DNA of 64,000 nt from Phyllobates terribilis (taxonomy: Eukaryota). Below, piece after piece: positions 1-64,000 of the stretch (the first letter of the stretch is position 1; each line of letters begins with the position of its first letter). The stretch is taken from positions 328,166,001-328,230,000 of the forward strand of contig NW_027362763.1 of the NCBI RefSeq assembly GCF_046119375.1, read 5' to 3'. A model generated the notes under the pieces. It had not been told where the DNA came from, ran no database searches, and worked only from the letters and a program-made list of their open reading frames with translations. The position numbers and the translations under genes were made by a program.

Positions 1-486
1 TTTGTGTGACTGTGGCTTCTCAAATATTTGGGCATCGCTACATGCGATCTCCTCTTGCCCCGCTTCAAGTGGACCTGGCGAGAGTCCTGAATCTATAAAT
101 GGAAAAGTAAACAGCTCTTCGGAGTGTCCAAGTGTGGGATCAGTTGTCTCCGGGTACTCGGCATGGTGGGAGGAAGGAGGAGGATCAGGATGAGGAATAT
201 GCAGTCCAGACTCATGGCTACTGAGAGTTGACCATGTGGAAGAAAGGGTGGTGGTTGTGGCTAAGTGACTGGAAGCATTATCTGCTATCCAACCAATAAC
301 CTTTTCACACTGCTCTGTATTCAATAGTGCTGTTCTGCAGTCCCCTATTATTTGGGACAGGAAGGTCGAGCAAGAAGATGTGGGTGTTTGTTGTGGCACA
401 ATTTCAGCTTGCTCATGGCCTCAGCCTCTGCATGCACCATCACCATCATATCTAGTTCGCCAACCCTTGTCACGCGCCTTGCCCAT
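1..486 (-). pseudogene. N-terminal part of a family-A hAT transposase (host element H), running off the window start
   Basis: Reverse complement matches 6253-6750 (ATGGGCAAGGCGCGTG... = MGKAR..., then DPTLGHSEELFT...ACSDAQIFE). ATG at 486. Confidence 0.8.
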
Positions 487-1057
487 TTTAAATGGAGAAC
501 AATATCTTCCATGCTCACTACAAATGGCTGAATTTGGAGCGAACTTAAATTTGATCCATGTGAAGGACAAACCACAGTTTTAAATAGCTGGCCTGTAGGT
601 AATTATTTTTAACAGCGCCGACCTCGTGTCAATAAGTTTGACACACTGCAACAAAATTTCAATGGAGGCCAGAAATGACAATATTTTCAGGGCAATTATA
701 TGTGATCCGTGTGACAGACAAACCACAGTTTTAAATAGCTGGCCTGTAGGTAACTATTTTTAACAGCAAACTGGTGTCAATAACTTCGCTGACACACAGA
801 AACAAAATTTTAAAGGAGGTCATAAATTGCAGAATTTTCAGCGCAATTATATGTGATCCGTGTGATGGACAAACCACAGTTTTAAATAGCTGGCCTGTAG
901 GTAACTATTTTTAACATCACCGACCTGGTGTCAATAAGTTCACTGACACACTGCAACAAAATTTCAATGGAGGCCAGAAATAGCAATGTTTTCAGCGCAA
1001 TAATATGTGATCCGTGTGACTGATAAACAATAATTTTAAATAGCTAGCGTGTAAGTA

Positions 1058-2688
<1,631 letters not shown>

Positions 2689-3141
2689 TAACTATTTTTA
2701 ACAGCGCTGAACTCGTGCCAATAAGTTCATTGACACACTGCAACAAAATTTCAATGGAGGCCAGAAATGGCAATATTTTCAGTGTAATTATATGTGATCT
2801 GTGAAGGACAATCCACAGTTTTAAATAGCTGGATTTTTAGCGCTGTAATATGGAAAGGACATGGCTGTATTCTGTAGTGTCAACAAGCAAATGGTGCAGA
2901 AAAACGGTGTTCTCTTAATTGCTTTTTATGCAAGTTATCAGGATTAAGATAAAAAAAAATATTCCTGGCCTCTGATACCTGGGGCTATTTCTACAAATAT
3001 CTGTTAAAGCACCAGCAGGCAGAACTGGAATGTACCCTTTTGCTATGTGCACTGCAGTCTGCTATATACCCTGCCTGCCTGCCTAGCAGATATATCTGCA
3101 GCTGGATTAGTCCTCAGAAGGAATTTTAGTTGAGATGGATA

Positions 3142-4791
3142 CAGTTATATGAAAAAGTTTGGGCAACCCTATTAATCTTAAGCCTAATGTTTTATAAAAA
3201 TTGGTGTTTTTGCAACAGCTATTTCAGTTTGATATATGTAATAACTGTTGGACACAGTAATGTTTCTGCCTTGAAATGAGGTTTATTGTACTAACAGAAA
3301 ATGTGCAATCTGCATTCAAACAAAATTTGACAGGTGCATAAGTATGGGCACCCTTATCATTTTCTTGTTTTAAATACTCCTACCTCCTTTTTACTGACTT
3401 ACTAAAGCACTTTTTTTGGTTTTGTAACCTCATTGAGCTTTGAACTTCATAGCCAGGTGTATGCAATCATGAGAAAAGCTACTTAAAGTGGCCACTTGCA
3501 AGTTGTTCTCCTGTTTGAATCTCCTCTGAAGAGTGGCATCATGGGCTCCTCAAAACAACTGTCAAATGATCTGAAAACAAAGATTATTCAACATAGTTGT
3601 TCAGGGGAAGGATACAAAAAGCTGTCTCAGAGATTTAACCTGTCAGTTTCCACTGTGAGGAACATAGTAAGGAAATGGAAGAACACAGGGACAGTTCTTG
3701 TTAAGGCCAGAAGTGGCAGGCCAAGAAAAACATCAGAAAGGCAGAGAAGAAGAATGTTGAGATCAGTCAACAACAATCCTCAGACCACCTCCAGAGAGCT
3801 GCAGCATCAACTTGCTGCAGATGGTGTCACTGTGCATCGGTAAACTATACAACGCACTTTGCACAAGGAGAATCTGTATGGGAGAGTGATGCGAAAGAAG
3901 CCGTTTCTGCAAGCACGCCAGAAACAGAGTCGGCTGAAGTATGCAAAAGCACATTTGGAGAAGCCAATTTCTTTTTGGAAGAAGGTCCTGTGGACTGATG
4001 AAACCAAGATTGAGTTGTTTGGTCATACAAAAAGGAGTTATGCATGGCGGCAAAAAAACACAGCATTCCAAGAAAAACACTTGCTACCCACAGTAAAATT
4101 TGGTGGAGGTTCCATCATGCTTTGGGGCTGTGTGGCCAATGCCGACACCGGGAATCTTGTTAAAGTTGAGGGATGCATAGATTCCACTCAGTATCAGCAG
4201 ATTCTTGACAATAATGTTCAAGAATCAGTGACAAAGTTGAAGTTACACAGGGGATAGATCTTTCAGCAAGACAATGATCCAAAACACCGCTCCAAATCTT
4301 CTCAGGCATTCATGCAGAGGAAGAATTACAATGTTCTGGAATGGCCATCCCAGTCCCCAGACCTGAATATCATTGAACATCTGTGGGATCATTTGAAGAG
4401 GGCTGTCCATGCTCGGCGACCATCAAACTTAACTGAACTGGAATTGTTTTGTAAAGAGGAATGGTCAAAAATACCTTCATCCAGGATCCAGGAAATGATT
4501 AAAAGCTACAGGAAGCGACTAGAGGCTGTTATTTTTGCAAAAGGAGGATCTACTAAATATTAATGTCATTTTTCTGGTGAGGTGCCCCTACTTATGCACC
4601 TGTCAAATTTTGTTTGAATGCAGATTGAACATTTTCTGCTAGTACAATAAACCTCATTTCAAGGCAGAAACATTACTGTCTCCAACAGTTATTACATATA
4701 TCAAACTGAAATAGCTGTTGCAAAAATACCAATTTTTATAAAACATTAAACTTAAGATTAATAGGGTTGCCCAAACTTTTTCATATAACTG
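3142..4791 (+). mobile_element. Tc1-like DNA transposon #2 (1650 bp, ~210-bp TIRs)
   Basis: TA at 3140-41 and 4792-93. TIR CAGTTATATGAAAAAGTTTGGGCAACCCTATTAATC is near-perfectly mirrored at both ends. Confidence 0.97.
3541..4563 (+). pseudogene. Tc1 DD34E transposase, 340 codons, two in-frame stops (3841 TAA, 4255 TAG), no frameshift
   Basis: The three ORF-track pieces share one frame. Motifs GRPRK, TDETK, QQDND-x34-E and SPDLNIIE. Confidence 0.95.
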
Positions 4792-5484
4792 TATGTAGAG
4801 AATCTTGTAGAATACCTTCAATAACTAATAAACAATAGTGTTGAGAGAGCATGCTTGACACTCCTGGTTACTTGCCCGAGCATCTCACTACTCAGGATGT
4901 TCGGCGAGCACCGAGCATTTCCAGGTTACTCGGGCGGCAGCTCTGGTCTCCGCCCTGCACGTTTGGTGCTCTTTACAGAGCCAATGAACATGCAGGGATT
5001 GCCAGCCAGTCACTGTAATGCCACAGCCATGTTGTTTGTGGGCATTACAGTGATTGGCTGGCAGCACAGCGACTCCTCGATTATTTAAAATCGGGCGCCG
5101 CCATCTTGAACACAGTCGCTCTGGATCAGACAGTGTAGAGAGGGTGCTGCTGAGTTAGGGAGAGATATATAGTGCGAAATAGGAAGTGTAGGGTCTCTAT
5201 AGCCTGCCAAATCAAACAAACAGTCCTTCTCAGGATTAATATCCATCCCAGATATCAGGCAGGCAGGCAGGCTGTATATGAGATGCAGTGGTTATACCAG
5301 CAAACGCTGCATTACAGTCCTGTGTGCTCCTGTTGGTCAAATTGCTAGACTTATCACCCTGGTCTCAGGGGCCAGTAAAAAACATTTTTTATTCATCTAA
5401 ATCCTCCATTTTTTTTTCCTCAGCCAGACTGTACAAATACGCGTCTTTTTAACCTTTTTGTATCCCCCCGCCAAAAAATGAAAA

Positions 5485-6185
5485 AAATTGAGCGTGTCTG
5501 TGACTGTTCAGACACCAATATATCTGTTTAAAAGAGTCTGGTGTAGGCCAGAAAAATAGAGCTGTGGTTTTGCAGTTCCACGGGTCAAATCTCTGTATTA
5601 TCCTGCTTTTGGCATTTTTTGCCGTAAAAAAAACTGTAATAGTGTCTTCCTGACTGGTCAGACACCAAGATATCTGTTTAAAAGATTCTGGTGTATGCCA
5701 CAATTCTATAACTGTGGTTTTTCAGTTCCACGGGTCAAATCTCTGTATTATCCTGCTTTTGTAATTTTTTGCCGTAAAAAAAACTGTAATAGTGTCTCCC
5801 TGACTGGTCAGGCACCAATATATCTTTTTAAAAGAGTCTGGTGTAGGCCAGAGAAATATAACTGTGGTTTTTCAGTTCCACGAGTCAAATCTCTGTATTA
5901 TCCTGTTTTTGGCATTTTTTGCTTTAAAAAAAACTGTAATAGTGTCTCCCTGACTGGTCAGGCACCAATATATCTGTTTAAAAGATTCTGGTGCACGCCA
6001 CATAACTATAACTGTGGTTTTGCAGTTCCACGGGTCAAATCTCTGTATTATCCTGCTTTTGGCATATTTTGCCGTAAAAAAAACTGTAATAGTGCCTCCC
6101 TGACTGGTCAGACACCAATATATCTGTTTAAAAGAGTTGGGTGTAGGCCAGAGGAATAGAACTGTGGTTTTCCTCTTCCACAGTT
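5485..6185. repeat. 150-bp tandem repeat (~4.7 copies) in the hAT 5' subterminal region
   Basis: G(A/G)CACCAA(T/G)ATATCT at 5511, 5661, 5811, 5961 and 6111, an exact 150-bp period. Confidence 0.95.
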
Positions 6186-6252
6186 CCAATCTCCTTTTTA
6201 TTACCCTTTTTCCATTGATAGTGCGAGTGTAAGCTATTTTACTTCATTTACA

Positions 6253-8868
6253 ATAGGCAAGGCACGTGGCAAGGGACGTGGAACTGGACGTTCTGGTGAT
6301 GGTGCGTATAGAGGACGGGGCCGTGGCCAAGGTGAAAATGTGCCACAACCAACAGCCACATATTCTCGCTCCCACTTCTTGACCGAATTACTAGGGAAGC
6401 ATACTACAACACCAGTATTGCGAACTGATCAGTGTGAACAGGTTATTAATTGGATAGCAGATATTACTTCAAGTTACCTGGGCACCACCACCTCCGGTCT
6501 GTCTTCCACACGGTCAGGTTTTAGTAGCTGTAAGTCTCGACCGCATACTCCTCCTCACCCTGATGCTCCTACCTCCCACCATGCCGAGTGTCATCAGAGA
6601 GCAACTGATCCCACACTTGGACACTCTGAAGAGCTGTTCACTGGAAAATTTCCATATTTGTGCCCCTTGCCTGCTCCGCTTGAAGTGGTGGAAGAGGAGA
6701 TCCCATGTAGCGATGCCCAAATATTTGAACAGCCACGGCCACAGGAAGTCGACGCTGGCAATTTGTCACAAGAGGTGGACGATGACGAGACACAATTGCC
6801 ACGAAGTAAGGAGGAGGATCGTGGTGCGCAAGTGAAAGAGGAGGAGGTGGTGGATGGTCTAGTAACTAACCAAACGTGGCAGGAGGACACGCAGAGCGAG
6901 GCCAGCAGAACACAGGGGGAGGGAGGCAGAGTACCCCAACAGGCAGGAAGAAGCAGTGTGGTGGCCGCACACAGAAGGTGGGCAACAGTTCCCCGTAACA
7001 CCAACATGAGGGACGTTGCCATTACAACCGGTAGGTCTTCCAGAGTCTGGAATTTTTTAAAAGACTCTGTTGATAACCCCAAAAAGGCCATTTCTACCAC
7101 TTGCCATGCCAGCATCAGCAGGGGTGACAAAACTACCAGCCTGACCACCACCATCATGATCAGGCACATGGCAGCAAAGCACCCGACTTTATGGGACAAA
7201 CCCTAGGGTCCACGACCAGTGTCAGCGGGTGTCACCACTGCTTCTTCCACTGTTGTGCGTGTAATGGAACCCCCTGTTGTGCTTGCAAGGCAATTCCCTG
7301 TCCATACTGCATGCAAAGATGCCCCCTCCTCTCAGTCTTCACTTGTTATGGCAGTTTCTCAAGAAAGAGCATCAACGTCCACGTCCCAACGCAGCGTTCA
7401 ATTGTCCATATCCCAGACCTTTGAATGAAAGTGCAAATTCGCAGCCAATGACCCACAGGCCACAGTCCTAAATTCGCACATTTCACAACTGCTTGCATTG
7501 GAAATGCTGCCTTTTACGCTGGTGGAGACGGAATCCTTCCGCAACCTTATGGCGGTGGCCGTCCCTCGGTACTCGGTCCCCAGCCGACACTACTTTGCCC
7601 GGTGTGCCATCCCCGCACTACACAAGCACATGTCCCAAAACATCTGCCGTGCCCTCAACAACGCAGTTACTGGGAGAGTCCACCTGACAACAGACACGTG
7701 GACAAGTGCTTAAGTGCTTGTGGCCAGGGACGGTACATCTCCCTGACGGCACACTGGGTAAACATAGTGGAAACCGGGACCCAGTCGGACCTTGAGACGG
7801 AACACATCCTCCCCACACCGAGAATTGCGGGCCCTATATCAGTCAGAGTTGCCCCCACAGTGTACAGCTCCTGCGTATCATCATCCTCCTCCTCATGTTC
7901 AGCCTCCATCTCAGATATCACCACATCAGTTACAAGCTGGAAGCACTGCAGTACTGCCGCAGCCAAGTGGCAACAGGCTGTGCTGAAACTCATAAGCTTA
8001 GGTGATAAACCTCACACTGCTTGTGAGTTGTGGACAGCTGTGAAAGAGCAGGCAGATCTGTGGCTGAGACCACTGAACCTACATCCAGGTATGGTCGTGT
8101 ATAACAATGGCCGTAACCTGGTGGCGGCTCTGAGGCGAGGCGAGATCACACACGTACCGTGCCTGGCTCATGTGCTTAACCTCGTGGTTCAGCGGTTTCT
8201 TAAATCGCACCCCGAGTTTCCAGATCTGCTCGTCAAAGTACATCGCCTGTCAGCTCATTTTGGCAAGTCGGCTACAGCTTCCGCCGCCCTTGCTGTGTTG
8301 CAGCAGCGTTTGCAGCTTCCTTCACACCGACTGGTGTGTGATGTCCCCACACGTTGGAACTCTACCCTCCACATGTTGCAAAGTATTTGTTATTTGTGAG
8401 CAGAAGAGAGCAGTTGTGGAGTACCAGCTGCAACAATGCCGTCGATATTCAGGTCAGACTCCACACATAAGACCTCAGGAGTGGACCTGGATGTCTGACA
8501 TATGTACCATCCTCACAAACTTTGAGGAGTCCACCAAGATGGTGAGTGGTGATGTCGCCATCATTAGCGTCAGCATCCCACTTGTCTGCATTTTGCAACG
8601 CTCTCTGCAGAGAATTAAAGAGGTGGCATTGCAGCCAGAATATGATAAGATGGATCAGGAACCCATAATGGGCGATTACACACAGCCCAGCCTCATCTCA
8701 TCCCAACGTGCATTGGGGGACATTGAAGGAGAGGAGGAGGAGGAGGAAGAACAGGAGCTGGTATCATGAGCTGTAGATGGTAGTACCTGTACAACTGTCA
8801 TACAGTCGGTTCAGCGTGGGTAGCCTGAGGACAGGGGGGGAGGAGGAGGAGGAGGAGGAGAGCATGGT
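6253..8868 (+). pseudogene. hAT (Ac/ZBED-like) transposase, family A, 3'-truncated
   Basis: Degenerate BED finger (VWNFL...TTCHASI...MIRHMAAKH), then VPSRHYF, VHLTTDTWTS, CLAHVLNLVV and CDVPTRWNSTLHML. Stops and frameshifts present. The hATC dimerisation domain is absent. Confidence 0.92.
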
Positions 8869-11800
8869 CACTGCAAACTCAATCATTCTTCCAAGGGGCA
8901 TTAAACCGTCTTGTTAAGCTACGGCAACCTCCACCACTTCTCCATGTGGCATTAAAACCGTCTTGTTAAGCTAATGCGACCTCCACGTCTCTTCCAAGGG
9001 GCATAAAAACCGTCTTGTTAAGCTACTGCGACCTCCACGTCTCTTTCAAGGGGCATTAAAAACATCTTGTTAAAGTACTGCAACCTCCCCGTCTCTTCCA
9101 AGGGGCATTAAAACCGTCTTGTTAAGCTACTGCGACCCCCACGTCTCTTCCAAGGTGCATTAAAACCGTCTTGTTAAGCTACTGCGACCTCCACCACATT
9201 TTCAAGGGGCATTGATATAATCTTTTTATACCACTGCGAACGCCACCATTCTTCCAAGGGGCATGAAAACCGTTTTGTTAAGCTACTGCGACCTCCACCA
9301 CTTTTTCCCAGGGGCATTGATATTGCCTTTTTATTCCACTGCGACTTTCATGTCTCTTCCAAGGGGCATTAAAACCGTCTTGTTAAGCTACTGCGACCTC
9401 CACCACTTTTCCCAGGGACATTGATATTGTCTTTTTTTTCCACTGCGACCTCCACGTCTCTTCCAAGGGGCATTAAAACTGTCTTGTTAAGCTACTGCGA
9501 CGTCCACCACTTTTCCCAGGGGCATTAAAACCATCTTGTTAAGCTACTGCGACCTCCACCACTTTTTCAAGGGGCATTGATATTGTCTTTGTATTCCACT
9601 GCGAACTCCACCATTATTCCAAGGGGAATTGAAACCATCTTGTTAAGTACTGCAACCTCCACCACTTTTCCAAGGGGCATTTAAACCATCTTGTTAAGCT
9701 ACTGCGACCTCCACCACTTTTCCAAGGGGCATTAAAACCATCTTGTTAAGCTACTGCGACCTCCACGTCTCTTCCAAGGGGCATTAAAACCGTCTTGTTA
9801 AGCTACTGTGACCTCCACGTCTCTTTCAAGGGGCATTAAAACCATCTTGTTAAAGTACTGCAACCTCCCCGTCTCTTCCAAGGGGCATTAAAACAATCTT
9901 GTTAAGCTACTGCGACCTCCACGTCTCTTCCAAGGGGCATTAAAACCGTCTTGTTAAACTACTGCAACCTCCACCACTTTTTCAAGGGGCATTGATATAA
10001 TCTTTTTATTCCACTGCGAACTCCACCATTCTTCCAAGGGGCATGAAAACCGTCTTGTTAAGCTACTGCGACCTCCACCACTTTTCCCAGGGGAATTGAT
10101 ATTGCCTTTTTATTCCACTGCGACCTCCACGTTTCTTCCAAGGGGCATTAAAACCATATTGATAAGCTACTGTGACCTCCACGTCTCTTCCAAGGGGCAT
10201 TAAAACCATCTTGTTAAGCTATTGCGACCTCCACGTCCCTTCCAAGGGGCATTAAAACCGTCTTGTTAAGCTACTGCAACCTCCACGTCTCTTGTCTCTT
10301 CCAAGGGGCATTAAAACCGTCTTGTTAAGCTACTGTGACCTCCACCACTTTTTCAAGGGGCATTGATATTGTCTTTTTATTCCACTGCAAACTCCACCAC
10401 TTTTCTTAGGGGCATTAAAACCATCTTGTTAAGCTACTGCGACCTCCATCATTCTTCCAAGGGGCATTAGAACCGTCTTGTTAAGCTACTGCGACCTCCA
10501 CGTCTCTTTCAAGGGGCATTAAAAACATCTTGTTAAAGTACTGCAACCTCCCCGTCTCTTCCAAGGGGCATTAAAACCGTCTTGTTAAGCTACTGCGACC
10601 CCCACGTCTCTTCCAAGGTGCATTAAAACCGTCTTGTTAAGCTACTGCGACCTCCACCACATTTTCAAGGGGCATTGATATAATCTTTTTATACCACTGC
10701 GAACGCCACCATTCTTCCAAGGGGCATGAAAACCGTTTTGTTAAGCTACTGCGACCTCCACCACTTTTTCCCAGGGGCATTGATATTGCCTTTTTATTCC
10801 ACTGCGACTTTCATGTCTCTTCCAAGGGGCATTAAAACCGTCTTGTTAAGCTACTGCGACCTCCACCACTTTTCCCAGGGACATTGATATTGTCTTTTTT
10901 TTCCACTGCGACCTCCACGTCTCTTCCAAGGGGCATTAAAACTGTCTTGTTAAGCTACTGCGACGTCCACCACTTTTCCCAGGGGCATTAAAACCATCTT
11001 GTTAAGCTACTGCGACCTCCACCACTTTTTCAAGGGGCATTGATATTGTCTTTGTATTCCACTGCGAACTCCACCATTATTCCAAGGGGAATTGAAACCA
11101 TCTTGTTAAGCTACTGCAACCTCCACCACTTTTCCAAGGGGCATTTAAACCATCTTGTTAAGCTACTGCGACCTCCACCACTTTTCCAAGGGGCATTAAA
11201 ACCATCTTGTTAAGCTACTGCGACCTCCACGTCTCTTCCAAGGGGCATTAAAACCATCTTGTTATGCTACTGTGACCTCCACGTCTCTTTCAAGGGGCAT
11301 TAAAACCATCTTGTTAAAGTACTGCAACCTCCCCGTCTCTTCCAAGGGGCATTAAAACAATCTTGTTAAGCTACTGCGACCTCCACGTCTCTTCCAAGGG
11401 GCATTAAAACCGTCTTGTTAAACTACTGCAACCTCCACCACTTTTTCAAGGGGCATTGATATAATCTTTTTATTCCACTGCGAACTCCACCATTCTTCCA
11501 AGGGGCATGAAAACCGTCTTGTTAAGCTACTGCGACCTCCACCACTTTTCCCAGGGGAATTGATATTGCCTTTTTATTCCACTGCGACCTCCACGTTTCT
11601 TCCAAGGGGCATTAAAACCATATTGATAAGCTACTGTGACCTCCACGTCTCTTCCAAGGGGCATTAAAACCATCTTGTTAAGCTATTGCGACCTCCACGT
11701 CCCTTCCAAGGGGCATTAAAACCGTCTTGTTAAGCTACTGCAACCTCCACGTCTCTTGTCTCTTCCAAGGGGCATTAAAACCGTCTTGTTAAGCTACTGT

Positions 11801-12141
11801 GACCTCCACCACTTTTTCAAGGGGCATTGATATTGTCTTTTTATTCCACTGCAAACTCCACCACTTTTCTTAGGGGCATTAAAACCATCTTGTTAAGCTA
11901 CTGCGACCTCCATCATTCTTCCAAGGGGCATTAGAACCGTCTTGTTAAGCTACTGTGACCTCCACGTATCTTCCAAGGGGCATTAAAACCATCTTGTTAA
12001 GCTAGTGCAACCTTCACGTCTCTTCCAAGGGGCATTAAAACCATCTTGTTAAGCTACTGCGACCTCCACCACTTTTTCAAGGGGCATTGATATTGTCTTT
12101 TTATTTCACTGTGAACTCAACCATTCTTCCAACGGGCATTA
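8869..12141. repeat. 52-bp satellite array (~63 monomers, two monomer variants)
   Basis: Monomer CCAAGGGGCATTAAAACCGTCTTGTTAAGCTACTGCGACCTCCACGTCTCTT (e.g. 9722 to 9774). The variant carries GATATTGTCTTTTTATTCC. Confidence 0.97.
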
Positions 12142-12599
12142 CATTTCCTCCTAATTTTAGTCAGCTTTTCCTTTTCAATGAATAGGTGGAAACTAAGGGA
12201 GACCCACTCCCCAATAATGGGTAGAAGGTTTTTAGTATGCTGTAATCCACGTCTGTTTCAAGGGGAATTGCAGTTCCTCATAATTTTTGGACAGACTTCC
12301 ATTCACTGCTTAGGCCAACAGTGCACAGGAGTCCCAGTTTCTATAAAAGGAAAAAAACATTTAGTTAAGGCCCTATGACCTCCATGTCACTTCCAAGGGG
12401 CATTGGAGTGCCTCAAAATTTTTTGTAGGCATTGCACTCACTGTATGCCCTATAACTGTGTAGCCGAACTGCTCCTTTTGGTACAGAAGCATATCCTACA
12501 AGACGTGTGGTTGACTGGCCTGATATTGATGTGAATGGTCCCTGTTCCTCCTGCTTTTTCTCCTTTGCCACCACCTCATCCATCATTCATCACCTGAAG

Positions 12600-13750
12600 C
12601 TTTGTTTTAACGGGAGTCATAGAACTGGGATAGTGGCAGGAAAACATCCAGCAATCCTCGGAGGAGGTAGAATATGCGCCAAAACGCTGACAACCTCAGG
12701 CCTAGCCGCTACTACATACATGCGCTTGCATTCCAAGAAAACAAAGCAGATGGTAACTTCTATCATCATCATCATGCTCCTCACCTTGGCACTCTCAACT
12801 CCCCTGATGGACAAGCCAGGGCCCACCGGATGAGTCTGGTTCTCTGGTTGGCTCGTCCAATGCTGCCCTAAAGCAGACCAGGCTAAGAAAAGTGGCGACT
12901 GGACCGTTTATGGACTCCTGGCTGCCCCCAAGCGGCAGGGGACCGTGTGTGGACATCAGGCCGCGGAGCGGCTGGGGACCGAGTGTGGACATCCGGCCGC
13001 CCCCTGGCGGCTGGGGGCCGAACGTGGAAACCCAGCCGCCGTGCGGCTGGGGACTGAGTATGGATACCAGGCCGCCGACGCAGCCATGACATGGTGGCCA
13101 GCGTCTGCCTCCACATGACTAAAAGGCCCATCTTCAAGTGCAAGCAAGCTAGCAGTATGGTATTGCAGCCTGGGGGTGGGTGGGTGGCAGGTTGCACACT
13201 TACACTTGCATTCCAAGAAAACAAAGCAGATGCTAACTTCTGTCATCATCATCATGCTCCTCATCTTGGCACTCTCAACTCCCCTGATGGAGAAGCCAGG
13301 GCCCACCGGAGGAGTCTGGTTCTCTGGTGGGCTTGTCCAATGCTGCCCTAAAACAGGCCAGGCTAAGAAAAGTGTGGGGAGAAGTTCCAAGGAGAAATAG
13401 GGGTGGCTGGGGACCGAGTATGGACACTCGGCTGCCCCCTGGCAGCTGGGGACCGTGTGTGGACACCCGGTCTGCCGGGGGGCTGGGGACTGAGTATGGA
13501 TACCTCGCTGCCAAAGCAGCCATGAGGTAGTGGCCAGCTTCGGCCTCCTCCAAACTAAAAGGCCCCATTTCAAGTGCAGGCTAGCAGTATGGTATTGCAG
13601 CCTGGGGGTGGGTGGCAGACTGCATACTTGTGCTTGCATTGCAAGGAATGGGGGAGGTACAATTGAACACTACTCTGGGATAAGGACTTGCACGGGAATA
13701 GTTGCAAGTCTGCATCTTCTGATGCGGCAAGGATGACTTCTGATGGGCAC
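12600..13750 (-). repeat. Shuffled module region with antisense hAT transposase fragments and a ~37-bp minisatellite
   Basis: Direct repeat 12725-12895 / 13207-13375. The reverse complement encodes ECKCK..CHPP..LLALE..PYSVPS, homologous to 7426-7585. Confidence 0.75.
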
Positions 13751-14099
13751 ACTTTTAGGCAGTGACCTGTGTGTCAGAGGTGCTTCCAGGGGTCTTCCCC
13801 ATGCTGTTCCCATGTCTTTTCAGCACTGTATGCATGTGTCACACAGCACATGGCCAGATAAGATTGTAAAATGTTAAAATGACATTTCCCGGTGAATGCA
13901 TTTGTCACGGTTGAAAGCAATACAAAAGTGCAAAAATGCATAAAAAATGCTACTTGTGAACATAGAACAAGGTGTGGAGGAGTATTTTTGTTTTTGGTTA
14001 TTTATTTTACCTTATACAGAAGTCTTTACCCTGGAAAGGATGTTCCTTAACATATTTCACAGGAAAACCGTTTCAGTTTCGTTTTTGAACATTTTTTTT

Positions 14100-14432
14100 T
14101 AGCTCAGCCTCACCTCTCCCTACACTGCATGATTGCAGAGTAGACTGTGATCAACACAGCAACACTAGGTCTGATATAGACCTGATCACGCTGTGCGGCC
14201 AGCCATTCACTGTAATGCCACAACCAACATGGCTGCGGCATTACAGTGTGTGGCAGACAATCCCTGCATGTTAATTGGTGCTCTAAACAGCGCCAAACAT
14301 GCAGGAATGGGACCCGGTTTCCCGCCGAGCAACCCCGAAAATACTCGGCGAGTGCCGAGCATCTCGAGCATCTCGAGCAGTGAGATGCTCGGGTGAGCAC
14401 AGAGCAGTAACAAGCATGCTCGCTCATCACTA
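14100..14432 (-). mobile_element. 5' terminus of hAT element H
   Basis: Colinear with 50770-51087. Ends in GCATGCTCGCTCATCACTA (TIR) at 14432. Confidence 0.85.
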
Positions 14433-14760
14433 GTTCCTAACGTTATACAGCAGGGACATCTCAGCTTGAAATAGATTGGAGAATATATTGTTTGTTATAC
14501 AAGCCTCATCTACAGTAAAAAAAAAATACTTTAGTTCCTAACGTACAACAGGGACATCTCAGTTTGAAATAGTTTAGCGAATATCTCCTATGTTATATAG
14601 GCGTCATCCCCATTAAAAAAATAAATCTTGTTCGGTTTTTAACACAATACAGCAGAACATCTCAATTTGAAATAGTTTGGAGAAAATTATCTATGTTATA
14701 TAGGCGTCATCCACAGTAAGAAAAAAAACACTTTGTTCGGTTAGTAACGTTATACAGCAA
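14433..14760. repeat. ~100-110-bp subterminal tandem repeat of family-B hAT (B1)
   Basis: Repeated GTTCCTAACGT...ACATCTCAGTTTGAAATAG...GTTATA. The same unit occurs reverse-complemented at 38590-39720. Confidence 0.8.
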
Positions 14761-14799
14761 AACATATCTTACCTTGTCATTTAGTGATGTTAAAATTCA

Positions 14800-17700
14800 G
14801 ATGTGTGCAGAGCTGTTGGAAGGGGGAATAGGCTTGGTATTCAAGGTATACGTGGGGTAGGTGGTAATGTTAGTGAAAGCACTAGTGAACCATCACCATC
14901 AAGTCTTATCCAAAGACAACTGACAACTTCTGTTACTGGATGGGCTACTCCACTCCCTTTCTTTTGCAGCTGCACAGCGATAGGCCTTGTTGATAAGGGC
15001 CAGAAAGAACAGGTGCTCAAGTGAATTGCAAGTGCTGCATCAAGTGTCCTCTCCTCTTCTTCCTCCACCTCAACATCAGACACAGTACAGTCCACAGAGG
15101 TGGCACCACAATTACCCTTGCCTCCCCCCATGTCACAACTGTCCAGGCACCCAACTGACTGTAGTGAAACACAGATGGGCGAGTCTGGAGAACTGTTTAC
15201 CCATTCTATACCATGGGCATCAGAAGTGTACTCCAAACATTCACAGAGACAAGAAGAGGAGGAAAGCATCTGCACCGATGGCCAAAATTTTTTACGCTAG
15301 ATTTAGGGCAGGACGAAGTAGGATCCGAGCAGATTCCTGACCCTCGTCACGAGATGTTAACCACCAGGGAGGGAGGTGATCCTGATGCAGACTGTACTGT
15401 GCTGTCAGGGCAACAAGAGGAGAAGGGTCACTCTGAGGGCGAGGAATGGGAAAACATATTGGATGATGACATGGTTGAAAATCCTACTTAGTTGGAACCC
15501 AGAGTCACGCAGCCGAGTAGCTCATCTGAGGAGGTGGAGGAGGAAGACGAGGAGGTTACCTTCTGCCCTACATCGCAGACACGGAGTGATGCAAGCACAA
15601 GGAGCCCTCCATCCTTAGCAACAACTGTGGCTGTGGCCAGCGGCAGTCATGGGTCTGCAGCTCGCAGCGGTGGCAATGGTTGCCTAGCCTGGGCCTTTTT
15701 GGAGACCGCAAAGGATGAAACAACTCGCGTTATCTGCACACTTTGCAAGAAAAAACTCAGGGGAAAAGTGCAATAATTTGACTACTACATGGATGAACCT
15801 TCACATGCACACACAACATGCATTATGCTGGGAATCTCACTGCGCTGAAATGCAGACCAGCGGACCTCAATAACCAACAGCTGCCCCATTAACCGCAGCC
15901 TCTGCTTCTTCCTCCTCCTCTGTTATCGTGCCAAGTATTGGCACGCAGGTCTTCCACTGCAAAACTTTTGGTTCTCTACTCGCTCCAGTCAGGCTGAGTG
16001 AGAGCCCGTCAGCTGTAACGGAAGCGGACATGCCTGCTGTCTTGGTTTCAACGAACACACCGCACGTTTCTCAATCCACAGTAATATCTGCACCTGGTCC
16101 TCAATAACAGTCCAGCAGTTTGCCTGTTTCACCGTACTCCGCCCTTTCTCAACACTGCAGCTAGCCCTCAGTCCCACAGTTGTTGTCAAGTAAAAGATTG
16201 TTTCATCCTGCACATGACAAAGCTAACAGGTTGAACTGCACAACCTCAAATCTGTTCGCCACGGAAATGCTGCCTTTGTGCCTGGTAGATACAGAAAGCT
16301 GATGGCCATCGTAGTCCCCCAGTGCCAGTTGCCCAGTCACCATTATTTCTGTAAGAAAGCTGTGCCTGCACTACACTAGCATGTCGCAGACAATATCACC
16401 CATTCTTTGACTAAATCTATATCTGCCAGGGTGCATTTTACCATAGACACCTGGACGAGTAAGCAAGGCCAAGGACATTACATCTCGCTGACTGGGCACT
16501 GGGTGAATTGGTGGCTGGTGGCAAGCAAGAAGGGGCTGCTTCACAAATCTTGTAATCCCCAAGGCTTACAGAAGAAACCTCTCTCTGTTTCATACTTCCT
16601 CCACTGCTTCTGCATCCTCCTCCTCCTCTAGGGCCTCCACCTGCGCAATCAACCTCTGCCTTAACGAGACACACGTTCCAACAGTGCAGAGCGAATGCAG
16701 ACCACCTCCGTACTGCACAGCCAGGGCTCACCGCAGTCAGGCAGTCTTCAAGTTAATATGTCTTGGAGATTGCAGTCATACAGCTGAAGAGTTGTGTACA
16801 GCTCTCTAGGCTCAGTTTCAGCAATGGGAAGGCCATGTGCGATAACGGTGCAAACCTGTTGGTGGCCCTACACCAAGGCCAACTCACACACGTGCCTTGC
16901 ATAGCTCACGTCCTCAACCTGGTGGTACAGTGATTTTTCTGCCACTATCCCGGCCTGGGTGAGCTGCTTCTGAATGTACAGAAGCTGTGCGCATACTTCA
17001 TGTCATCGACTTGCATCGATACAGAGGTCTTTGTCTATGCCAGTTAACAGGTTGATATGCGATGTGCCGATGTAGTGGAATTCCACTCTGCACATGTTGC
17101 AGTGACTGTAGCAGCAGCAACGAGCCCTGGCGCAGTATGTTATGTCGTATAGCCTAAGCTAACGCAGTACGGATGTGGGGAATATCACATTTACAGAGTA
17201 GGAACAGATTAAGGACCTCTGCACCTTTCTGCACAGTTTTGAAATGGCTACTAAACTAGTTTGCGCTGATAATGCCATCATCAGTATCACTATTCCAGTC
17301 GTCTACATGTGAAGAAGATTTTGAATAGCATGCGGCAGGAGGTGGTTGTCCCAGAAGAAGAGGAGGCTGCATAAGAATGTCCAGACTGTCGTCACACAGG
17401 CGGATATCAAGTGATGGCGGCTTCCTTTGATCGAGGGGGTTTGGTGGTACCAGACATACTGCTAGTGAAGGTGCAAGAGCCGAGGAACAAATGGAGGAGG
17501 AAAAGGTGATGGGCAAGCAACAGTCAGAAGATGAAGAGGATAATCATCCCCTCGCTGTTGAACATGGTTGGCAGGAGGGGCCGGAGGAAATATGCATCAG
17601 TGTTACGCAGCCAATCATAGAGTCTGGCTTTGGACAACCTGGAAGAGCCCGATATATAAGTGCCTTCTTACTGCACTTCCTGCAACATGATCCCCGTATA

Positions 17701-18363
17701 GTTAGGATTCGAAATAATGCTAACTACTGGGTTGCCACTCTGTTAGATCCACGATATAAGAGTAAATTTTGCCAGATGTTTCCCGCCATGGAAAGGGACA
17801 CTCTAATGTTGGAGTATCGAAACAAGCTTTTAATCAATCTTAATAGAGCTTTTTCCCAAGATAGGAGTGAGGCACACAGTGTGCATTGCAGCTGTAGTCT
17901 TTCAACCTAGTGCACGTCAGTTCGTCAACGTCAAAACATGAGCAGCAGAAGCAGAGTAAGTGCCAGAAGCAATTTCTGTGAGTCCTTTCACACAATTTTT
18001 AACCCAGCTCGTGCACCAGCACAACAGAGAACAAGTCTGACATATGGAGAACGACTGGAGAGGATGGTGGAGGACTATCTAGAGCTCAATACGAATACCA
18101 TCAGTGAGGATTTTGACCCTTTTACATTTTGGTCTTCAAAAATGGATGAATGGCCTGAGGTCGCTTGTCACGCTTTGGATGTTTTATCATGCCCGGCAGC
18201 CAACGTTCTCTCAGAACGTGTGTTCAGCACTGCTGGTGGTATCCTGACCGATAAGCTCACCAGGGTATCCCATGAAAGTATTGACTGCCTAACTTTCATC
18301 AAGATGAACAAGTCATGGATCTCCAAGGACTTTTGCACCCCAATTGCAGACTGTACAGAGTAG
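14800..18363 (+). pseudogene. hAT transposase, family B (copy B1), near full length, heavily decayed
   Basis: BED finger (AWAFL..VICTLCKKKL), VHFTIDTWTSKQGQGHYISLTGHW, ATLLDPRYK and the hATC domain VLSCPAANVLSERVFSTAGG. Confidence 0.92.
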
Positions 18364-18489
18364 GCGATGTTGTAGTTTTTAGTGTGCTGTATTGATCTTG
18401 CTGAATTGCAGTCTGTGATATGGCTTGTGTGCCTGCTCTTGCTGTAGTAATTAGGCCCTAATTTTTTGAAATGTGGAGAATACAAATTT

Positions 18490-19085
18490 GGTCTCTCAAT
18501 CCATTGGGTTGGCTATAGTGGAAGAGGTGTCGGTCCCCATTATACTACTAGTGAAATTGATACCACTTTGGTGGTTTTAGGCCCAATTGGTTTCAAATGT
18601 GAACACTCCTGATTGGCGTCTCCAGCTACTGGTTTGGCTGTAGAGGAAAAAGTGTCGGCAATAATTATACTATTTCTACTGTACTGAAATTGATGCCATT
18701 TTTTTGGTGTCTGCCAGTAATTTTTGGAAATGTGGGGAATCCTGATTGGGTCTCCATCTATTGGGTTGGCTGTAGTGGAAGAGGTGTTGGTCCCCTTTAT
18801 ACTATTTATACTATAGTGAAATTGATGCAACTTTGGTGGCTTTAGGCCCAAATGGTTTCAAATGTGAACACTCCTGATTGGGTCTCCATCTACTGGGTTG
18901 GCTGTAGGGGAAGAAGTGTCAGTCGTAATTATACTATTTCTACTGTACTGAAATTGATGCCACTTCGGTGGTATTAGGCCCTAATTTAGGGAAATGTGAA
19001 CACTTCTGATTGATTCTCCATGTACTGGGTTGGCTGCAGTGGAAGAGGTTTTGGTCTCCTTACAATAGCTATACTCTAGTGAAAA
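18490..19085. repeat. ~131-bp 3' tandem repeat of family-B hAT
   Basis: CTCCATCTACTGGGTTGGCTGTAG(T/G)GGAAGA recurs about every 131 bp. Also at 33360-33850 (rc) and 60245-61035. Confidence 0.88.
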
Positions 19086-19343
19086 AATTTTTTGGTGCAG
19101 ATATTGTTCTCCACACAGGGGTACACAGACCTGATAAACTCAAAATGGGTATATAAAGCAGACTGCATCTCAGCTTAAAATTCTTTGGGGCAGATATTCT
19201 TCTTCACACAGGGGGGAAAAAAAGGTTGATCCTGAGCAGCTTCCTGACCCTCGACTGTACTGTGCTGTCAAGGCAAGAAGAAGAGTAGAGTGACTCTGAG
19301 GGCGAGGAATGGGATAACACATTGGTTAATGATGAGATTGCAC

Positions 19344-19622
19344 ATTATTATTATTATTTATTTATATAACGCCATTGATTCCATGGCGCTGTACATAAGA
19401 AAAGGTTATATGCCAAATACAGATATCACATTACAGTAAACAAACTAACAGTGATAGACTGGTACAGAGGGAAGAGGACCCTGCCCTTGCAGGCTTACAT
19501 TCCACAGGAAGGGGGAAGGAGACAGTAGGTTGGGGGTGTTGCAGGAGCTCCGATGTTGAGGTGGCAGCAAGCAGGGTCATGGCAGGCTGTAAGCTTGTTT
19601 GAACAGATGGGTTTTCAAACGT
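19344..19622 (-). mobile_element. L2-type LINE 3' end with (AAT)n tail
   Basis: (ATT)n then TATATAACGCCATTGATTCCATGGCGCTGTACA and GAGGACCCTGCCC. Homologous to 27850-28170 and to the reverse complement of the L2 at 63265-63660. Confidence 0.7.
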
Positions 19623-19799
19623 ATCCCATATAACTGTCACGCAAGGATGGGGAAGACACAGAGGGAAAAGGGAAATGGAGCACAGACACTAGGGAAAGGG
19701 GGAAAGTGGAGACCTCCTAGTCTGGTCTAGCATCACCCTGTCACATCTATCATCCCTATATTGCCTCCTCAGAAATCGCTGCACGCGTGCCTCTCCCTA

Positions 19800-21413
19800 C
19801 TCTCCCTTGCGCATGGCTATGGCTAGGGATGGAAGGAGATGAGCACTAGTTCATGTCCAATGAACTCGGCTCACCTCATGCACGTCACTGACAGCGTGGG
19901 AAAATTCTCCTGCACTCAGCGCTTCAGAGCGAGAATATTCCCACACTGTCAGTGATGTGCATGAGGTGAGCTGAGTTCATTGGACATGACCTCGGCTCAT
20001 CTTTATGCCGTCACAGCGAGACACTGAGGAGCGCAAGCATGCCTGCTTCTCAGTGTCTGCGGCATGGCAAGCTGGATGGCAGCTTTCTGCTGCGATCCAG
20101 CCTCTCATGTGAAAGTAGCAGAGCTGGAGCCGTCACGGGAACCATGGAAAGGTAAGGATGAGGTTGGTTTATTATTTTACTTTTATTGCAGGAGATTGTT
20201 GGCTTCAGCTGGAATGGGCATGATGGTAAGTATGGTTTAATTTAGAACAATAAAGAATTGTGTCTTTATTTCAATTAAAGGACTTTATTCTGGGTGTTTG
20301 TGGTTTTTTTTTAACTTTGACTATGGGGTTAGTAATGGGGGTGTCTTATAGACGCCTCTCCATTACTAACCTGGGCTTGATGTCAGCAGGCATTTTAAGC
20401 TGACATCAACCCCAGCCCTATTATCCCACTGCCACCGCTACAGGGCAGTGGGAAGAGCGAAGCTAAGTGCCAGAATTGGCGCATCCTATGGATGTGCCAT
20501 TTCTGGGGCAGCTGATGGCTGGTGTTTCTAGCCTGGGAGGGGGCCAATATTCATGGCACCCTTCCTGGGCTATTAATATCAGCCCCCAGCTGTCTGCCTA
20601 GCCTTTGCTAGCTATTAAAATAGGGGGGGGGGACCTCACATTATTTTTTGGGGGGTCCCCCATTTTAATAGCTAGTAAAGGCTAGGTATTCAGCTGGGGG
20701 CTGATATTAGTAGCCTGGGAAGCTCCGTGGGTATTACCCCCTTCCCAGGCTTCAAACATCTGCCCCAGCTGTCTGCCTAACCTCCGCTAGAGCCTAAAAT
20801 TAGGGGGAACCCGACTCCAATTTTTTTTTTAATAAATCCTTTATTTTAACACTAAATGACACGTACAGTAATCAACATTATCACTGTACTTCTTATATAT
20901 GTGACTGACATGTTTCTATCTATCTAATCTATGTGTGATTCTCTATTCTTTCTATTCTAAATTGTCGGGTACCGCTGCTGAATTGCCGGCCGACTTTTTT
21001 AAAGAGACGGTGCATGAAAACACTGTTATTTTTTAAATAAATCCTTTACACTAAATGACAAGTACAGTAAGCAACACTGTCACTGTACTTCATATATATG
21101 TGACTGATATGTTTCTATCTATCTAATCTATGTGTGATGTTCTATTCTTTCTGTTCTAAATTGTCGGGTACCGGTGTATACCACTCCTGAATTGCAGGCT
21201 TTTCATATAATAAATTCTACATTATTCTTAGTTGTTTTCCTTCATGTAGAATTAACCTACAAGGAAAGAAAGGGTTTATTTTTATTCCGATATTTGTGTC
21301 CCATTGACTTGCATTGGTTTCCGGTATCGGAATCGGCGATATCCGATACTTTTTGGGTATCGGTCCGATCCAATCCGATATTTCCTGATTTCGGAAGGTA
21401 TCTCTCAACACTA
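19800..21413. mobile_element. Non-autonomous hAT-like element with an internal palindrome and an internal duplication; left end not found
   Basis: Right TIR GGTATCTCTCAACACTA at 21413 with ATCGG/CCGAT subterminal motifs. ~60-bp inverted repeat at 19845-19997. Duplication 20830-21000 / 21030-21170. Confidence 0.6.
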
Positions 21414-21610
21414 ATCGTGACCCTAAAGTTCATGCAAATTGCCATTATAAAGACTGAAGCAGGAAACTTTGTGAAAACCAAAGCTCATGTCTGTATAGTT
21501 GATTTTCACCCATGACTGCTTTTACAATTTAGGGATGTACTGAGCTAACATTGCTTTACATAAATGCTGATGTTCAATATCTTGTAGAACACAGAGCATT
21601 ACATTATTAA

Positions 21611-22265
21611 TGGAGATGAGCAAATACATTTGAATACAATTAAATTATACTCCAATTTTACAAAAATCTGCGTGCGTCAAAAAGTGGATTATGCGTAATT
21701 TGTTTCCCTGAGGATTGAGTAAAATAGCGACTCCGGCTGCCACTTTTGTGAACCTTATAAAGCCATTAAAAGAGTAAGAAAATGTTTAAAAAACCCTTAC
21801 ACTCACCTGTCTTGCCCCTCCTTACTCACTGCTATCTGTCTAATCCTTGCCACATCCACTGATCACCTGCCGCTCATGTTAGATTCCCAAATTTCTAGCT
21901 TCTATGAGGCCGGGAGAGTTCTGTGCATGTATGCTGATGGAACAACATGCTATGTGAACTACCATAACTAGAGCAGAACCCCTCCCGAGTCTCAGGCATG
22001 AGAGACCCGAAAATTTCAGCGTAAGCACCGAGGGATCAAGAGATGTGGTGAGGAACAGACAGGTGGTGGTGAGTAGTGGAGAAGCCATAGAAGTGAGTGG
22101 TAAGGTGAGTATAAGCATTTTGTTAATTTTTTAAATATTACGCTTATTATGCTCTTTGGTCTGGAGAGATATTAAAGCATAAAAAAGGGACATTAAATTT
22201 GCAAATTTCCTGTGAAAAACCCAAGAACGGGTGAATTTGAATTTTCCTTGATCCACTCATCTCTT
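21611..22265. mobile_element. Old hAT-type MITE
   Basis: Degenerate TIRs TGGAGATGAGCAAAT / CCACTCATCTCTT. The 8-bp flanks match only 5 of 8. Confidence 0.45.
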
Positions 22266-22959
22266 ATTACAAGTAGTGATGAGCGAATCTGCAAACTTTA
22301 ATTTGGTGGTTCGCTTGAATTTGGCAAGGAAGCAAATATGTCCATCTCCAATTACAAAGGTTCAGCTCAGACAATACTACAATATTTGCAGTCTACTAAA
22401 TATACGTATGTGGGAAAAAGATGGCATAACAGAGCATATTAACACTGCTACCAATAGTAACCCTATGCAGTGAAATACAAATAACAAAAAAAATAAATTA
22501 TTAAAGATAAATAGTAACATAGGTTGAATAAAGACCTAGGTGCATCCAGTTCAACCTTTCTCCCCCAATTGTACTCCCTACACTAATATACTAACTTACT
22601 CGGACTAGGCCTCACAAATGTATTATTACCATTTTTATTATTGCTGCCCTATTACAATTAAAAATGAACAAGTTTATAATTTTTTAATTAGTTTTATATT
22701 TTGTATTACTCTTGTGATTCTAATAATGGCATTACTAAAATCCCTATGCCTAAATCTGTTGATCCAGAAGAAGGCAAAAACCCCACGACTCATTCAGCCA
22801 ATTTGCATCAAGGGGAAAAATTCCTACTTGACCCCGAGAAAAGGCGATCAGTCCAAGAACCCTGGATCAAACCTGATTATGATACTAGTTATGTAATTAC
22901 TATTATCATATTAAACATACTACTATCAGTGTAGTACTTTGTCTAATTTAACTGTAGTC

Positions 22960-24170
22960 CACAATATTATGTATATCAAGGAAAGCATCCAGCCATTTTT
23001 TGAAAGCTGTTATACTGTTGGTCATTGCTACCTCTTGTGGTAGGGAATTTCACAGCCCAACTGCTCTGACTGTAAAGAATCCTTTCATATTTAGGTGCCG
23101 GAATCACCTTTCTTCCACCCGTAGTGAGTGCCCCCTGGTCGTTAGTATGGTCTTTGTAAGAAATAAGTCATGTCCTAGTCCTTTGTACTGACCACACATA
23201 TATTTCTACATGTAAATAAGATCTCACCTGAGACGTCATTTTTCTAAGCTAATCAGACTCAACTTTTTCATATGAGAGGCCTTCCATCCCTTGTAATAAT
23301 CTAGTTGCCCGCCTTTGAACTGACTCTAACTTCTGAATATCCTTTTTAAAATGTGTAGCCCAAAACTAGATCCCATATTCCAGATGTGACCTCACCAGTG
23401 ATTCATAAAGGGGTAACAGTGCTTTGGGATCGCAGGATTTTATTTCTCTTTTTATACATCCTAAAATCTTATTTGTTTTTGCGTCTGCTGCTTGACACTG
23501 AGTACTGCTGCTTAGCTTAAGCCCCAATCTCACATAGCGAGATCGCTAGCGAGATCGCTGCTGTGTCACGGTTTTGGTGATGCAACAGCGACCTCACCAG
23601 CGATGTCGCTATGTGTGACACTTTGCAACGATCAGGCCCCTGCTGTGAGGTCGCTGATCACTGCAAAGTGTCCTGGACCATTTTTTGGTCGTTGCTCTCC
23701 CGCTGGTCAGCACACATCGCTGTGTGTGACCAGCGGGAGCAGCGATCAGGCTGGTAACTATGGTAAACATCGGGTTACTAGGGGCACACGCGCACCTAGT
23801 AACCCGCTGTTTATCATGGTTACGAGCCTGCTAAAGTGAGCGGTAACCTCCTGCTCACTGTAGCAGAGTGGTAACCATGATAAACAGGGGGTTACTAGGA
23901 GCGCGTGTGCCCCTAGTAACCCGATGTTTACCATAGTTACCAGCCTGCTCCTGCTTCAGCAGGCTCGTAACCAGGAGCAGGACATCGTGGAAAGATTCTT
24001 TCCACGAAGTCGCTGCTCCCCTGATCGTTGGTGAGCCTGCCTGTTTGACAGCTCACCAGCGGCCACATAGCGACGCAGCAATGATCCCTGACAGGTCGTA
24101 TCGTTGTCGGGATCATTGCAGCGTCGCTAAGTGTGACGGGGCCTTTACTTATAACCAGAATACCCAAAAC
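22960..24170 (-). mobile_element. CR1 LINE ORF2 3' fragment, interrupted by a MITE
   Basis: The reverse complement encodes [42 protein letters not shown], a typical CR1 RT C-terminus. Resumes at 24148. Confidence 0.85.
23520..24144. mobile_element. Palindromic PIF/Harbinger-type MITE
   Basis: Ends A(G)GCCCC..TCACATAGCGA / TCGCTAAGTGTGACGGGGCCT with TTA on both sides. Nested internal hairpins. Removing it rejoins the CR1. Confidence 0.75.
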
Positions 24171-25382
24171 CAAATAGAACAGTTAGAGTACACAAAAACA
24201 CAAAGAAGTTGATTAGTTTTTCCACAATTGAACAAATAAACACTACTAATAAAAATTGAAAACTGTCCCAATCATACAGTATTGCACATAAAACAGGTAC
24301 ATTATATGCATATTGGATTCATTCTGCTTTAAACAGACCTAAAAGCATTCATTACACAGGTTGTTACAATTATGGGAATGCAACATATGGGTATTTTTTA
24401 CATTTTTAATTTTTCTACAATAAAAGCATTTTTTTTCAAATATATTAATTCTGTGTTAACTGGTGCAACTTTTTATGTTTTTATTTTTTTTCTGTTTTTA
24501 TATTTAATAATAATGCATTAGACCGCTTTTGTATTACAATGTATATAGCCTGTGCATATAACAGGCAGGAAGTGGTTTGCGAGGGAAGACATTGGATAGT
24601 ATATCTGTGCTTAACAACAATGATTGTATGTGATTATATTTTGGGCTCAGCATGTTAATAGGGTTTCATTAAACGTGATGTTCACTCCTAAGGAAATTTT
24701 TCACAAATCCTGCACCTTGACAAATCCTAACAGTATGTAATGTACACATTGCTACAATTCAGCTCCGGTTGCCCATTCCATAGGTCGTCACAAGACCGAA
24801 AAGTATGTGATTTGCTGAGTTGCGGTCACATGCAGAGTCTCAATTGATTATCAATAAAACCTTTTAAACTAATTGGCTGAAACTCTAGTCAGTACATTTG
24901 CAAATCACATACTTACGGTCATGTGATGACTGTTTTCAGAGGAGCAGAATTCTAGAGATGTGTATATTACATAGTAGTGAGAGCTGAAAAGCTGCATGGT
25001 TTGCCAAAAAATTTCTCAGAGGTGGATGAGCCCTTTAAGCCAGCCCCAATATCTTACATGTCTTTCCAGACACATAGGAATTCCTATGGCCATAGTCCTC
25101 CATAAAGAATAATGACCCCACTTAGAGGTGGTGGTTCTGGGGTCATGGGCCAAATAAAACCACCCTGTGGGCCTGATTTGGCCCAAGGGATGGAGTTTGA
25201 CATGAATGTTTTAGACCATTTGTCTCCGATTCAAATGTACTACAATGGTTAACTAATCTAACTGTAAATGTATTGCTGATTTTAATTTGAAAAATACTGA
25301 ATTTAGGTAAAAGTATAGGATATAAAAGCGATTATCATTTACCATGAAACATAAAATTTCAGATATTATTCACTACTTCCAG

Positions 25383-25492
25383 GCACTCAAAATGGCTCAT
25401 GCCGGAATTTCACTCTCTGAATTAGAAGCATCTGTTGCATCTCCATTTACTTCCAAAATTCCAAATATTGAATGTGTCCCATTGCTCATCAA
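25383..25492 (+). CDS. atp13a4: Internal coding exon (110 bp) of a P5B-type ATPase, ATP13A4-like: [36 protein letters not shown](K)
   Basis: Acceptor ttattcactacttccAG, donor AA|GTAAGT. The peptide matches the conserved segment after the GDGAND hinge of ATP13A3/4/5. ALKMAH, PNIECVP and LIK favour ATP13A4, but a paralog is possible. Confidence 0.9.
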
Positions 25493-25716
25493 GTAAGTTT
25501 TGCATTAATTTGGAAGATACAACTGCTTTTGAAGGTGCATCCTACCTGATTGCTTTAAAAAAGTTATTTTGGCCTAAACAGTTGTGATATTTTTTATCTC
25601 GAATTTGGATCAGTGTGAACCACCACTGATTTACTCAATGTGATGTATTTCCTAATGATATTTCAGTAGATCATCGTGTGATTGGAATAGACCACATGAC
25701 TTTTGTTCTTGGGATA

Positions 25717-27224
25717 CAGTGAAGGAAATAATTATTTGATCCCTTGCTGTTATTGTAAGTTTGCCCACTGACAAAGACATGAACAGTCTATAATTTTAAG
25801 GGTAGATTAATTTTAACATTGAGAGATAGAATATCCCAAAAAAATCAAGAAAATCACATTGCATAAATTAGATACATTTTTTTGCATTTTGCGGTGAGAA
25901 ATAAATATTTGATCCCCTACATTAAAGACAGCTTTATTACATAGTCACCTGTATAAAAGACTCCTGTCCACAGACTCAATTAATCAGTCAGACTCTAACC
26001 TCTACAACATGGGCAAGACCAAAGAGCTTTCTAAGGATGTCAGGGACAAGATCATATACCTGCACAAAGCTGGGATGGGCTACAAAACCATAAGTAAGAC
26101 GCTGGGTGAGAAGGAGACAACTGTTGGTGCAATAGTAAGAAAATGGAAGATATACAAAATGACTGTCAATCGACATCGATCTGGGGCACCATGCAAAATC
26201 TCACCTAGTGGAGTATCCTTGATCATGAGTAAGGTGAGAGATCAGTCTAAAACTACACAGGGGGATCTTGTTAATGATCTCAAGGCAGCTGGGACCACAG
26301 TCACCAAGAAAACCATTGGTAACACATTACGCCTTACAGATTTAAAACCCTGCAGTGCCTGCAAGGTCCCCCTGCTCAAGAACGCACATGTGCAGGCCCA
26401 TCTGAAGTTTGCCAATGAACACCTGGATAATTCTATGAGTTATTGGGAGAAGGTGTTGTGGTCAGATGAGACAAAAATTGAGCTCTTTGGCATTAACTCA
26501 ACTCGCTGTGTCTGGAGGAAGAGAAATGCTGCCTATGACCCAAAGAACACCGTCCCCACTGTCAAGCATGGAGGTGGAAACATTATGTTTTAGGGGTGTT
26601 TCTCTGCTAAGGGCACCGGACTACTTCACCACATCAATGGGAGAATGGATTGATCCATGTATCGTAAAATCCTGAGAGACAGCCTCCTTCCCTCTGCCAG
26701 GACATTAAAATAGGTTGTGGCTGGGTCTTCCAGCAATACAATGGCCCAAAACATATAGCCAAGGCAACAAAGGAGTGGCTCAAAAATAAGCACATTTAGG
26801 GCATGGAGTGGCCTAGCCATAGAAAACTTATGGAAGAAGTTGAAGCTCCGAGTTGCCAAGCGACAAAATCTTAGTGATTTAGAGATGATCTGCAAAGAGG
26901 AGTAGACCAAAATGCCTCCTGGCATGTGTGCAAACCTCATCATCAACTACAAAAAACGTCTGACTGCTGACTGCTGCGCTTGCCAACAAGGGTTTTTCCA
27001 CCAAGTATTAAGTGTTGTTTGAATGAGGAATCAACTGCTTATTTCTCACTGAAAAATGCAAAAATAAATTATCTAATTTATACAATGTGATTTTCTTTTT
27101 TTTTTTTATATTCTATCTCTCAATGTTAAAATTAACCTACCCTTAAAATTATAGACTGTTCCTGTTTTTGTCAGTGGGTAAATTTAAAAAACAGCAAGGG
27201 ATTAAATAATTATTTCCTTCACTG
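25717..27224 (+). mobile_element. Tc1-like transposon #3 (1508 bp) inside the ATP13A4-like intron; transposase ~26009-27009 decayed
   Basis: TA flanks at 25715-16 and 27225-26. TIR CAGTGAAGGAAATAATTATTTGATCCCTTGCTG. Transposase [10 protein letters not shown]...[11 protein letters not shown]. Confidence 0.95.
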
Positions 27225-27397
27225 TATGTTTGATATTGATATTGCAGTTCAGCCCTATACACAATTTCTGCAATACAATTTTTGTATAAATTCATTACTG
27301 CTGGCAATGACATTTTTTTATTACAAATATTATTGTGCTACTATAACTTAAGAGAATGTACCTTTTAAAAATAACAAAAGTATTGTGTTTTATGTAG

Positions 27398-27494
27398 GGA
27401 AGGTCGGAATACTCTTGTTACAGCCTTCTCCCTCTTCAAATTCTTGGCAATGTATCAGTTCATTGGAATAGTTTGCATATTATTACTATTTTGG
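27398..27494 (+). CDS. atp13a4: Next coding exon (97 bp) of the ATP13A4-like gene (TM5): (K)EGRNTLVTAFSLFKFLAMYQFIGIVCILLLFW
   Basis: Acceptor gtgttttatgtAG, donor TGG|GTAAGA. The phase-2 join completes AA|G = Lys. Aligns without gaps to the recalled ATP13A4 peptide [33 protein letters not shown]. Confidence 0.9.
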
Positions 27495-27849
27495 GTAAGA
27501 CTTTTCTTTTCTTCTTCCCTTCATCCAAAACGTAAGTCATGAAAAGATGTGTTATTTCTTGGCTCCAGAATTAAAATCACCAGGATTTTCATTATTAATC
27601 ATAATGTTGTAATAGACAAATCACTGTTGTATAGAGATGAGCGAATGTTTCAATATTCAGTTCGGATTACGTTTGCCGAATTTGCAATATTCACTGAATT
27701 ATTCGTCGAACATTACCGAACGCCATAGGATGCAATTTGTCGCCAAAAAAACACATATACAACACCTTCAAATGGGCCTAAAAGCTGCCAAAACACATCA
27801 AAGGAGCAGACACCAGGAAAGTGCCATCAATTGACCCAGAGTACAAGTA

Positions 27850-28170
27850 CTATAATTAATATTATTAATATTACAGCGACATTTACACTGTGGTGCGTTA
27901 CATGTGAAAAGGGGTCACCGTCGGTGACTCACCAACTGGTACAAGAGGAGAGAGGACCCTGCCCGTGAGGGTGCACAAACAATCTACAAGGGATGGGTGA
28001 GGATGCAGTAGGTCAGGGTACAGCTAGTCGTGCAGTGTTATGCTGGAGCGATGGTTACCGCAGATTATACACTTGTCAGAAGAAGTGGGTCTTCAGCTTC
28101 CTTTTCAAGGTTTCCACGGTAGGTGACAGTCTGATGTGTTGGGGTACAGTGTTACACAGTAGGTGACATA
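27850..28170 (-). mobile_element. L2-type LINE 3' fragment
   Basis: AT-rich tail plus GAGGACCCTGCCC and AGAAGTGGGTCTTCAG motifs shared with 19344-19622 and 63265-63660. Confidence 0.6.
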
Positions 28171-28723
28171 CACAGGACAAATCTGCTGAGAGCTTAAATC
28201 ATGGTAAGCTTCCAGGAGCTCACAACTCAACTGAGCAGATTAACCCCTGCACCGATTAATATGAAGGCGAAAGGCTTCTAATGACTGCAAGAGTGGGAGG
28301 AAACAAACTCTGCAGTCTTCTGGCTCCTCTCTGTCACAGTAAACCCTTGACACTTTGCAAGCTTCAACACAATGTTCACAAGGTAGATAGCAGTGGTGGT
28401 CGGTCTCCTAGAACACGAGCTAACTCCTTTATGATGATAGGGGCCACCATCTCCTTAGCTTGCTGCTGGTAATTTTCTGTGGGAATGAGCTTGTCTCCAA
28501 CCAGCCTGTAATATTTCCAGTGAATTATGGCACGACGCCTGGGTATTAGCAATGCACCCAGTTCCAGAAGCGAAGACATCCACAATTTCCTTCTCAAGAA
28601 TTTTATTTTGTAGACTGAGTGACTGCCCAAACATTAGTTTATCACAAAGGAGCTGAAGACAGAGTGGCAGTACGTGCAAGTTTTTCCAGCATGTTAGATA
28701 TCCAAGCCGGGAGAACAGAGAGA

Positions 28724-28890
28724 GCAGCACAGTGGCTCAGTGGTTAGCACAGCAGCCTTGCAGTTCTGAAGTCCTGGGTTCAAATCCCACCAAGGACAAC
28801 ATCTCAAAGTAGTTTGTATGTTCTCCCCATGTTTGTGGGGGTTCCCCCAAGTTCTCTGGTTTCCTCCTCTGTAAAAAAGTATCCATACTG
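28724..28890 (+). mobile_element. tRNA-derived V-SINE 5' part
   Basis: A box TGGCTCAGTGG (28733), B box GGTTCAAATCC (28777), then a V-domain-like GTTTGTATGTTCTCCCCATGTTTG. Confidence 0.8.
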
Positions 28891-29719
28891 AAGTGTTCAC
28901 TGTTCAAAAAATTAGGGCTTGACACCTCCATTTCTGGCCAACAAATTGGAGATGGTGGAGTTCAACCTCTTAGCTTTGTCATGTGAAACAATCTTTTATG
29001 GGACCAAGGGCTGGCTACTCTGCTGAGAGAGGGTGGAGTACAGTGAACAGAAAAAACTGCTGCACCGTGAGTGAGATGCAGGAAGATGTTACGATGGATT
29101 GATAAAAGTGTGGTGTGCTCGTTTTCTGAGCTCGGTCAAACACAGCAGGCATTACAGCTGACGGACTCTCACTCAGCCCGACTAGAGCACGTAAAGAATC
29201 TGAGGTTCTGCGGTCGGAGACCTGCGTGATAATACTTGGCACGGTAACAGAGGAGAAGGAAGAAGCAGCCGATGTGGTTGATGGGACAGCTGATGGTTGT
29301 TGCGGTCCACATTTTATCGCAGTGAGATTGCCAGAGAAACGCATGTTGATTGTGCATGTGAAATTTCATAAATGTAGTGGTCAAATCATTGCCCTTTTTC
29401 CCTCTACTGAGTTTTTTCTTCCAAAGTTACCAGATAATGTGAGTTAGCTCATCCTTTGCAGTGTCAAAAAAGGCCCAGGTGCTGGTGACTGCCATAGTTG
29501 TGGCAAAGGATGTAGTGCTCATCTCAGTTGCATCACCTCCTTGTCTTCCTACTCCTCCACCTCCTCAGATGAGCTCCTCAGTCGCGTGCCTCTGGGTTCA
29601 CACTAAGTGGGATCTACAACCTCATCATCATCCAATGTATTATCCCAGGGCCGGCGTCAGCACCCGGCGTACCCGGGCAAGTGCCGGGGCCCTGGAAAAT
29701 CAGAGGGGCCCAGCCGCCC

Positions 29720-29910
29720 ACTCACTGTCGGGGCCCGGACCCACACACACCCACCCGCCCACTCACTGTCGGGGCCGGGCCCACACACTGTCGGGGCCGG
29801 GCCCACACACCCACCCGCCCACTCACTGTCGGGGCCGGGCCCACACACCCACCCGCCCCATCACTGTCGGGGCCGGGCCCACACACCCACCCGCCCACTC
29901 ACTGTCGGGG
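29720..29910. repeat. ~35-bp GC-rich minisatellite
   Basis: About five copies of CCCACTCACTGTCGGGGCCGGGCCCACACACCCACCCG. Confidence 0.9.
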
Positions 29911-30439
29911 CCCTGGCCGCTTCCTCGGCACCTGTTCAGGGACGCAGGCGCTGCTTGATTGCCGGCACTTCCCCCAGACATGGCCGCGCGCTGTCCGGCT
30001 GTGTCTGCTAGTAATGACACGGCAGGGTCGACGGCACTGCACCTTTAATTGTGCTTGTGTGTCGCTCCTGCCGCGTCATTACTAGCAGACACAGCCGCAC
30101 AGCGCGCGGCCATGTCTGGGGGAAGTGCCGGCAATCAAACACCGTCGGAGCGGAGGTCCTGCACAGATGGGCGGGAGGGGCCCGGACCCGACCGCAAGTG
30201 GGCCCCTCTGATGTTCCAGGGCCATGAAGTCTGTGACACGCCGGGGGCCCTGCACTGCCCCATACCCGAGGAGCTGCTGGACAGGACACTGGACCGGGGA
30301 CAGGTGAGTGAGGCTTCCCCAATCCCCATATTAAAAATATTAGTAATGGGTCTGTGTGAGTGCAAGTATGTGAATGTCAGTGTATATGACTGTGTATATA
30401 TATTTGTCTGTTTTATCTATGTGTATGTCTGTATGTGTA

Positions 30440-31330
30440 CATATGTCTGCGTACCGTGTGTGCGCGCGCCTATGTCTGCGTACCGTGTGTGCGCGCGCCT
30501 ATGTCTGCGTACCGTGTGTGCGCGCGCCTATGTCTGCGTACCGTGTGTGCGCGCGCATATGTCTGCGTACCGTGTGTGCACGCGCATGTCTGCGTACCGT
30601 GTGTGCGCACGCATATGTCTGCGTACCGTGTGTGCGTGCATATGTCTGCGTACCGTGTGTGCGTGTGCATATGTCTGCGTATGTGAAGGATGAGGGGGCA
30701 GGCTGGGCCATGTGTAATAAATAAATAAATATATATATATATATTTATTTATTTCTCCGCCGTATCTGTGCATCATGAATCGTGTATGTGTTAAAAGGGC
30801 CCACTGAGACTCTTTCGCCCGGGGCCCAGAAAAACCTGGAGCCGGCCTTGGTCAGTGTATATGACTGTGTATATATATTTGTCTGTTTTATCTATGTGTA
30901 TGTCTGTATGTGTACATATGTCTGCGTACCGTGTGTGCGCGCGCATATGTCTGCGTACCGTGTGTGCGCGCGCATGTCTGCGTACCGTGTGTGCGCACGC
31001 ATATGTCTGCGTACCGTGTGTGCGCGCGCCTATGTCTGCGTACCGTGTGTGCGCGCGCCTATGTCTGCGTACCGTGTGTGCGCACGCCTATGTCTGCGTA
31101 CCGTGTGTGCGCGCGCCTATGTCTGCGTACCGTGTGTGCGCGCGCCTATGTCTGCGTACCGTGTGTGCGCGCGCCTATGTCTGCGTACCGTGTGTGCGCG
31201 CGCATATGTCTGCGTACCATGTGTGCGCGCGCATGTCTGCGTACCGTGTGTGCGCACGCATATGTCTGCGTACCGTGTGTGCGTGCATATGTCTGCGTAC
31301 CGTGTGTGCGTGTGCATATGTCTGCGTATG
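30440..31330. repeat. 29-bp minisatellite arrays (30440-30680 and 30915-31330)
   Basis: (TATGTCTGCGTACCGTGTGTGCGCGCGCC)n, with a (TA)n tract at ~31372-31405. Confidence 0.95.
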
Positions 31331-31367
31331 TGAAGGATGAGGGTGCAGGCTGGGCCATGTGTAATAA

Positions 31368-31409
<42 letters not shown>

Positions 31410-31688
31410 TTATTTCTCCGCCGTATCTGTGCATCATGAATCGTGTATGTGTTAAAAGGGCCCACTGAGACTCTTTTGCCCGGGGCCCAGAAAAACCTGG
31501 AGCCGGCCCTGTATTATCCCATTCCTCGCCCTGACTGTCACCCTCCTCCTCCTCCTCCTCCTCTTGCCGTGACAGCAAAGTACAGTGGAGGGTCAGGAAG
31601 CTGTTTGGACCTAACCTTTTTTTTTCCCCTGTATGGAGAACAATATTTGCCCCAAAAAACTTTAAGCTGAGATGTAGTCTACTTTATA

Positions 31689-33258
31689 AAGTGGGGGAAA
31701 TAAGTATTTGATCCCTTGCTGTTTTTGGAAGTTTGCCCACTGAAAAAGACATGAACAGTCTATAATTGTAAAGGTAGGCTAATTTTAACATTGAGAGATA
31801 GAATACCCCCAAAAAATCAAGAAAATCACATTGAATAAATTAGATACATTTTTTTGCATTTTGCAGTGAGAAATAAGTATTTAATCCCCTTCAAACCATT
31901 ATGAGTTCTGGCTCCTACAGACCAGTTAGACGCTCCTAATCTACTCGTTACCTGCATTAAAGACAGCTGTTTTGCATAGTCACCTGTATAAAAGACTCCT
32001 GTCCACAGACTCAATTAATCAGTCAGACTCTAACCTCTACAACACTGGCAAGACCAAAGAGCTTTCTAAGGATGTAAGGGACAAGATCATAGACCTATGC
32101 AAAGATGGAATGGGCTACAAAACCATAAGTAAGACGCTGGGTGAGAAGGAGACAACTGTTGGTGCAATAGTTAGAAAATGGAAGAAATACAAAATGACTG
32201 TCAATCGACATTGATCTGGGGCACCATGCAAAATCTCACCTCGTGGGGTATCCTTAATCATGAGGATGGTGAGAGATCAGCCTAAAACTACATAGGGGGA
32301 ACTTGTTAATGATCTCAAGGCAGCTGGGACCACAGTCACCAAGAAAACCATTGGTAACACATTACGCCTTAAAGATTTAAAATCCTGCAGTGCCCGCAAG
32401 ATCCCCCTATACAAGAAGGCACATGTGCAGGCCCATATGTAGTTTGCCAAGGAACACCTGGATGATTCTGTGAGTTATCGGGAGAAGGTGCTGTGGTCAG
32501 ACGAGACAAAAATTGAGCTCTTTGGCATTAACTCAACTCGCCATGTTTGGTGGAAGAAGGATGAGTACAACCCTAAGAACATTGTCCCAACCGTGAGCAT
32601 GGTAGGGGAAACATTATACTTTGGGGGTCATTTTCTGTAAAGGGGACATGTTGACTGCACCGTACTGAAGGGAATGTTTCGCAAGATTTTGGCTAACAAC
32701 TTCCTTTCCTCAGTAAGAGCATTGAAGATGGGTCGTGGCTGGGTCTTCCAGCATGACAATGACCGAAAACATACAGCCAAGACAACAAAGGAGTGGCTCA
32801 AAAAGAAGCACTGTAAGGTCATGGAGTGGCCTAGCCAGTCTCCAGACCTTAATCCCATAGAAAACTTATGGAAGAAGTTGAAGCTCCGAGTTGCCAAGCG
32901 ACAAAATCTTAGTGATTTAGAGATGATCTTCAAAGAGGAGTGGACCAAAATTCCTCCTGACATGTGCACAAACCTCATCATCAACTACAAACAACGTCTT
33001 ACTGCTGTGCTTGCCAACAAGGATTTTGCCATCAGCTATTAAGTGTTGTTTGCCAGAGGAATCAAATACTTATTTCTCACTGCAAAATGCAAAAAAATTA
33101 TCTAATTTATACAATGTGATTTTCTTGATTTTTTGGGGGGATTTTCTATCTCTCAATGTTAAAATTAACCTACCCTTAAAATTATAGACTGTTCATGTCT
33201 TTGTAAGTGGACAAACTTGCAAAAACAGCAAGGGATTAAATATTTATTTTCCCTACTG
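31689..33258 (+). mobile_element. Tc1-like transposon #4 (1570 bp), same family as #3; transposase ~32043-33042 decayed
   Basis: TA flanks at 31687-88 and 33259-60. TIR (C>A)AGTGGGGGAAATAAGTATTTGATCCCTTGCTG. Motifs QHDND and SPDLNPIE. Confidence 0.93.
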
Positions 33259-33359
33259 TATACCATGGTAGAAAGAAAACCAATTTCTATTTTATCATGT
33301 GTTCCCCTGTGAGAACAATATCTGCACTAAACAATGAATTTCAATAGATTATAAGTATT

Positions 33360-33850
33360 ATAATGGAGAATGACACCTCTTCCACTACAGCCAACCCAGC
33401 AGATGGAGACACAATCAGGAGTGTTCATGTTCACATTTTAAAAAATTAGTGCCTAAAACCAGCAAAGTGCCATCAATTTCACTAGAGTGGAAATAGTGTA
33501 ATTAGGACCGGCAACTCTTCCAGTGCAGCCAACCCAGGAGATGGAGACCTTGCAAGGAGTGTTCACATTTCTCTAAATTAGGGCCTAAAACCACCGAAGT
33601 GGCATCAATTTCACTAGAGTAGAAATAGTATAATGGAGACTAAAACCTCTTCCACTACAGCCAACCCAATAAATGGAGACCCATTCAGGATTGTCCACAT
33701 TTCCAAAAATTAGAGGCAGACACCAGCAAAGTGGCATCAATTTCACAAGAGTATAAGTAGTATAATGGGTACCGACACCTTTTTCACTACAGCCAAACCA
33801 GCAGATGGAGACGCAATCAGGAGTATTCACATTTAAAAAAATTAGGGACT
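33360..33850. repeat. Family-B 3' tandem repeat (reverse complement of 18490-19085)
   Basis: Repeated CTCTTCCACTACAGCCAACCCAG..GATGGAGAC. Confidence 0.85.
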
Positions 33851-33945
33851 AAAACCTGCAGCAGCAGCAAGAGCAGGCACAGAAGCCATATCACAGACTG
33901 AAATTCAGCGAGATCAATGCAGCACAGTAAAAACTACAACATCAC

Positions 33946-36900
33946 ATAGTCTATACAGTCTGCGATTGGGATGCAAAAGTCCTTGCAGATTCATGACTGT
34001 TACGGGTCCTGGTCGTGGAATCTCTGTGCTACGGTGCAAGGAGGAACCAGAGGGGTGTAACTAGGTATCAACTCGGACTGACCCAAGTCGTACGGCAGCT
34101 CAATCGACTCCGTGACCAGAGAAGGACCGAGCAGAGGGACCTGGTTCTACTCTGGGCCAGACCTTACATGAGAGCAGGTGACTCCCACGGGTCAGAAGGC
34201 AGGGGCAGACCGTTACAGCAGATGAGCACGGCAGGCAGGCTGACGGATGATCTGGGTAGATGGACTGGCAGACATGGCAGGTAACAAGCAGAGGCCTCTA
34301 GGTAGGCTGGCTGGTAGGCACGGCAGGTAACAGGCAGGTGTTTCCAGGTAAGCAGGCGGGTAGGCACGGCAGGTAACAAGCAGGAGCCTCCAGGTAGGCT
34401 GGCTGGTAGGCACGGCAGGTAACAGGCAGGTGCTTCCAGGTAAGCCAGCAGTCAGGGCCCATAGACAGACTGGCAAACTGGACTGTAGACAGACTGTCGG
34501 GCTGTAAAGTAGACAAGCAGGCAGACAGGACTGGTAGTCAGGCTGGCAGACTGGACTGGTAGTCAGGCTGGCGAGCTGGACTGGTAGTCAGGCTGGCGGA
34601 CTGGACTGGTAGTCAGGCTGGCAGACTGGACTGGTAGTCAGGCTGGTGGACTGGGCTGGTAGTCAGGCTAGCAGCGGGACCTGAGGGCTGAAGCAGAGTT
34701 TAACACACAAAGCTACAACCTTGCACGAGCACCTCCATTTTGGAAGAGGTGCCTTTCATATGAGAGGTCCTCCGGCCATTGGCTGGGGACTCGTTAGGAC
34801 GGCACGCGGCCCCTTTAAGAGTGAGGGGCGCACCCTAAGCACAGTGCCTGGGAAGCTGCGCATGCTGGCAGCAGCAGAAGAAGGAGCGCCGGAGGACGCC
34901 CGGCGGAGAGCGCGGCGGTAAGAGGGACGGCGTCTCTGCCCCCTGACACTACTGCAATGACTTGTTCATCTTGATGAAAGTTAGGCGGTCTACACTTTCA
35001 TGGGACAGCCATCTGTGCTTATCCATCGGGACACCACCAGCAGCTCTGAGAGAACGCTGGCTGCCGGGCATAATGAAACCTCCAAGGTGTGACAGGCAAG
35101 CTCAGGCCATTCATACATTTTTGAAGATCAAAATGTAAAAAGGACCCAGATCCTCCCTGATGGTATTAATATTGAGCTCTAGATACTCCTGCAGCATCCT
35201 CTCCAGTCGCTCACCATGTGTGAGACTTGTACTCTGTTGTGCTGGTGCATGAGCTGGTGTAAAAAATGTGTGAATGGACTTCTGCCATTTACTCTGCTAA
35301 TGTTCTGGCATTAATAAACTGATGTGCTGGAGGTTGAAAGACTACAGCTGCGATGCACATTGTGTGCCTCACTGCTATCTTGGGGAAACCCTCTATTAAG
35401 GTTGCTTAAAAGCTTATTTTGATACTCCAACATTAGCAGGTCCCTTTCCAGGGCGGGAAGCATTTGGCAAAATGTACTTTTATAACATGGATCTAATAGC
35501 GTGGTAAGCCAATAGTCATCATTATTTTGAATCCTAACTCTACAGGGATCATGTTGCAGTTAGTGCTTTAAGAAGCAACTCATATGTCGGGCTTTTCCAG
35601 GAGGTCCCCAGCCATGCTGTATTGATGGCTGCTTAACACTGATGCTTGTTTCATCCATTCCCTCCTGCCAACCACATTTAACAGAGAGGAGATGATTATC
35701 CCCTTCATATTCTAACTGTTGCTTCTTACTCCTCCATTTGTTCCTCGGTTCCTGCACCTTCACTAACAGTTTGTCTGGTATCACCAACCCTCCTCGAACG
35801 CAGTAATCCACCGTCACTTGGCATCGGCCTGTGTGATGACAGTCCGGAACTTTGAGACATTCTCATCCCTTCTGCATACTCCTCTTCTTCTGGGACAAAC
35901 ACCTCCTGCTGCAGGCTATTCAAAATCTACTCCAGCATGTAGATGATGGAATAGTGATGCTGATGACGGCATCGTCAGCGTTAACCATTTTAGTAGCCAT
36001 TTTAAAACTGTGCGTAAAGGTTCAGAGGTCCTTAATCTGTTCCCACTCCGTAAACATGATATGCCCCATGTCCATACTGCATTGGCCCAGGCTATACAAC
36101 ATGACATACTGCGTCAGGGCTCATTGCTGCTGACACAGTTGCTGCAACATGTGCAGAGTGGAATTCCACCACGTCTGCATATCAACCTGTTAACTGGCAT
36201 GGACAAAAACCTTTGTGTCAATGACATGAAGGGTGCAAATGGCGAAAGAGATCACACAGCTTCCATGCTTTCTGAAGCAGCTCCTCCAGGCCGAATAGTG
36301 GGTGGAGAAATTGCTGTACCATCAGATTGAGGACGTGAGCCATGCAAGGCACATGTGTGACCTTGCCTCAGCCAAGGGCCGTCACCAGTTTCAGATTATT
36401 ATTGCACATGGCCTTCCCTGGCTCTAGGTTCAGTGGAGACAGCCATTGCTCAAACTGAGCCTGTATAGCTGTCCACAACTCTTCAGCTGTATGACTGCGA
36501 TCTCCAAGGCATATTAATTTTATGACTGCCTGATTCTGGTGAGCCCTGCCTGTGCAGTACGAAGGTGGTGTGGATGCGCTCTGCACTGTTGGAATGTGTG
36601 TCTCATTAAGGCAGAGGTTGAGTGAGCAGGTGGAGGCACTAGAGGAGGTGGAGGAGGCAGAAGCAGTGGAGGAACTGAAATACAGAGGCTTGTCCTGTAA
36701 GCTTTGGAGATTCCAAGATTTGTGGAGCAGCCCCTGCCCCCACAGCCACCAGAGTTACCCAGTGCCCAGTTGGAGAGATGTAATGCCCTTGGACATGCTT
36801 ACTTGTCCAGGTGTCTGTGGTGAAATGCACCCTGGCCGACATAGATTTAGTCAAGGAAAGGGTGATGTTGTCTGCAACAAGCTGGTGTAGCGCAGGTACA

Positions 36901-38483
36901 GCTTTCTTATTGAAGTAATGGTGACTGGGTAACTGGTACTGGGGGACTGTGATGGCCATCAGGTTTCAGAAACCATCTGTATCTACCAGGTGGAAAGGCA
37001 GCATTTCCGTGGCCAACAGATTGGAGATGGTGGAGTTCAACCTCTTAGCTTTCTCATGTGTAGGATGAAACAATCTTTTTCGTGACCACAACTGCTGGAC
37101 CGAGGGCTGGCTGCAGTGCTGAGAGAAAGGAGTACGGTGAACCGGACAAACTGGTGGACCGTGAGTGAGGTGCAGATGTAACGGTGGATTGAGAAACGTG
37201 GTCTGCTTGGTGAAAAAAACAAGGCAGGCATGTACCTTTCCATTACAGCTGACGGACTCTCACTCAGCCTGACTGGAGTGGGAAAATAACTGGAGGGTCT
37301 ACGGTGGGAGACCTGCATGACAATACTTGGCACTGTAACAAAGGAGGGGGAAGAAGCAGCGGATGCGGTTGATGGGGTGGCTGATGGTTGTTGAGGTTTG
37401 TTGGTCCGCATTTCAGCTCAGTGAACGCATGTTGTGTGCGCAAGTGAAGGTTCATGCATGTAGTAGTCAGTCAAATTATTGCACTTTTTCCCTCTACTGA
37501 GTTTTATCTTGCAAAGTTTGCAGATAACGTGAGTTGGCTCATTCTTTGCGGTGACAAAAAAAGCACAGGCTAGGCAACCCGTGCCGCCCCTGTGAGCTGC
37601 AGACCCGTGACTGCTTCTTACCACAGCCAATTTGTGGAGAAGGATGCAGTGCTCCTCGTGCTTACATCACTCAGTGTCTGCGCGTAGGGTGAAATATAAC
37701 CTCCTCATCTTCCTCCTCCACCACCTCAGATGAGCTACTCGTCTGCATGACTCTGGGTTCACATCAAGTAGGATCTTCACCCTCATCATCATCCAATGTG
37801 TTATCCCATTCCTCAGAGTGACCGTTCTCCTCTTGTTGCCCTGATAGCACAGTACAGTCCGTATGAGCCTCAGGTATATGAGTTTCATCGTGATTACCTC
37901 CCTCCCTGGTTGTTAACGTCTGGTGATGAGAGTCAGGAACCTGCTCGGACCCTACTTTGTCCTGCCCTGAATCAAACTGAAAAAAAATTTGTGCATCGGT
38001 GCAGATGCTTTCCTCCTCTTCTTGACTCTGTGGATGTTTGGAGTACACTTCTGATGTCCATGGTATAGAATGGGTGAACAGTTCTACAGACTCACCCATC
38101 TGTGGTTCGCTACAGTCAGTTGGGTACTTGGACAGTTGTGACGCGGGGGGAAGCAAGGGTAATTGGGGTGCCACCTCTGTGGACTATAATGTGTGTGATG
38201 TAGAGGTGGAGGAAGAAGTGGAGAGGCCACTTGAAGCAGCGCTTGATATCCACTGGAGCACCTGCTCTTTCTGGCCCCTATCAACAAGGCATATCACTGT
38301 GTGGCTGCCAAAGAAAGGGAGTGGAGTAGCCTGTTCAGAAACAGAAGTTTTCAGTTGTCTTCAGATAGGACATGATGGTGTTGGTTCACTAGTGCTTTCA
38401 CTAACATTACCACCTATCCCACGTATACTTTGCACACCAAGCCTATTACCCCTTCCACCATGACCTCTTTTTTTCCCACTCAT
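33946..38483 (-). pseudogene. hAT transposase, family B (copy B2), full-length span, decayed, split by a solo LTR
   Basis: ATG at 38483 (MSGKKRGHGGRGNRLG), BED finger, VHFTTDTWTSKHVQGHYIS. The C-terminus is colinear with 18290-18363. Confidence 0.9.
33998..34956 (-). mobile_element. Solo LTR (959 bp) related to the 53021-59275 chromovirus
   Basis: TGTTAC...ACTGCA with a perfect 5-bp TSD ATGAC. Homologous to 53021-54034. Internal tandem repeats. Confidence 0.92.
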
Positions 38484-38589
38484 GTTGCTCAGAAACTGTG
38501 GTAGGAGCACACTATTAGCAAAACAAAATTCGATTTTTTCCTTTGCAACAGCTCTGCACACACCTGAATTTCAGCGGCACTAAATGACA

Positions 38590-40450
38590 AGGTAAGATAT
38601 GGCTTGCTGTATAACGTTACTAACAGAAGAAAGCTTTTTTTTTTAGCGTGGATGAGGCCTATATAACATACGAGGTATTCTCCAAACTATTTCAAACTGA
38701 ACAAAGTATTTTTTTACTGTTGATAAGGCCTGTATAACATACGAGATATTCTCCAAACTATTTCAAATTGAGATGTCCCTTGCTGTATAACGTTAGAAAC
38801 CGAACAATGTATTTTTTTTACTCTCAATGAGGCATGTATAACATACGAGATATTTTCCAAACTATTTTAAACTGAGATGTCCCCTGCTGTACCACGTTAG
38901 GAAATGAACAAAGTATTTTTTTTACTGTGGATGAGGAGTCACGCCGGCGGTCGGGAGACGTGGCTATGAACATGGACCAACACCTGACTTTGCAACTGGT
39001 AGGAAACCCTGGCTTTCCCTTATCCCGAAGGTATGACTAATGGTGGTGAGTTTTGAGCCTCAAGTGTATCCCTGACTCCTACTGAAACCCTGTCAGTGAA
39101 CGCCTCTCTCCTTGAGATGAAGGTAACAGACCGACGGAACAGGGGAACACACACAGGGAAAAATGAAAAGCAAGCTTCCCAAAAATACACATGCAGCAAC
39201 AAAAGTAAACACCGGGAAAGAGAAGGAAGGAAAACTAAATGGGACAGGATAGGAAAACACTCAGCCAAACAGCAAGCAGCAATCACAAGGAAAGCCTCCA
39301 ACTTCTTCAGATGACAGAGTCCTACTCCTCACACCAGGTTAGGCAGAATGAACTGAACACCAACATCAGCTGAAGGGGCATGAGATTATTTATAATGTGG
39401 AGCAAGAGACCACACCCACATCAGCAGAACAATCAACACATCAAGCTAGGCAAGGTAAACTGACATTAACCCTTGACAGCCCAAAGGGAAAAAACAGCAT
39501 TAAAACAGCAAAGAAGACAGGGCCGCCACTAATCATTTAATACTTTGTGACATGATGCCTGTATAACATACAAGATATTCTCCAAACTGTTTCAAACTGA
39601 GATGTCTCCTCTGTATCACGTTAGGAATAGAAGAAAGTATTATTTTACTGTGGATGAGACCTGTACAACATAGAATATATGCTCCAATATATTACAAACT
39701 CAGATCTAGCCTGCTGTATCATGTTAAGAACAGCAAAAAATAGATTTTTTTTTACTCTGCATAAGCTCTGCATACAGTTGAATTCCCCGCCACTAAAGGA
39801 CTAGGCGGCTTATGGCAGAATAGAACATGTTTGAAAGAGAAGAAATATTTTTTGTTCTATGGCTAGCAACAGAAAAAAACAATTTTTTGCTCTGAAAACA
39901 GCTGAAGCTCAACGACACTAAAATAGTAGTTGGCTTTTAGCAGAGTGTATCATGTTTGCGACAGATAAAAATACTTTTTGTAGTCTGGCAAGCAACAGAA
40001 AAAATAATAATTTTTACTCTGAAAACAGCTGAAATTCACTGCCACTAAAGTAGTAGCTGGCTTATAGCAGAGTGTATCACGTTTGTCACCCAAAAAATTA
40101 TTCTTTGGACTCTGCCTAGCAGGAGAAAAAAAAATATTTTTTTACTCTGAAAACAGCTGAAGTTCAACACCACTAAAATAGTAGGTGGCTTATAGCAAAG
40201 TGTATCCCCTTTGCGACACAAAAAAATATTTTGTGGACTCTGCCTAGCAAGACAAAAAATCTATTTTTAATCTGAAAACAGCTGAAGTTCAACGCACTAA
40301 TATAGTAGGTGGCTTATAGGAGAGGTTATCACATTAAATACATAAAAATATCTTTTCTGGACTCTGCCTAGCAACAGAAAAAATATATGTATTTTTTACT
40401 TTGCATACATCTGAATTTCACCCAACAAAAAATGTTAAAGTGGGCTACTA
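38590..40450. repeat. Family-B 5' subterminal tandem repeats (two unit types, ~110 and ~126 bp)
   Basis: Repeated GTATAACATACGAGATATTCTCCAAACT and CTGAAAACAGCTGAAGTTCAAC. Confidence 0.8.
38937..39552. mobile_element. Solo LTR of a second family (616 bp)
   Basis: (T>A)GTCACG...GTGACA with flanks TGAGG/TGATG (4 of 5). Removing it restores the repeat unit GTGGATGAGGCCTGTATAAC. Confidence 0.75.
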
Positions 40451-41010
40451 TAGCTTGCACTATCACATTAGCAAATGAAAAAAAAAGGTTTTTGTGCTCT
40501 GCACTGAGAAGCTCTGCAGAGTCTGCACACAGCTGAATTTCAACTCCACAAAATCAAAAGATGGGCTACAAGGGCTTGCTTGCTTTATCACATTAGCAAG
40601 TGCAAAAATAGATTGATCGGATACTCGTGCATACAGCACAATACAAGCAGTGCACAGCACAGTTCTATGCCATGGGCCCTGCTGTTTTTGTCAGAATCTC
40701 AGTAATTGCACAAGAAAACAAAAAATGTGCTGCAAGGTCGATTTCACAGGTACAAAGTAGAGGACTTATCTACACTATCTGACTTCCAAACAACCGCCGA
40801 GCTATCTAACTAATATCTCTCATTAACAGGAACAGGATGAAGGAGCAGAATCTATCATGAGTGACATGCATAAAATTGCACTGAGATAACATGGCCACTC
40901 TTTTTATAGAGAGGACATGTTATTTCAGCAGCCAATGGCAGAAGCCCTTGTGTTTGGACAGTGTGGATGCTTCCTGCGATCTGATTGGCTACACACACTT
41001 TCCTGACTTA

Positions 41011-41780
41011 GGCTATGTGCCCACGATGCAGAAATGCTCCGGATTTTTTCCTGAGCGTTTCTGCATCTCCCTTGCAGAAAAAACACATGCGGATTGTACA
41101 TGCGGATTGTACATGCGTTTTTCCTGCCACGGACAAGCGGATATGAAGCGTTCTTCACATGCATTTCCGCATGCGGGTTGAAAAAGTGCTTTCCAAGCGA
41201 TTTTAGCATCACTTGAAAAGTGCTTGACAACTTGATCACACTATATAAATCCATGCAAACGGCATGGATTCATATAATGTGACAGTAAAGAATGGTAAAA
41301 AATGAAAAAATAAATCTATACTTACCTTCTAATGGCCCCCAGAGTATTTATTCGATCCGTCCTGGCTTGCCGGCAGCTCACGGTACACTGAAGGACCTGC
41401 CGTCACATGACTAAATGACATCAGCGCAGGTCCTTCAGTCCACCGCAATCTACCGGCAAGTCAAGACAAGCACATCGGGGGCCATCAAAAGGTAAGTATA
41501 ATATTTATTTTTTATTTTATTCTTTTTTTCACAGGTTCTATGGTACCCGGGTCAGGAGGAGAGTCTTCTCTTCTCCAGACCCTGGTACCATCCGCACATT
41601 GAAACGAATGGAATGCGCATGTACAGATGCAGTGATGCGAATTCCATGCGTTCCAATGCAAAGTCAATGGCGGCGAAAACCAGTGCTGCGTGTTTTTCCG
41701 CAATGATAATCCGCAGCAGAAATTTCCGCAGCATGTGCACAGCACATGCGGATTATCATTGGGGAACATGGCAGGCCTTC
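41011..41780. mobile_element. Harbinger-type MITE, older copy; right end degenerate
   Basis: TTA + GGCTATGTGCCCACGATGCAG. The interior is homologous to 42158-42994. Confidence 0.7.
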
Positions 41781-42157
41781 TAACAAGAAGAACTTTTTTA
41801 AAGCTTTTCTGCAGTGGAATTGCCGCTGCGGAAACGCATAGAGACTACTAAAACTTGATATTTAGGTATAATTCCATATGAAATTTGTTTTTGTTATTTT
41901 GGGTAAATACCTTTAGCAAAGGGCATTGTTGCCTATAATACTTAAGGATCAATTATTACTTAAATGTATGTACATTTGAAAAGATTGAATCAAATTTGTG
42001 TTCAATTAAATTTTGGTAGAAATCAGAAGGTCCGGTTGAATTTGAATAATGTGCAATTCGATTCACGCAAATCTCCTTGAAATGGCATTCACCATTTTAT
42101 CATATTGTAGATTGAATCAGTCACAGATTGCTGCATGGACTTTTCCAACACCTCTTT

Positions 42158-42994
42158 GGCTATGTGCCCACGATGCAGAAATGAAGCAGAAAATTTCTGC
42201 AGCATTTCTGCATCTCCATGGCAGAAAAAACGCATGCAGATTGTGCATGCGTTTTTCCTGCAGAATACATGCGGAATACATGCAGATTCACATGCGTACC
42301 CACATGCGTTAACGCATGTGTTTCCGCATGTGGGCTGACAAGCACTTTCCAAGCGATAGCATCACTTGGAAAGTGCTTTACAACTAGGTCACACTGTATA
42401 AATCCATGCAACCAGCATGGATTTATATAGTGTGATCGTAAAAATAAAAAAATAAAGCTATACTTACCTCCGATGCCCCGCCATGTGTGCTGTCACGCTC
42501 ATCCTGGCTTCTTCCGGGTTGACGGCATATCGCGAGACAGCCTGCGGTCACATGACCGCGACGTCATCTCAGGTCCTGGAAGCTAAGCGCTGCAGGGGCC
42601 GCCGGACAGGTGAATATAAACTTTATTTTTTATTTTATTCTTTTTTTACAGGTACAATGGTACCCAGGTCTGGATGAGAGTCTTCTCTCCTCCAGAACTG
42701 AGTAACATCCGCACATTGAAACGCATATAATCCGCGTGTACAAATGTACAGACAAGGATTATATGCGTCTCAATGCAAGTCAATGGCGGCAATTCCGCTG
42801 CGCTTCTGCAAAATTAATGAACATGCTGCGGATTTATGAGCTCTGCAGAAATGCTGCGGAAAAGTCATGGGCATTGACATTGTGGAATGCCATTGGGGAC
42901 CATGGGGTGCAGATTACCATGCGTTTTTGATGCGTTTCCGCTGTGGAAATTCCGCAGCGGAAACGCATGAAAAACGCATCGTGGGCACGCAGCC
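42158..42994. mobile_element. Harbinger-type MITE (837 bp)
   Basis: TIR GGCTATGTGCCCACGATGC / GCATCGTGGGCACGCAGCC, with TTT on both sides. Confidence 0.85.
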
Positions 42995-43339
42995 TTTCTC
43001 TACCTCTCAACCCACTCTCGTATTCACGCTTACTGATCGCCTGCTAAGAATTAGGTAACACAGCTCCATATGTTCATTACACTCCATTCCACTCTAACAT
43101 TTTTCTTCCTGTTAATAGCTTCTCATCACTCTTTTCATCTGGGCCTGTTTCTCCCACTTATTGCTCCTCTTACAACTAGTTTTACATTACATAAAAAGTC
43201 TATCATTTTATGTGATAAGTATGGTGAACAAACATAAGATTCACATGTCCATAAGGACATGACTATCACACATGGTCAAACTCCAGACATGTGCCAGTCT
43301 TTCTCAGATAGCACTTCCATCTTTTTGAGGCCTCTTTAA

Positions 43340-43524
43340 GGCTGCGTGCCCACGATGCATTTTTCATGCGTTTCAGCTGCGGAATTTCCTGTGAATCCGC
43401 ATGTATTCCGCATGTATTCTGCAGGAAAAACGCATGCACAATCTGCATGCGTTTTTTCTGCCATGGAGATGCAGAAATGCTGCAGAAATTTTCTGCTTCA
43501 TTTCTGCATCATGGGCACATAGCC
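43340..43524. mobile_element. 185-bp internal-deletion derivative of the preceding MITE, inverted
   Basis: TAA TSD on both sides. The reverse complement matches 42158-~42290 joined to ~42945-42994. Confidence 0.9.
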
Positions 43525-43793
43525 TAACACATTACAACAAGCAGCCTACACTATTGGAAATCTCACACTGTTAGCCACATTATTTGAGCACAACTAAACT
43601 ACCTGTGATTTTCAGCAAAATGTATTCAATTTTTTGGAAAAATTTGCAGAACCTGGCAAATTCAATTTTCCAAAGGATTCAATCATCTCTAATTTCCAAA
43701 TATGTATTCTAATATCAACTGTATGAACTTTTTATTATCTTGCTTTAGCAGATTAGATTAGATTTTTTCTTAGTTATTTTGCTTTAGCCTTAA

Positions 43794-44012
43794 AGGGGTT
43801 CTCCACTTTCCCTTATTAATGCAGTTTACATCACAAACTGACCAGCACTTCTGTCCATAAAATGGCTGCTGGTGGAGAAGGATGTGACCAGACCTGTCCA
43901 TAAGTCTCCTCCAATAGGAAAAAACGCCTCACATGGGACATTTTATGGATGACAAAAGAACTGGCCAATTTGTTAAGAAAACTGCACTAATAAGAGAAAG
44001 TGATCATCCCCT
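43794..44012. mobile_element. T2/Kolobok-type MITE
   Basis: TTAA|AGGGG...CCCCT|TTAA. Confidence 0.75.
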
Positions 44013-44094
44013 TTAAAGAGTGACAACATTTTTACTTATTTATTTATTATTTTAATCTTGGAAATATACTTTTCAAAAAATGGAAAAGATTTAA

Positions 44095-44531
44095 AGAGTA
44101 TCTGTCAGCAGGTTTTCAGATTTTTGCTATGTAATCTGACAGTAGCATGAACTAAGGATAGAGACCCTGATTCCAGTGATGTATCACTTAGTTTACTGGA
44201 GCTGCAGTTATGATTAACAGTTTTCTCTGTTACAGATTTAGCAGAGCTCAGATGTTGAACTTTGTATAACTCCACCCACAACATTGATTTGTAGCTTTCT
44301 ATGTACATTGTCTAGTGACAGAAAGCTGCTAATCAGTGTTGGGGTGGGGTGGGGTTGGACTACCAGGCACAAGGCTTCTTGTCCTATAGTGATAATTTCC
44401 TGCAGATAAACCACTGAATATATTAAAACAGCAAAACACAGCCTAGTAAGTGTCACATCGCTGCTATCAGGGTCTCTTCCATTACATCATGGTGCTCTCA
44501 GATTAAAGTAAAAACTGCTGACAAATTCCCT
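44095..44531. mobile_element. T2/Kolobok-type MITE
   Basis: TTAA|AGAGTATCTGTCAGCAGG ... CTGCTGACAAATTCCCT|TTAC. Confidence 0.65.
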
Positions 44532-45944
44532 TTACATATCCTACTTTGCTGTCTTCTTTCAGAAACAGATATGGAATTGTGTAATAACTGCCTAGATCTA
44601 TAAGATCTGTGCACCATTTCGGCTGTATGGATCTACCAACTTTTAGCAGGGGAAGCACAATGTGCATGCTATGCCTCCCTACAGCCACATTGTGAGGATA
44701 CAGGAGGGGAGTCCTCACCACGTTCTCACTGTCACTGTACTGATGCTACAGTGACAGTGAGCGCAATGAGCAGACTCCTTTCCTGCTCTCACTGTGACTG
44801 CGATAAAGAAAGCAGATCACACTATGAGAATTCTCAAATCCCTCCTCCCTCGACCCCCTCCATAAGTGTGTCACTGATGCCACTCCAGCAAAGAGCTCTC
44901 TATGACTATGGTAACATTATAAAAGCAATGATAGTGTTTTACAGATTATGCACCTGCTCTTCTGTATTTTTGTAAATTTCATATCCAACATTATGACAAA
45001 TTATACAAAAGTAATAGAAAGTTACTCTCTAAAAGCCACCTGATCTTAATAAAATAATCTATATGACCAGATCATATGAATGTTTCAGAGATGATCTAGA
45101 TGAGAAAAATTGCTAATCATAATCCTAGTTGTTTATGACAGCAAAAAGGGTTATATAACTATTTTCATTTCTAGAATCATGGTAAATAGTGTTTATCTTA
45201 AAGGGGTTGTCCTACAATCAAAACTGCTGTTTCATTAACATCAAATGGAAAGTTTCTAGTGATGAGCGAGCACTAAAATGCTCGGGTACTCAATGCTCGG
45301 GTCGAACAAATTGGAATACTCGGGTGCTCGACCCAAGCAATGAGCCCAATGTAAGTCTATGGGAAACTCAAGCATTTTTCAGGTCGCTCCCCCCGGCGGT
45401 TTGCAGAGGGCCTAAAAATTGCCCAAATCCATGGGAACAGTGCTCAAATGACATGGGAACAGCATGGGGAAGACCCCTGGAAGCATCTCTGACTCCCAGA
45501 TCACTGCTGTCAACAACGTGGTCAGAGTATTACGCCACTTTTACGGACTCACAATAAAACATACAAAAACGAAACCAAAATGGATTTTCCTGGGAAATAT
45601 GTTAAAGAACATCCTTTCCAGGGTAATGACTTGTATATAAGGCAAAATAAATAGCCCAAGTTGTGGAGGAGTATTTTTGGTTTTGGTTATGTTCGCACGT
45701 ACGTAACGTTTTTGATGCATTTTTGCACTTTTGAATTGCTTTCAACCAAGACAAATGCATTCACCAGGAAATGTCATTTTAACATTTTACAACCTTATCT
45801 GGCCATGTGATGTGTGACACATCATCAGACACATACATACAGTGCTGAAATGACATGGGACCAGCATGGGGAAGACCTCTGGAAGCATCTCTGACTCCCA
45901 GGTCACTGCCTAAAAGTGTGCCCATCATAAGTGATCCTTGGCGC

Positions 45945-47110
45945 ATGCAAAGATGCCTCCCGAGCGTGCACCTGTCGTTGCAGACTTGCAACAATCACCG
46001 TCCACATCCTTGTCCCACTGCAGCGTTCAGTTGTCCCTACCCCATTCCTTGGAATGCAAGTGCAAGTATGATGCCAGCCACCCACCAACCCACCAACCCA
46101 CAGGCTGCAATACTATACTGACAAATTTTTGACAGCTGCTTGCACTTGAAATGTGGACTGTTAGGCTCGTGGAGGCGGAAGCTTTTCACAACCTCATGCT
46201 GACGGAGACCGGGTATCCATACTCGGTCCCCAGCCGCCACTATATTTCCCGGTATCGCCTCCGCCTTCCACAAGCACGGGTCCCACAACATTATCCATGC
46301 CTTACTCAGTGCACTTACTGGGAAGGACCACCTAACCACAAACACGTGGCCAGCAGAATGTTGCCAGGGACGGTACAGAGCCAGTCCACAAGTTTTTTTT
46401 CTAAGAGTTGTATTTAGCTCGGTGAAAGGACTGGCATAGAGGGAAAAAGTATGTACCCTGCGTGTCATTTCTCCCAGGAAGTCCTGTAATTGAGCTTGTT
46501 GCAGAAGCAATGGCAGCCCGTCCAACATCAACTCTCACTTGACGGTCTTGCTTTGACACACACACATCTTTCTTTGCGCTTTTAATTTCTTGAATACAGA
46601 GTTGGACAAAGGCCTGATCTGTAATGCGTTTTGAGAAATAACATGCATAAGCATGGCCAATCCACATTAAAAAAGCTGCCATAGAGTGTCCGGGAACCTT
46701 CCCCCACACTTTTCTTAGCCAGGGCTGCTTTTCGGCAGAGTTGGACAGGCCCACCAGAGAAACGTTGCTCCTCCGGCGGGCTCTGGCTTCTCCTTCAGGA
46801 GAGTTCATAGTGCCGAGGTGAGGCCATGATGATGATAGAGGCCACCATCTGCTTAGTTTTCTGTTACTTGGAATGCAAGTGCAAGTATGCAGCCAGCCAC
46901 CCACCCACCCACAGGCCACAACACTAAACTGTCAGATTTCTGGGCAGCTCTTTGCACTTAAAATATGGCCTTTTAAGCTTGTGGAGGTGGATGCTTTTCA
47001 CAACCTCATGCCGGCGGCGGCCGGGTGTCTATACTCGGTCCCCAGCAGCCACTATATTTCCCGATATTGCCTCCGCCTTCCACAAGCACAGGTCCCACAA
47101 CTTTACACGT
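45945..47110 (+). pseudogene. Two transposase CDS fragments antisense to element C (45945-46378, 46860-47110)
   Basis: Homologous to 7309-7735 (KCK..ASHP..LLALEM..PYSVPSRHY..LTTNTW). Element C's own transposase is on the minus strand. Confidence 0.8.
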
Positions 47111-47487
47111 GCCCTCCCCAGTTGTATTTAGCTCGGTGAAAGGACTGGCATAAAGGGAAACCATATCTACCCTGCGTGTCATTTTTCCCAGGAAGTCCTC
47201 TAAAGCTGCTTGCACTTGAAATGTGGCCTGAACATTACTGCTGGTACTTTTCTATGGGAATTTGCTTGCCTCCTACCAGCCTGGAATATTTCCAGCAAAC
47301 TATGGTACAATACCATGGTATTAGCACTGCCCCCAGGACCAGAAACGAAGCCATCACCAATTTCCTTCTCAGGAATTTTATTTGGTAGACTGAGTGGCTG
47401 CCCAAATACATTTTCTCACAAAGGAGCTGAAGATAGAGTGGCAGTAGGTGCAAGTTTCTCCAGCCTGTTAGATATTAGAGGGTGAAC

Positions 47488-47620
47488 GGCAGCACATTGG
47501 ATCTGTGGTTAGCACTGAAGCCTTGCAGCGCTGGGATCCTGGGTTCAATTCCCAGCAAGGACACCATCTGCAAGGACTTTGTATGTTCTCCCAGTGTTTG
47601 CATGTGTTTCCTCCTCAGTA
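47488..47620 (+). mobile_element. V-SINE 5' part
   Basis: Degenerate A box, B box GGTTCAATTCC, and CTGCAAGGACTTTGTATGTTCTCCC. Confidence 0.75.
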
Positions 47621-48559
47621 AAAAAGCAGCAATAGAGTGTCTGGGAACCTTCCCACACTTTTCTTAGCCAGGACTGCTTCTCGGCAGGTTTGGACGGTCC
47701 CACTAGAGAATCCTCTGGTGTGCCTTGGCTTCTACCTCAGGAGAGTTCAAGATAGCGCTAAATTTGCAGCTGCTATGGGGCTCTTGAGCGGGTGAGAAAG
47801 GTTAGCCATCAGAATCAAATCCTCTGGTGGGCACAATGTTTTTCAATCTGAAACAGCTTCTCAGTGGAAGTTGTATTTCACCACAGCCATATTCTTTAGC
47901 TCGGTGAAAGGACTGGCATAGAGGGAAACCGTATCTACCCCGGCTGTCATTTCTCCATCACCAGGTTCTGCCCATTGTCACACATGACCATGCCTGGCTG
48001 TATGTTCAGCGGTGAGAGCCACAGATCATGCTGCAGTGTTACAGCTTTCAACAACTCTGCAGCGCTGGGCGGTTTGTCAAGTAAGCATTAAGCAGGTTAT
48101 CTTCAGCACAGCCTGTTGCCGCTTGGCCATGGCAGTGCTGCAGTGCTGTCAGCTTGTGACTGATGTGGTCATTTCGGAGATGGAGGAGGAGGTGCATGAG
48201 CTGAACAATGTGATTACATTGAGGTTAAATTGGTGATGCTGTTTTTTACACTAAAGAAAGATCCTGTATATTTTTTTTAAGTTATTTTTTAAGACAAATG
48301 CATTCACTGGGAAATGTCATTTTAACATTTTACAACCTTATCTGGCAATGTGGTGTGTGACACATCAGACACATCCTTTTTTATTTATGATGAAGGGACA
48401 CTGAAAGTCATAAAGCCTACTTTTATATTGACATCAGATGGCCCTTACTATTCTTAAAAGGCCAGCAGTCGGCCCTAGCTATTCTTAGAGATTCATCAGC
48501 CGGCTATGCTTTTTTGTTCCCATTATTAACAAGTGGGTCTCCTATACTGTTATTGCATA

Positions 48560-49130
48560 TCCAGTGACTGCAAGGGCTGCTAAAAATTTTGACGCAACCC
48601 AATACCCCTTTGAAGAGACATAGAGGACGGTCTCGGTAAAAAAAATGTTCCCATTATAAAGGAGTGGTTCTCCTATAGTGGTAATGCCCATGCTGTGACT
48701 ACAAGGGCTGGCAAAATTTGGGAAATTCGCCACTAAGAATTTAAAGATACATAGAGCAGGGCCACAGTAACAAGTATGATATGTTCCCATTAGAAAGGAG
48801 AGGGTCTGCTATACAGTTATAGGGTATGCAGTGAGTCCAACGGCTGACCAATTTTAAGAATAACCCCACTAAGAATGTAAAGACACACAGAGCACTGCCA
48901 CAGTAACGGCAAATTCCCATTAGAAAGGAGAGAGTCTCCCATAGTGTTGGCCTATGCAGTGAATGCAAGGGCTGCCAAAAATTTGGAGGCACTTCAATGC
49001 CCCTTGGAAGAGATGTGGATGAGGGCCTCATAAAAAAATGTTCCCATTAGAAAGGAGCTGGCCTCCTATACTTGTAATGCCCATGCACTAAGTGTATGGG
49101 TGACAAACATTTACCCCTGGGGGGATATAA
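48560..49130. repeat. ~133-bp degenerate tandem repeat in the family-A 3' region
   Basis: ATGTTCCCATTA(G/T)AAAGGAG recurs near 48645, 48781, 48915 and 49039. Confidence 0.7.
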
Positions 49131-49346
49131 ATGAACACACTGTATAAAAAAAATTTTTTACGGGCATCATAAACACCTTTGGGTGTTGCATCACAGACCA
49201 TGGTCACCCTGGTGATATGGTGGTGGAGGATGAGGAGAAGGAGGAGGACAAGAGCAAATAGACAAAATCAGGAAGGGTATACCCATGTGTGGGTGTGAAA
49301 AGGTGCATGGGAATACACCTCCCAAGAAAAGACACTGGATTGGAGT

Positions 49347-50100
49347 TTATGTTACGCTGCTATCATTCGGTGGTGTTGAGGTTTCTGGCTCAATCCAGCC
49401 CTTGTTCATTTTTATAAGAGCATTTTCAATTAACAGGCGGATGCGCTTATCAGTTATAATTCTACCAGCGGCACTAAAAACCCTCTGTGACAAAACGCTG
49501 GCGGCAGAGCAGGCCAGGACCTCCAAGGCATAGAGAGCCAGTTCATTCCATGTATACAGCTTGGATACCCAATAATTATAAGGCACAGAGGAATCACGGA
49601 GGACGTTGGTACGGTCGGCAAGGTACTCCCTCAGCATCTTCCCAAACTTTGCACTCCTTGTGAGAGTACCCCGCGTCTCAGGGCCTGTGCGATGGGAAAG
49701 TCTCCCAGAACTTTGACAGTGTTCCCCTGCCTTTGCTGGATTGAAGTTGTGTCTCTCTTGCCTGTTCTCCTTGGTTGTCCAATGAAGTGTGCCCTCTGCC
49801 GACAGCGTTTACAGATGGGAATTTTTTTAATAGTTCCGCAACAAGGGCCTTCTGGTACTGCCCCAATTTTGTAAACCTGTCCGTCTCAGGAATAAGAGAT
49901 ATAAAGTTCTCCTTGTAGCGTGGGTCAAGAAGTGTCACCACTCAGTAATGACTGTCACCCAAAATTTTGAGAACGCGTCATGGGAAAGACAGCGTAACAT
50001 AAACTCAGCCATACGTGCCAGACTTCTAACAGGCAAGACTTCCGTGTCCTCACCAAGAGGATGACTGACCGTGGTCTCCTCCTCCTCCTCCTCCTCCTCC
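49347..50100 (-). pseudogene. C-terminal part of family-A hAT transposase including the hATC dimerisation domain
   Basis: TLLDPRYK and YWVSKLYTWNELALYALEVLACSAASVLSQRVFSAAG. Confidence 0.9.
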
Positions 50101-50339
50101 ATTCAAGAGAATGCCAAGAATGTGCAAAGCAGTCATCAAAGCAAAAGGTGGCTACTTTGAAGAACCTAGAATATAAGACATATTTTCAGTTGTTTCACCC
50201 TTTTTTGTTAACTATATAATTCCACATGTGTTAATTCATAGTTTTGATGCCTTCGTTGTGAATGTACAATTTTCATAGTCATGAAAATACAGAAAAATCT
50301 TTAAATGAGAAGTTGTGTCCAAACTTTTGGTCTGTACTG
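50101..50339 (+). mobile_element. 3' fragment of a different Tc1 element
   Basis: Encodes MPRMCKAVIKAKGGYFEEPRI*. Right TIR ...GTGTCCAAACTTTTGGTCTGTACTG followed by TA. Confidence 0.85.
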
Positions 50340-51239
50340 TATGTGATCCGTTTGACGGAGAAAACACAGTTTTAAATAGTTGGATTTCGAGCGCTCTAAT
50401 ATGGAAAGGATCTGGCTGTATTCTGCAGTGCCAACAAGCAAACCAAGCAACTGGCGCAGAAAAACGGTGTTCTCTGGATTGCTTTTTAAGCAAATAATGA
50501 GGATTAAGATCCAAAGAAAGGTATTCCTGGCCCCTGAGACCAGGGCCTTTGTATAGAAATATCTAACAGCAGCAGAAGGCAGAATTGGAATGGAGCCTCT
50601 TGTGCTATATGCACTGCAGTCTGCTATATACACCGCCTGCCTATACACCCTGTCTGATATATCTGCAGATGGATTAGTCCTCAGAAGGACTGTTTGTTAA
50701 GATGGATATGTGTAATGTATGGTTTTTCTCCCTAAACTACCTAATACACGATAAAATCTCTCCCTGACACAGCAGCAGCTCTCCCTACACTGTCTGATCC
50801 GGAGTAACTGTGACGAGCATGGCGACACCAGGTTTGATATAGACCTGATGACGCTGTACCTCCAGCCAATCACTGTAATGCCCACAACCAACATGGCTAC
50901 GGCATTACAGTGCATGGCAGGCAATCCCTGCATGTTCATTGGCTCTCTAAAGAGCACCAAACATGCAGGGAGGGGACCTGAGTTCCCGCCCGAGCAACCC
51001 CGAAATACTCGGCGAGCGCCAATCATCTCGAGCAGTGAGATGCTCGGCCAAGCACCGAGCAGTAGCGAGCATGCTCGCTCATCACTAAAAGTTACCATTT
51101 GTACAATTGGATGTATTTGTATCTGACCATGTAGAATTGCTTAAACTACTGTTCCGCACATGCTGTTTGCACTGATCTCACAGAAGGTGGAAAGATAAGT
51201 TAATATTCTTTACTAATGGAGCTAACACGGGCTATTACA

Positions 51240-51510
51240 TACTTCTTTTGTTACTTCTCCCTGCCCATTTCTTTCATCTAAGTAGCGATGGTATATGCTA
51301 TAGCACAGGAATTTTGAGTTTAACTCAATAAATCGCAAAAGTGCATGACAAGGAGCTCAGTACCTGGACATACTGTCTATGCAGTTTTTTCACTTTGCTT
51401 GGCCACTGAGCTTGTAGTATTGAAAATATGTGATTTATTGAGGTGAGCTCAAAATTCCTCTGCTATAGTAAATACCATCACTACGGAGATTAAAGTAAAT
51501 GACAGGGAGG
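51240..51510. mobile_element. Degenerate fold-back/MITE
   Basis: Imperfect inverted arms (ATGGTATATGCTATAGCACAGGAATTTTGAG / CTCAAAATTCCTCTGCTATAGTAAATACCAT). Confidence 0.5.
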
Positions 51511-53020
51511 CATAAAGTCATCATAAGCATAGAAAGTCCTTACCAGCACCATTAGTAGAGAATATTAACTTATCCCTCTCTCTTTTTTAGATATCAAACA
51601 GCACATGCCAACAGCTGACATTTGTGCTGTTGCATTTCAATTACAATTACATATTTGTTTTTCATTTTCATTCTTGCTGCACTAGAATGCAGGAAGCCAG
51701 CCCATTAAGTTTTACAGAAATAAAAATCTGAAATCTGTGTCAGTTAGACACAGTGTGCTTGTAAATGAGTTAATGCTGGATAGCACCACATGAAGAGATT
51801 AGCTGTATTACATAATTTGTTGTTATTTTGCTGAATGATATACTGCAATTACATGACACTAAAGTGAAGTAATTTGATTTTATGGTTAAAGCAAAGATTT
51901 ATATTCCAATTGTGTAAAGGATATGAGAGGATAGGCAGCTGACCAAGGAAGAGTTACAGGGAGTTAGCCCTGCAGCTGGGAAGACTCTCGGAAGATGTTA
52001 CTAGGTTCAATGTTCAGTGTAAATTGTGCTGTGTATACAATATATGATACTGTACATTTAGTGCATGTTGTCTATGCTTGCTACTGTAGAGTGAGGTTTT
52101 AGCACAATTTAGTCCTCATTTTGGTCTTTGAGGAATAATTTTAAAATTGTTGAAGATTGTAGAAGAAGTGAGGAGTAGGGATGAGCAGACCCGTGGATGT
52201 TCGAGTTCTTTGAGTTCAGCTGAATTTTAGTTAAAAGTTTGGTTCGGGTACCAGAACTCGAACCCGAACCAGAAACCCATAGAAGTCATTGGCGATTAGT
52301 GATCAGCAAATTTGCTCAAAATCAGATGTTACAACTTAAATTCGACACGAATATGGCACATTCGGATTTGTGATCAGAAATGAGAGCAAAATTTCATAAA
52401 ATCGGGAAAAATCAGCAACGTTCTGCGAATAAGTGTGGGAACATGATTGCAGGGCAACTACAGTGTTTTTAACTGTTTTGCTAGCATAGTGCTTGTGTAT
52501 GATGAGCGGGGGGATGTGGTAGATGAGTGTGGGGGCTGGTAATAGCTTAGAACAGATCAGTGTGCTTGTAATTATTTTTTTTCTTCATGTAGGTGATAAC
52601 TTTAAGTCAGGAAAGCACGGCTAGCCAATCAGAAGGCAGGAAGCATCCACACTGTCCAGACACAAAGGCTTCGGCAATTGGCTGCTGAAATCACATGTCC
52701 TCTTTATATAAAAACTGCCCACGTTCCCTCAACGCCATTTTATCCATGTTACTGAAGGAGATAGACGCTGCTGAGTGTGCGCCTGTGTACTGAGAGATAT
52801 TAGCTAGCTAGATGGTCACTTATTTGAAAGTCAGATAGTGTAGATAAGTCCTATGCTGTGTACTTGTTCAATCGACCTTGCAGCAATTTTTTTTTTTCTT
52901 GTGTAATTACTGAGATTTTGAAAGAAAGAGCAGGGCCCATGCCATAGAACAGTGTTGTGCACCAGTTGTACTGCGCTCCATGCAGGAGTATACCTTCAAT
53001 CTATTTTTGCACTTGCTAAT

Positions 53021-54034
53021 TGTTACGGGTCCGGGTGGTGGAACCTCTGTGCCAAGGTGCAAGGAGGGACCCAGAGGGGCGTGACTAAGTATCAACCCGA
53101 ACCAACCCTGGTCGTACGGCAGCAAATGACACCGTGACCAGGGAGGATCTGGGCTGAGGGACCAGGTGCTACTCTGGGGACGACCTTGTAAGAGAGCAGG
53201 TGGCTCCCACGGGTCAGATGGCTGGGACTGACCGGTATGGCGGATGGACACGGCAAGCAGGCAGAAGTCTCTGGTGGCAGACAGGTGGTCACGGTACGTG
53301 ACGGCAGATCAGGAAGTAGTCTCTGGTTTTACCAGGCAGGTGGTCACAGCAAGTGATGGCACAGCCTCCAGGCAGGCTGGCAGGAACAGGCGGGCGCTCC
53401 CAGGTGAGCGGGCAGACTGACTAGGCAGGAAACAGGCAGGTAACAGGTGAGCGCTCTCAGGTGAGCGGGCTGACAGACTCTGCAGGTAATAGACGGATGC
53501 TCCCAGGTGAGCGGACTGGCAGACAGGGCAGGTAACAGGTGGATGCTCCCAGGTGAGCAGACTGGCAGACAGGGCAGGTAACAGGCGAATGCTCCCAGGT
53601 GAGCGGACTGGCAGACATGGCAGGTAACAGGCAGGTAACAGGTGAATGCTCCAGGTGAGCAGGCTGGCAGGCTCGGCAGGTAATGGGCAGAAAACAGGCT
53701 GGCAGGCAAGACGAGGAGTCAGGCTAGCAACGAGACCTGAGGGCTGAAGCAGAGATCAGACACTGTGCAACAACTTTGCTCGGGCACCTTGATTTTGGAG
53801 GAGGTGCCTTATATATGGGAGGTCCTCCAGCAATTGGCCTGGGACTCCTTAGGACGATGCGCGCGGTCCCTTTAAGAGAGGGGGGAGCGCGCGTGCGCCC
53901 TAAGCACATTGCCAGGGTAGGAGCGCGCGCCGGCAGCAGCGGGGGGAGAAGCGCTGGAGGACGCCGCGCCAGGAGCGGGAAGGTGAGAGAGACGGCGTCT
54001 CTGCCTAGCAAGGGGCAGAGACGCCGATGCTGCA
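53021..54034 (-). repeat. 3' LTR (1014 bp)
   Basis: TGTTAC...GCTGCA. Roughly 4% divergent from the 5' LTR by eye over the first ~350 bp. Confidence 0.95.
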
Positions 54035-54066
54035 GTAGCCCCCCCCTTTAGGCCCCCTCTTTTTTT
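54035..54066 (-). other. Polypurine tract
   Basis: The minus strand reads AAAAAAGAGGGGGCCTAAAGGGGGGGGGCTAC immediately before the 3' LTR. Confidence 0.85.
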
Positions 54067-57000
54067 GGCCTGAAAGAAATTTTTCAAGGAGAAGCGGGGC
54101 CTGGATGTTCTCCCTGGGTTCGCAAGTTCTCTCCTCAGGACCAAACCCCTTCCAATCTACCAGAAAAAAGGTCTTTCCTCTTACCCTCTTGGTGGCCAGA
54201 ATACTCCCTACCTCAAAGACGTCCTCTGTGGAAACCGGAGCCGGAGGAGTACCTGGATTGTTGGAAAAAGAGTTAAAGACAACAGGTTTGAGGAGAGATA
54301 CTTGGAAGGAGTTGGGAATCCGTAAGGTGGCCAGGAGTTTTAACTTGTAGGCCACTGGATTAATTTGTTTGAGGATTTCGAAAGGGCCGATGAAGCGAGG
54401 ACCTAACTTGTAGGAGGGTATCTTGAGCCGCACATGTTTGGAGGAGAGCCAAACCTTGTCTCCCGGACGGAATTGAGGCGGATCCAGACGTCTCTTATCA
54501 GCATATCTCTTCATCCACTCAGAGGACTGAAGAAGTGCGGACCTAGTACTCTCCCAAATGGTAGAAAACTCGCTGACAAGAGACTCCGCGGCAGGGTTGC
54601 CCACAGAAGCGGAGACGGGAAACGGAATCCGGGGGTGTTGGCCATAGACAATAAAGAACGGGGACTTGGAAGAGGATTCGCTCTCGTGGTTAATATAAGA
54701 GAATTCGGCCCAAGGAAGGAGGTCCACCCAATCAGAATGGTGGGCATTAACAAAGTGCCGGAGGTAGCTGGTAAGGATCTGATTGATCCGCTCCACTTGA
54801 CCATTGGACTGAGGGTGGTAAGTGGAGGAGAAATCCAGGGTGACATCCAGCAGTTTACATGAGGCTCTCCAGAAGTGTGAGGTGAACTGAACCCCTCGAT
54901 CCGACACGATGTGGAGGGGTAGGCCATGGAGACGGTAGATATGGCAGATAAAGTCCATAGCCAGCTCAGGTGCAGACGGGAGACCAGGCAGGGGAATGAA
55001 GTGGGCCATTTTAGAAAAGCGGTCCGCGACCACCCAAATGACAGTACACCTGGCAGAAACAGGGAGATCGGTAATGAAGTCCATAGCGATGTGTTGCCAC
55101 GGGGCAACAGGTATGGGAAGCGGCAGGAGATGACCGGCTGGTAAGTGTCTGGGAACTTTGTTGCAGCCACAAGATGAACAGGCAGAGACGAAGTCTACCA
55201 CATCCTTACGCAGGGTAGACCACCAGTAATGCTGGGAAATGAGCAGGAAGGTCTTCTTTTGGCCGGCATGGCCAGCTAGTTTAGAAGAATGACCCCAGCG
55301 AAGAACCTTCTCACAGTCAGGAACCGCCACGAACGTCTTGCCGGGTGGAAGACGAGTCAAATCCAAGGGGGCCATATTCATCACCTTGGAGGGGTCGATA
55401 ATGTGCATAGGCTCCTCCTCTTGGTCGGAGGACAGGAAGGATCGGGACAAGGCATCAGCTTTGACATTCTTGTCAGCCGGGCGGAAATGAAGGATGAAAT
55501 CGAAGCGGGCAAAAAACAAAGACCACCGGGCCTGACGTGGATTAAGTCTCTGGGCATTTTGGAGATATGCCAGATTTTTGTGATCCGTGTAGATGATCAC
55601 CGGGTATAGAGCCCCTTCAAGCAGATAGCGCCACTCTTCCAGCGCCAATTTGACGGCTAGCAATTCTCCATCTCCTATGGAGTAATTGCGCTCAGAGGAG
55701 GAGAAGATTTTGGAGAAAAAGCCGCAGGTTACCATTCTCACGGATGAAGACTTTTGGGTGAGCACCGCTCCAGCTCCAGAGGAGGAAGCATCAACCTCCA
55801 GGTAGAATTGTTTGTTGCAGTCCGGACGGTGCAGCACAGGGGCAGAGGAGAAGGCTTGCTTCAGGGAAAGGAAGGCCTCCTCAGCTTCGGGTGGCCATAC
55901 CTTGGGATTTGCTCCCTTACGGGCGCAGAAATGGGAGCAGTCCGAGACGAGAAGTGTGGAATGAAGAGACGATAGTAATTAGCGAAGCCCAGGAATCGCT
56001 GTATCGCCTTCAACCCCTCCGGACGGGGCCACTTTCGGGATCCATTCGCAAGCCTGTCTGGGAGATAACATAGCCCAGGAATGGAAGAGAGGTCTGCTCG
56101 AAGAGGCACTTCTCGTATTTAGCATAGAGGTGGTTCTGCCTGAGCAGGACATGACGAACATCCCTCCGGTGTGTGGGAAGATCCGGAGAGAAGACCAAGA
56201 TGTCGTCCAGGTATACCACCACGCAGGAGTAAAGAAGGTCACGGAAGATGTCGTTGACCAGTTCTTGGAAGACAGCGGGAGCATTGCAGAGGCCGAAGGG
56301 CATCACACGGTACTCGTAGTGTCCGTCCGGGGTATTAAATGCCGTTTTCCACTCGTCTCCTTGACGGATACGGACCAGATTATACGCTCCACGAAGATCT
56401 AGCTTGGAAAAGATCCTGGCGCCTTTAAGGTGATCAAATAACTCGGAGATGAGCGTCAGGGGGTATTTATTTTTAACCGTGATCTGATTGAGTCCTCTAT
56501 AGTCAATACAGGGGCGTAGCGAGCCATCCTTTTTTTTGACAAAGAAGAATCCGGCTCCAGCCGGGGAAGTAGACTTCCGGATGAATCCCCTAGTCAGATT
56601 CTTCTCTATGTACTCAGACATGGCCCGGGTTTCAGTTGCAGACAACGGATAAATACGCCCACGGGGTGGAGTGGCGCCAGGTACCAGGTCGATCGGGCAA
56701 TCATATGGCCTATGAGGTGGCAATGTCTCTGCTTCCTTTTTACCGAAGACGTCAGCATAGGGCCAGTAAGGAGCCGGAAGACCGGGCAAATTAGCTGGGG
56801 TAGGTGGTGGACGAACCGGACGAACCAGAACCAGGCAGGTCTTATGGCAGGTCGGCCCCACCGGAGTACTTCACCGGAATGCCAGTTCAACACAGGTTCA
56901 TGTGTCTGAAGCAAAGGTAGGCCTAGCAATAGGGAGTGGGAGAGTCCGGGTAGCACATGGAAGGAGATTACCTAAGAGTGCAGCATTCCCACCTGCAAGG

Positions 57001-57231
57001 TTATGGGTTCCGTGATGAGCAGAATGGTCACCGGAAGGAGTCCTCCATCCACAGAGGCGACTGACAATGGTTCAGCCAGAGACTTGGTGGGAATATGGTA
57101 TTTCTCAACCAGGAACTGGGAAATGAGGTTTCCAGCGGATCCAGAATCCAGGTGGGCGAGTTCAAAGTGACGGTTCTCTCCCCAGGAGATAGAGACAGAC
57201 AAAGTCAGGGATGGAGAGGAATTACTTTTGT

Positions 57232-58205
57232 CTAGGGCAACCTCTCCGAGCGGTCCAAGACACTGGAGTTTCCCGGCCTCTCCGGGCAGGAACGGATCAG
57301 GTGCTCCTTACTGCCACAATAGAAACAGCTCCCCTCGGCTCAGCGTGACTCTTGGCGAGATTTGACCATCTTGGTCTGGTCGATCTGCATGGGCTCGGTA
57401 GAGTGCGCCCGGGGAGTGACAGAAGAGGAGACAGGTCTCTGGAAAGTAGGAGCGAGGCGGGGAATCCTTCTCTCACGGGTGGTCTCTTTGGTGCGCTCTT
57501 GAAACCGGATATCAATCCGGGTAGCCAGTGAAACCAGGTCATTCAGGGTGGTAGGAATGTCCCGACCTGCGAGCTCATCTTTAATCCGACCGGAAAGACC
57601 CTCCCAGAAGACGGACACCAGGGCTTCGTTATCCCAGGCAAGCTCAGAAGCGAGTGTGCGGAACCATATGGCATATTGGCCCACGGTGAGACTCCCTTGG
57701 CGTAGATGTAGCAGAGAGGAGGCTGATGAGGTCTTACGTCCTGGTTCATCGAAAACTCTCCGGAAAGCTGTGAGGAAAGACAACAGGTCGGACACCAGGG
57801 GGTCCCCTCTCTCCCACAGGGGGTTAAGCCATGCCAGTGCCTCCCCAGTGAGATGGGACATGATGAATGCCACTTTGGCCCGGGTGGAGATAAACTGATG
57901 AGCCAAGAGTTCAAAGTGCAGAGTGCACTGGTTTATGAAGCCCCGAGCTTGAGCGGGGTCGCCTCCGAAATGAGGAGGTGCAGAAAGCGGGGTCCGGGGC
58001 AGGATGCCATGGTATTGTTGGGCAGCGGCGCTGCCGGGGTGCGAGTCGTGCGACTAGCGGTGGTTACTGGTGGAGCAGTCAGTGTGTCCAGGCGGGAGTT
58101 GACACTCCGCAGGTGGTTCAGGATGGACTCCTGTTGGGATCTCTGACGGGAGACTTCATGGTATAGGTCAGAGAGAGAGGGAGCTTGGGTGCCACCAGGT
58201 TCCAT
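57232..58205 (-). pseudogene. gag with retrotransposon capsid domain and CCHC zinc knuckle
   Basis: AKVAFIMSHLTGEALAW, LRQGSLTVGQYA and CFYCGSKEHLIRSC. One frameshift near 57920 and a TGA at 57342-57340. Confidence 0.92.
57268..57274 (-). promoter_or_regulatory. -1 ribosomal frameshift slippery site G GGA AAC
   Basis: In the gag phase; the -1 frame runs open into the DSG protease motif. Confidence 0.85.
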
Positions 58206-58206
58206 G

Positions 58207-58217
58207 GCCCGAGCAAA
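58207..58217 (-). other. Self-priming primer binding site TTTGCTCGGGC
   Basis: Lies 1 nt inside the 5' LTR boundary. Not tRNA-like (no TGG). Perfectly complementary to 59029-59019. Confidence 0.85.
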
Positions 58218-58218
58218 C

Positions 58219-59275
58219 TGTTATGGGTCCGGGTGGTGGAACCTCTGTGCCGAGGTGCAAGGAGGGACCCAGAGGGGCGTGACTAAGTATCAACCCAAAC
58301 CGACCCTGGTCATACGGCAGCAAACAACACCGTGACCAGGGAGGATGCGGGCTAAGGGACCAGGTGCTACTCTGGGGACGACCTTGTAAGAGAGCAGGTG
58401 GCTCCCACGGGTCAGATGGCTGGGACTGACCGGTATGGCGGATGGACACGGCAAGCAGGCAGAAGTCTCTGGTGGCAGACGGGTGGTCCCGGTACGTGAC
58501 GGCAGATCAGGAAGTAGTCTCTGGTTTTACCAGGCAGGTGGTCACAGCAAGTGACGGCAGAGCCTCCAGGCAGGCTGGCAGAAACAGGCGGGCGCTCCCA
58601 GGTGAGAGGGCAGACCGACTAGGCAGGAAACAGGCAGGTAACAGGTGAGCGCTCTCAGGTGAGCGGGCTGACGGACTCTGCAGGTAATAGACGGATGCTC
58701 CCAGGTGAGCGGACTGGCAGACAGGGCAGGTAACAGGCGGATGCTCCCAGGTGAGCGGACTGGCAGACAGGGAAGGTAACAGGCGGATGCTCCCAAGTGA
58801 GCGGACTGGCAGACAGGGCAGGTAACAGGCGGATGCTCCCAGGTGAGCAGACTGGCAGACAGGGCAGGTAACAGGCAGGTAACAGGTGAACGCTCCTGGT
58901 GAGCAGGCTGGCAGGCTCGGCAGGTAACGGGCAGAAAACAGGCTGGCAGGCAAGACGAGGAGTCAGGCTAGCAGCGAGACCTGAGGGCTGAAGCAGAGTT
59001 CAGAAACTGTGCAACAACTTTGCTCGGGCACCTCGATTTTGGAGGAGGTGCCTTATATATGGGAGGTCCTCCGGCAATTGACCGGGGACTCCTTAGGACG
59101 ACGCGCGCGGTCCTTTTAAGAGAGGGGTAGCGCACGCGCCCTAAGCACATTGCCGGGGAAGGAGCGCGCACCGGCAGCAGCGGGGGGAGAAGCGCTGGAG
59201 GATGCCGCACCAGGAGCGGGAAGGTGAGAGGGACGGTGTCTCTGCCTAGCAAGGGGCAGAGACGCCGATGCTACA
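58219..59275 (-). repeat. 5' LTR (1057 bp)
   Basis: TGTTAT...GCTACA. One extra ~43-bp internal repeat unit relative to the 3' LTR. Confidence 0.95.
59053..59059 (-). promoter_or_regulatory. LTR TATA box (TATATAA)
   Basis: Starts 30 nt upstream of the 11-mer that pairs with the PBS. Conserved in the 3' LTR. Confidence 0.75.
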
Positions 59276-59589
59276 CTAATGTGACAAAGCAAGCAAGCCC
59301 TTGTAGGCCACTTTTTGATTTTGTGGGGTTGAAATTCAGCAGAACTTGTCAGTGCAAAGAAAAACTTTTTTTCTTCATTTGCTAATGTGATAGCGCCAGC
59401 TGTGTTAGCCCAGGTTGTCATTTTTTTGGTGGGGGAACTTCATCTGTATGCACAGTAAAACAAATATATTTTTTCTGTAGGGGACATCTTAGTTTGAAAT
59501 TGTTCGTAGCTTATCTCCTATGTTATACATGCATCATCCACACTAAAAAAATACTTTCTTCTGTTACTAATGTCATACACTAGGGGACA

Positions 59590-60245
59590 TCTCAGGGTGC
59601 CAAGGGAGGGTGGTTCACTGCGATCAAGGGGGGTTAGTGATACCAGAAAAACTGTTAGTGAAGGTGTTAGTGAAGGCGAGGAACAAATGGAAGAGGTGAT
59701 GGGCGAGCAACAGTCAGAACATGAAGAGGATAATCATCCCCTCTCTGTTCGTGTTTGGCAAGAGGAAACAGAGGAAACAAGCATCAGAGTTACCCATCCA
59801 CCAGCACAGCATGGGCTTGAACCTTAGGAAAGAGCATGAGATATGAGTGTGTTCTTGCTTCACTATCTGCAACATGATCCCTGTATAGTTATGATTCAAA
59901 ATAGTGCTGACTACTGGGTTGCCACTCTGTTAGATCCACATTACGTATGAGAGTACATTTTGCTAGATGCTTCCCACCCTGGAAAGGGACCCGTGAATGC
60001 TGGAGTATCGAAACACGCTTTTACACAAACTTAACATAGGTTTTCCCCAAGCCAGCAGTGAGGCATACAGAGATCATCGCAGCTCTACACTTTCAACCTC
60101 CGGCGTGTCAATTTGTCAACATCAAACTATTAGCAGCAGCAGTAGTGTAAGTAGCAGAAGTAATTTCACACATTTTTTAGACCAGCTTGTGCACCTGCAC
60201 AACAGAATACAAGTCTGACACGTGGTGAACGACTGGAGATGATGG
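59590..60245 (+). pseudogene. Family-B transposase C-terminal fragment
   Basis: Colinear with 17420-18070 (EEQMEE..EEDNHPLSV, YWVATLLDP). Confidence 0.8.
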
Positions 60246-61035
60246 TGCACTCCTGATTGAGTCTCCATCTGCTGGGTTGGCTGTAGTGAAAGTGGTTTTG
60301 GTTCCTAATTCTACAATTTCTACTGTAGTGAAATTAATGCCACTTTGCTGGTGTCTGCCACTAATTTTTAGAAATGTGGAGAATCCTGATTGGGTCGTCT
60401 TCTTGAGCCAAACGCCAAACAGTTAATTAAAAGTTTGGGTTCGGAGTCCGGGGTCGAACAGTAGGTTTTCGGTACAGACCCCCGAACCTTAGTGTTAGGG
60501 TTCACCCATCACTAGTCTCTATCTATTGGATTTGGCTGAAGTGGAAGAGATTTCTGTCTCCATTAAACTACTTCTACTCTAGTGAAATTGATGCTACATT
60601 GGTGGTGTTAGGTCCTAATTTAGGGAAATGTAAACACTTCTGATTGAGTCTACATCTACTGGGTTGGCTGTACTGGAAGAGGCTATTTCTACTGTAGTAA
60701 AATTGATGCCACTTTGCTGGTGACTGCCACTAATTTTTGGAAATATGGGGAATCCTGATTGGGTCTCCATCTATTGGGTTTGGCTGTAGTGGAAGAGGTT
60801 TTGGTCTCCATTATACTACTTCTACTATAGTGAAATTTATGCCACTTTGCTGGTGTTAGGCCCTAATTTAAGGAAATGTGAACATTCCTGGTTAGGTCTC
60901 CATCTCCTGGGTTGGCTGTACTGGAAGATGTTTCAGTCCTAATTACACTATTTCTACTGTAGTGAAATTGATGCCACTTTGCTGGTGTCTGCCACTAATT
61001 TTTGGAAATATAGGGTATCCTCATTGGGTCTCTAT
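60245..61035. repeat. Family-B 3' tandem repeat, interrupted by a hAT terminus (60400-60514)
   Basis: Same unit as 18490-19085. Confidence 0.85.
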
Positions 61036-62641
61036 TAGTGATGGGCAAACCCATGACTGTTTTCCATACAGGGGTACATATTAGTAATGACAGAACACTA
61101 AATGTTCTCAACTTAGTGCTTGAGCGGTTTCTCAAATCCTACCCAGATCTGCCAGAGCTGCTTGTGAAAGTACAACGTGTGTGTGCCTATTTCAGAAAGT
61201 CAGCTATAGCTTCCGCCACCCTGTCAGTGCTTCAGCAGCATTTGCAGCTTCCAGCTCTCCGACTATTATGCTATGTCACCACATGTTGGAAATAAACATT
61301 ACAGATGTTGGGAAGGATTTGTGAGCAGAAAAGGGCAGTTATTGAGTACCATATTCATCGGCATTCAGATCAGCAAGGAACTATACAGCCCAGCCTTATC
61401 TCATCTCAATGCGGATTGGGTGATAATGAGTAGGAGGAAGAGGAAGAGGAGAACATGGACAGTCATCCTCTTGGGGAGGACAGGGAACTCTTGGCTGTCT
61501 TGGAAGTCTTGATACCCCTTTCAGTCTGTGGGAAAGCTATATGAGTTTTGCTTGTTGACCTTCAGTGGCCTAAACCGTGGCTTTGCTGATGCACGTTATT
61601 TCTCAAAATGCATTGCAGATCAGGCCATTGTCCAACTCTTTAGTGATTAAATTCAAGGAGTAAAAAAGATGTTTGTCTGTGACTAAGCACCACTGAGTAG
61701 TGTGAGCTGATGATGGATGGGCTGCCATTGCTTATGCAACAAGCTGCATTAGAGGAATTCCTGGGAGAAATGACAGCTGGACTAAGCACCACTGAGTAGT
61801 GTGAGCTGATGTTGGATGGGCTGCCATTGCTTATGCTTATGAAATGACAGCCGGAGTAGATATGATTTCCCTCAATGCCAGTCCTTTCACCGAGCTAAAG
61901 AATATGGCTGTGGTGAAATACAACTCTAACCGAGAAGCAGTGTCAGACTGAAGAACATTGGGTCCACCAGAGGATTTAATTCTAAGGGACCACCTTTCTC
62001 TCCCACTAAAGGGCCCCATAGCCGATGCAAGGTTTGCGCTATGAACTCTCCTGAAGGAGAGCCAGGGCCTCTGGTTCTCTGATGGGCCCGTCCAACCCTG
62101 CCAAGAAGCTGCCCTGGCTAAGAAAAGTCTGTGGACTGGCTCCAGTGAGAGGTACCATCCCTGTCCACATTCACTTGTCCATGTGTTTGTTGTTAGGCGG
62201 ACCTTCCCACTAAGTGCACTGGGGTGGGCACGGGTAGTGTTCTGGGACCCGTGCTTGTGGAAGGCGGGGATGACACCGGGAGAAATAGTGGCAGCTGGGG
62301 ACCGAGTATGGAGACCCGGCCACCGCCATGAGGTTATGAAAAGCTTCCACCTCCACAAGCCTAAAAGGCAACATTTCAAGTGCAAGCAGATGTCCAGAAA
62401 TGTGACAGTTTAGCATTGCGGCCTGTCTGTGGGTGGGTGGGTGGCTGGCTGTATACTTGCGCTTGCATTCCAAGTAATTGAAAACTAAGGAGATGGATGG
62501 CCTCATCATAATCACAACCTTCAAGGTTTGCGCTATGAACTCTCCTGAAGGAGAAGCCATGGCCCACCAGAGGATTCTCCTGTTCTCTGGTGGGTCTGTT
62601 CAACCCTTCCGAAAAGCAGCCCTGGCTAAGAAAAGTCTGAG

Positions 62642-62759
62642 GGGGAAACCCACACAAACATGGTGAGAACATCTAAAATGTTTGCAGATGTTGTCCTTGG
62701 TGGAATTTGAACCCAGTGCTGCAAAGATTCAGTGCTAACCACTGAGTCACTGTGATGCC
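62642..62759 (-). mobile_element. V-SINE 5' part
   Basis: The reverse complement has A box TGACTCAGTGG, B box GGTTCAAATTCC and AAGGACAACATCTGCA. Confidence 0.75.
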
Positions 62760-63264
62760 CTCTCTGTTCTCCCTCTGATATCTAACATGCTGGAGAAACT
62801 TGCACCTACTACCACTCAGTATCTTCAGCTCCTTTATGGGAAACTAATATATTTGGGCAGCCACTCAGTCTACCAAATAAAATTCCCGAGAAGGAAATCG
62901 TGGATGGCTTCGCTGCTGGTACTGGGGGAACTGCTAATTCCATGACATCACGCCATACTTCACTGGAAATATTCCAGGCTAGTTGGAGCCAAGCTGATTA
63001 CCATAGAAAAGTACCAGCAGCAAGCTAAGGAAATGGTGGCCTCTATCATCATCATGATCTCGGCACTATGAACTCTCCTGAAGGAGAAGACAGGGCCCAC
63101 CAAAGGATTTTCCAGTTCTCAGATGGGCCCATCCAACCCTGCCGAGAAGCAGCGCTGGCTAAGAAAAGTCTGTGGGAAGGTTCCCAAACACTCTATTGCT
63201 GCTTTTTACTGTGGACTGGCTTCAGCGATCCATAAGATTGCAATCTATATGATCCCTTTAATGG

Positions 63265-63660
63265 CTCCCAATTAGCCAGCGTATCCAGTTCAAACTACTA
63301 ACACTGATGCACAAAGCCATTCATAACCTTTGTTCTCCTTACTTCTCTGAACTAATCTCCCGATATATTCCCTTACGTAATCTCCGGTCCTCCCAAGACC
63401 TCCTTCTCTCCACATTTATTTGTTCCTCACCCAATCGCCTCCAGTACTTCTACCAAATATCCCCCATCCTCTGAAATTCTGTGCCTCAACACATCCGATT
63501 AGCCACCACATTCAGATCCTTCATACACAACCTGAAAACCCATCTCTCCAAGACAGCCTACAGCCTGCCATTGCCCCGCTGCCACCTCAACATCAGCGAA
63601 GCTAATGTAACTCCACAACCTACTGTCTCCTTCCCCACCATCCTGTAGAATGTAAGGCTG
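63265..63660 (+). mobile_element. L2 LINE ORF2 C-terminus and 3' UTR
   Basis: QRIQFKLLTLMHKAIHNL...LRNLRSSQDLLL...*NSVPQHIRLATTFRSFIHNLKTHL. Confidence 0.8.
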
Positions 63661-63915
63661 CAAGTGCAGGGTCTATAAGACGTAAGATGCAATATGGCAC
63701 CTTGGCAAAGCCCAGCTATGTTCTCCCTCTGATATCTAACAATAATTAACAGATAATACTGGAGAAACTTGCACCTACTGCCACTCAGTGTCTTCAGCTC
63801 CTTTGTGAGAAACTAATGTTTGCTCAGCCAGTGTACCAAATAAAATTCCTGAGGTACGGAAATTGTGGATGGCTTTACTTCTGGTATTGGCTGCTAATAC
63901 CAAACCGTGGCATGC

Positions 63916-64000
63916 TGTTACAGATCCGGGAGGTGGAACCTCTGTGCTGAGGTGCAAGGAGGGACCAGAGGGGCGTAACTAACAGCCAACTCGGACCGAC
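63916..64000 (-). mobile_element. Edge of another LTR of the chromovirus family, cut by the window end
   Basis: TGTTACAGATCCGGGAGGTGGAACCTCTGTGCTGAGGTGCAAGGAGGGAC is homologous to 53021 onward. Confidence 0.85.

What the first reader, a model, noticed from the sequence alone, without database searches (positions are those of the whole stretch)
13040..13750. Three hAT copies carry antisense fragments of their own transposase gene in the 3' region (Mu killer-like layout)
In A (+), C (-) and D (+), a 200-430-bp piece of transposase CDS lies downstream of the gene and in opposite orientation. The piece runs from KCK..HP through PYSVPSRHY towards the catalytic DTW. Locations: 13040-13230 and 13480-13750; 45945-46378 and 46860-47110; 62150-62470. 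The shared polarity and shared linker modules suggest a heritable family feature rather than random debris. Read-through would give fold-back or antisense RNA against autonomous copies, as with maize Mu killer. Inference: a transposon-encoded self-silencing or copy-number control module. By eye the fragments in A are only ~65-70% identical to A's own gene, so they may target a sister family.
Basis: partly seen in the sequence, partly recalled or inferred. Interest (0 to 1): 0.7.

Follow-up and report, generated by a model that had tools for sequence, protein, structure and literature searches.

The report
Frog hAT transposon carries backward self-fragment
An old, very abundant cut-and-paste (hAT) transposon lineage of a poison-frog-type genome carries, behind its transposase gene, a backward-facing scrap of that same gene repeated in a small tandem array; the layout is real and inherited, but nothing shown here says it silences anything, and it looks like a passively carried rearrangement.

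Summary
In three decayed copies of one hAT family, a 190-430 bp piece of the transposase coding sequence lies downstream of the gene and inverted. The copies are A 4836-14432 (+), C 51087-45553 (-) and D from 61101 (+). The piece matches A 7300-7745, perhaps to 7831. blastn against A's gene gives E 1e-42 and 1e-56 for the C and D pieces. A's own pieces match A's gene weakly (59-65%, E 0.003) but match C's pieces clearly (E 1e-65 and 1e-133).

All fragments form one clade apart from the gene (support 100/99) and share derived indels, so one old event was inherited. Sequence like copy C, including a linker/fragment junction, is abundant in contigs of four runs carrying two organism labels.

The self-silencing reading is not supported:
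- The fragments decay neutrally and are no better conserved than their linkers.
- No exact run with the only in-cis gene exceeds 17 nt.
- C and D lack the sense partner.
- C's cassette also holds a sense-oriented gene scrap.
- The lineage became abundant while carrying the cassette.

No strand-resolved RNA or small-RNA data could be reached.

Best reading: a self-derived filler rearrangement, later duplicated in tandem and hitch-hiking. The scan's earlier notes report other cargo in hAT elements of this genome, not this cassette.

The parts
4836..5414 (+). Copy A: probable 5' terminal module R. Its terminus begins TAGTG, and its first ~320 bp recur inverted at 14100-14432.
   Evidence: The terminus motif occurs 3 times in the window (0.02 expected). 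No matching 8-bp target duplication was seen.
5481..6201 (+). Copy A: 150-bp tandem repeats in front of the transposase gene.
   Evidence: It matches the family architecture noted earlier in this genome (s1-198884).
6340..8870 (+). Copy A: transposase pseudogene. It is BED-finger, ZBED4-like, has at least 3 frame changes and lacks the C-terminal hAT dimerisation part.
   Evidence: (87% to a Phyllobates terribilis protein)
7300..7831 (+). Copy A: the gene segment that the inverted fragments correspond to.
8889..12141 (.). Copy A: 52-bp satellite (62 units) where the gene's C-terminal part should be.
   Evidence: A 27-bp core is shared with C's 3' repeats.
12125..12478 (+). Copy A: 3' non-coding repeats, homologous to C 49086-48512.
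12648..13750 (-). Copy A cassette. Inverted gene pieces lie at 12648-12680, 13043-13220 and 13482-13750. Linkers lie at 12712-12894 and 13245-13388. A 36/75-bp minisatellite derived from the PYSVPS-coding end lies at 12901-13077 and 13391-13473.
13759..14098 (+). Copy A: 3' region shared with C 45909-45553. The first 148 bp (seg1/seg2) are 91-95% conserved between copies.
14100..14432 (-). Copy A: module R inverted (probable 3' long terminal inverted repeat). Its terminus at 14432 abuts a second hAT family.
50340..51087 (-). Copy C: 5' terminal module R, with its terminus at 51087.
49350..50100 (-). Copy C: C-terminal part of the transposase gene, with the hAT dimerisation domain (49577-49350). 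It joins R through an internal deletion.
   Evidence: PF05699, 27.4 bits, cut-off 21.4
48512..49086 (-). Copy C: ~130-bp 3' repeats (= A 12125-12478).
47959..48186 (-). Copy C: isolated sense-oriented gene scrap (= A 7903-8123) at the head of the cassette. Both of its edges are copy-specific breakpoints.
   Evidence: Loose ends of other copies run on into coding sequence.
46864..47128 (+). Copy C: inverted fragment 2 (= A 7419-7668).
45943..46399 (+). Copy C: inverted fragment 1 (= A 7309-7737). It runs straight into the 3' region.
45553..45942 (-). Copy C: 3' region (= A 13750-14098). Homology with A ends at 45553.
61101..61520 (+). Copy D: gene remnant (= A 8170-8870). It is cut on its 5' side next to the 3' end of the second hAT family.
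62143..62533 (-). Copy D: inverted fragment, the best preserved (76% nt to A's gene, about 63% aa to P0001, one frameshift).
61578..63220 (+). Copy D: mosaic of cassette modules shared with C (62-bp unit start, ~120-160-bp linker L, ~200-bp P, ~400-bp M2).

Best explanation
The cassette is a passively inherited internal rearrangement of one lineage of a large (~10 kb) ZBED4-like hAT transposon in a dendrobatid-type frog genome.

Inferred origin:
- Once, long ago, a ~450-530 bp stretch of the transposase coding sequence was copied in reverse into the 3' non-coding region. That region lies between the post-gene repeats and the 3' terminal region.
- The stretch runs from just after the BED finger to the first catalytic 'DTW' motif.
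- The most likely cause is template switching during repair of an excision gap. An alternative is a truncated self-insertion in opposite orientation.
- These events are of the kind that give Ds-type elements their scrambled filler DNA.

Shown here:
- The piece plus a linker then became a short tandem or mosaic array with a variable number of units.
- In copy A its end grew into a minisatellite.
- The whole arrangement was spread by transposition to high copy number.
- Today's copies are dead, and the fragments drift neutrally.

An element-sense transcript that reads through the cassette would contain RNA antisense to transposase mRNA. That is a by-product of the geometry, not a demonstrated function.
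For: - One origin: the fragments form a clade apart from A's gene (100/99, stem 0.17 changes/site). They share derived indels such as a (CCCA)n insertion.
- Inherited position: in A and C the order is 3' repeats, then cassette, then 3' region. The distal unit continues into the 3' region collinearly. Only three family termini exist in the window, and none lies between gene and cassette. No inverted repeats flank the units.
- Scrambling, not design: C's cassette starts with a sense-oriented gene scrap (48186-47959) whose two edges are copy-specific breakpoints. A lacks the gene's C-terminal part, which C retains. Modules are shuffled between C and D.
- Neutral decay: differences among fragments are flat over codon positions (0.24/0.21/0.22). 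Identity between copies is the same in fragments (72-85%) as in linkers and gene pieces (71-83%).
- Abundance: 335,584 contigs of one DNA run lie on the 5.7-kb C stretch at 80% or better. That is about 1.3% of the run's contigs. All 30 bins are covered in four runs. A contig of another organism label bridges the linker/fragment-2 junction (46768-46949). Unit-number variants occur (joint 46239 to 47016).
- Context: earlier notes on this genome report hAT copies carrying foreign scraps (18S, dnd1, LGI2). This fits a family prone to filler capture; I did not check those notes. Filler DNA in hAT Ds elements is documented in PMC3260210.
Against: - The origin mechanism is inferred. No microhomology or breakpoint signature was established.
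- I could not show that A is one clean insertion. The 8 bp flanking 4836 and 14432 do not match.
- C lacks module R at its 3' end, and its homology to A stops exactly where R begins in A. Whether R is the true 3' terminus therefore stays open.
- Absence of function was not shown either. No strand-resolved RNA or small-RNA data were available.
- Dead copies cannot show whether the fragment matched its own gene closely when the lineage was active.
- Thermodynamically, the C and D fragments could still form a long imperfect duplex with an A-type mRNA (z -26 and -27).
Confidence: 0.66

Rival explanations
1. A self-encoded antisense or hairpin module. Read-through transcription from the element's own promoter yields RNA antisense to transposase mRNA. 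In full-length copies it would yield a fold-back. This would feed siRNA or piRNA production and damp the family or a sister family.
For: - The geometry is right in all three copies.
- The cassette was transmitted through many transpositions.
- C and D fragments can still form a long imperfect duplex with A-type mRNA (dG -483 and -439 against about -238 and -211 for shuffles).
- Inverted hAT or Mutator pieces do trigger silencing in plants (PMC3440606; bioRxiv 2020.01.07.897926; bioRxiv 2024.06.24.600476).
Against: - There is no RNA evidence of any kind (contigs only, 'RNA' a guess).
- Exact complementarity to the only cis gene is at most 17 nt, and identity is 59-65%.
- C and D have no sense partner.
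- The fragments are not conserved above their linkers and decay neutrally.
- A sense scrap travels in the same cassette.
- The lineage reached very high copy number while carrying it.
- The known silencer loci are single, immobile rearrangements, not features of a mobile lineage.
- Selection on a transposon does not obviously favour self-silencing.
Confidence: 0.1
2. The fragment-plus-linker unit is an independent repeat that only lies next to hAT copies. It might be a separate non-autonomous element or a satellite derived from a hAT gene. It would have reached its present places by its own insertion or by array expansion.
For: - The units are tandem or mosaic and vary in number.
- One module (M2) also lies beside a gene scrap of the second hAT family at 28431-28848.
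- M2 has outlying depth in one run (bin 47501-47691).
Against: - No terminal inverted repeats or target duplications flank the units.
- The distal unit joins the 3' region at the same point in A and C.
- The cassette sits between the same two element parts in A and C.
- The orientation relative to the gene is the same in all three copies.
Confidence: 0.14
3. A, C and D are products of local segmental duplication within this 64-kb region. The shared layout would then say nothing about the transposon family.
For: All three lie within 58 kb in a region full of duplicated blocks.
Against: - Homology between A and C stops at the element's edge, and the flanks differ.
- The copies differ by 18-30%.
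- Tens of thousands of contigs from several runs and organism labels match the stretch, including the cassette and a cassette junction.
Confidence: 0.04

Closest known systems
Maize Mu killer (PMC3440606)
   Same: A partial copy of a transposase gene lies inverted relative to the gene, so read-through transcription could give antisense or hairpin RNA.
   Different: - Mu killer is one immobile locus with a near-perfect long inverted duplication. It is transcribed from a flanking gene and is shown to make siRNAs and to silence MuDR in trans.
- Here the inverted piece is a feature of a mobile, highly amplified lineage of another superfamily, in an animal.
- Identity to the only cis gene is 59-65%.
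- Transcription, small RNAs and silencing are all untested.
Maize Ac/Ds composite insertions made by alternative transposition (bioRxiv 2020.01.07.897926), and Antirrhinum Tam3 Stabiliser loci (bioRxiv 2024.06.24.600476)
   Same: Both are in the hAT superfamily. In both, rearranged or inverted pieces of the element itself are the structural basis of small-RNA-mediated repression.
   Different: - Both are single loci, and dsRNA and small RNAs were demonstrated for them.
- The Stabiliser small RNAs come from terminal transposase-binding regions, not from coding sequence.
- Neither is inherited by transposition.
- The frog cassette shows no evidence of expression.
Ds-type rearranged derivatives of hAT elements with filler DNA (PMC3260210)
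   Same: - The transposase gene carries internal deletions.
- Scrambled internal pieces, some element-derived, are carried along.
- Presumably non-autonomous copies are amplified.
   Different: - The filler here is a defined inverted piece of the element's own coding sequence.
- It became a tandem array and is shared by a whole, very abundant vertebrate lineage.
- The repair mechanism is inferred, not shown.
Satellites and minisatellites seeded inside transposons (earlier notes on this genome: s1-198884, s1-241580)
   Same: Internal parts of these frog hAT elements expand into tandem arrays. Examples are the 150-bp repeats before the gene, the 52-bp satellite, and here the fragment-plus-linker units and a 36/75-bp minisatellite.
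   Different: The repeated unit here contains coding-sequence-derived DNA in reverse orientation.

Membership tests
hAT superfamily transposon | Transposase homologous to hAT / ZBED-type transposases | tested here: met
   87% identity to a 'zinc finger BED domain-containing protein 4-like' of Phyllobates terribilis (E 1e-126), plus other frog hAT-type proteins.
hAT superfamily transposon | C-terminal hAT dimerisation domain (PF05699) | tested here: met
   copy C 49577-49350 scores 27.4 bits (cut-off 21.4). The domain is absent from copies A and D.
hAT superfamily transposon | BED zinc finger at the N-terminus | tested here: inconclusive
   PF02892 scores 19.8 bits against a cut-off of 20.6 (E 8e-4) in A 6340-7206.
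hAT superfamily transposon | Terminal inverted repeats and 8-bp target-site duplication | tested here: inconclusive
   Termini beginning TAGTG lie at 4836, 14432 and 51087, with ~320-bp inverted arms in A. The 8 bp flanking 4836 and 14432 do not match (3 of 8). C has no 3' terminus.
Mu killer-type silencer (inverted duplication that makes hairpin RNA) | Long, near-perfect inverted duplication of transposase sequence within one transcription unit | tested here: not met
   - Only copy A has both arms.
- They are 59-65% identical and 5.8 kb apart.
- The longest exact run is 10-11 nt for A's own pieces and at most 17 nt for any piece.
- C and D lack the sense arm.
Mu killer-type silencer (inverted duplication that makes hairpin RNA) | Transcription through the inverted repeat | not testable with these tools
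   every available run is kept as contigs, without strand or level. The label 'RNA' for X14 is a guess. Poly(A)-signal scans are uninformative.
Mu killer-type silencer (inverted duplication that makes hairpin RNA) | Small RNAs from the repeat and trans-silencing of active copies | not testable with these tools
   No small-RNA data could be reached. The caps of both read tools are used.
Ds-like rearranged derivative with filler DNA | Internal deletions of the transposase gene | tested here: met
   - A lacks the C-terminal ~250 codons that C keeps.
- C lacks everything between module R and A-equivalent position 8836.
- D keeps only the equivalent of A 8170-8870.
Ds-like rearranged derivative with filler DNA | Scrambled internal pieces, in either orientation, at non-native positions | tested here: met
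   Inverted pieces occur in A, C and D, and a sense scrap lies at 48186-47959.
Ds-like rearranged derivative with filler DNA | Mobilised as a unit (same structure at many unrelated sites) | tested here: inconclusive
   The cassette and one junction are abundant in contigs of several runs.

The most novel reading that the evidence does not exclude
A vertebrate DNA-transposon lineage spreads while carrying a built-in antisense copy of the 5' catalytic part of its own, or a sister lineage's, transposase gene. Every sense-transcribed copy would then be a precursor of piRNAs or siRNAs against autonomous elements. That would be a mobile, self-propagating version of Mu killer. It would act as copy-number control, or as a weapon of non-autonomous copies against their master.
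Probability: 0.08. Interest if true: 0.75.

Novelty: new member of a known kind. Interest (0 to 1): 0.3.

Why it matters
If the passive reading is right, this is a clean vertebrate example of three things:
- hAT elements scramble their own sequence.
- Such scraps seed tandem arrays.
- A rearranged lineage can still reach a high copy number in a giant frog genome.

This is useful for repeat annotation. Backward transposase scraps will confuse gene callers and orientation calls.

It would matter more if small RNAs proved to come preferentially from the cassette. All known 'killer' rearrangements are single immobile loci in plants, so a mobile one in a vertebrate would be new. The test is simple once gonadal small-RNA data for this or a related frog are mapped.

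Tried and rejected
No long-range view of other copies was possible.
- Word search with the ORF that spans D's fragment and its neighbour module, hoping for proteins that bridge the junction in other genomes: no hit.
Notes on other cargo gave context only.
- Rfam and tRNA scans of the whole window: nothing. This rejects a known RNA gene or a tRNA-derived SINE as the linker.
- Search for inverted repeats around the units: none. This argues against independently mobile nested elements.
- Search for other self-derived pieces in the linkers by blastn word 7 and tblastx against the rest of the element: only the 7300-7831 segment recurs.
- Search for the same trick in the second hAT family of the window (14433-19150 and 38800-33279): no inverted self-fragment.
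- An 8-bp target duplication for A: not found.
- Poly(A)-signal positions: uninformative.
- Depths from read laying were not used as copy numbers, as the tool warns. Only where contigs lie was used.
- The large HMMER search and the structure tools were not used. No claim here rests on them.

Full report
**What the window is**

The window is vertebrate, repeat-rich DNA without gaps. The longest open frames are transposon genes.
- The transposase in the finding is a BED-finger, ZBED4-like hAT protein.
- Its best relative is a protein of the poison frog Phyllobates terribilis (87% identity, E 1e-126). Further hits come from other frogs.
- Poison-frog genomes are known to be very rich in transposons, hAT among them (PMC11152451, PMC6278860). 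I took only that general point from these papers.

The window also holds:
- a second hAT family (14433-19150 and, inverted, 38800-33279);
- a Ty3/gypsy-type LTR element (53015-59278);
- a Tc1-type gene remnant.

**Check of the observation**

At nucleotide level, A's coding sequence matches the pieces as follows:
- 7309-7737 vs 45943-46377: 68%, E 1e-42.
- 7419-7656 vs 46867-47116: 69%, E 1e-23.
- 7455-7745 vs 62426-62143: 76%, E 4e-56.

A's own pieces are only marginally similar to A's gene (65%, E 0.003). They are, however, clearly homologous to C's pieces (E 8e-65 and 3e-133).

The gene remnant of each copy runs the other way:
- A: gene 6340-8870 (+), pieces (-).
- C: gene 50100-49350 and 48186-47959 (-), pieces (+).
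- D: gene 61101-61520 (+), piece (-).

**Anatomy**

Copy A probably spans 4836-14432 (9.6 kb). Its parts, in order:
- a terminal module R whose first ~320 bp recur inverted at the other end. The termini begin TAGTG, and the motif occurs three times in the window against 0.02 expected;
- 150-bp repeats in front of the gene;
- a frameshifted gene that stops at 8870;
- a 52-bp satellite;
- 3' repeats at 12125-12478;
- the cassette at 12648-13750;
- a 3' region at 13759-14098;
- module R again.

No matching 8-bp target duplication was found, so the limits stay probable.

Copy C is best read as one element, 51087 to 45553 on the minus strand. Its parts, in order:
- module R;
- an internal deletion;
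- the C-terminal part of the gene, with a hAT dimerisation domain (PF05699, 27.4 bits);
- ~130-bp 3' repeats homologous to A 12125-12478;
- a 228-bp sense-oriented gene scrap;
- the cassette;
- the 3' region.

Copy D keeps only the equivalent of A 8170-8870, followed by cassette modules, and then runs off the window.

The cassette is a mosaic of a few module types:
- the inverted fragment;
- a 62-bp unit start;
- a 120-160-bp linker;
- a ~200-bp module (P);
- a ~400-bp module (M2).

Their order and number differ between C and D. In A, the end of the fragment that encodes 'PYSVPS' has expanded into a 36/75-bp minisatellite.

Only the 7300-7831 segment of the element recurs in the cassette. The linkers match nothing else in the element.

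**History**

A tree of the fragment region, with the second family's gene as outgroup, puts all five fragments in one clade apart from A's gene (support 100/99).
- The stem of that clade is 0.17 changes per site.
- A's two fragments are sisters (100/99).
- The fragments share derived indels, for example a (CCCA)n insertion.

So one inversion-duplication was inherited. The tandem units were later duplicated or homogenised within lineages.

Differences between A's gene and the states shared by the C and D fragments are enriched at third codon positions (0.18/0.11/0.28, p 0.024). The source gene and A's gene therefore diverged partly under coding constraint.

Among the fragments the differences are flat (0.24/0.21/0.22), so they have decayed neutrally since.

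Identity between copies is much the same in fragments, linkers and gene pieces (71-85%). The fragments are not specially conserved.

**Spread**

Contigs of four public runs were laid on copy C (45400-51100) at 80% likeness or better.
- All 30 bins are covered in every run.
- In one DNA run 335,584 contigs were laid, about 1.3% of its contigs.
- In a small run with another organism label the share is about 1.7%.
- A contig of that second organism bridges the junction between linker and fragment 2 (46768-46949, 85% alike).
- Joints such as 46239 to 47016 indicate variants with other unit numbers.
- Loose ends at 47959 and 48186 run on into normal coding sequence in other copies. The edges of C's sense scrap are therefore copy-specific breakpoints.

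Depths were not read as copy numbers, as the tool warns.

These data show that cassette sequence is widespread. They cannot show long-range structure, strand or expression.

**Function**

Neither could be tested, because all runs are contigs and the caps of the read tools are used.

What can be tested speaks against a maintained function:
- The only copy with both arms (A) has 59-65% identity between them, and exact runs of 10-11 nt. No fragment shares more than 17 exact bases with A's gene.
- C and D have no sense arm.
- A sense scrap sits in the same cassette.
- There is no extra conservation.
- The lineage became very abundant while carrying the cassette.

The same polarity in three copies is by descent, so it is not independent evidence.

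On the other side, an RNA carrying the C or D fragment could still form a long imperfect duplex with an A-type mRNA (z -26 and -27 against shuffles). When the lineage was young the match may have been much better. The idea is therefore unproven rather than excluded.

**Comparison with known systems**

Mu killer (PMC3440606), the Ac composite insertions (bioRxiv 2020.01.07.897926) and the Tam3 Stabiliser loci (bioRxiv 2024.06.24.600476) show that inverted pieces of a DNA transposon can trigger its silencing. Two of the three are hAT elements.
- All are single immobile loci in plants, with near-perfect repeats.
- For all of them RNA evidence was obtained.
- The frog cassette fails the one defining feature I could test, a long near-perfect inverted duplication. 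It should not be filed with them.

It fits the Ds-type picture much better. Ds-type elements have internal deletions plus scrambled filler DNA, carried along by transposition (PMC3260210). Earlier, unchecked notes of this scan report hAT copies of this genome carrying 18S, dnd1 and LGI2 scraps, and internal satellites. These match that picture.

**Verdict**

The feature is real and inherited, and the function is unproven. The most likely reading (about two in three) is a self-derived filler rearrangement that became a small tandem array and hitch-hiked.

Probabilities for the other readings:
- a real antisense regulator: about 0.1;
- an independent repeat merely lying beside hAT copies: about 0.14;
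- purely local duplication: about 0.04.

Noticed in passing
window 13759-13906; also 45909-45748, 45507-45437, 48374-48291: A 148-bp stretch of the 3' region (seg1 + seg2) is 91-95% identical between copies A and C, while everything around it is about 74%. Isolated halves flank the lower part of copy C in permuted order: seg2 at 48374-48291 and seg1 at 45507-45437. It may be a cis element conserved in the master copies, a gene-converted patch or a trace of a tandem duplication. It is unexplained.
   Followed up: partly
window 12901-13077 and 13391-13473: A 36/75-bp minisatellite grew from the end of the inverted fragment that encodes 'PYSVPS'. On the minus strand it reads as repeated 'SVPS/HTRSPAA'-like open frames with no family match.
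   Followed up: partly
window 8889-12141 vs 48993-49019 and 12125-12478 vs 49086-48512: The 52-bp satellite of copy A shares a 27-bp core with the ~130-bp 3' repeats that follow the intact C-terminal gene part in copy C. The satellite sits where A's C-terminal coding part is missing. This agrees with the other first-reader note on this window.
   Followed up: partly
window 53015-59278: A Ty3/gypsy-type LTR retrotransposon on the minus strand. Its LTRs (53015-54037 and 58213-59278) are 91% identical. A 610-aa frame carries RNase H, integrase and chromodomain, and a 283-aa frame carries reverse transcriptase. It is inserted into a repeat whose uninterrupted form is at 40374-41010.
   Followed up: no
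window 49984-50365: This part of copy C has by far the highest summed contig depth in all four runs. It probably explains why many small runs hold about a fifth of the stretch's words. It is a very abundant short repeat, not identified.
   Followed up: no
window 47501-47691 and 28431-28848: Cassette module M2 also lies next to a gene scrap of the second hAT family (28929-29479). It has an outlying depth in the run guessed to be RNA. It may be a separate repeat caught in the cassette.
   Followed up: no
window 3139-3352 and 4581-4794: A pair of 214-bp inverted repeats, 96.7% identical, encloses about 1.2 kb just left of copy A's terminus. It looks like a younger DNA transposon.
   Followed up: no
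window 14431-14768 and 38622-39765: The second hAT family begins with ~100-bp tandem repeats. Copy A's right terminus (14432) lies directly against, or inside, this array.
   Followed up: no
window 26009-26593: An open frame with Sleeping Beauty-type HTH and Tc3 transposase domains (a Tc1/mariner remnant). It is flanked by ~200-bp inverted repeats with copies at 25710-25916, 27027-27227, 31686-31893 and 33058-33265.
   Followed up: no
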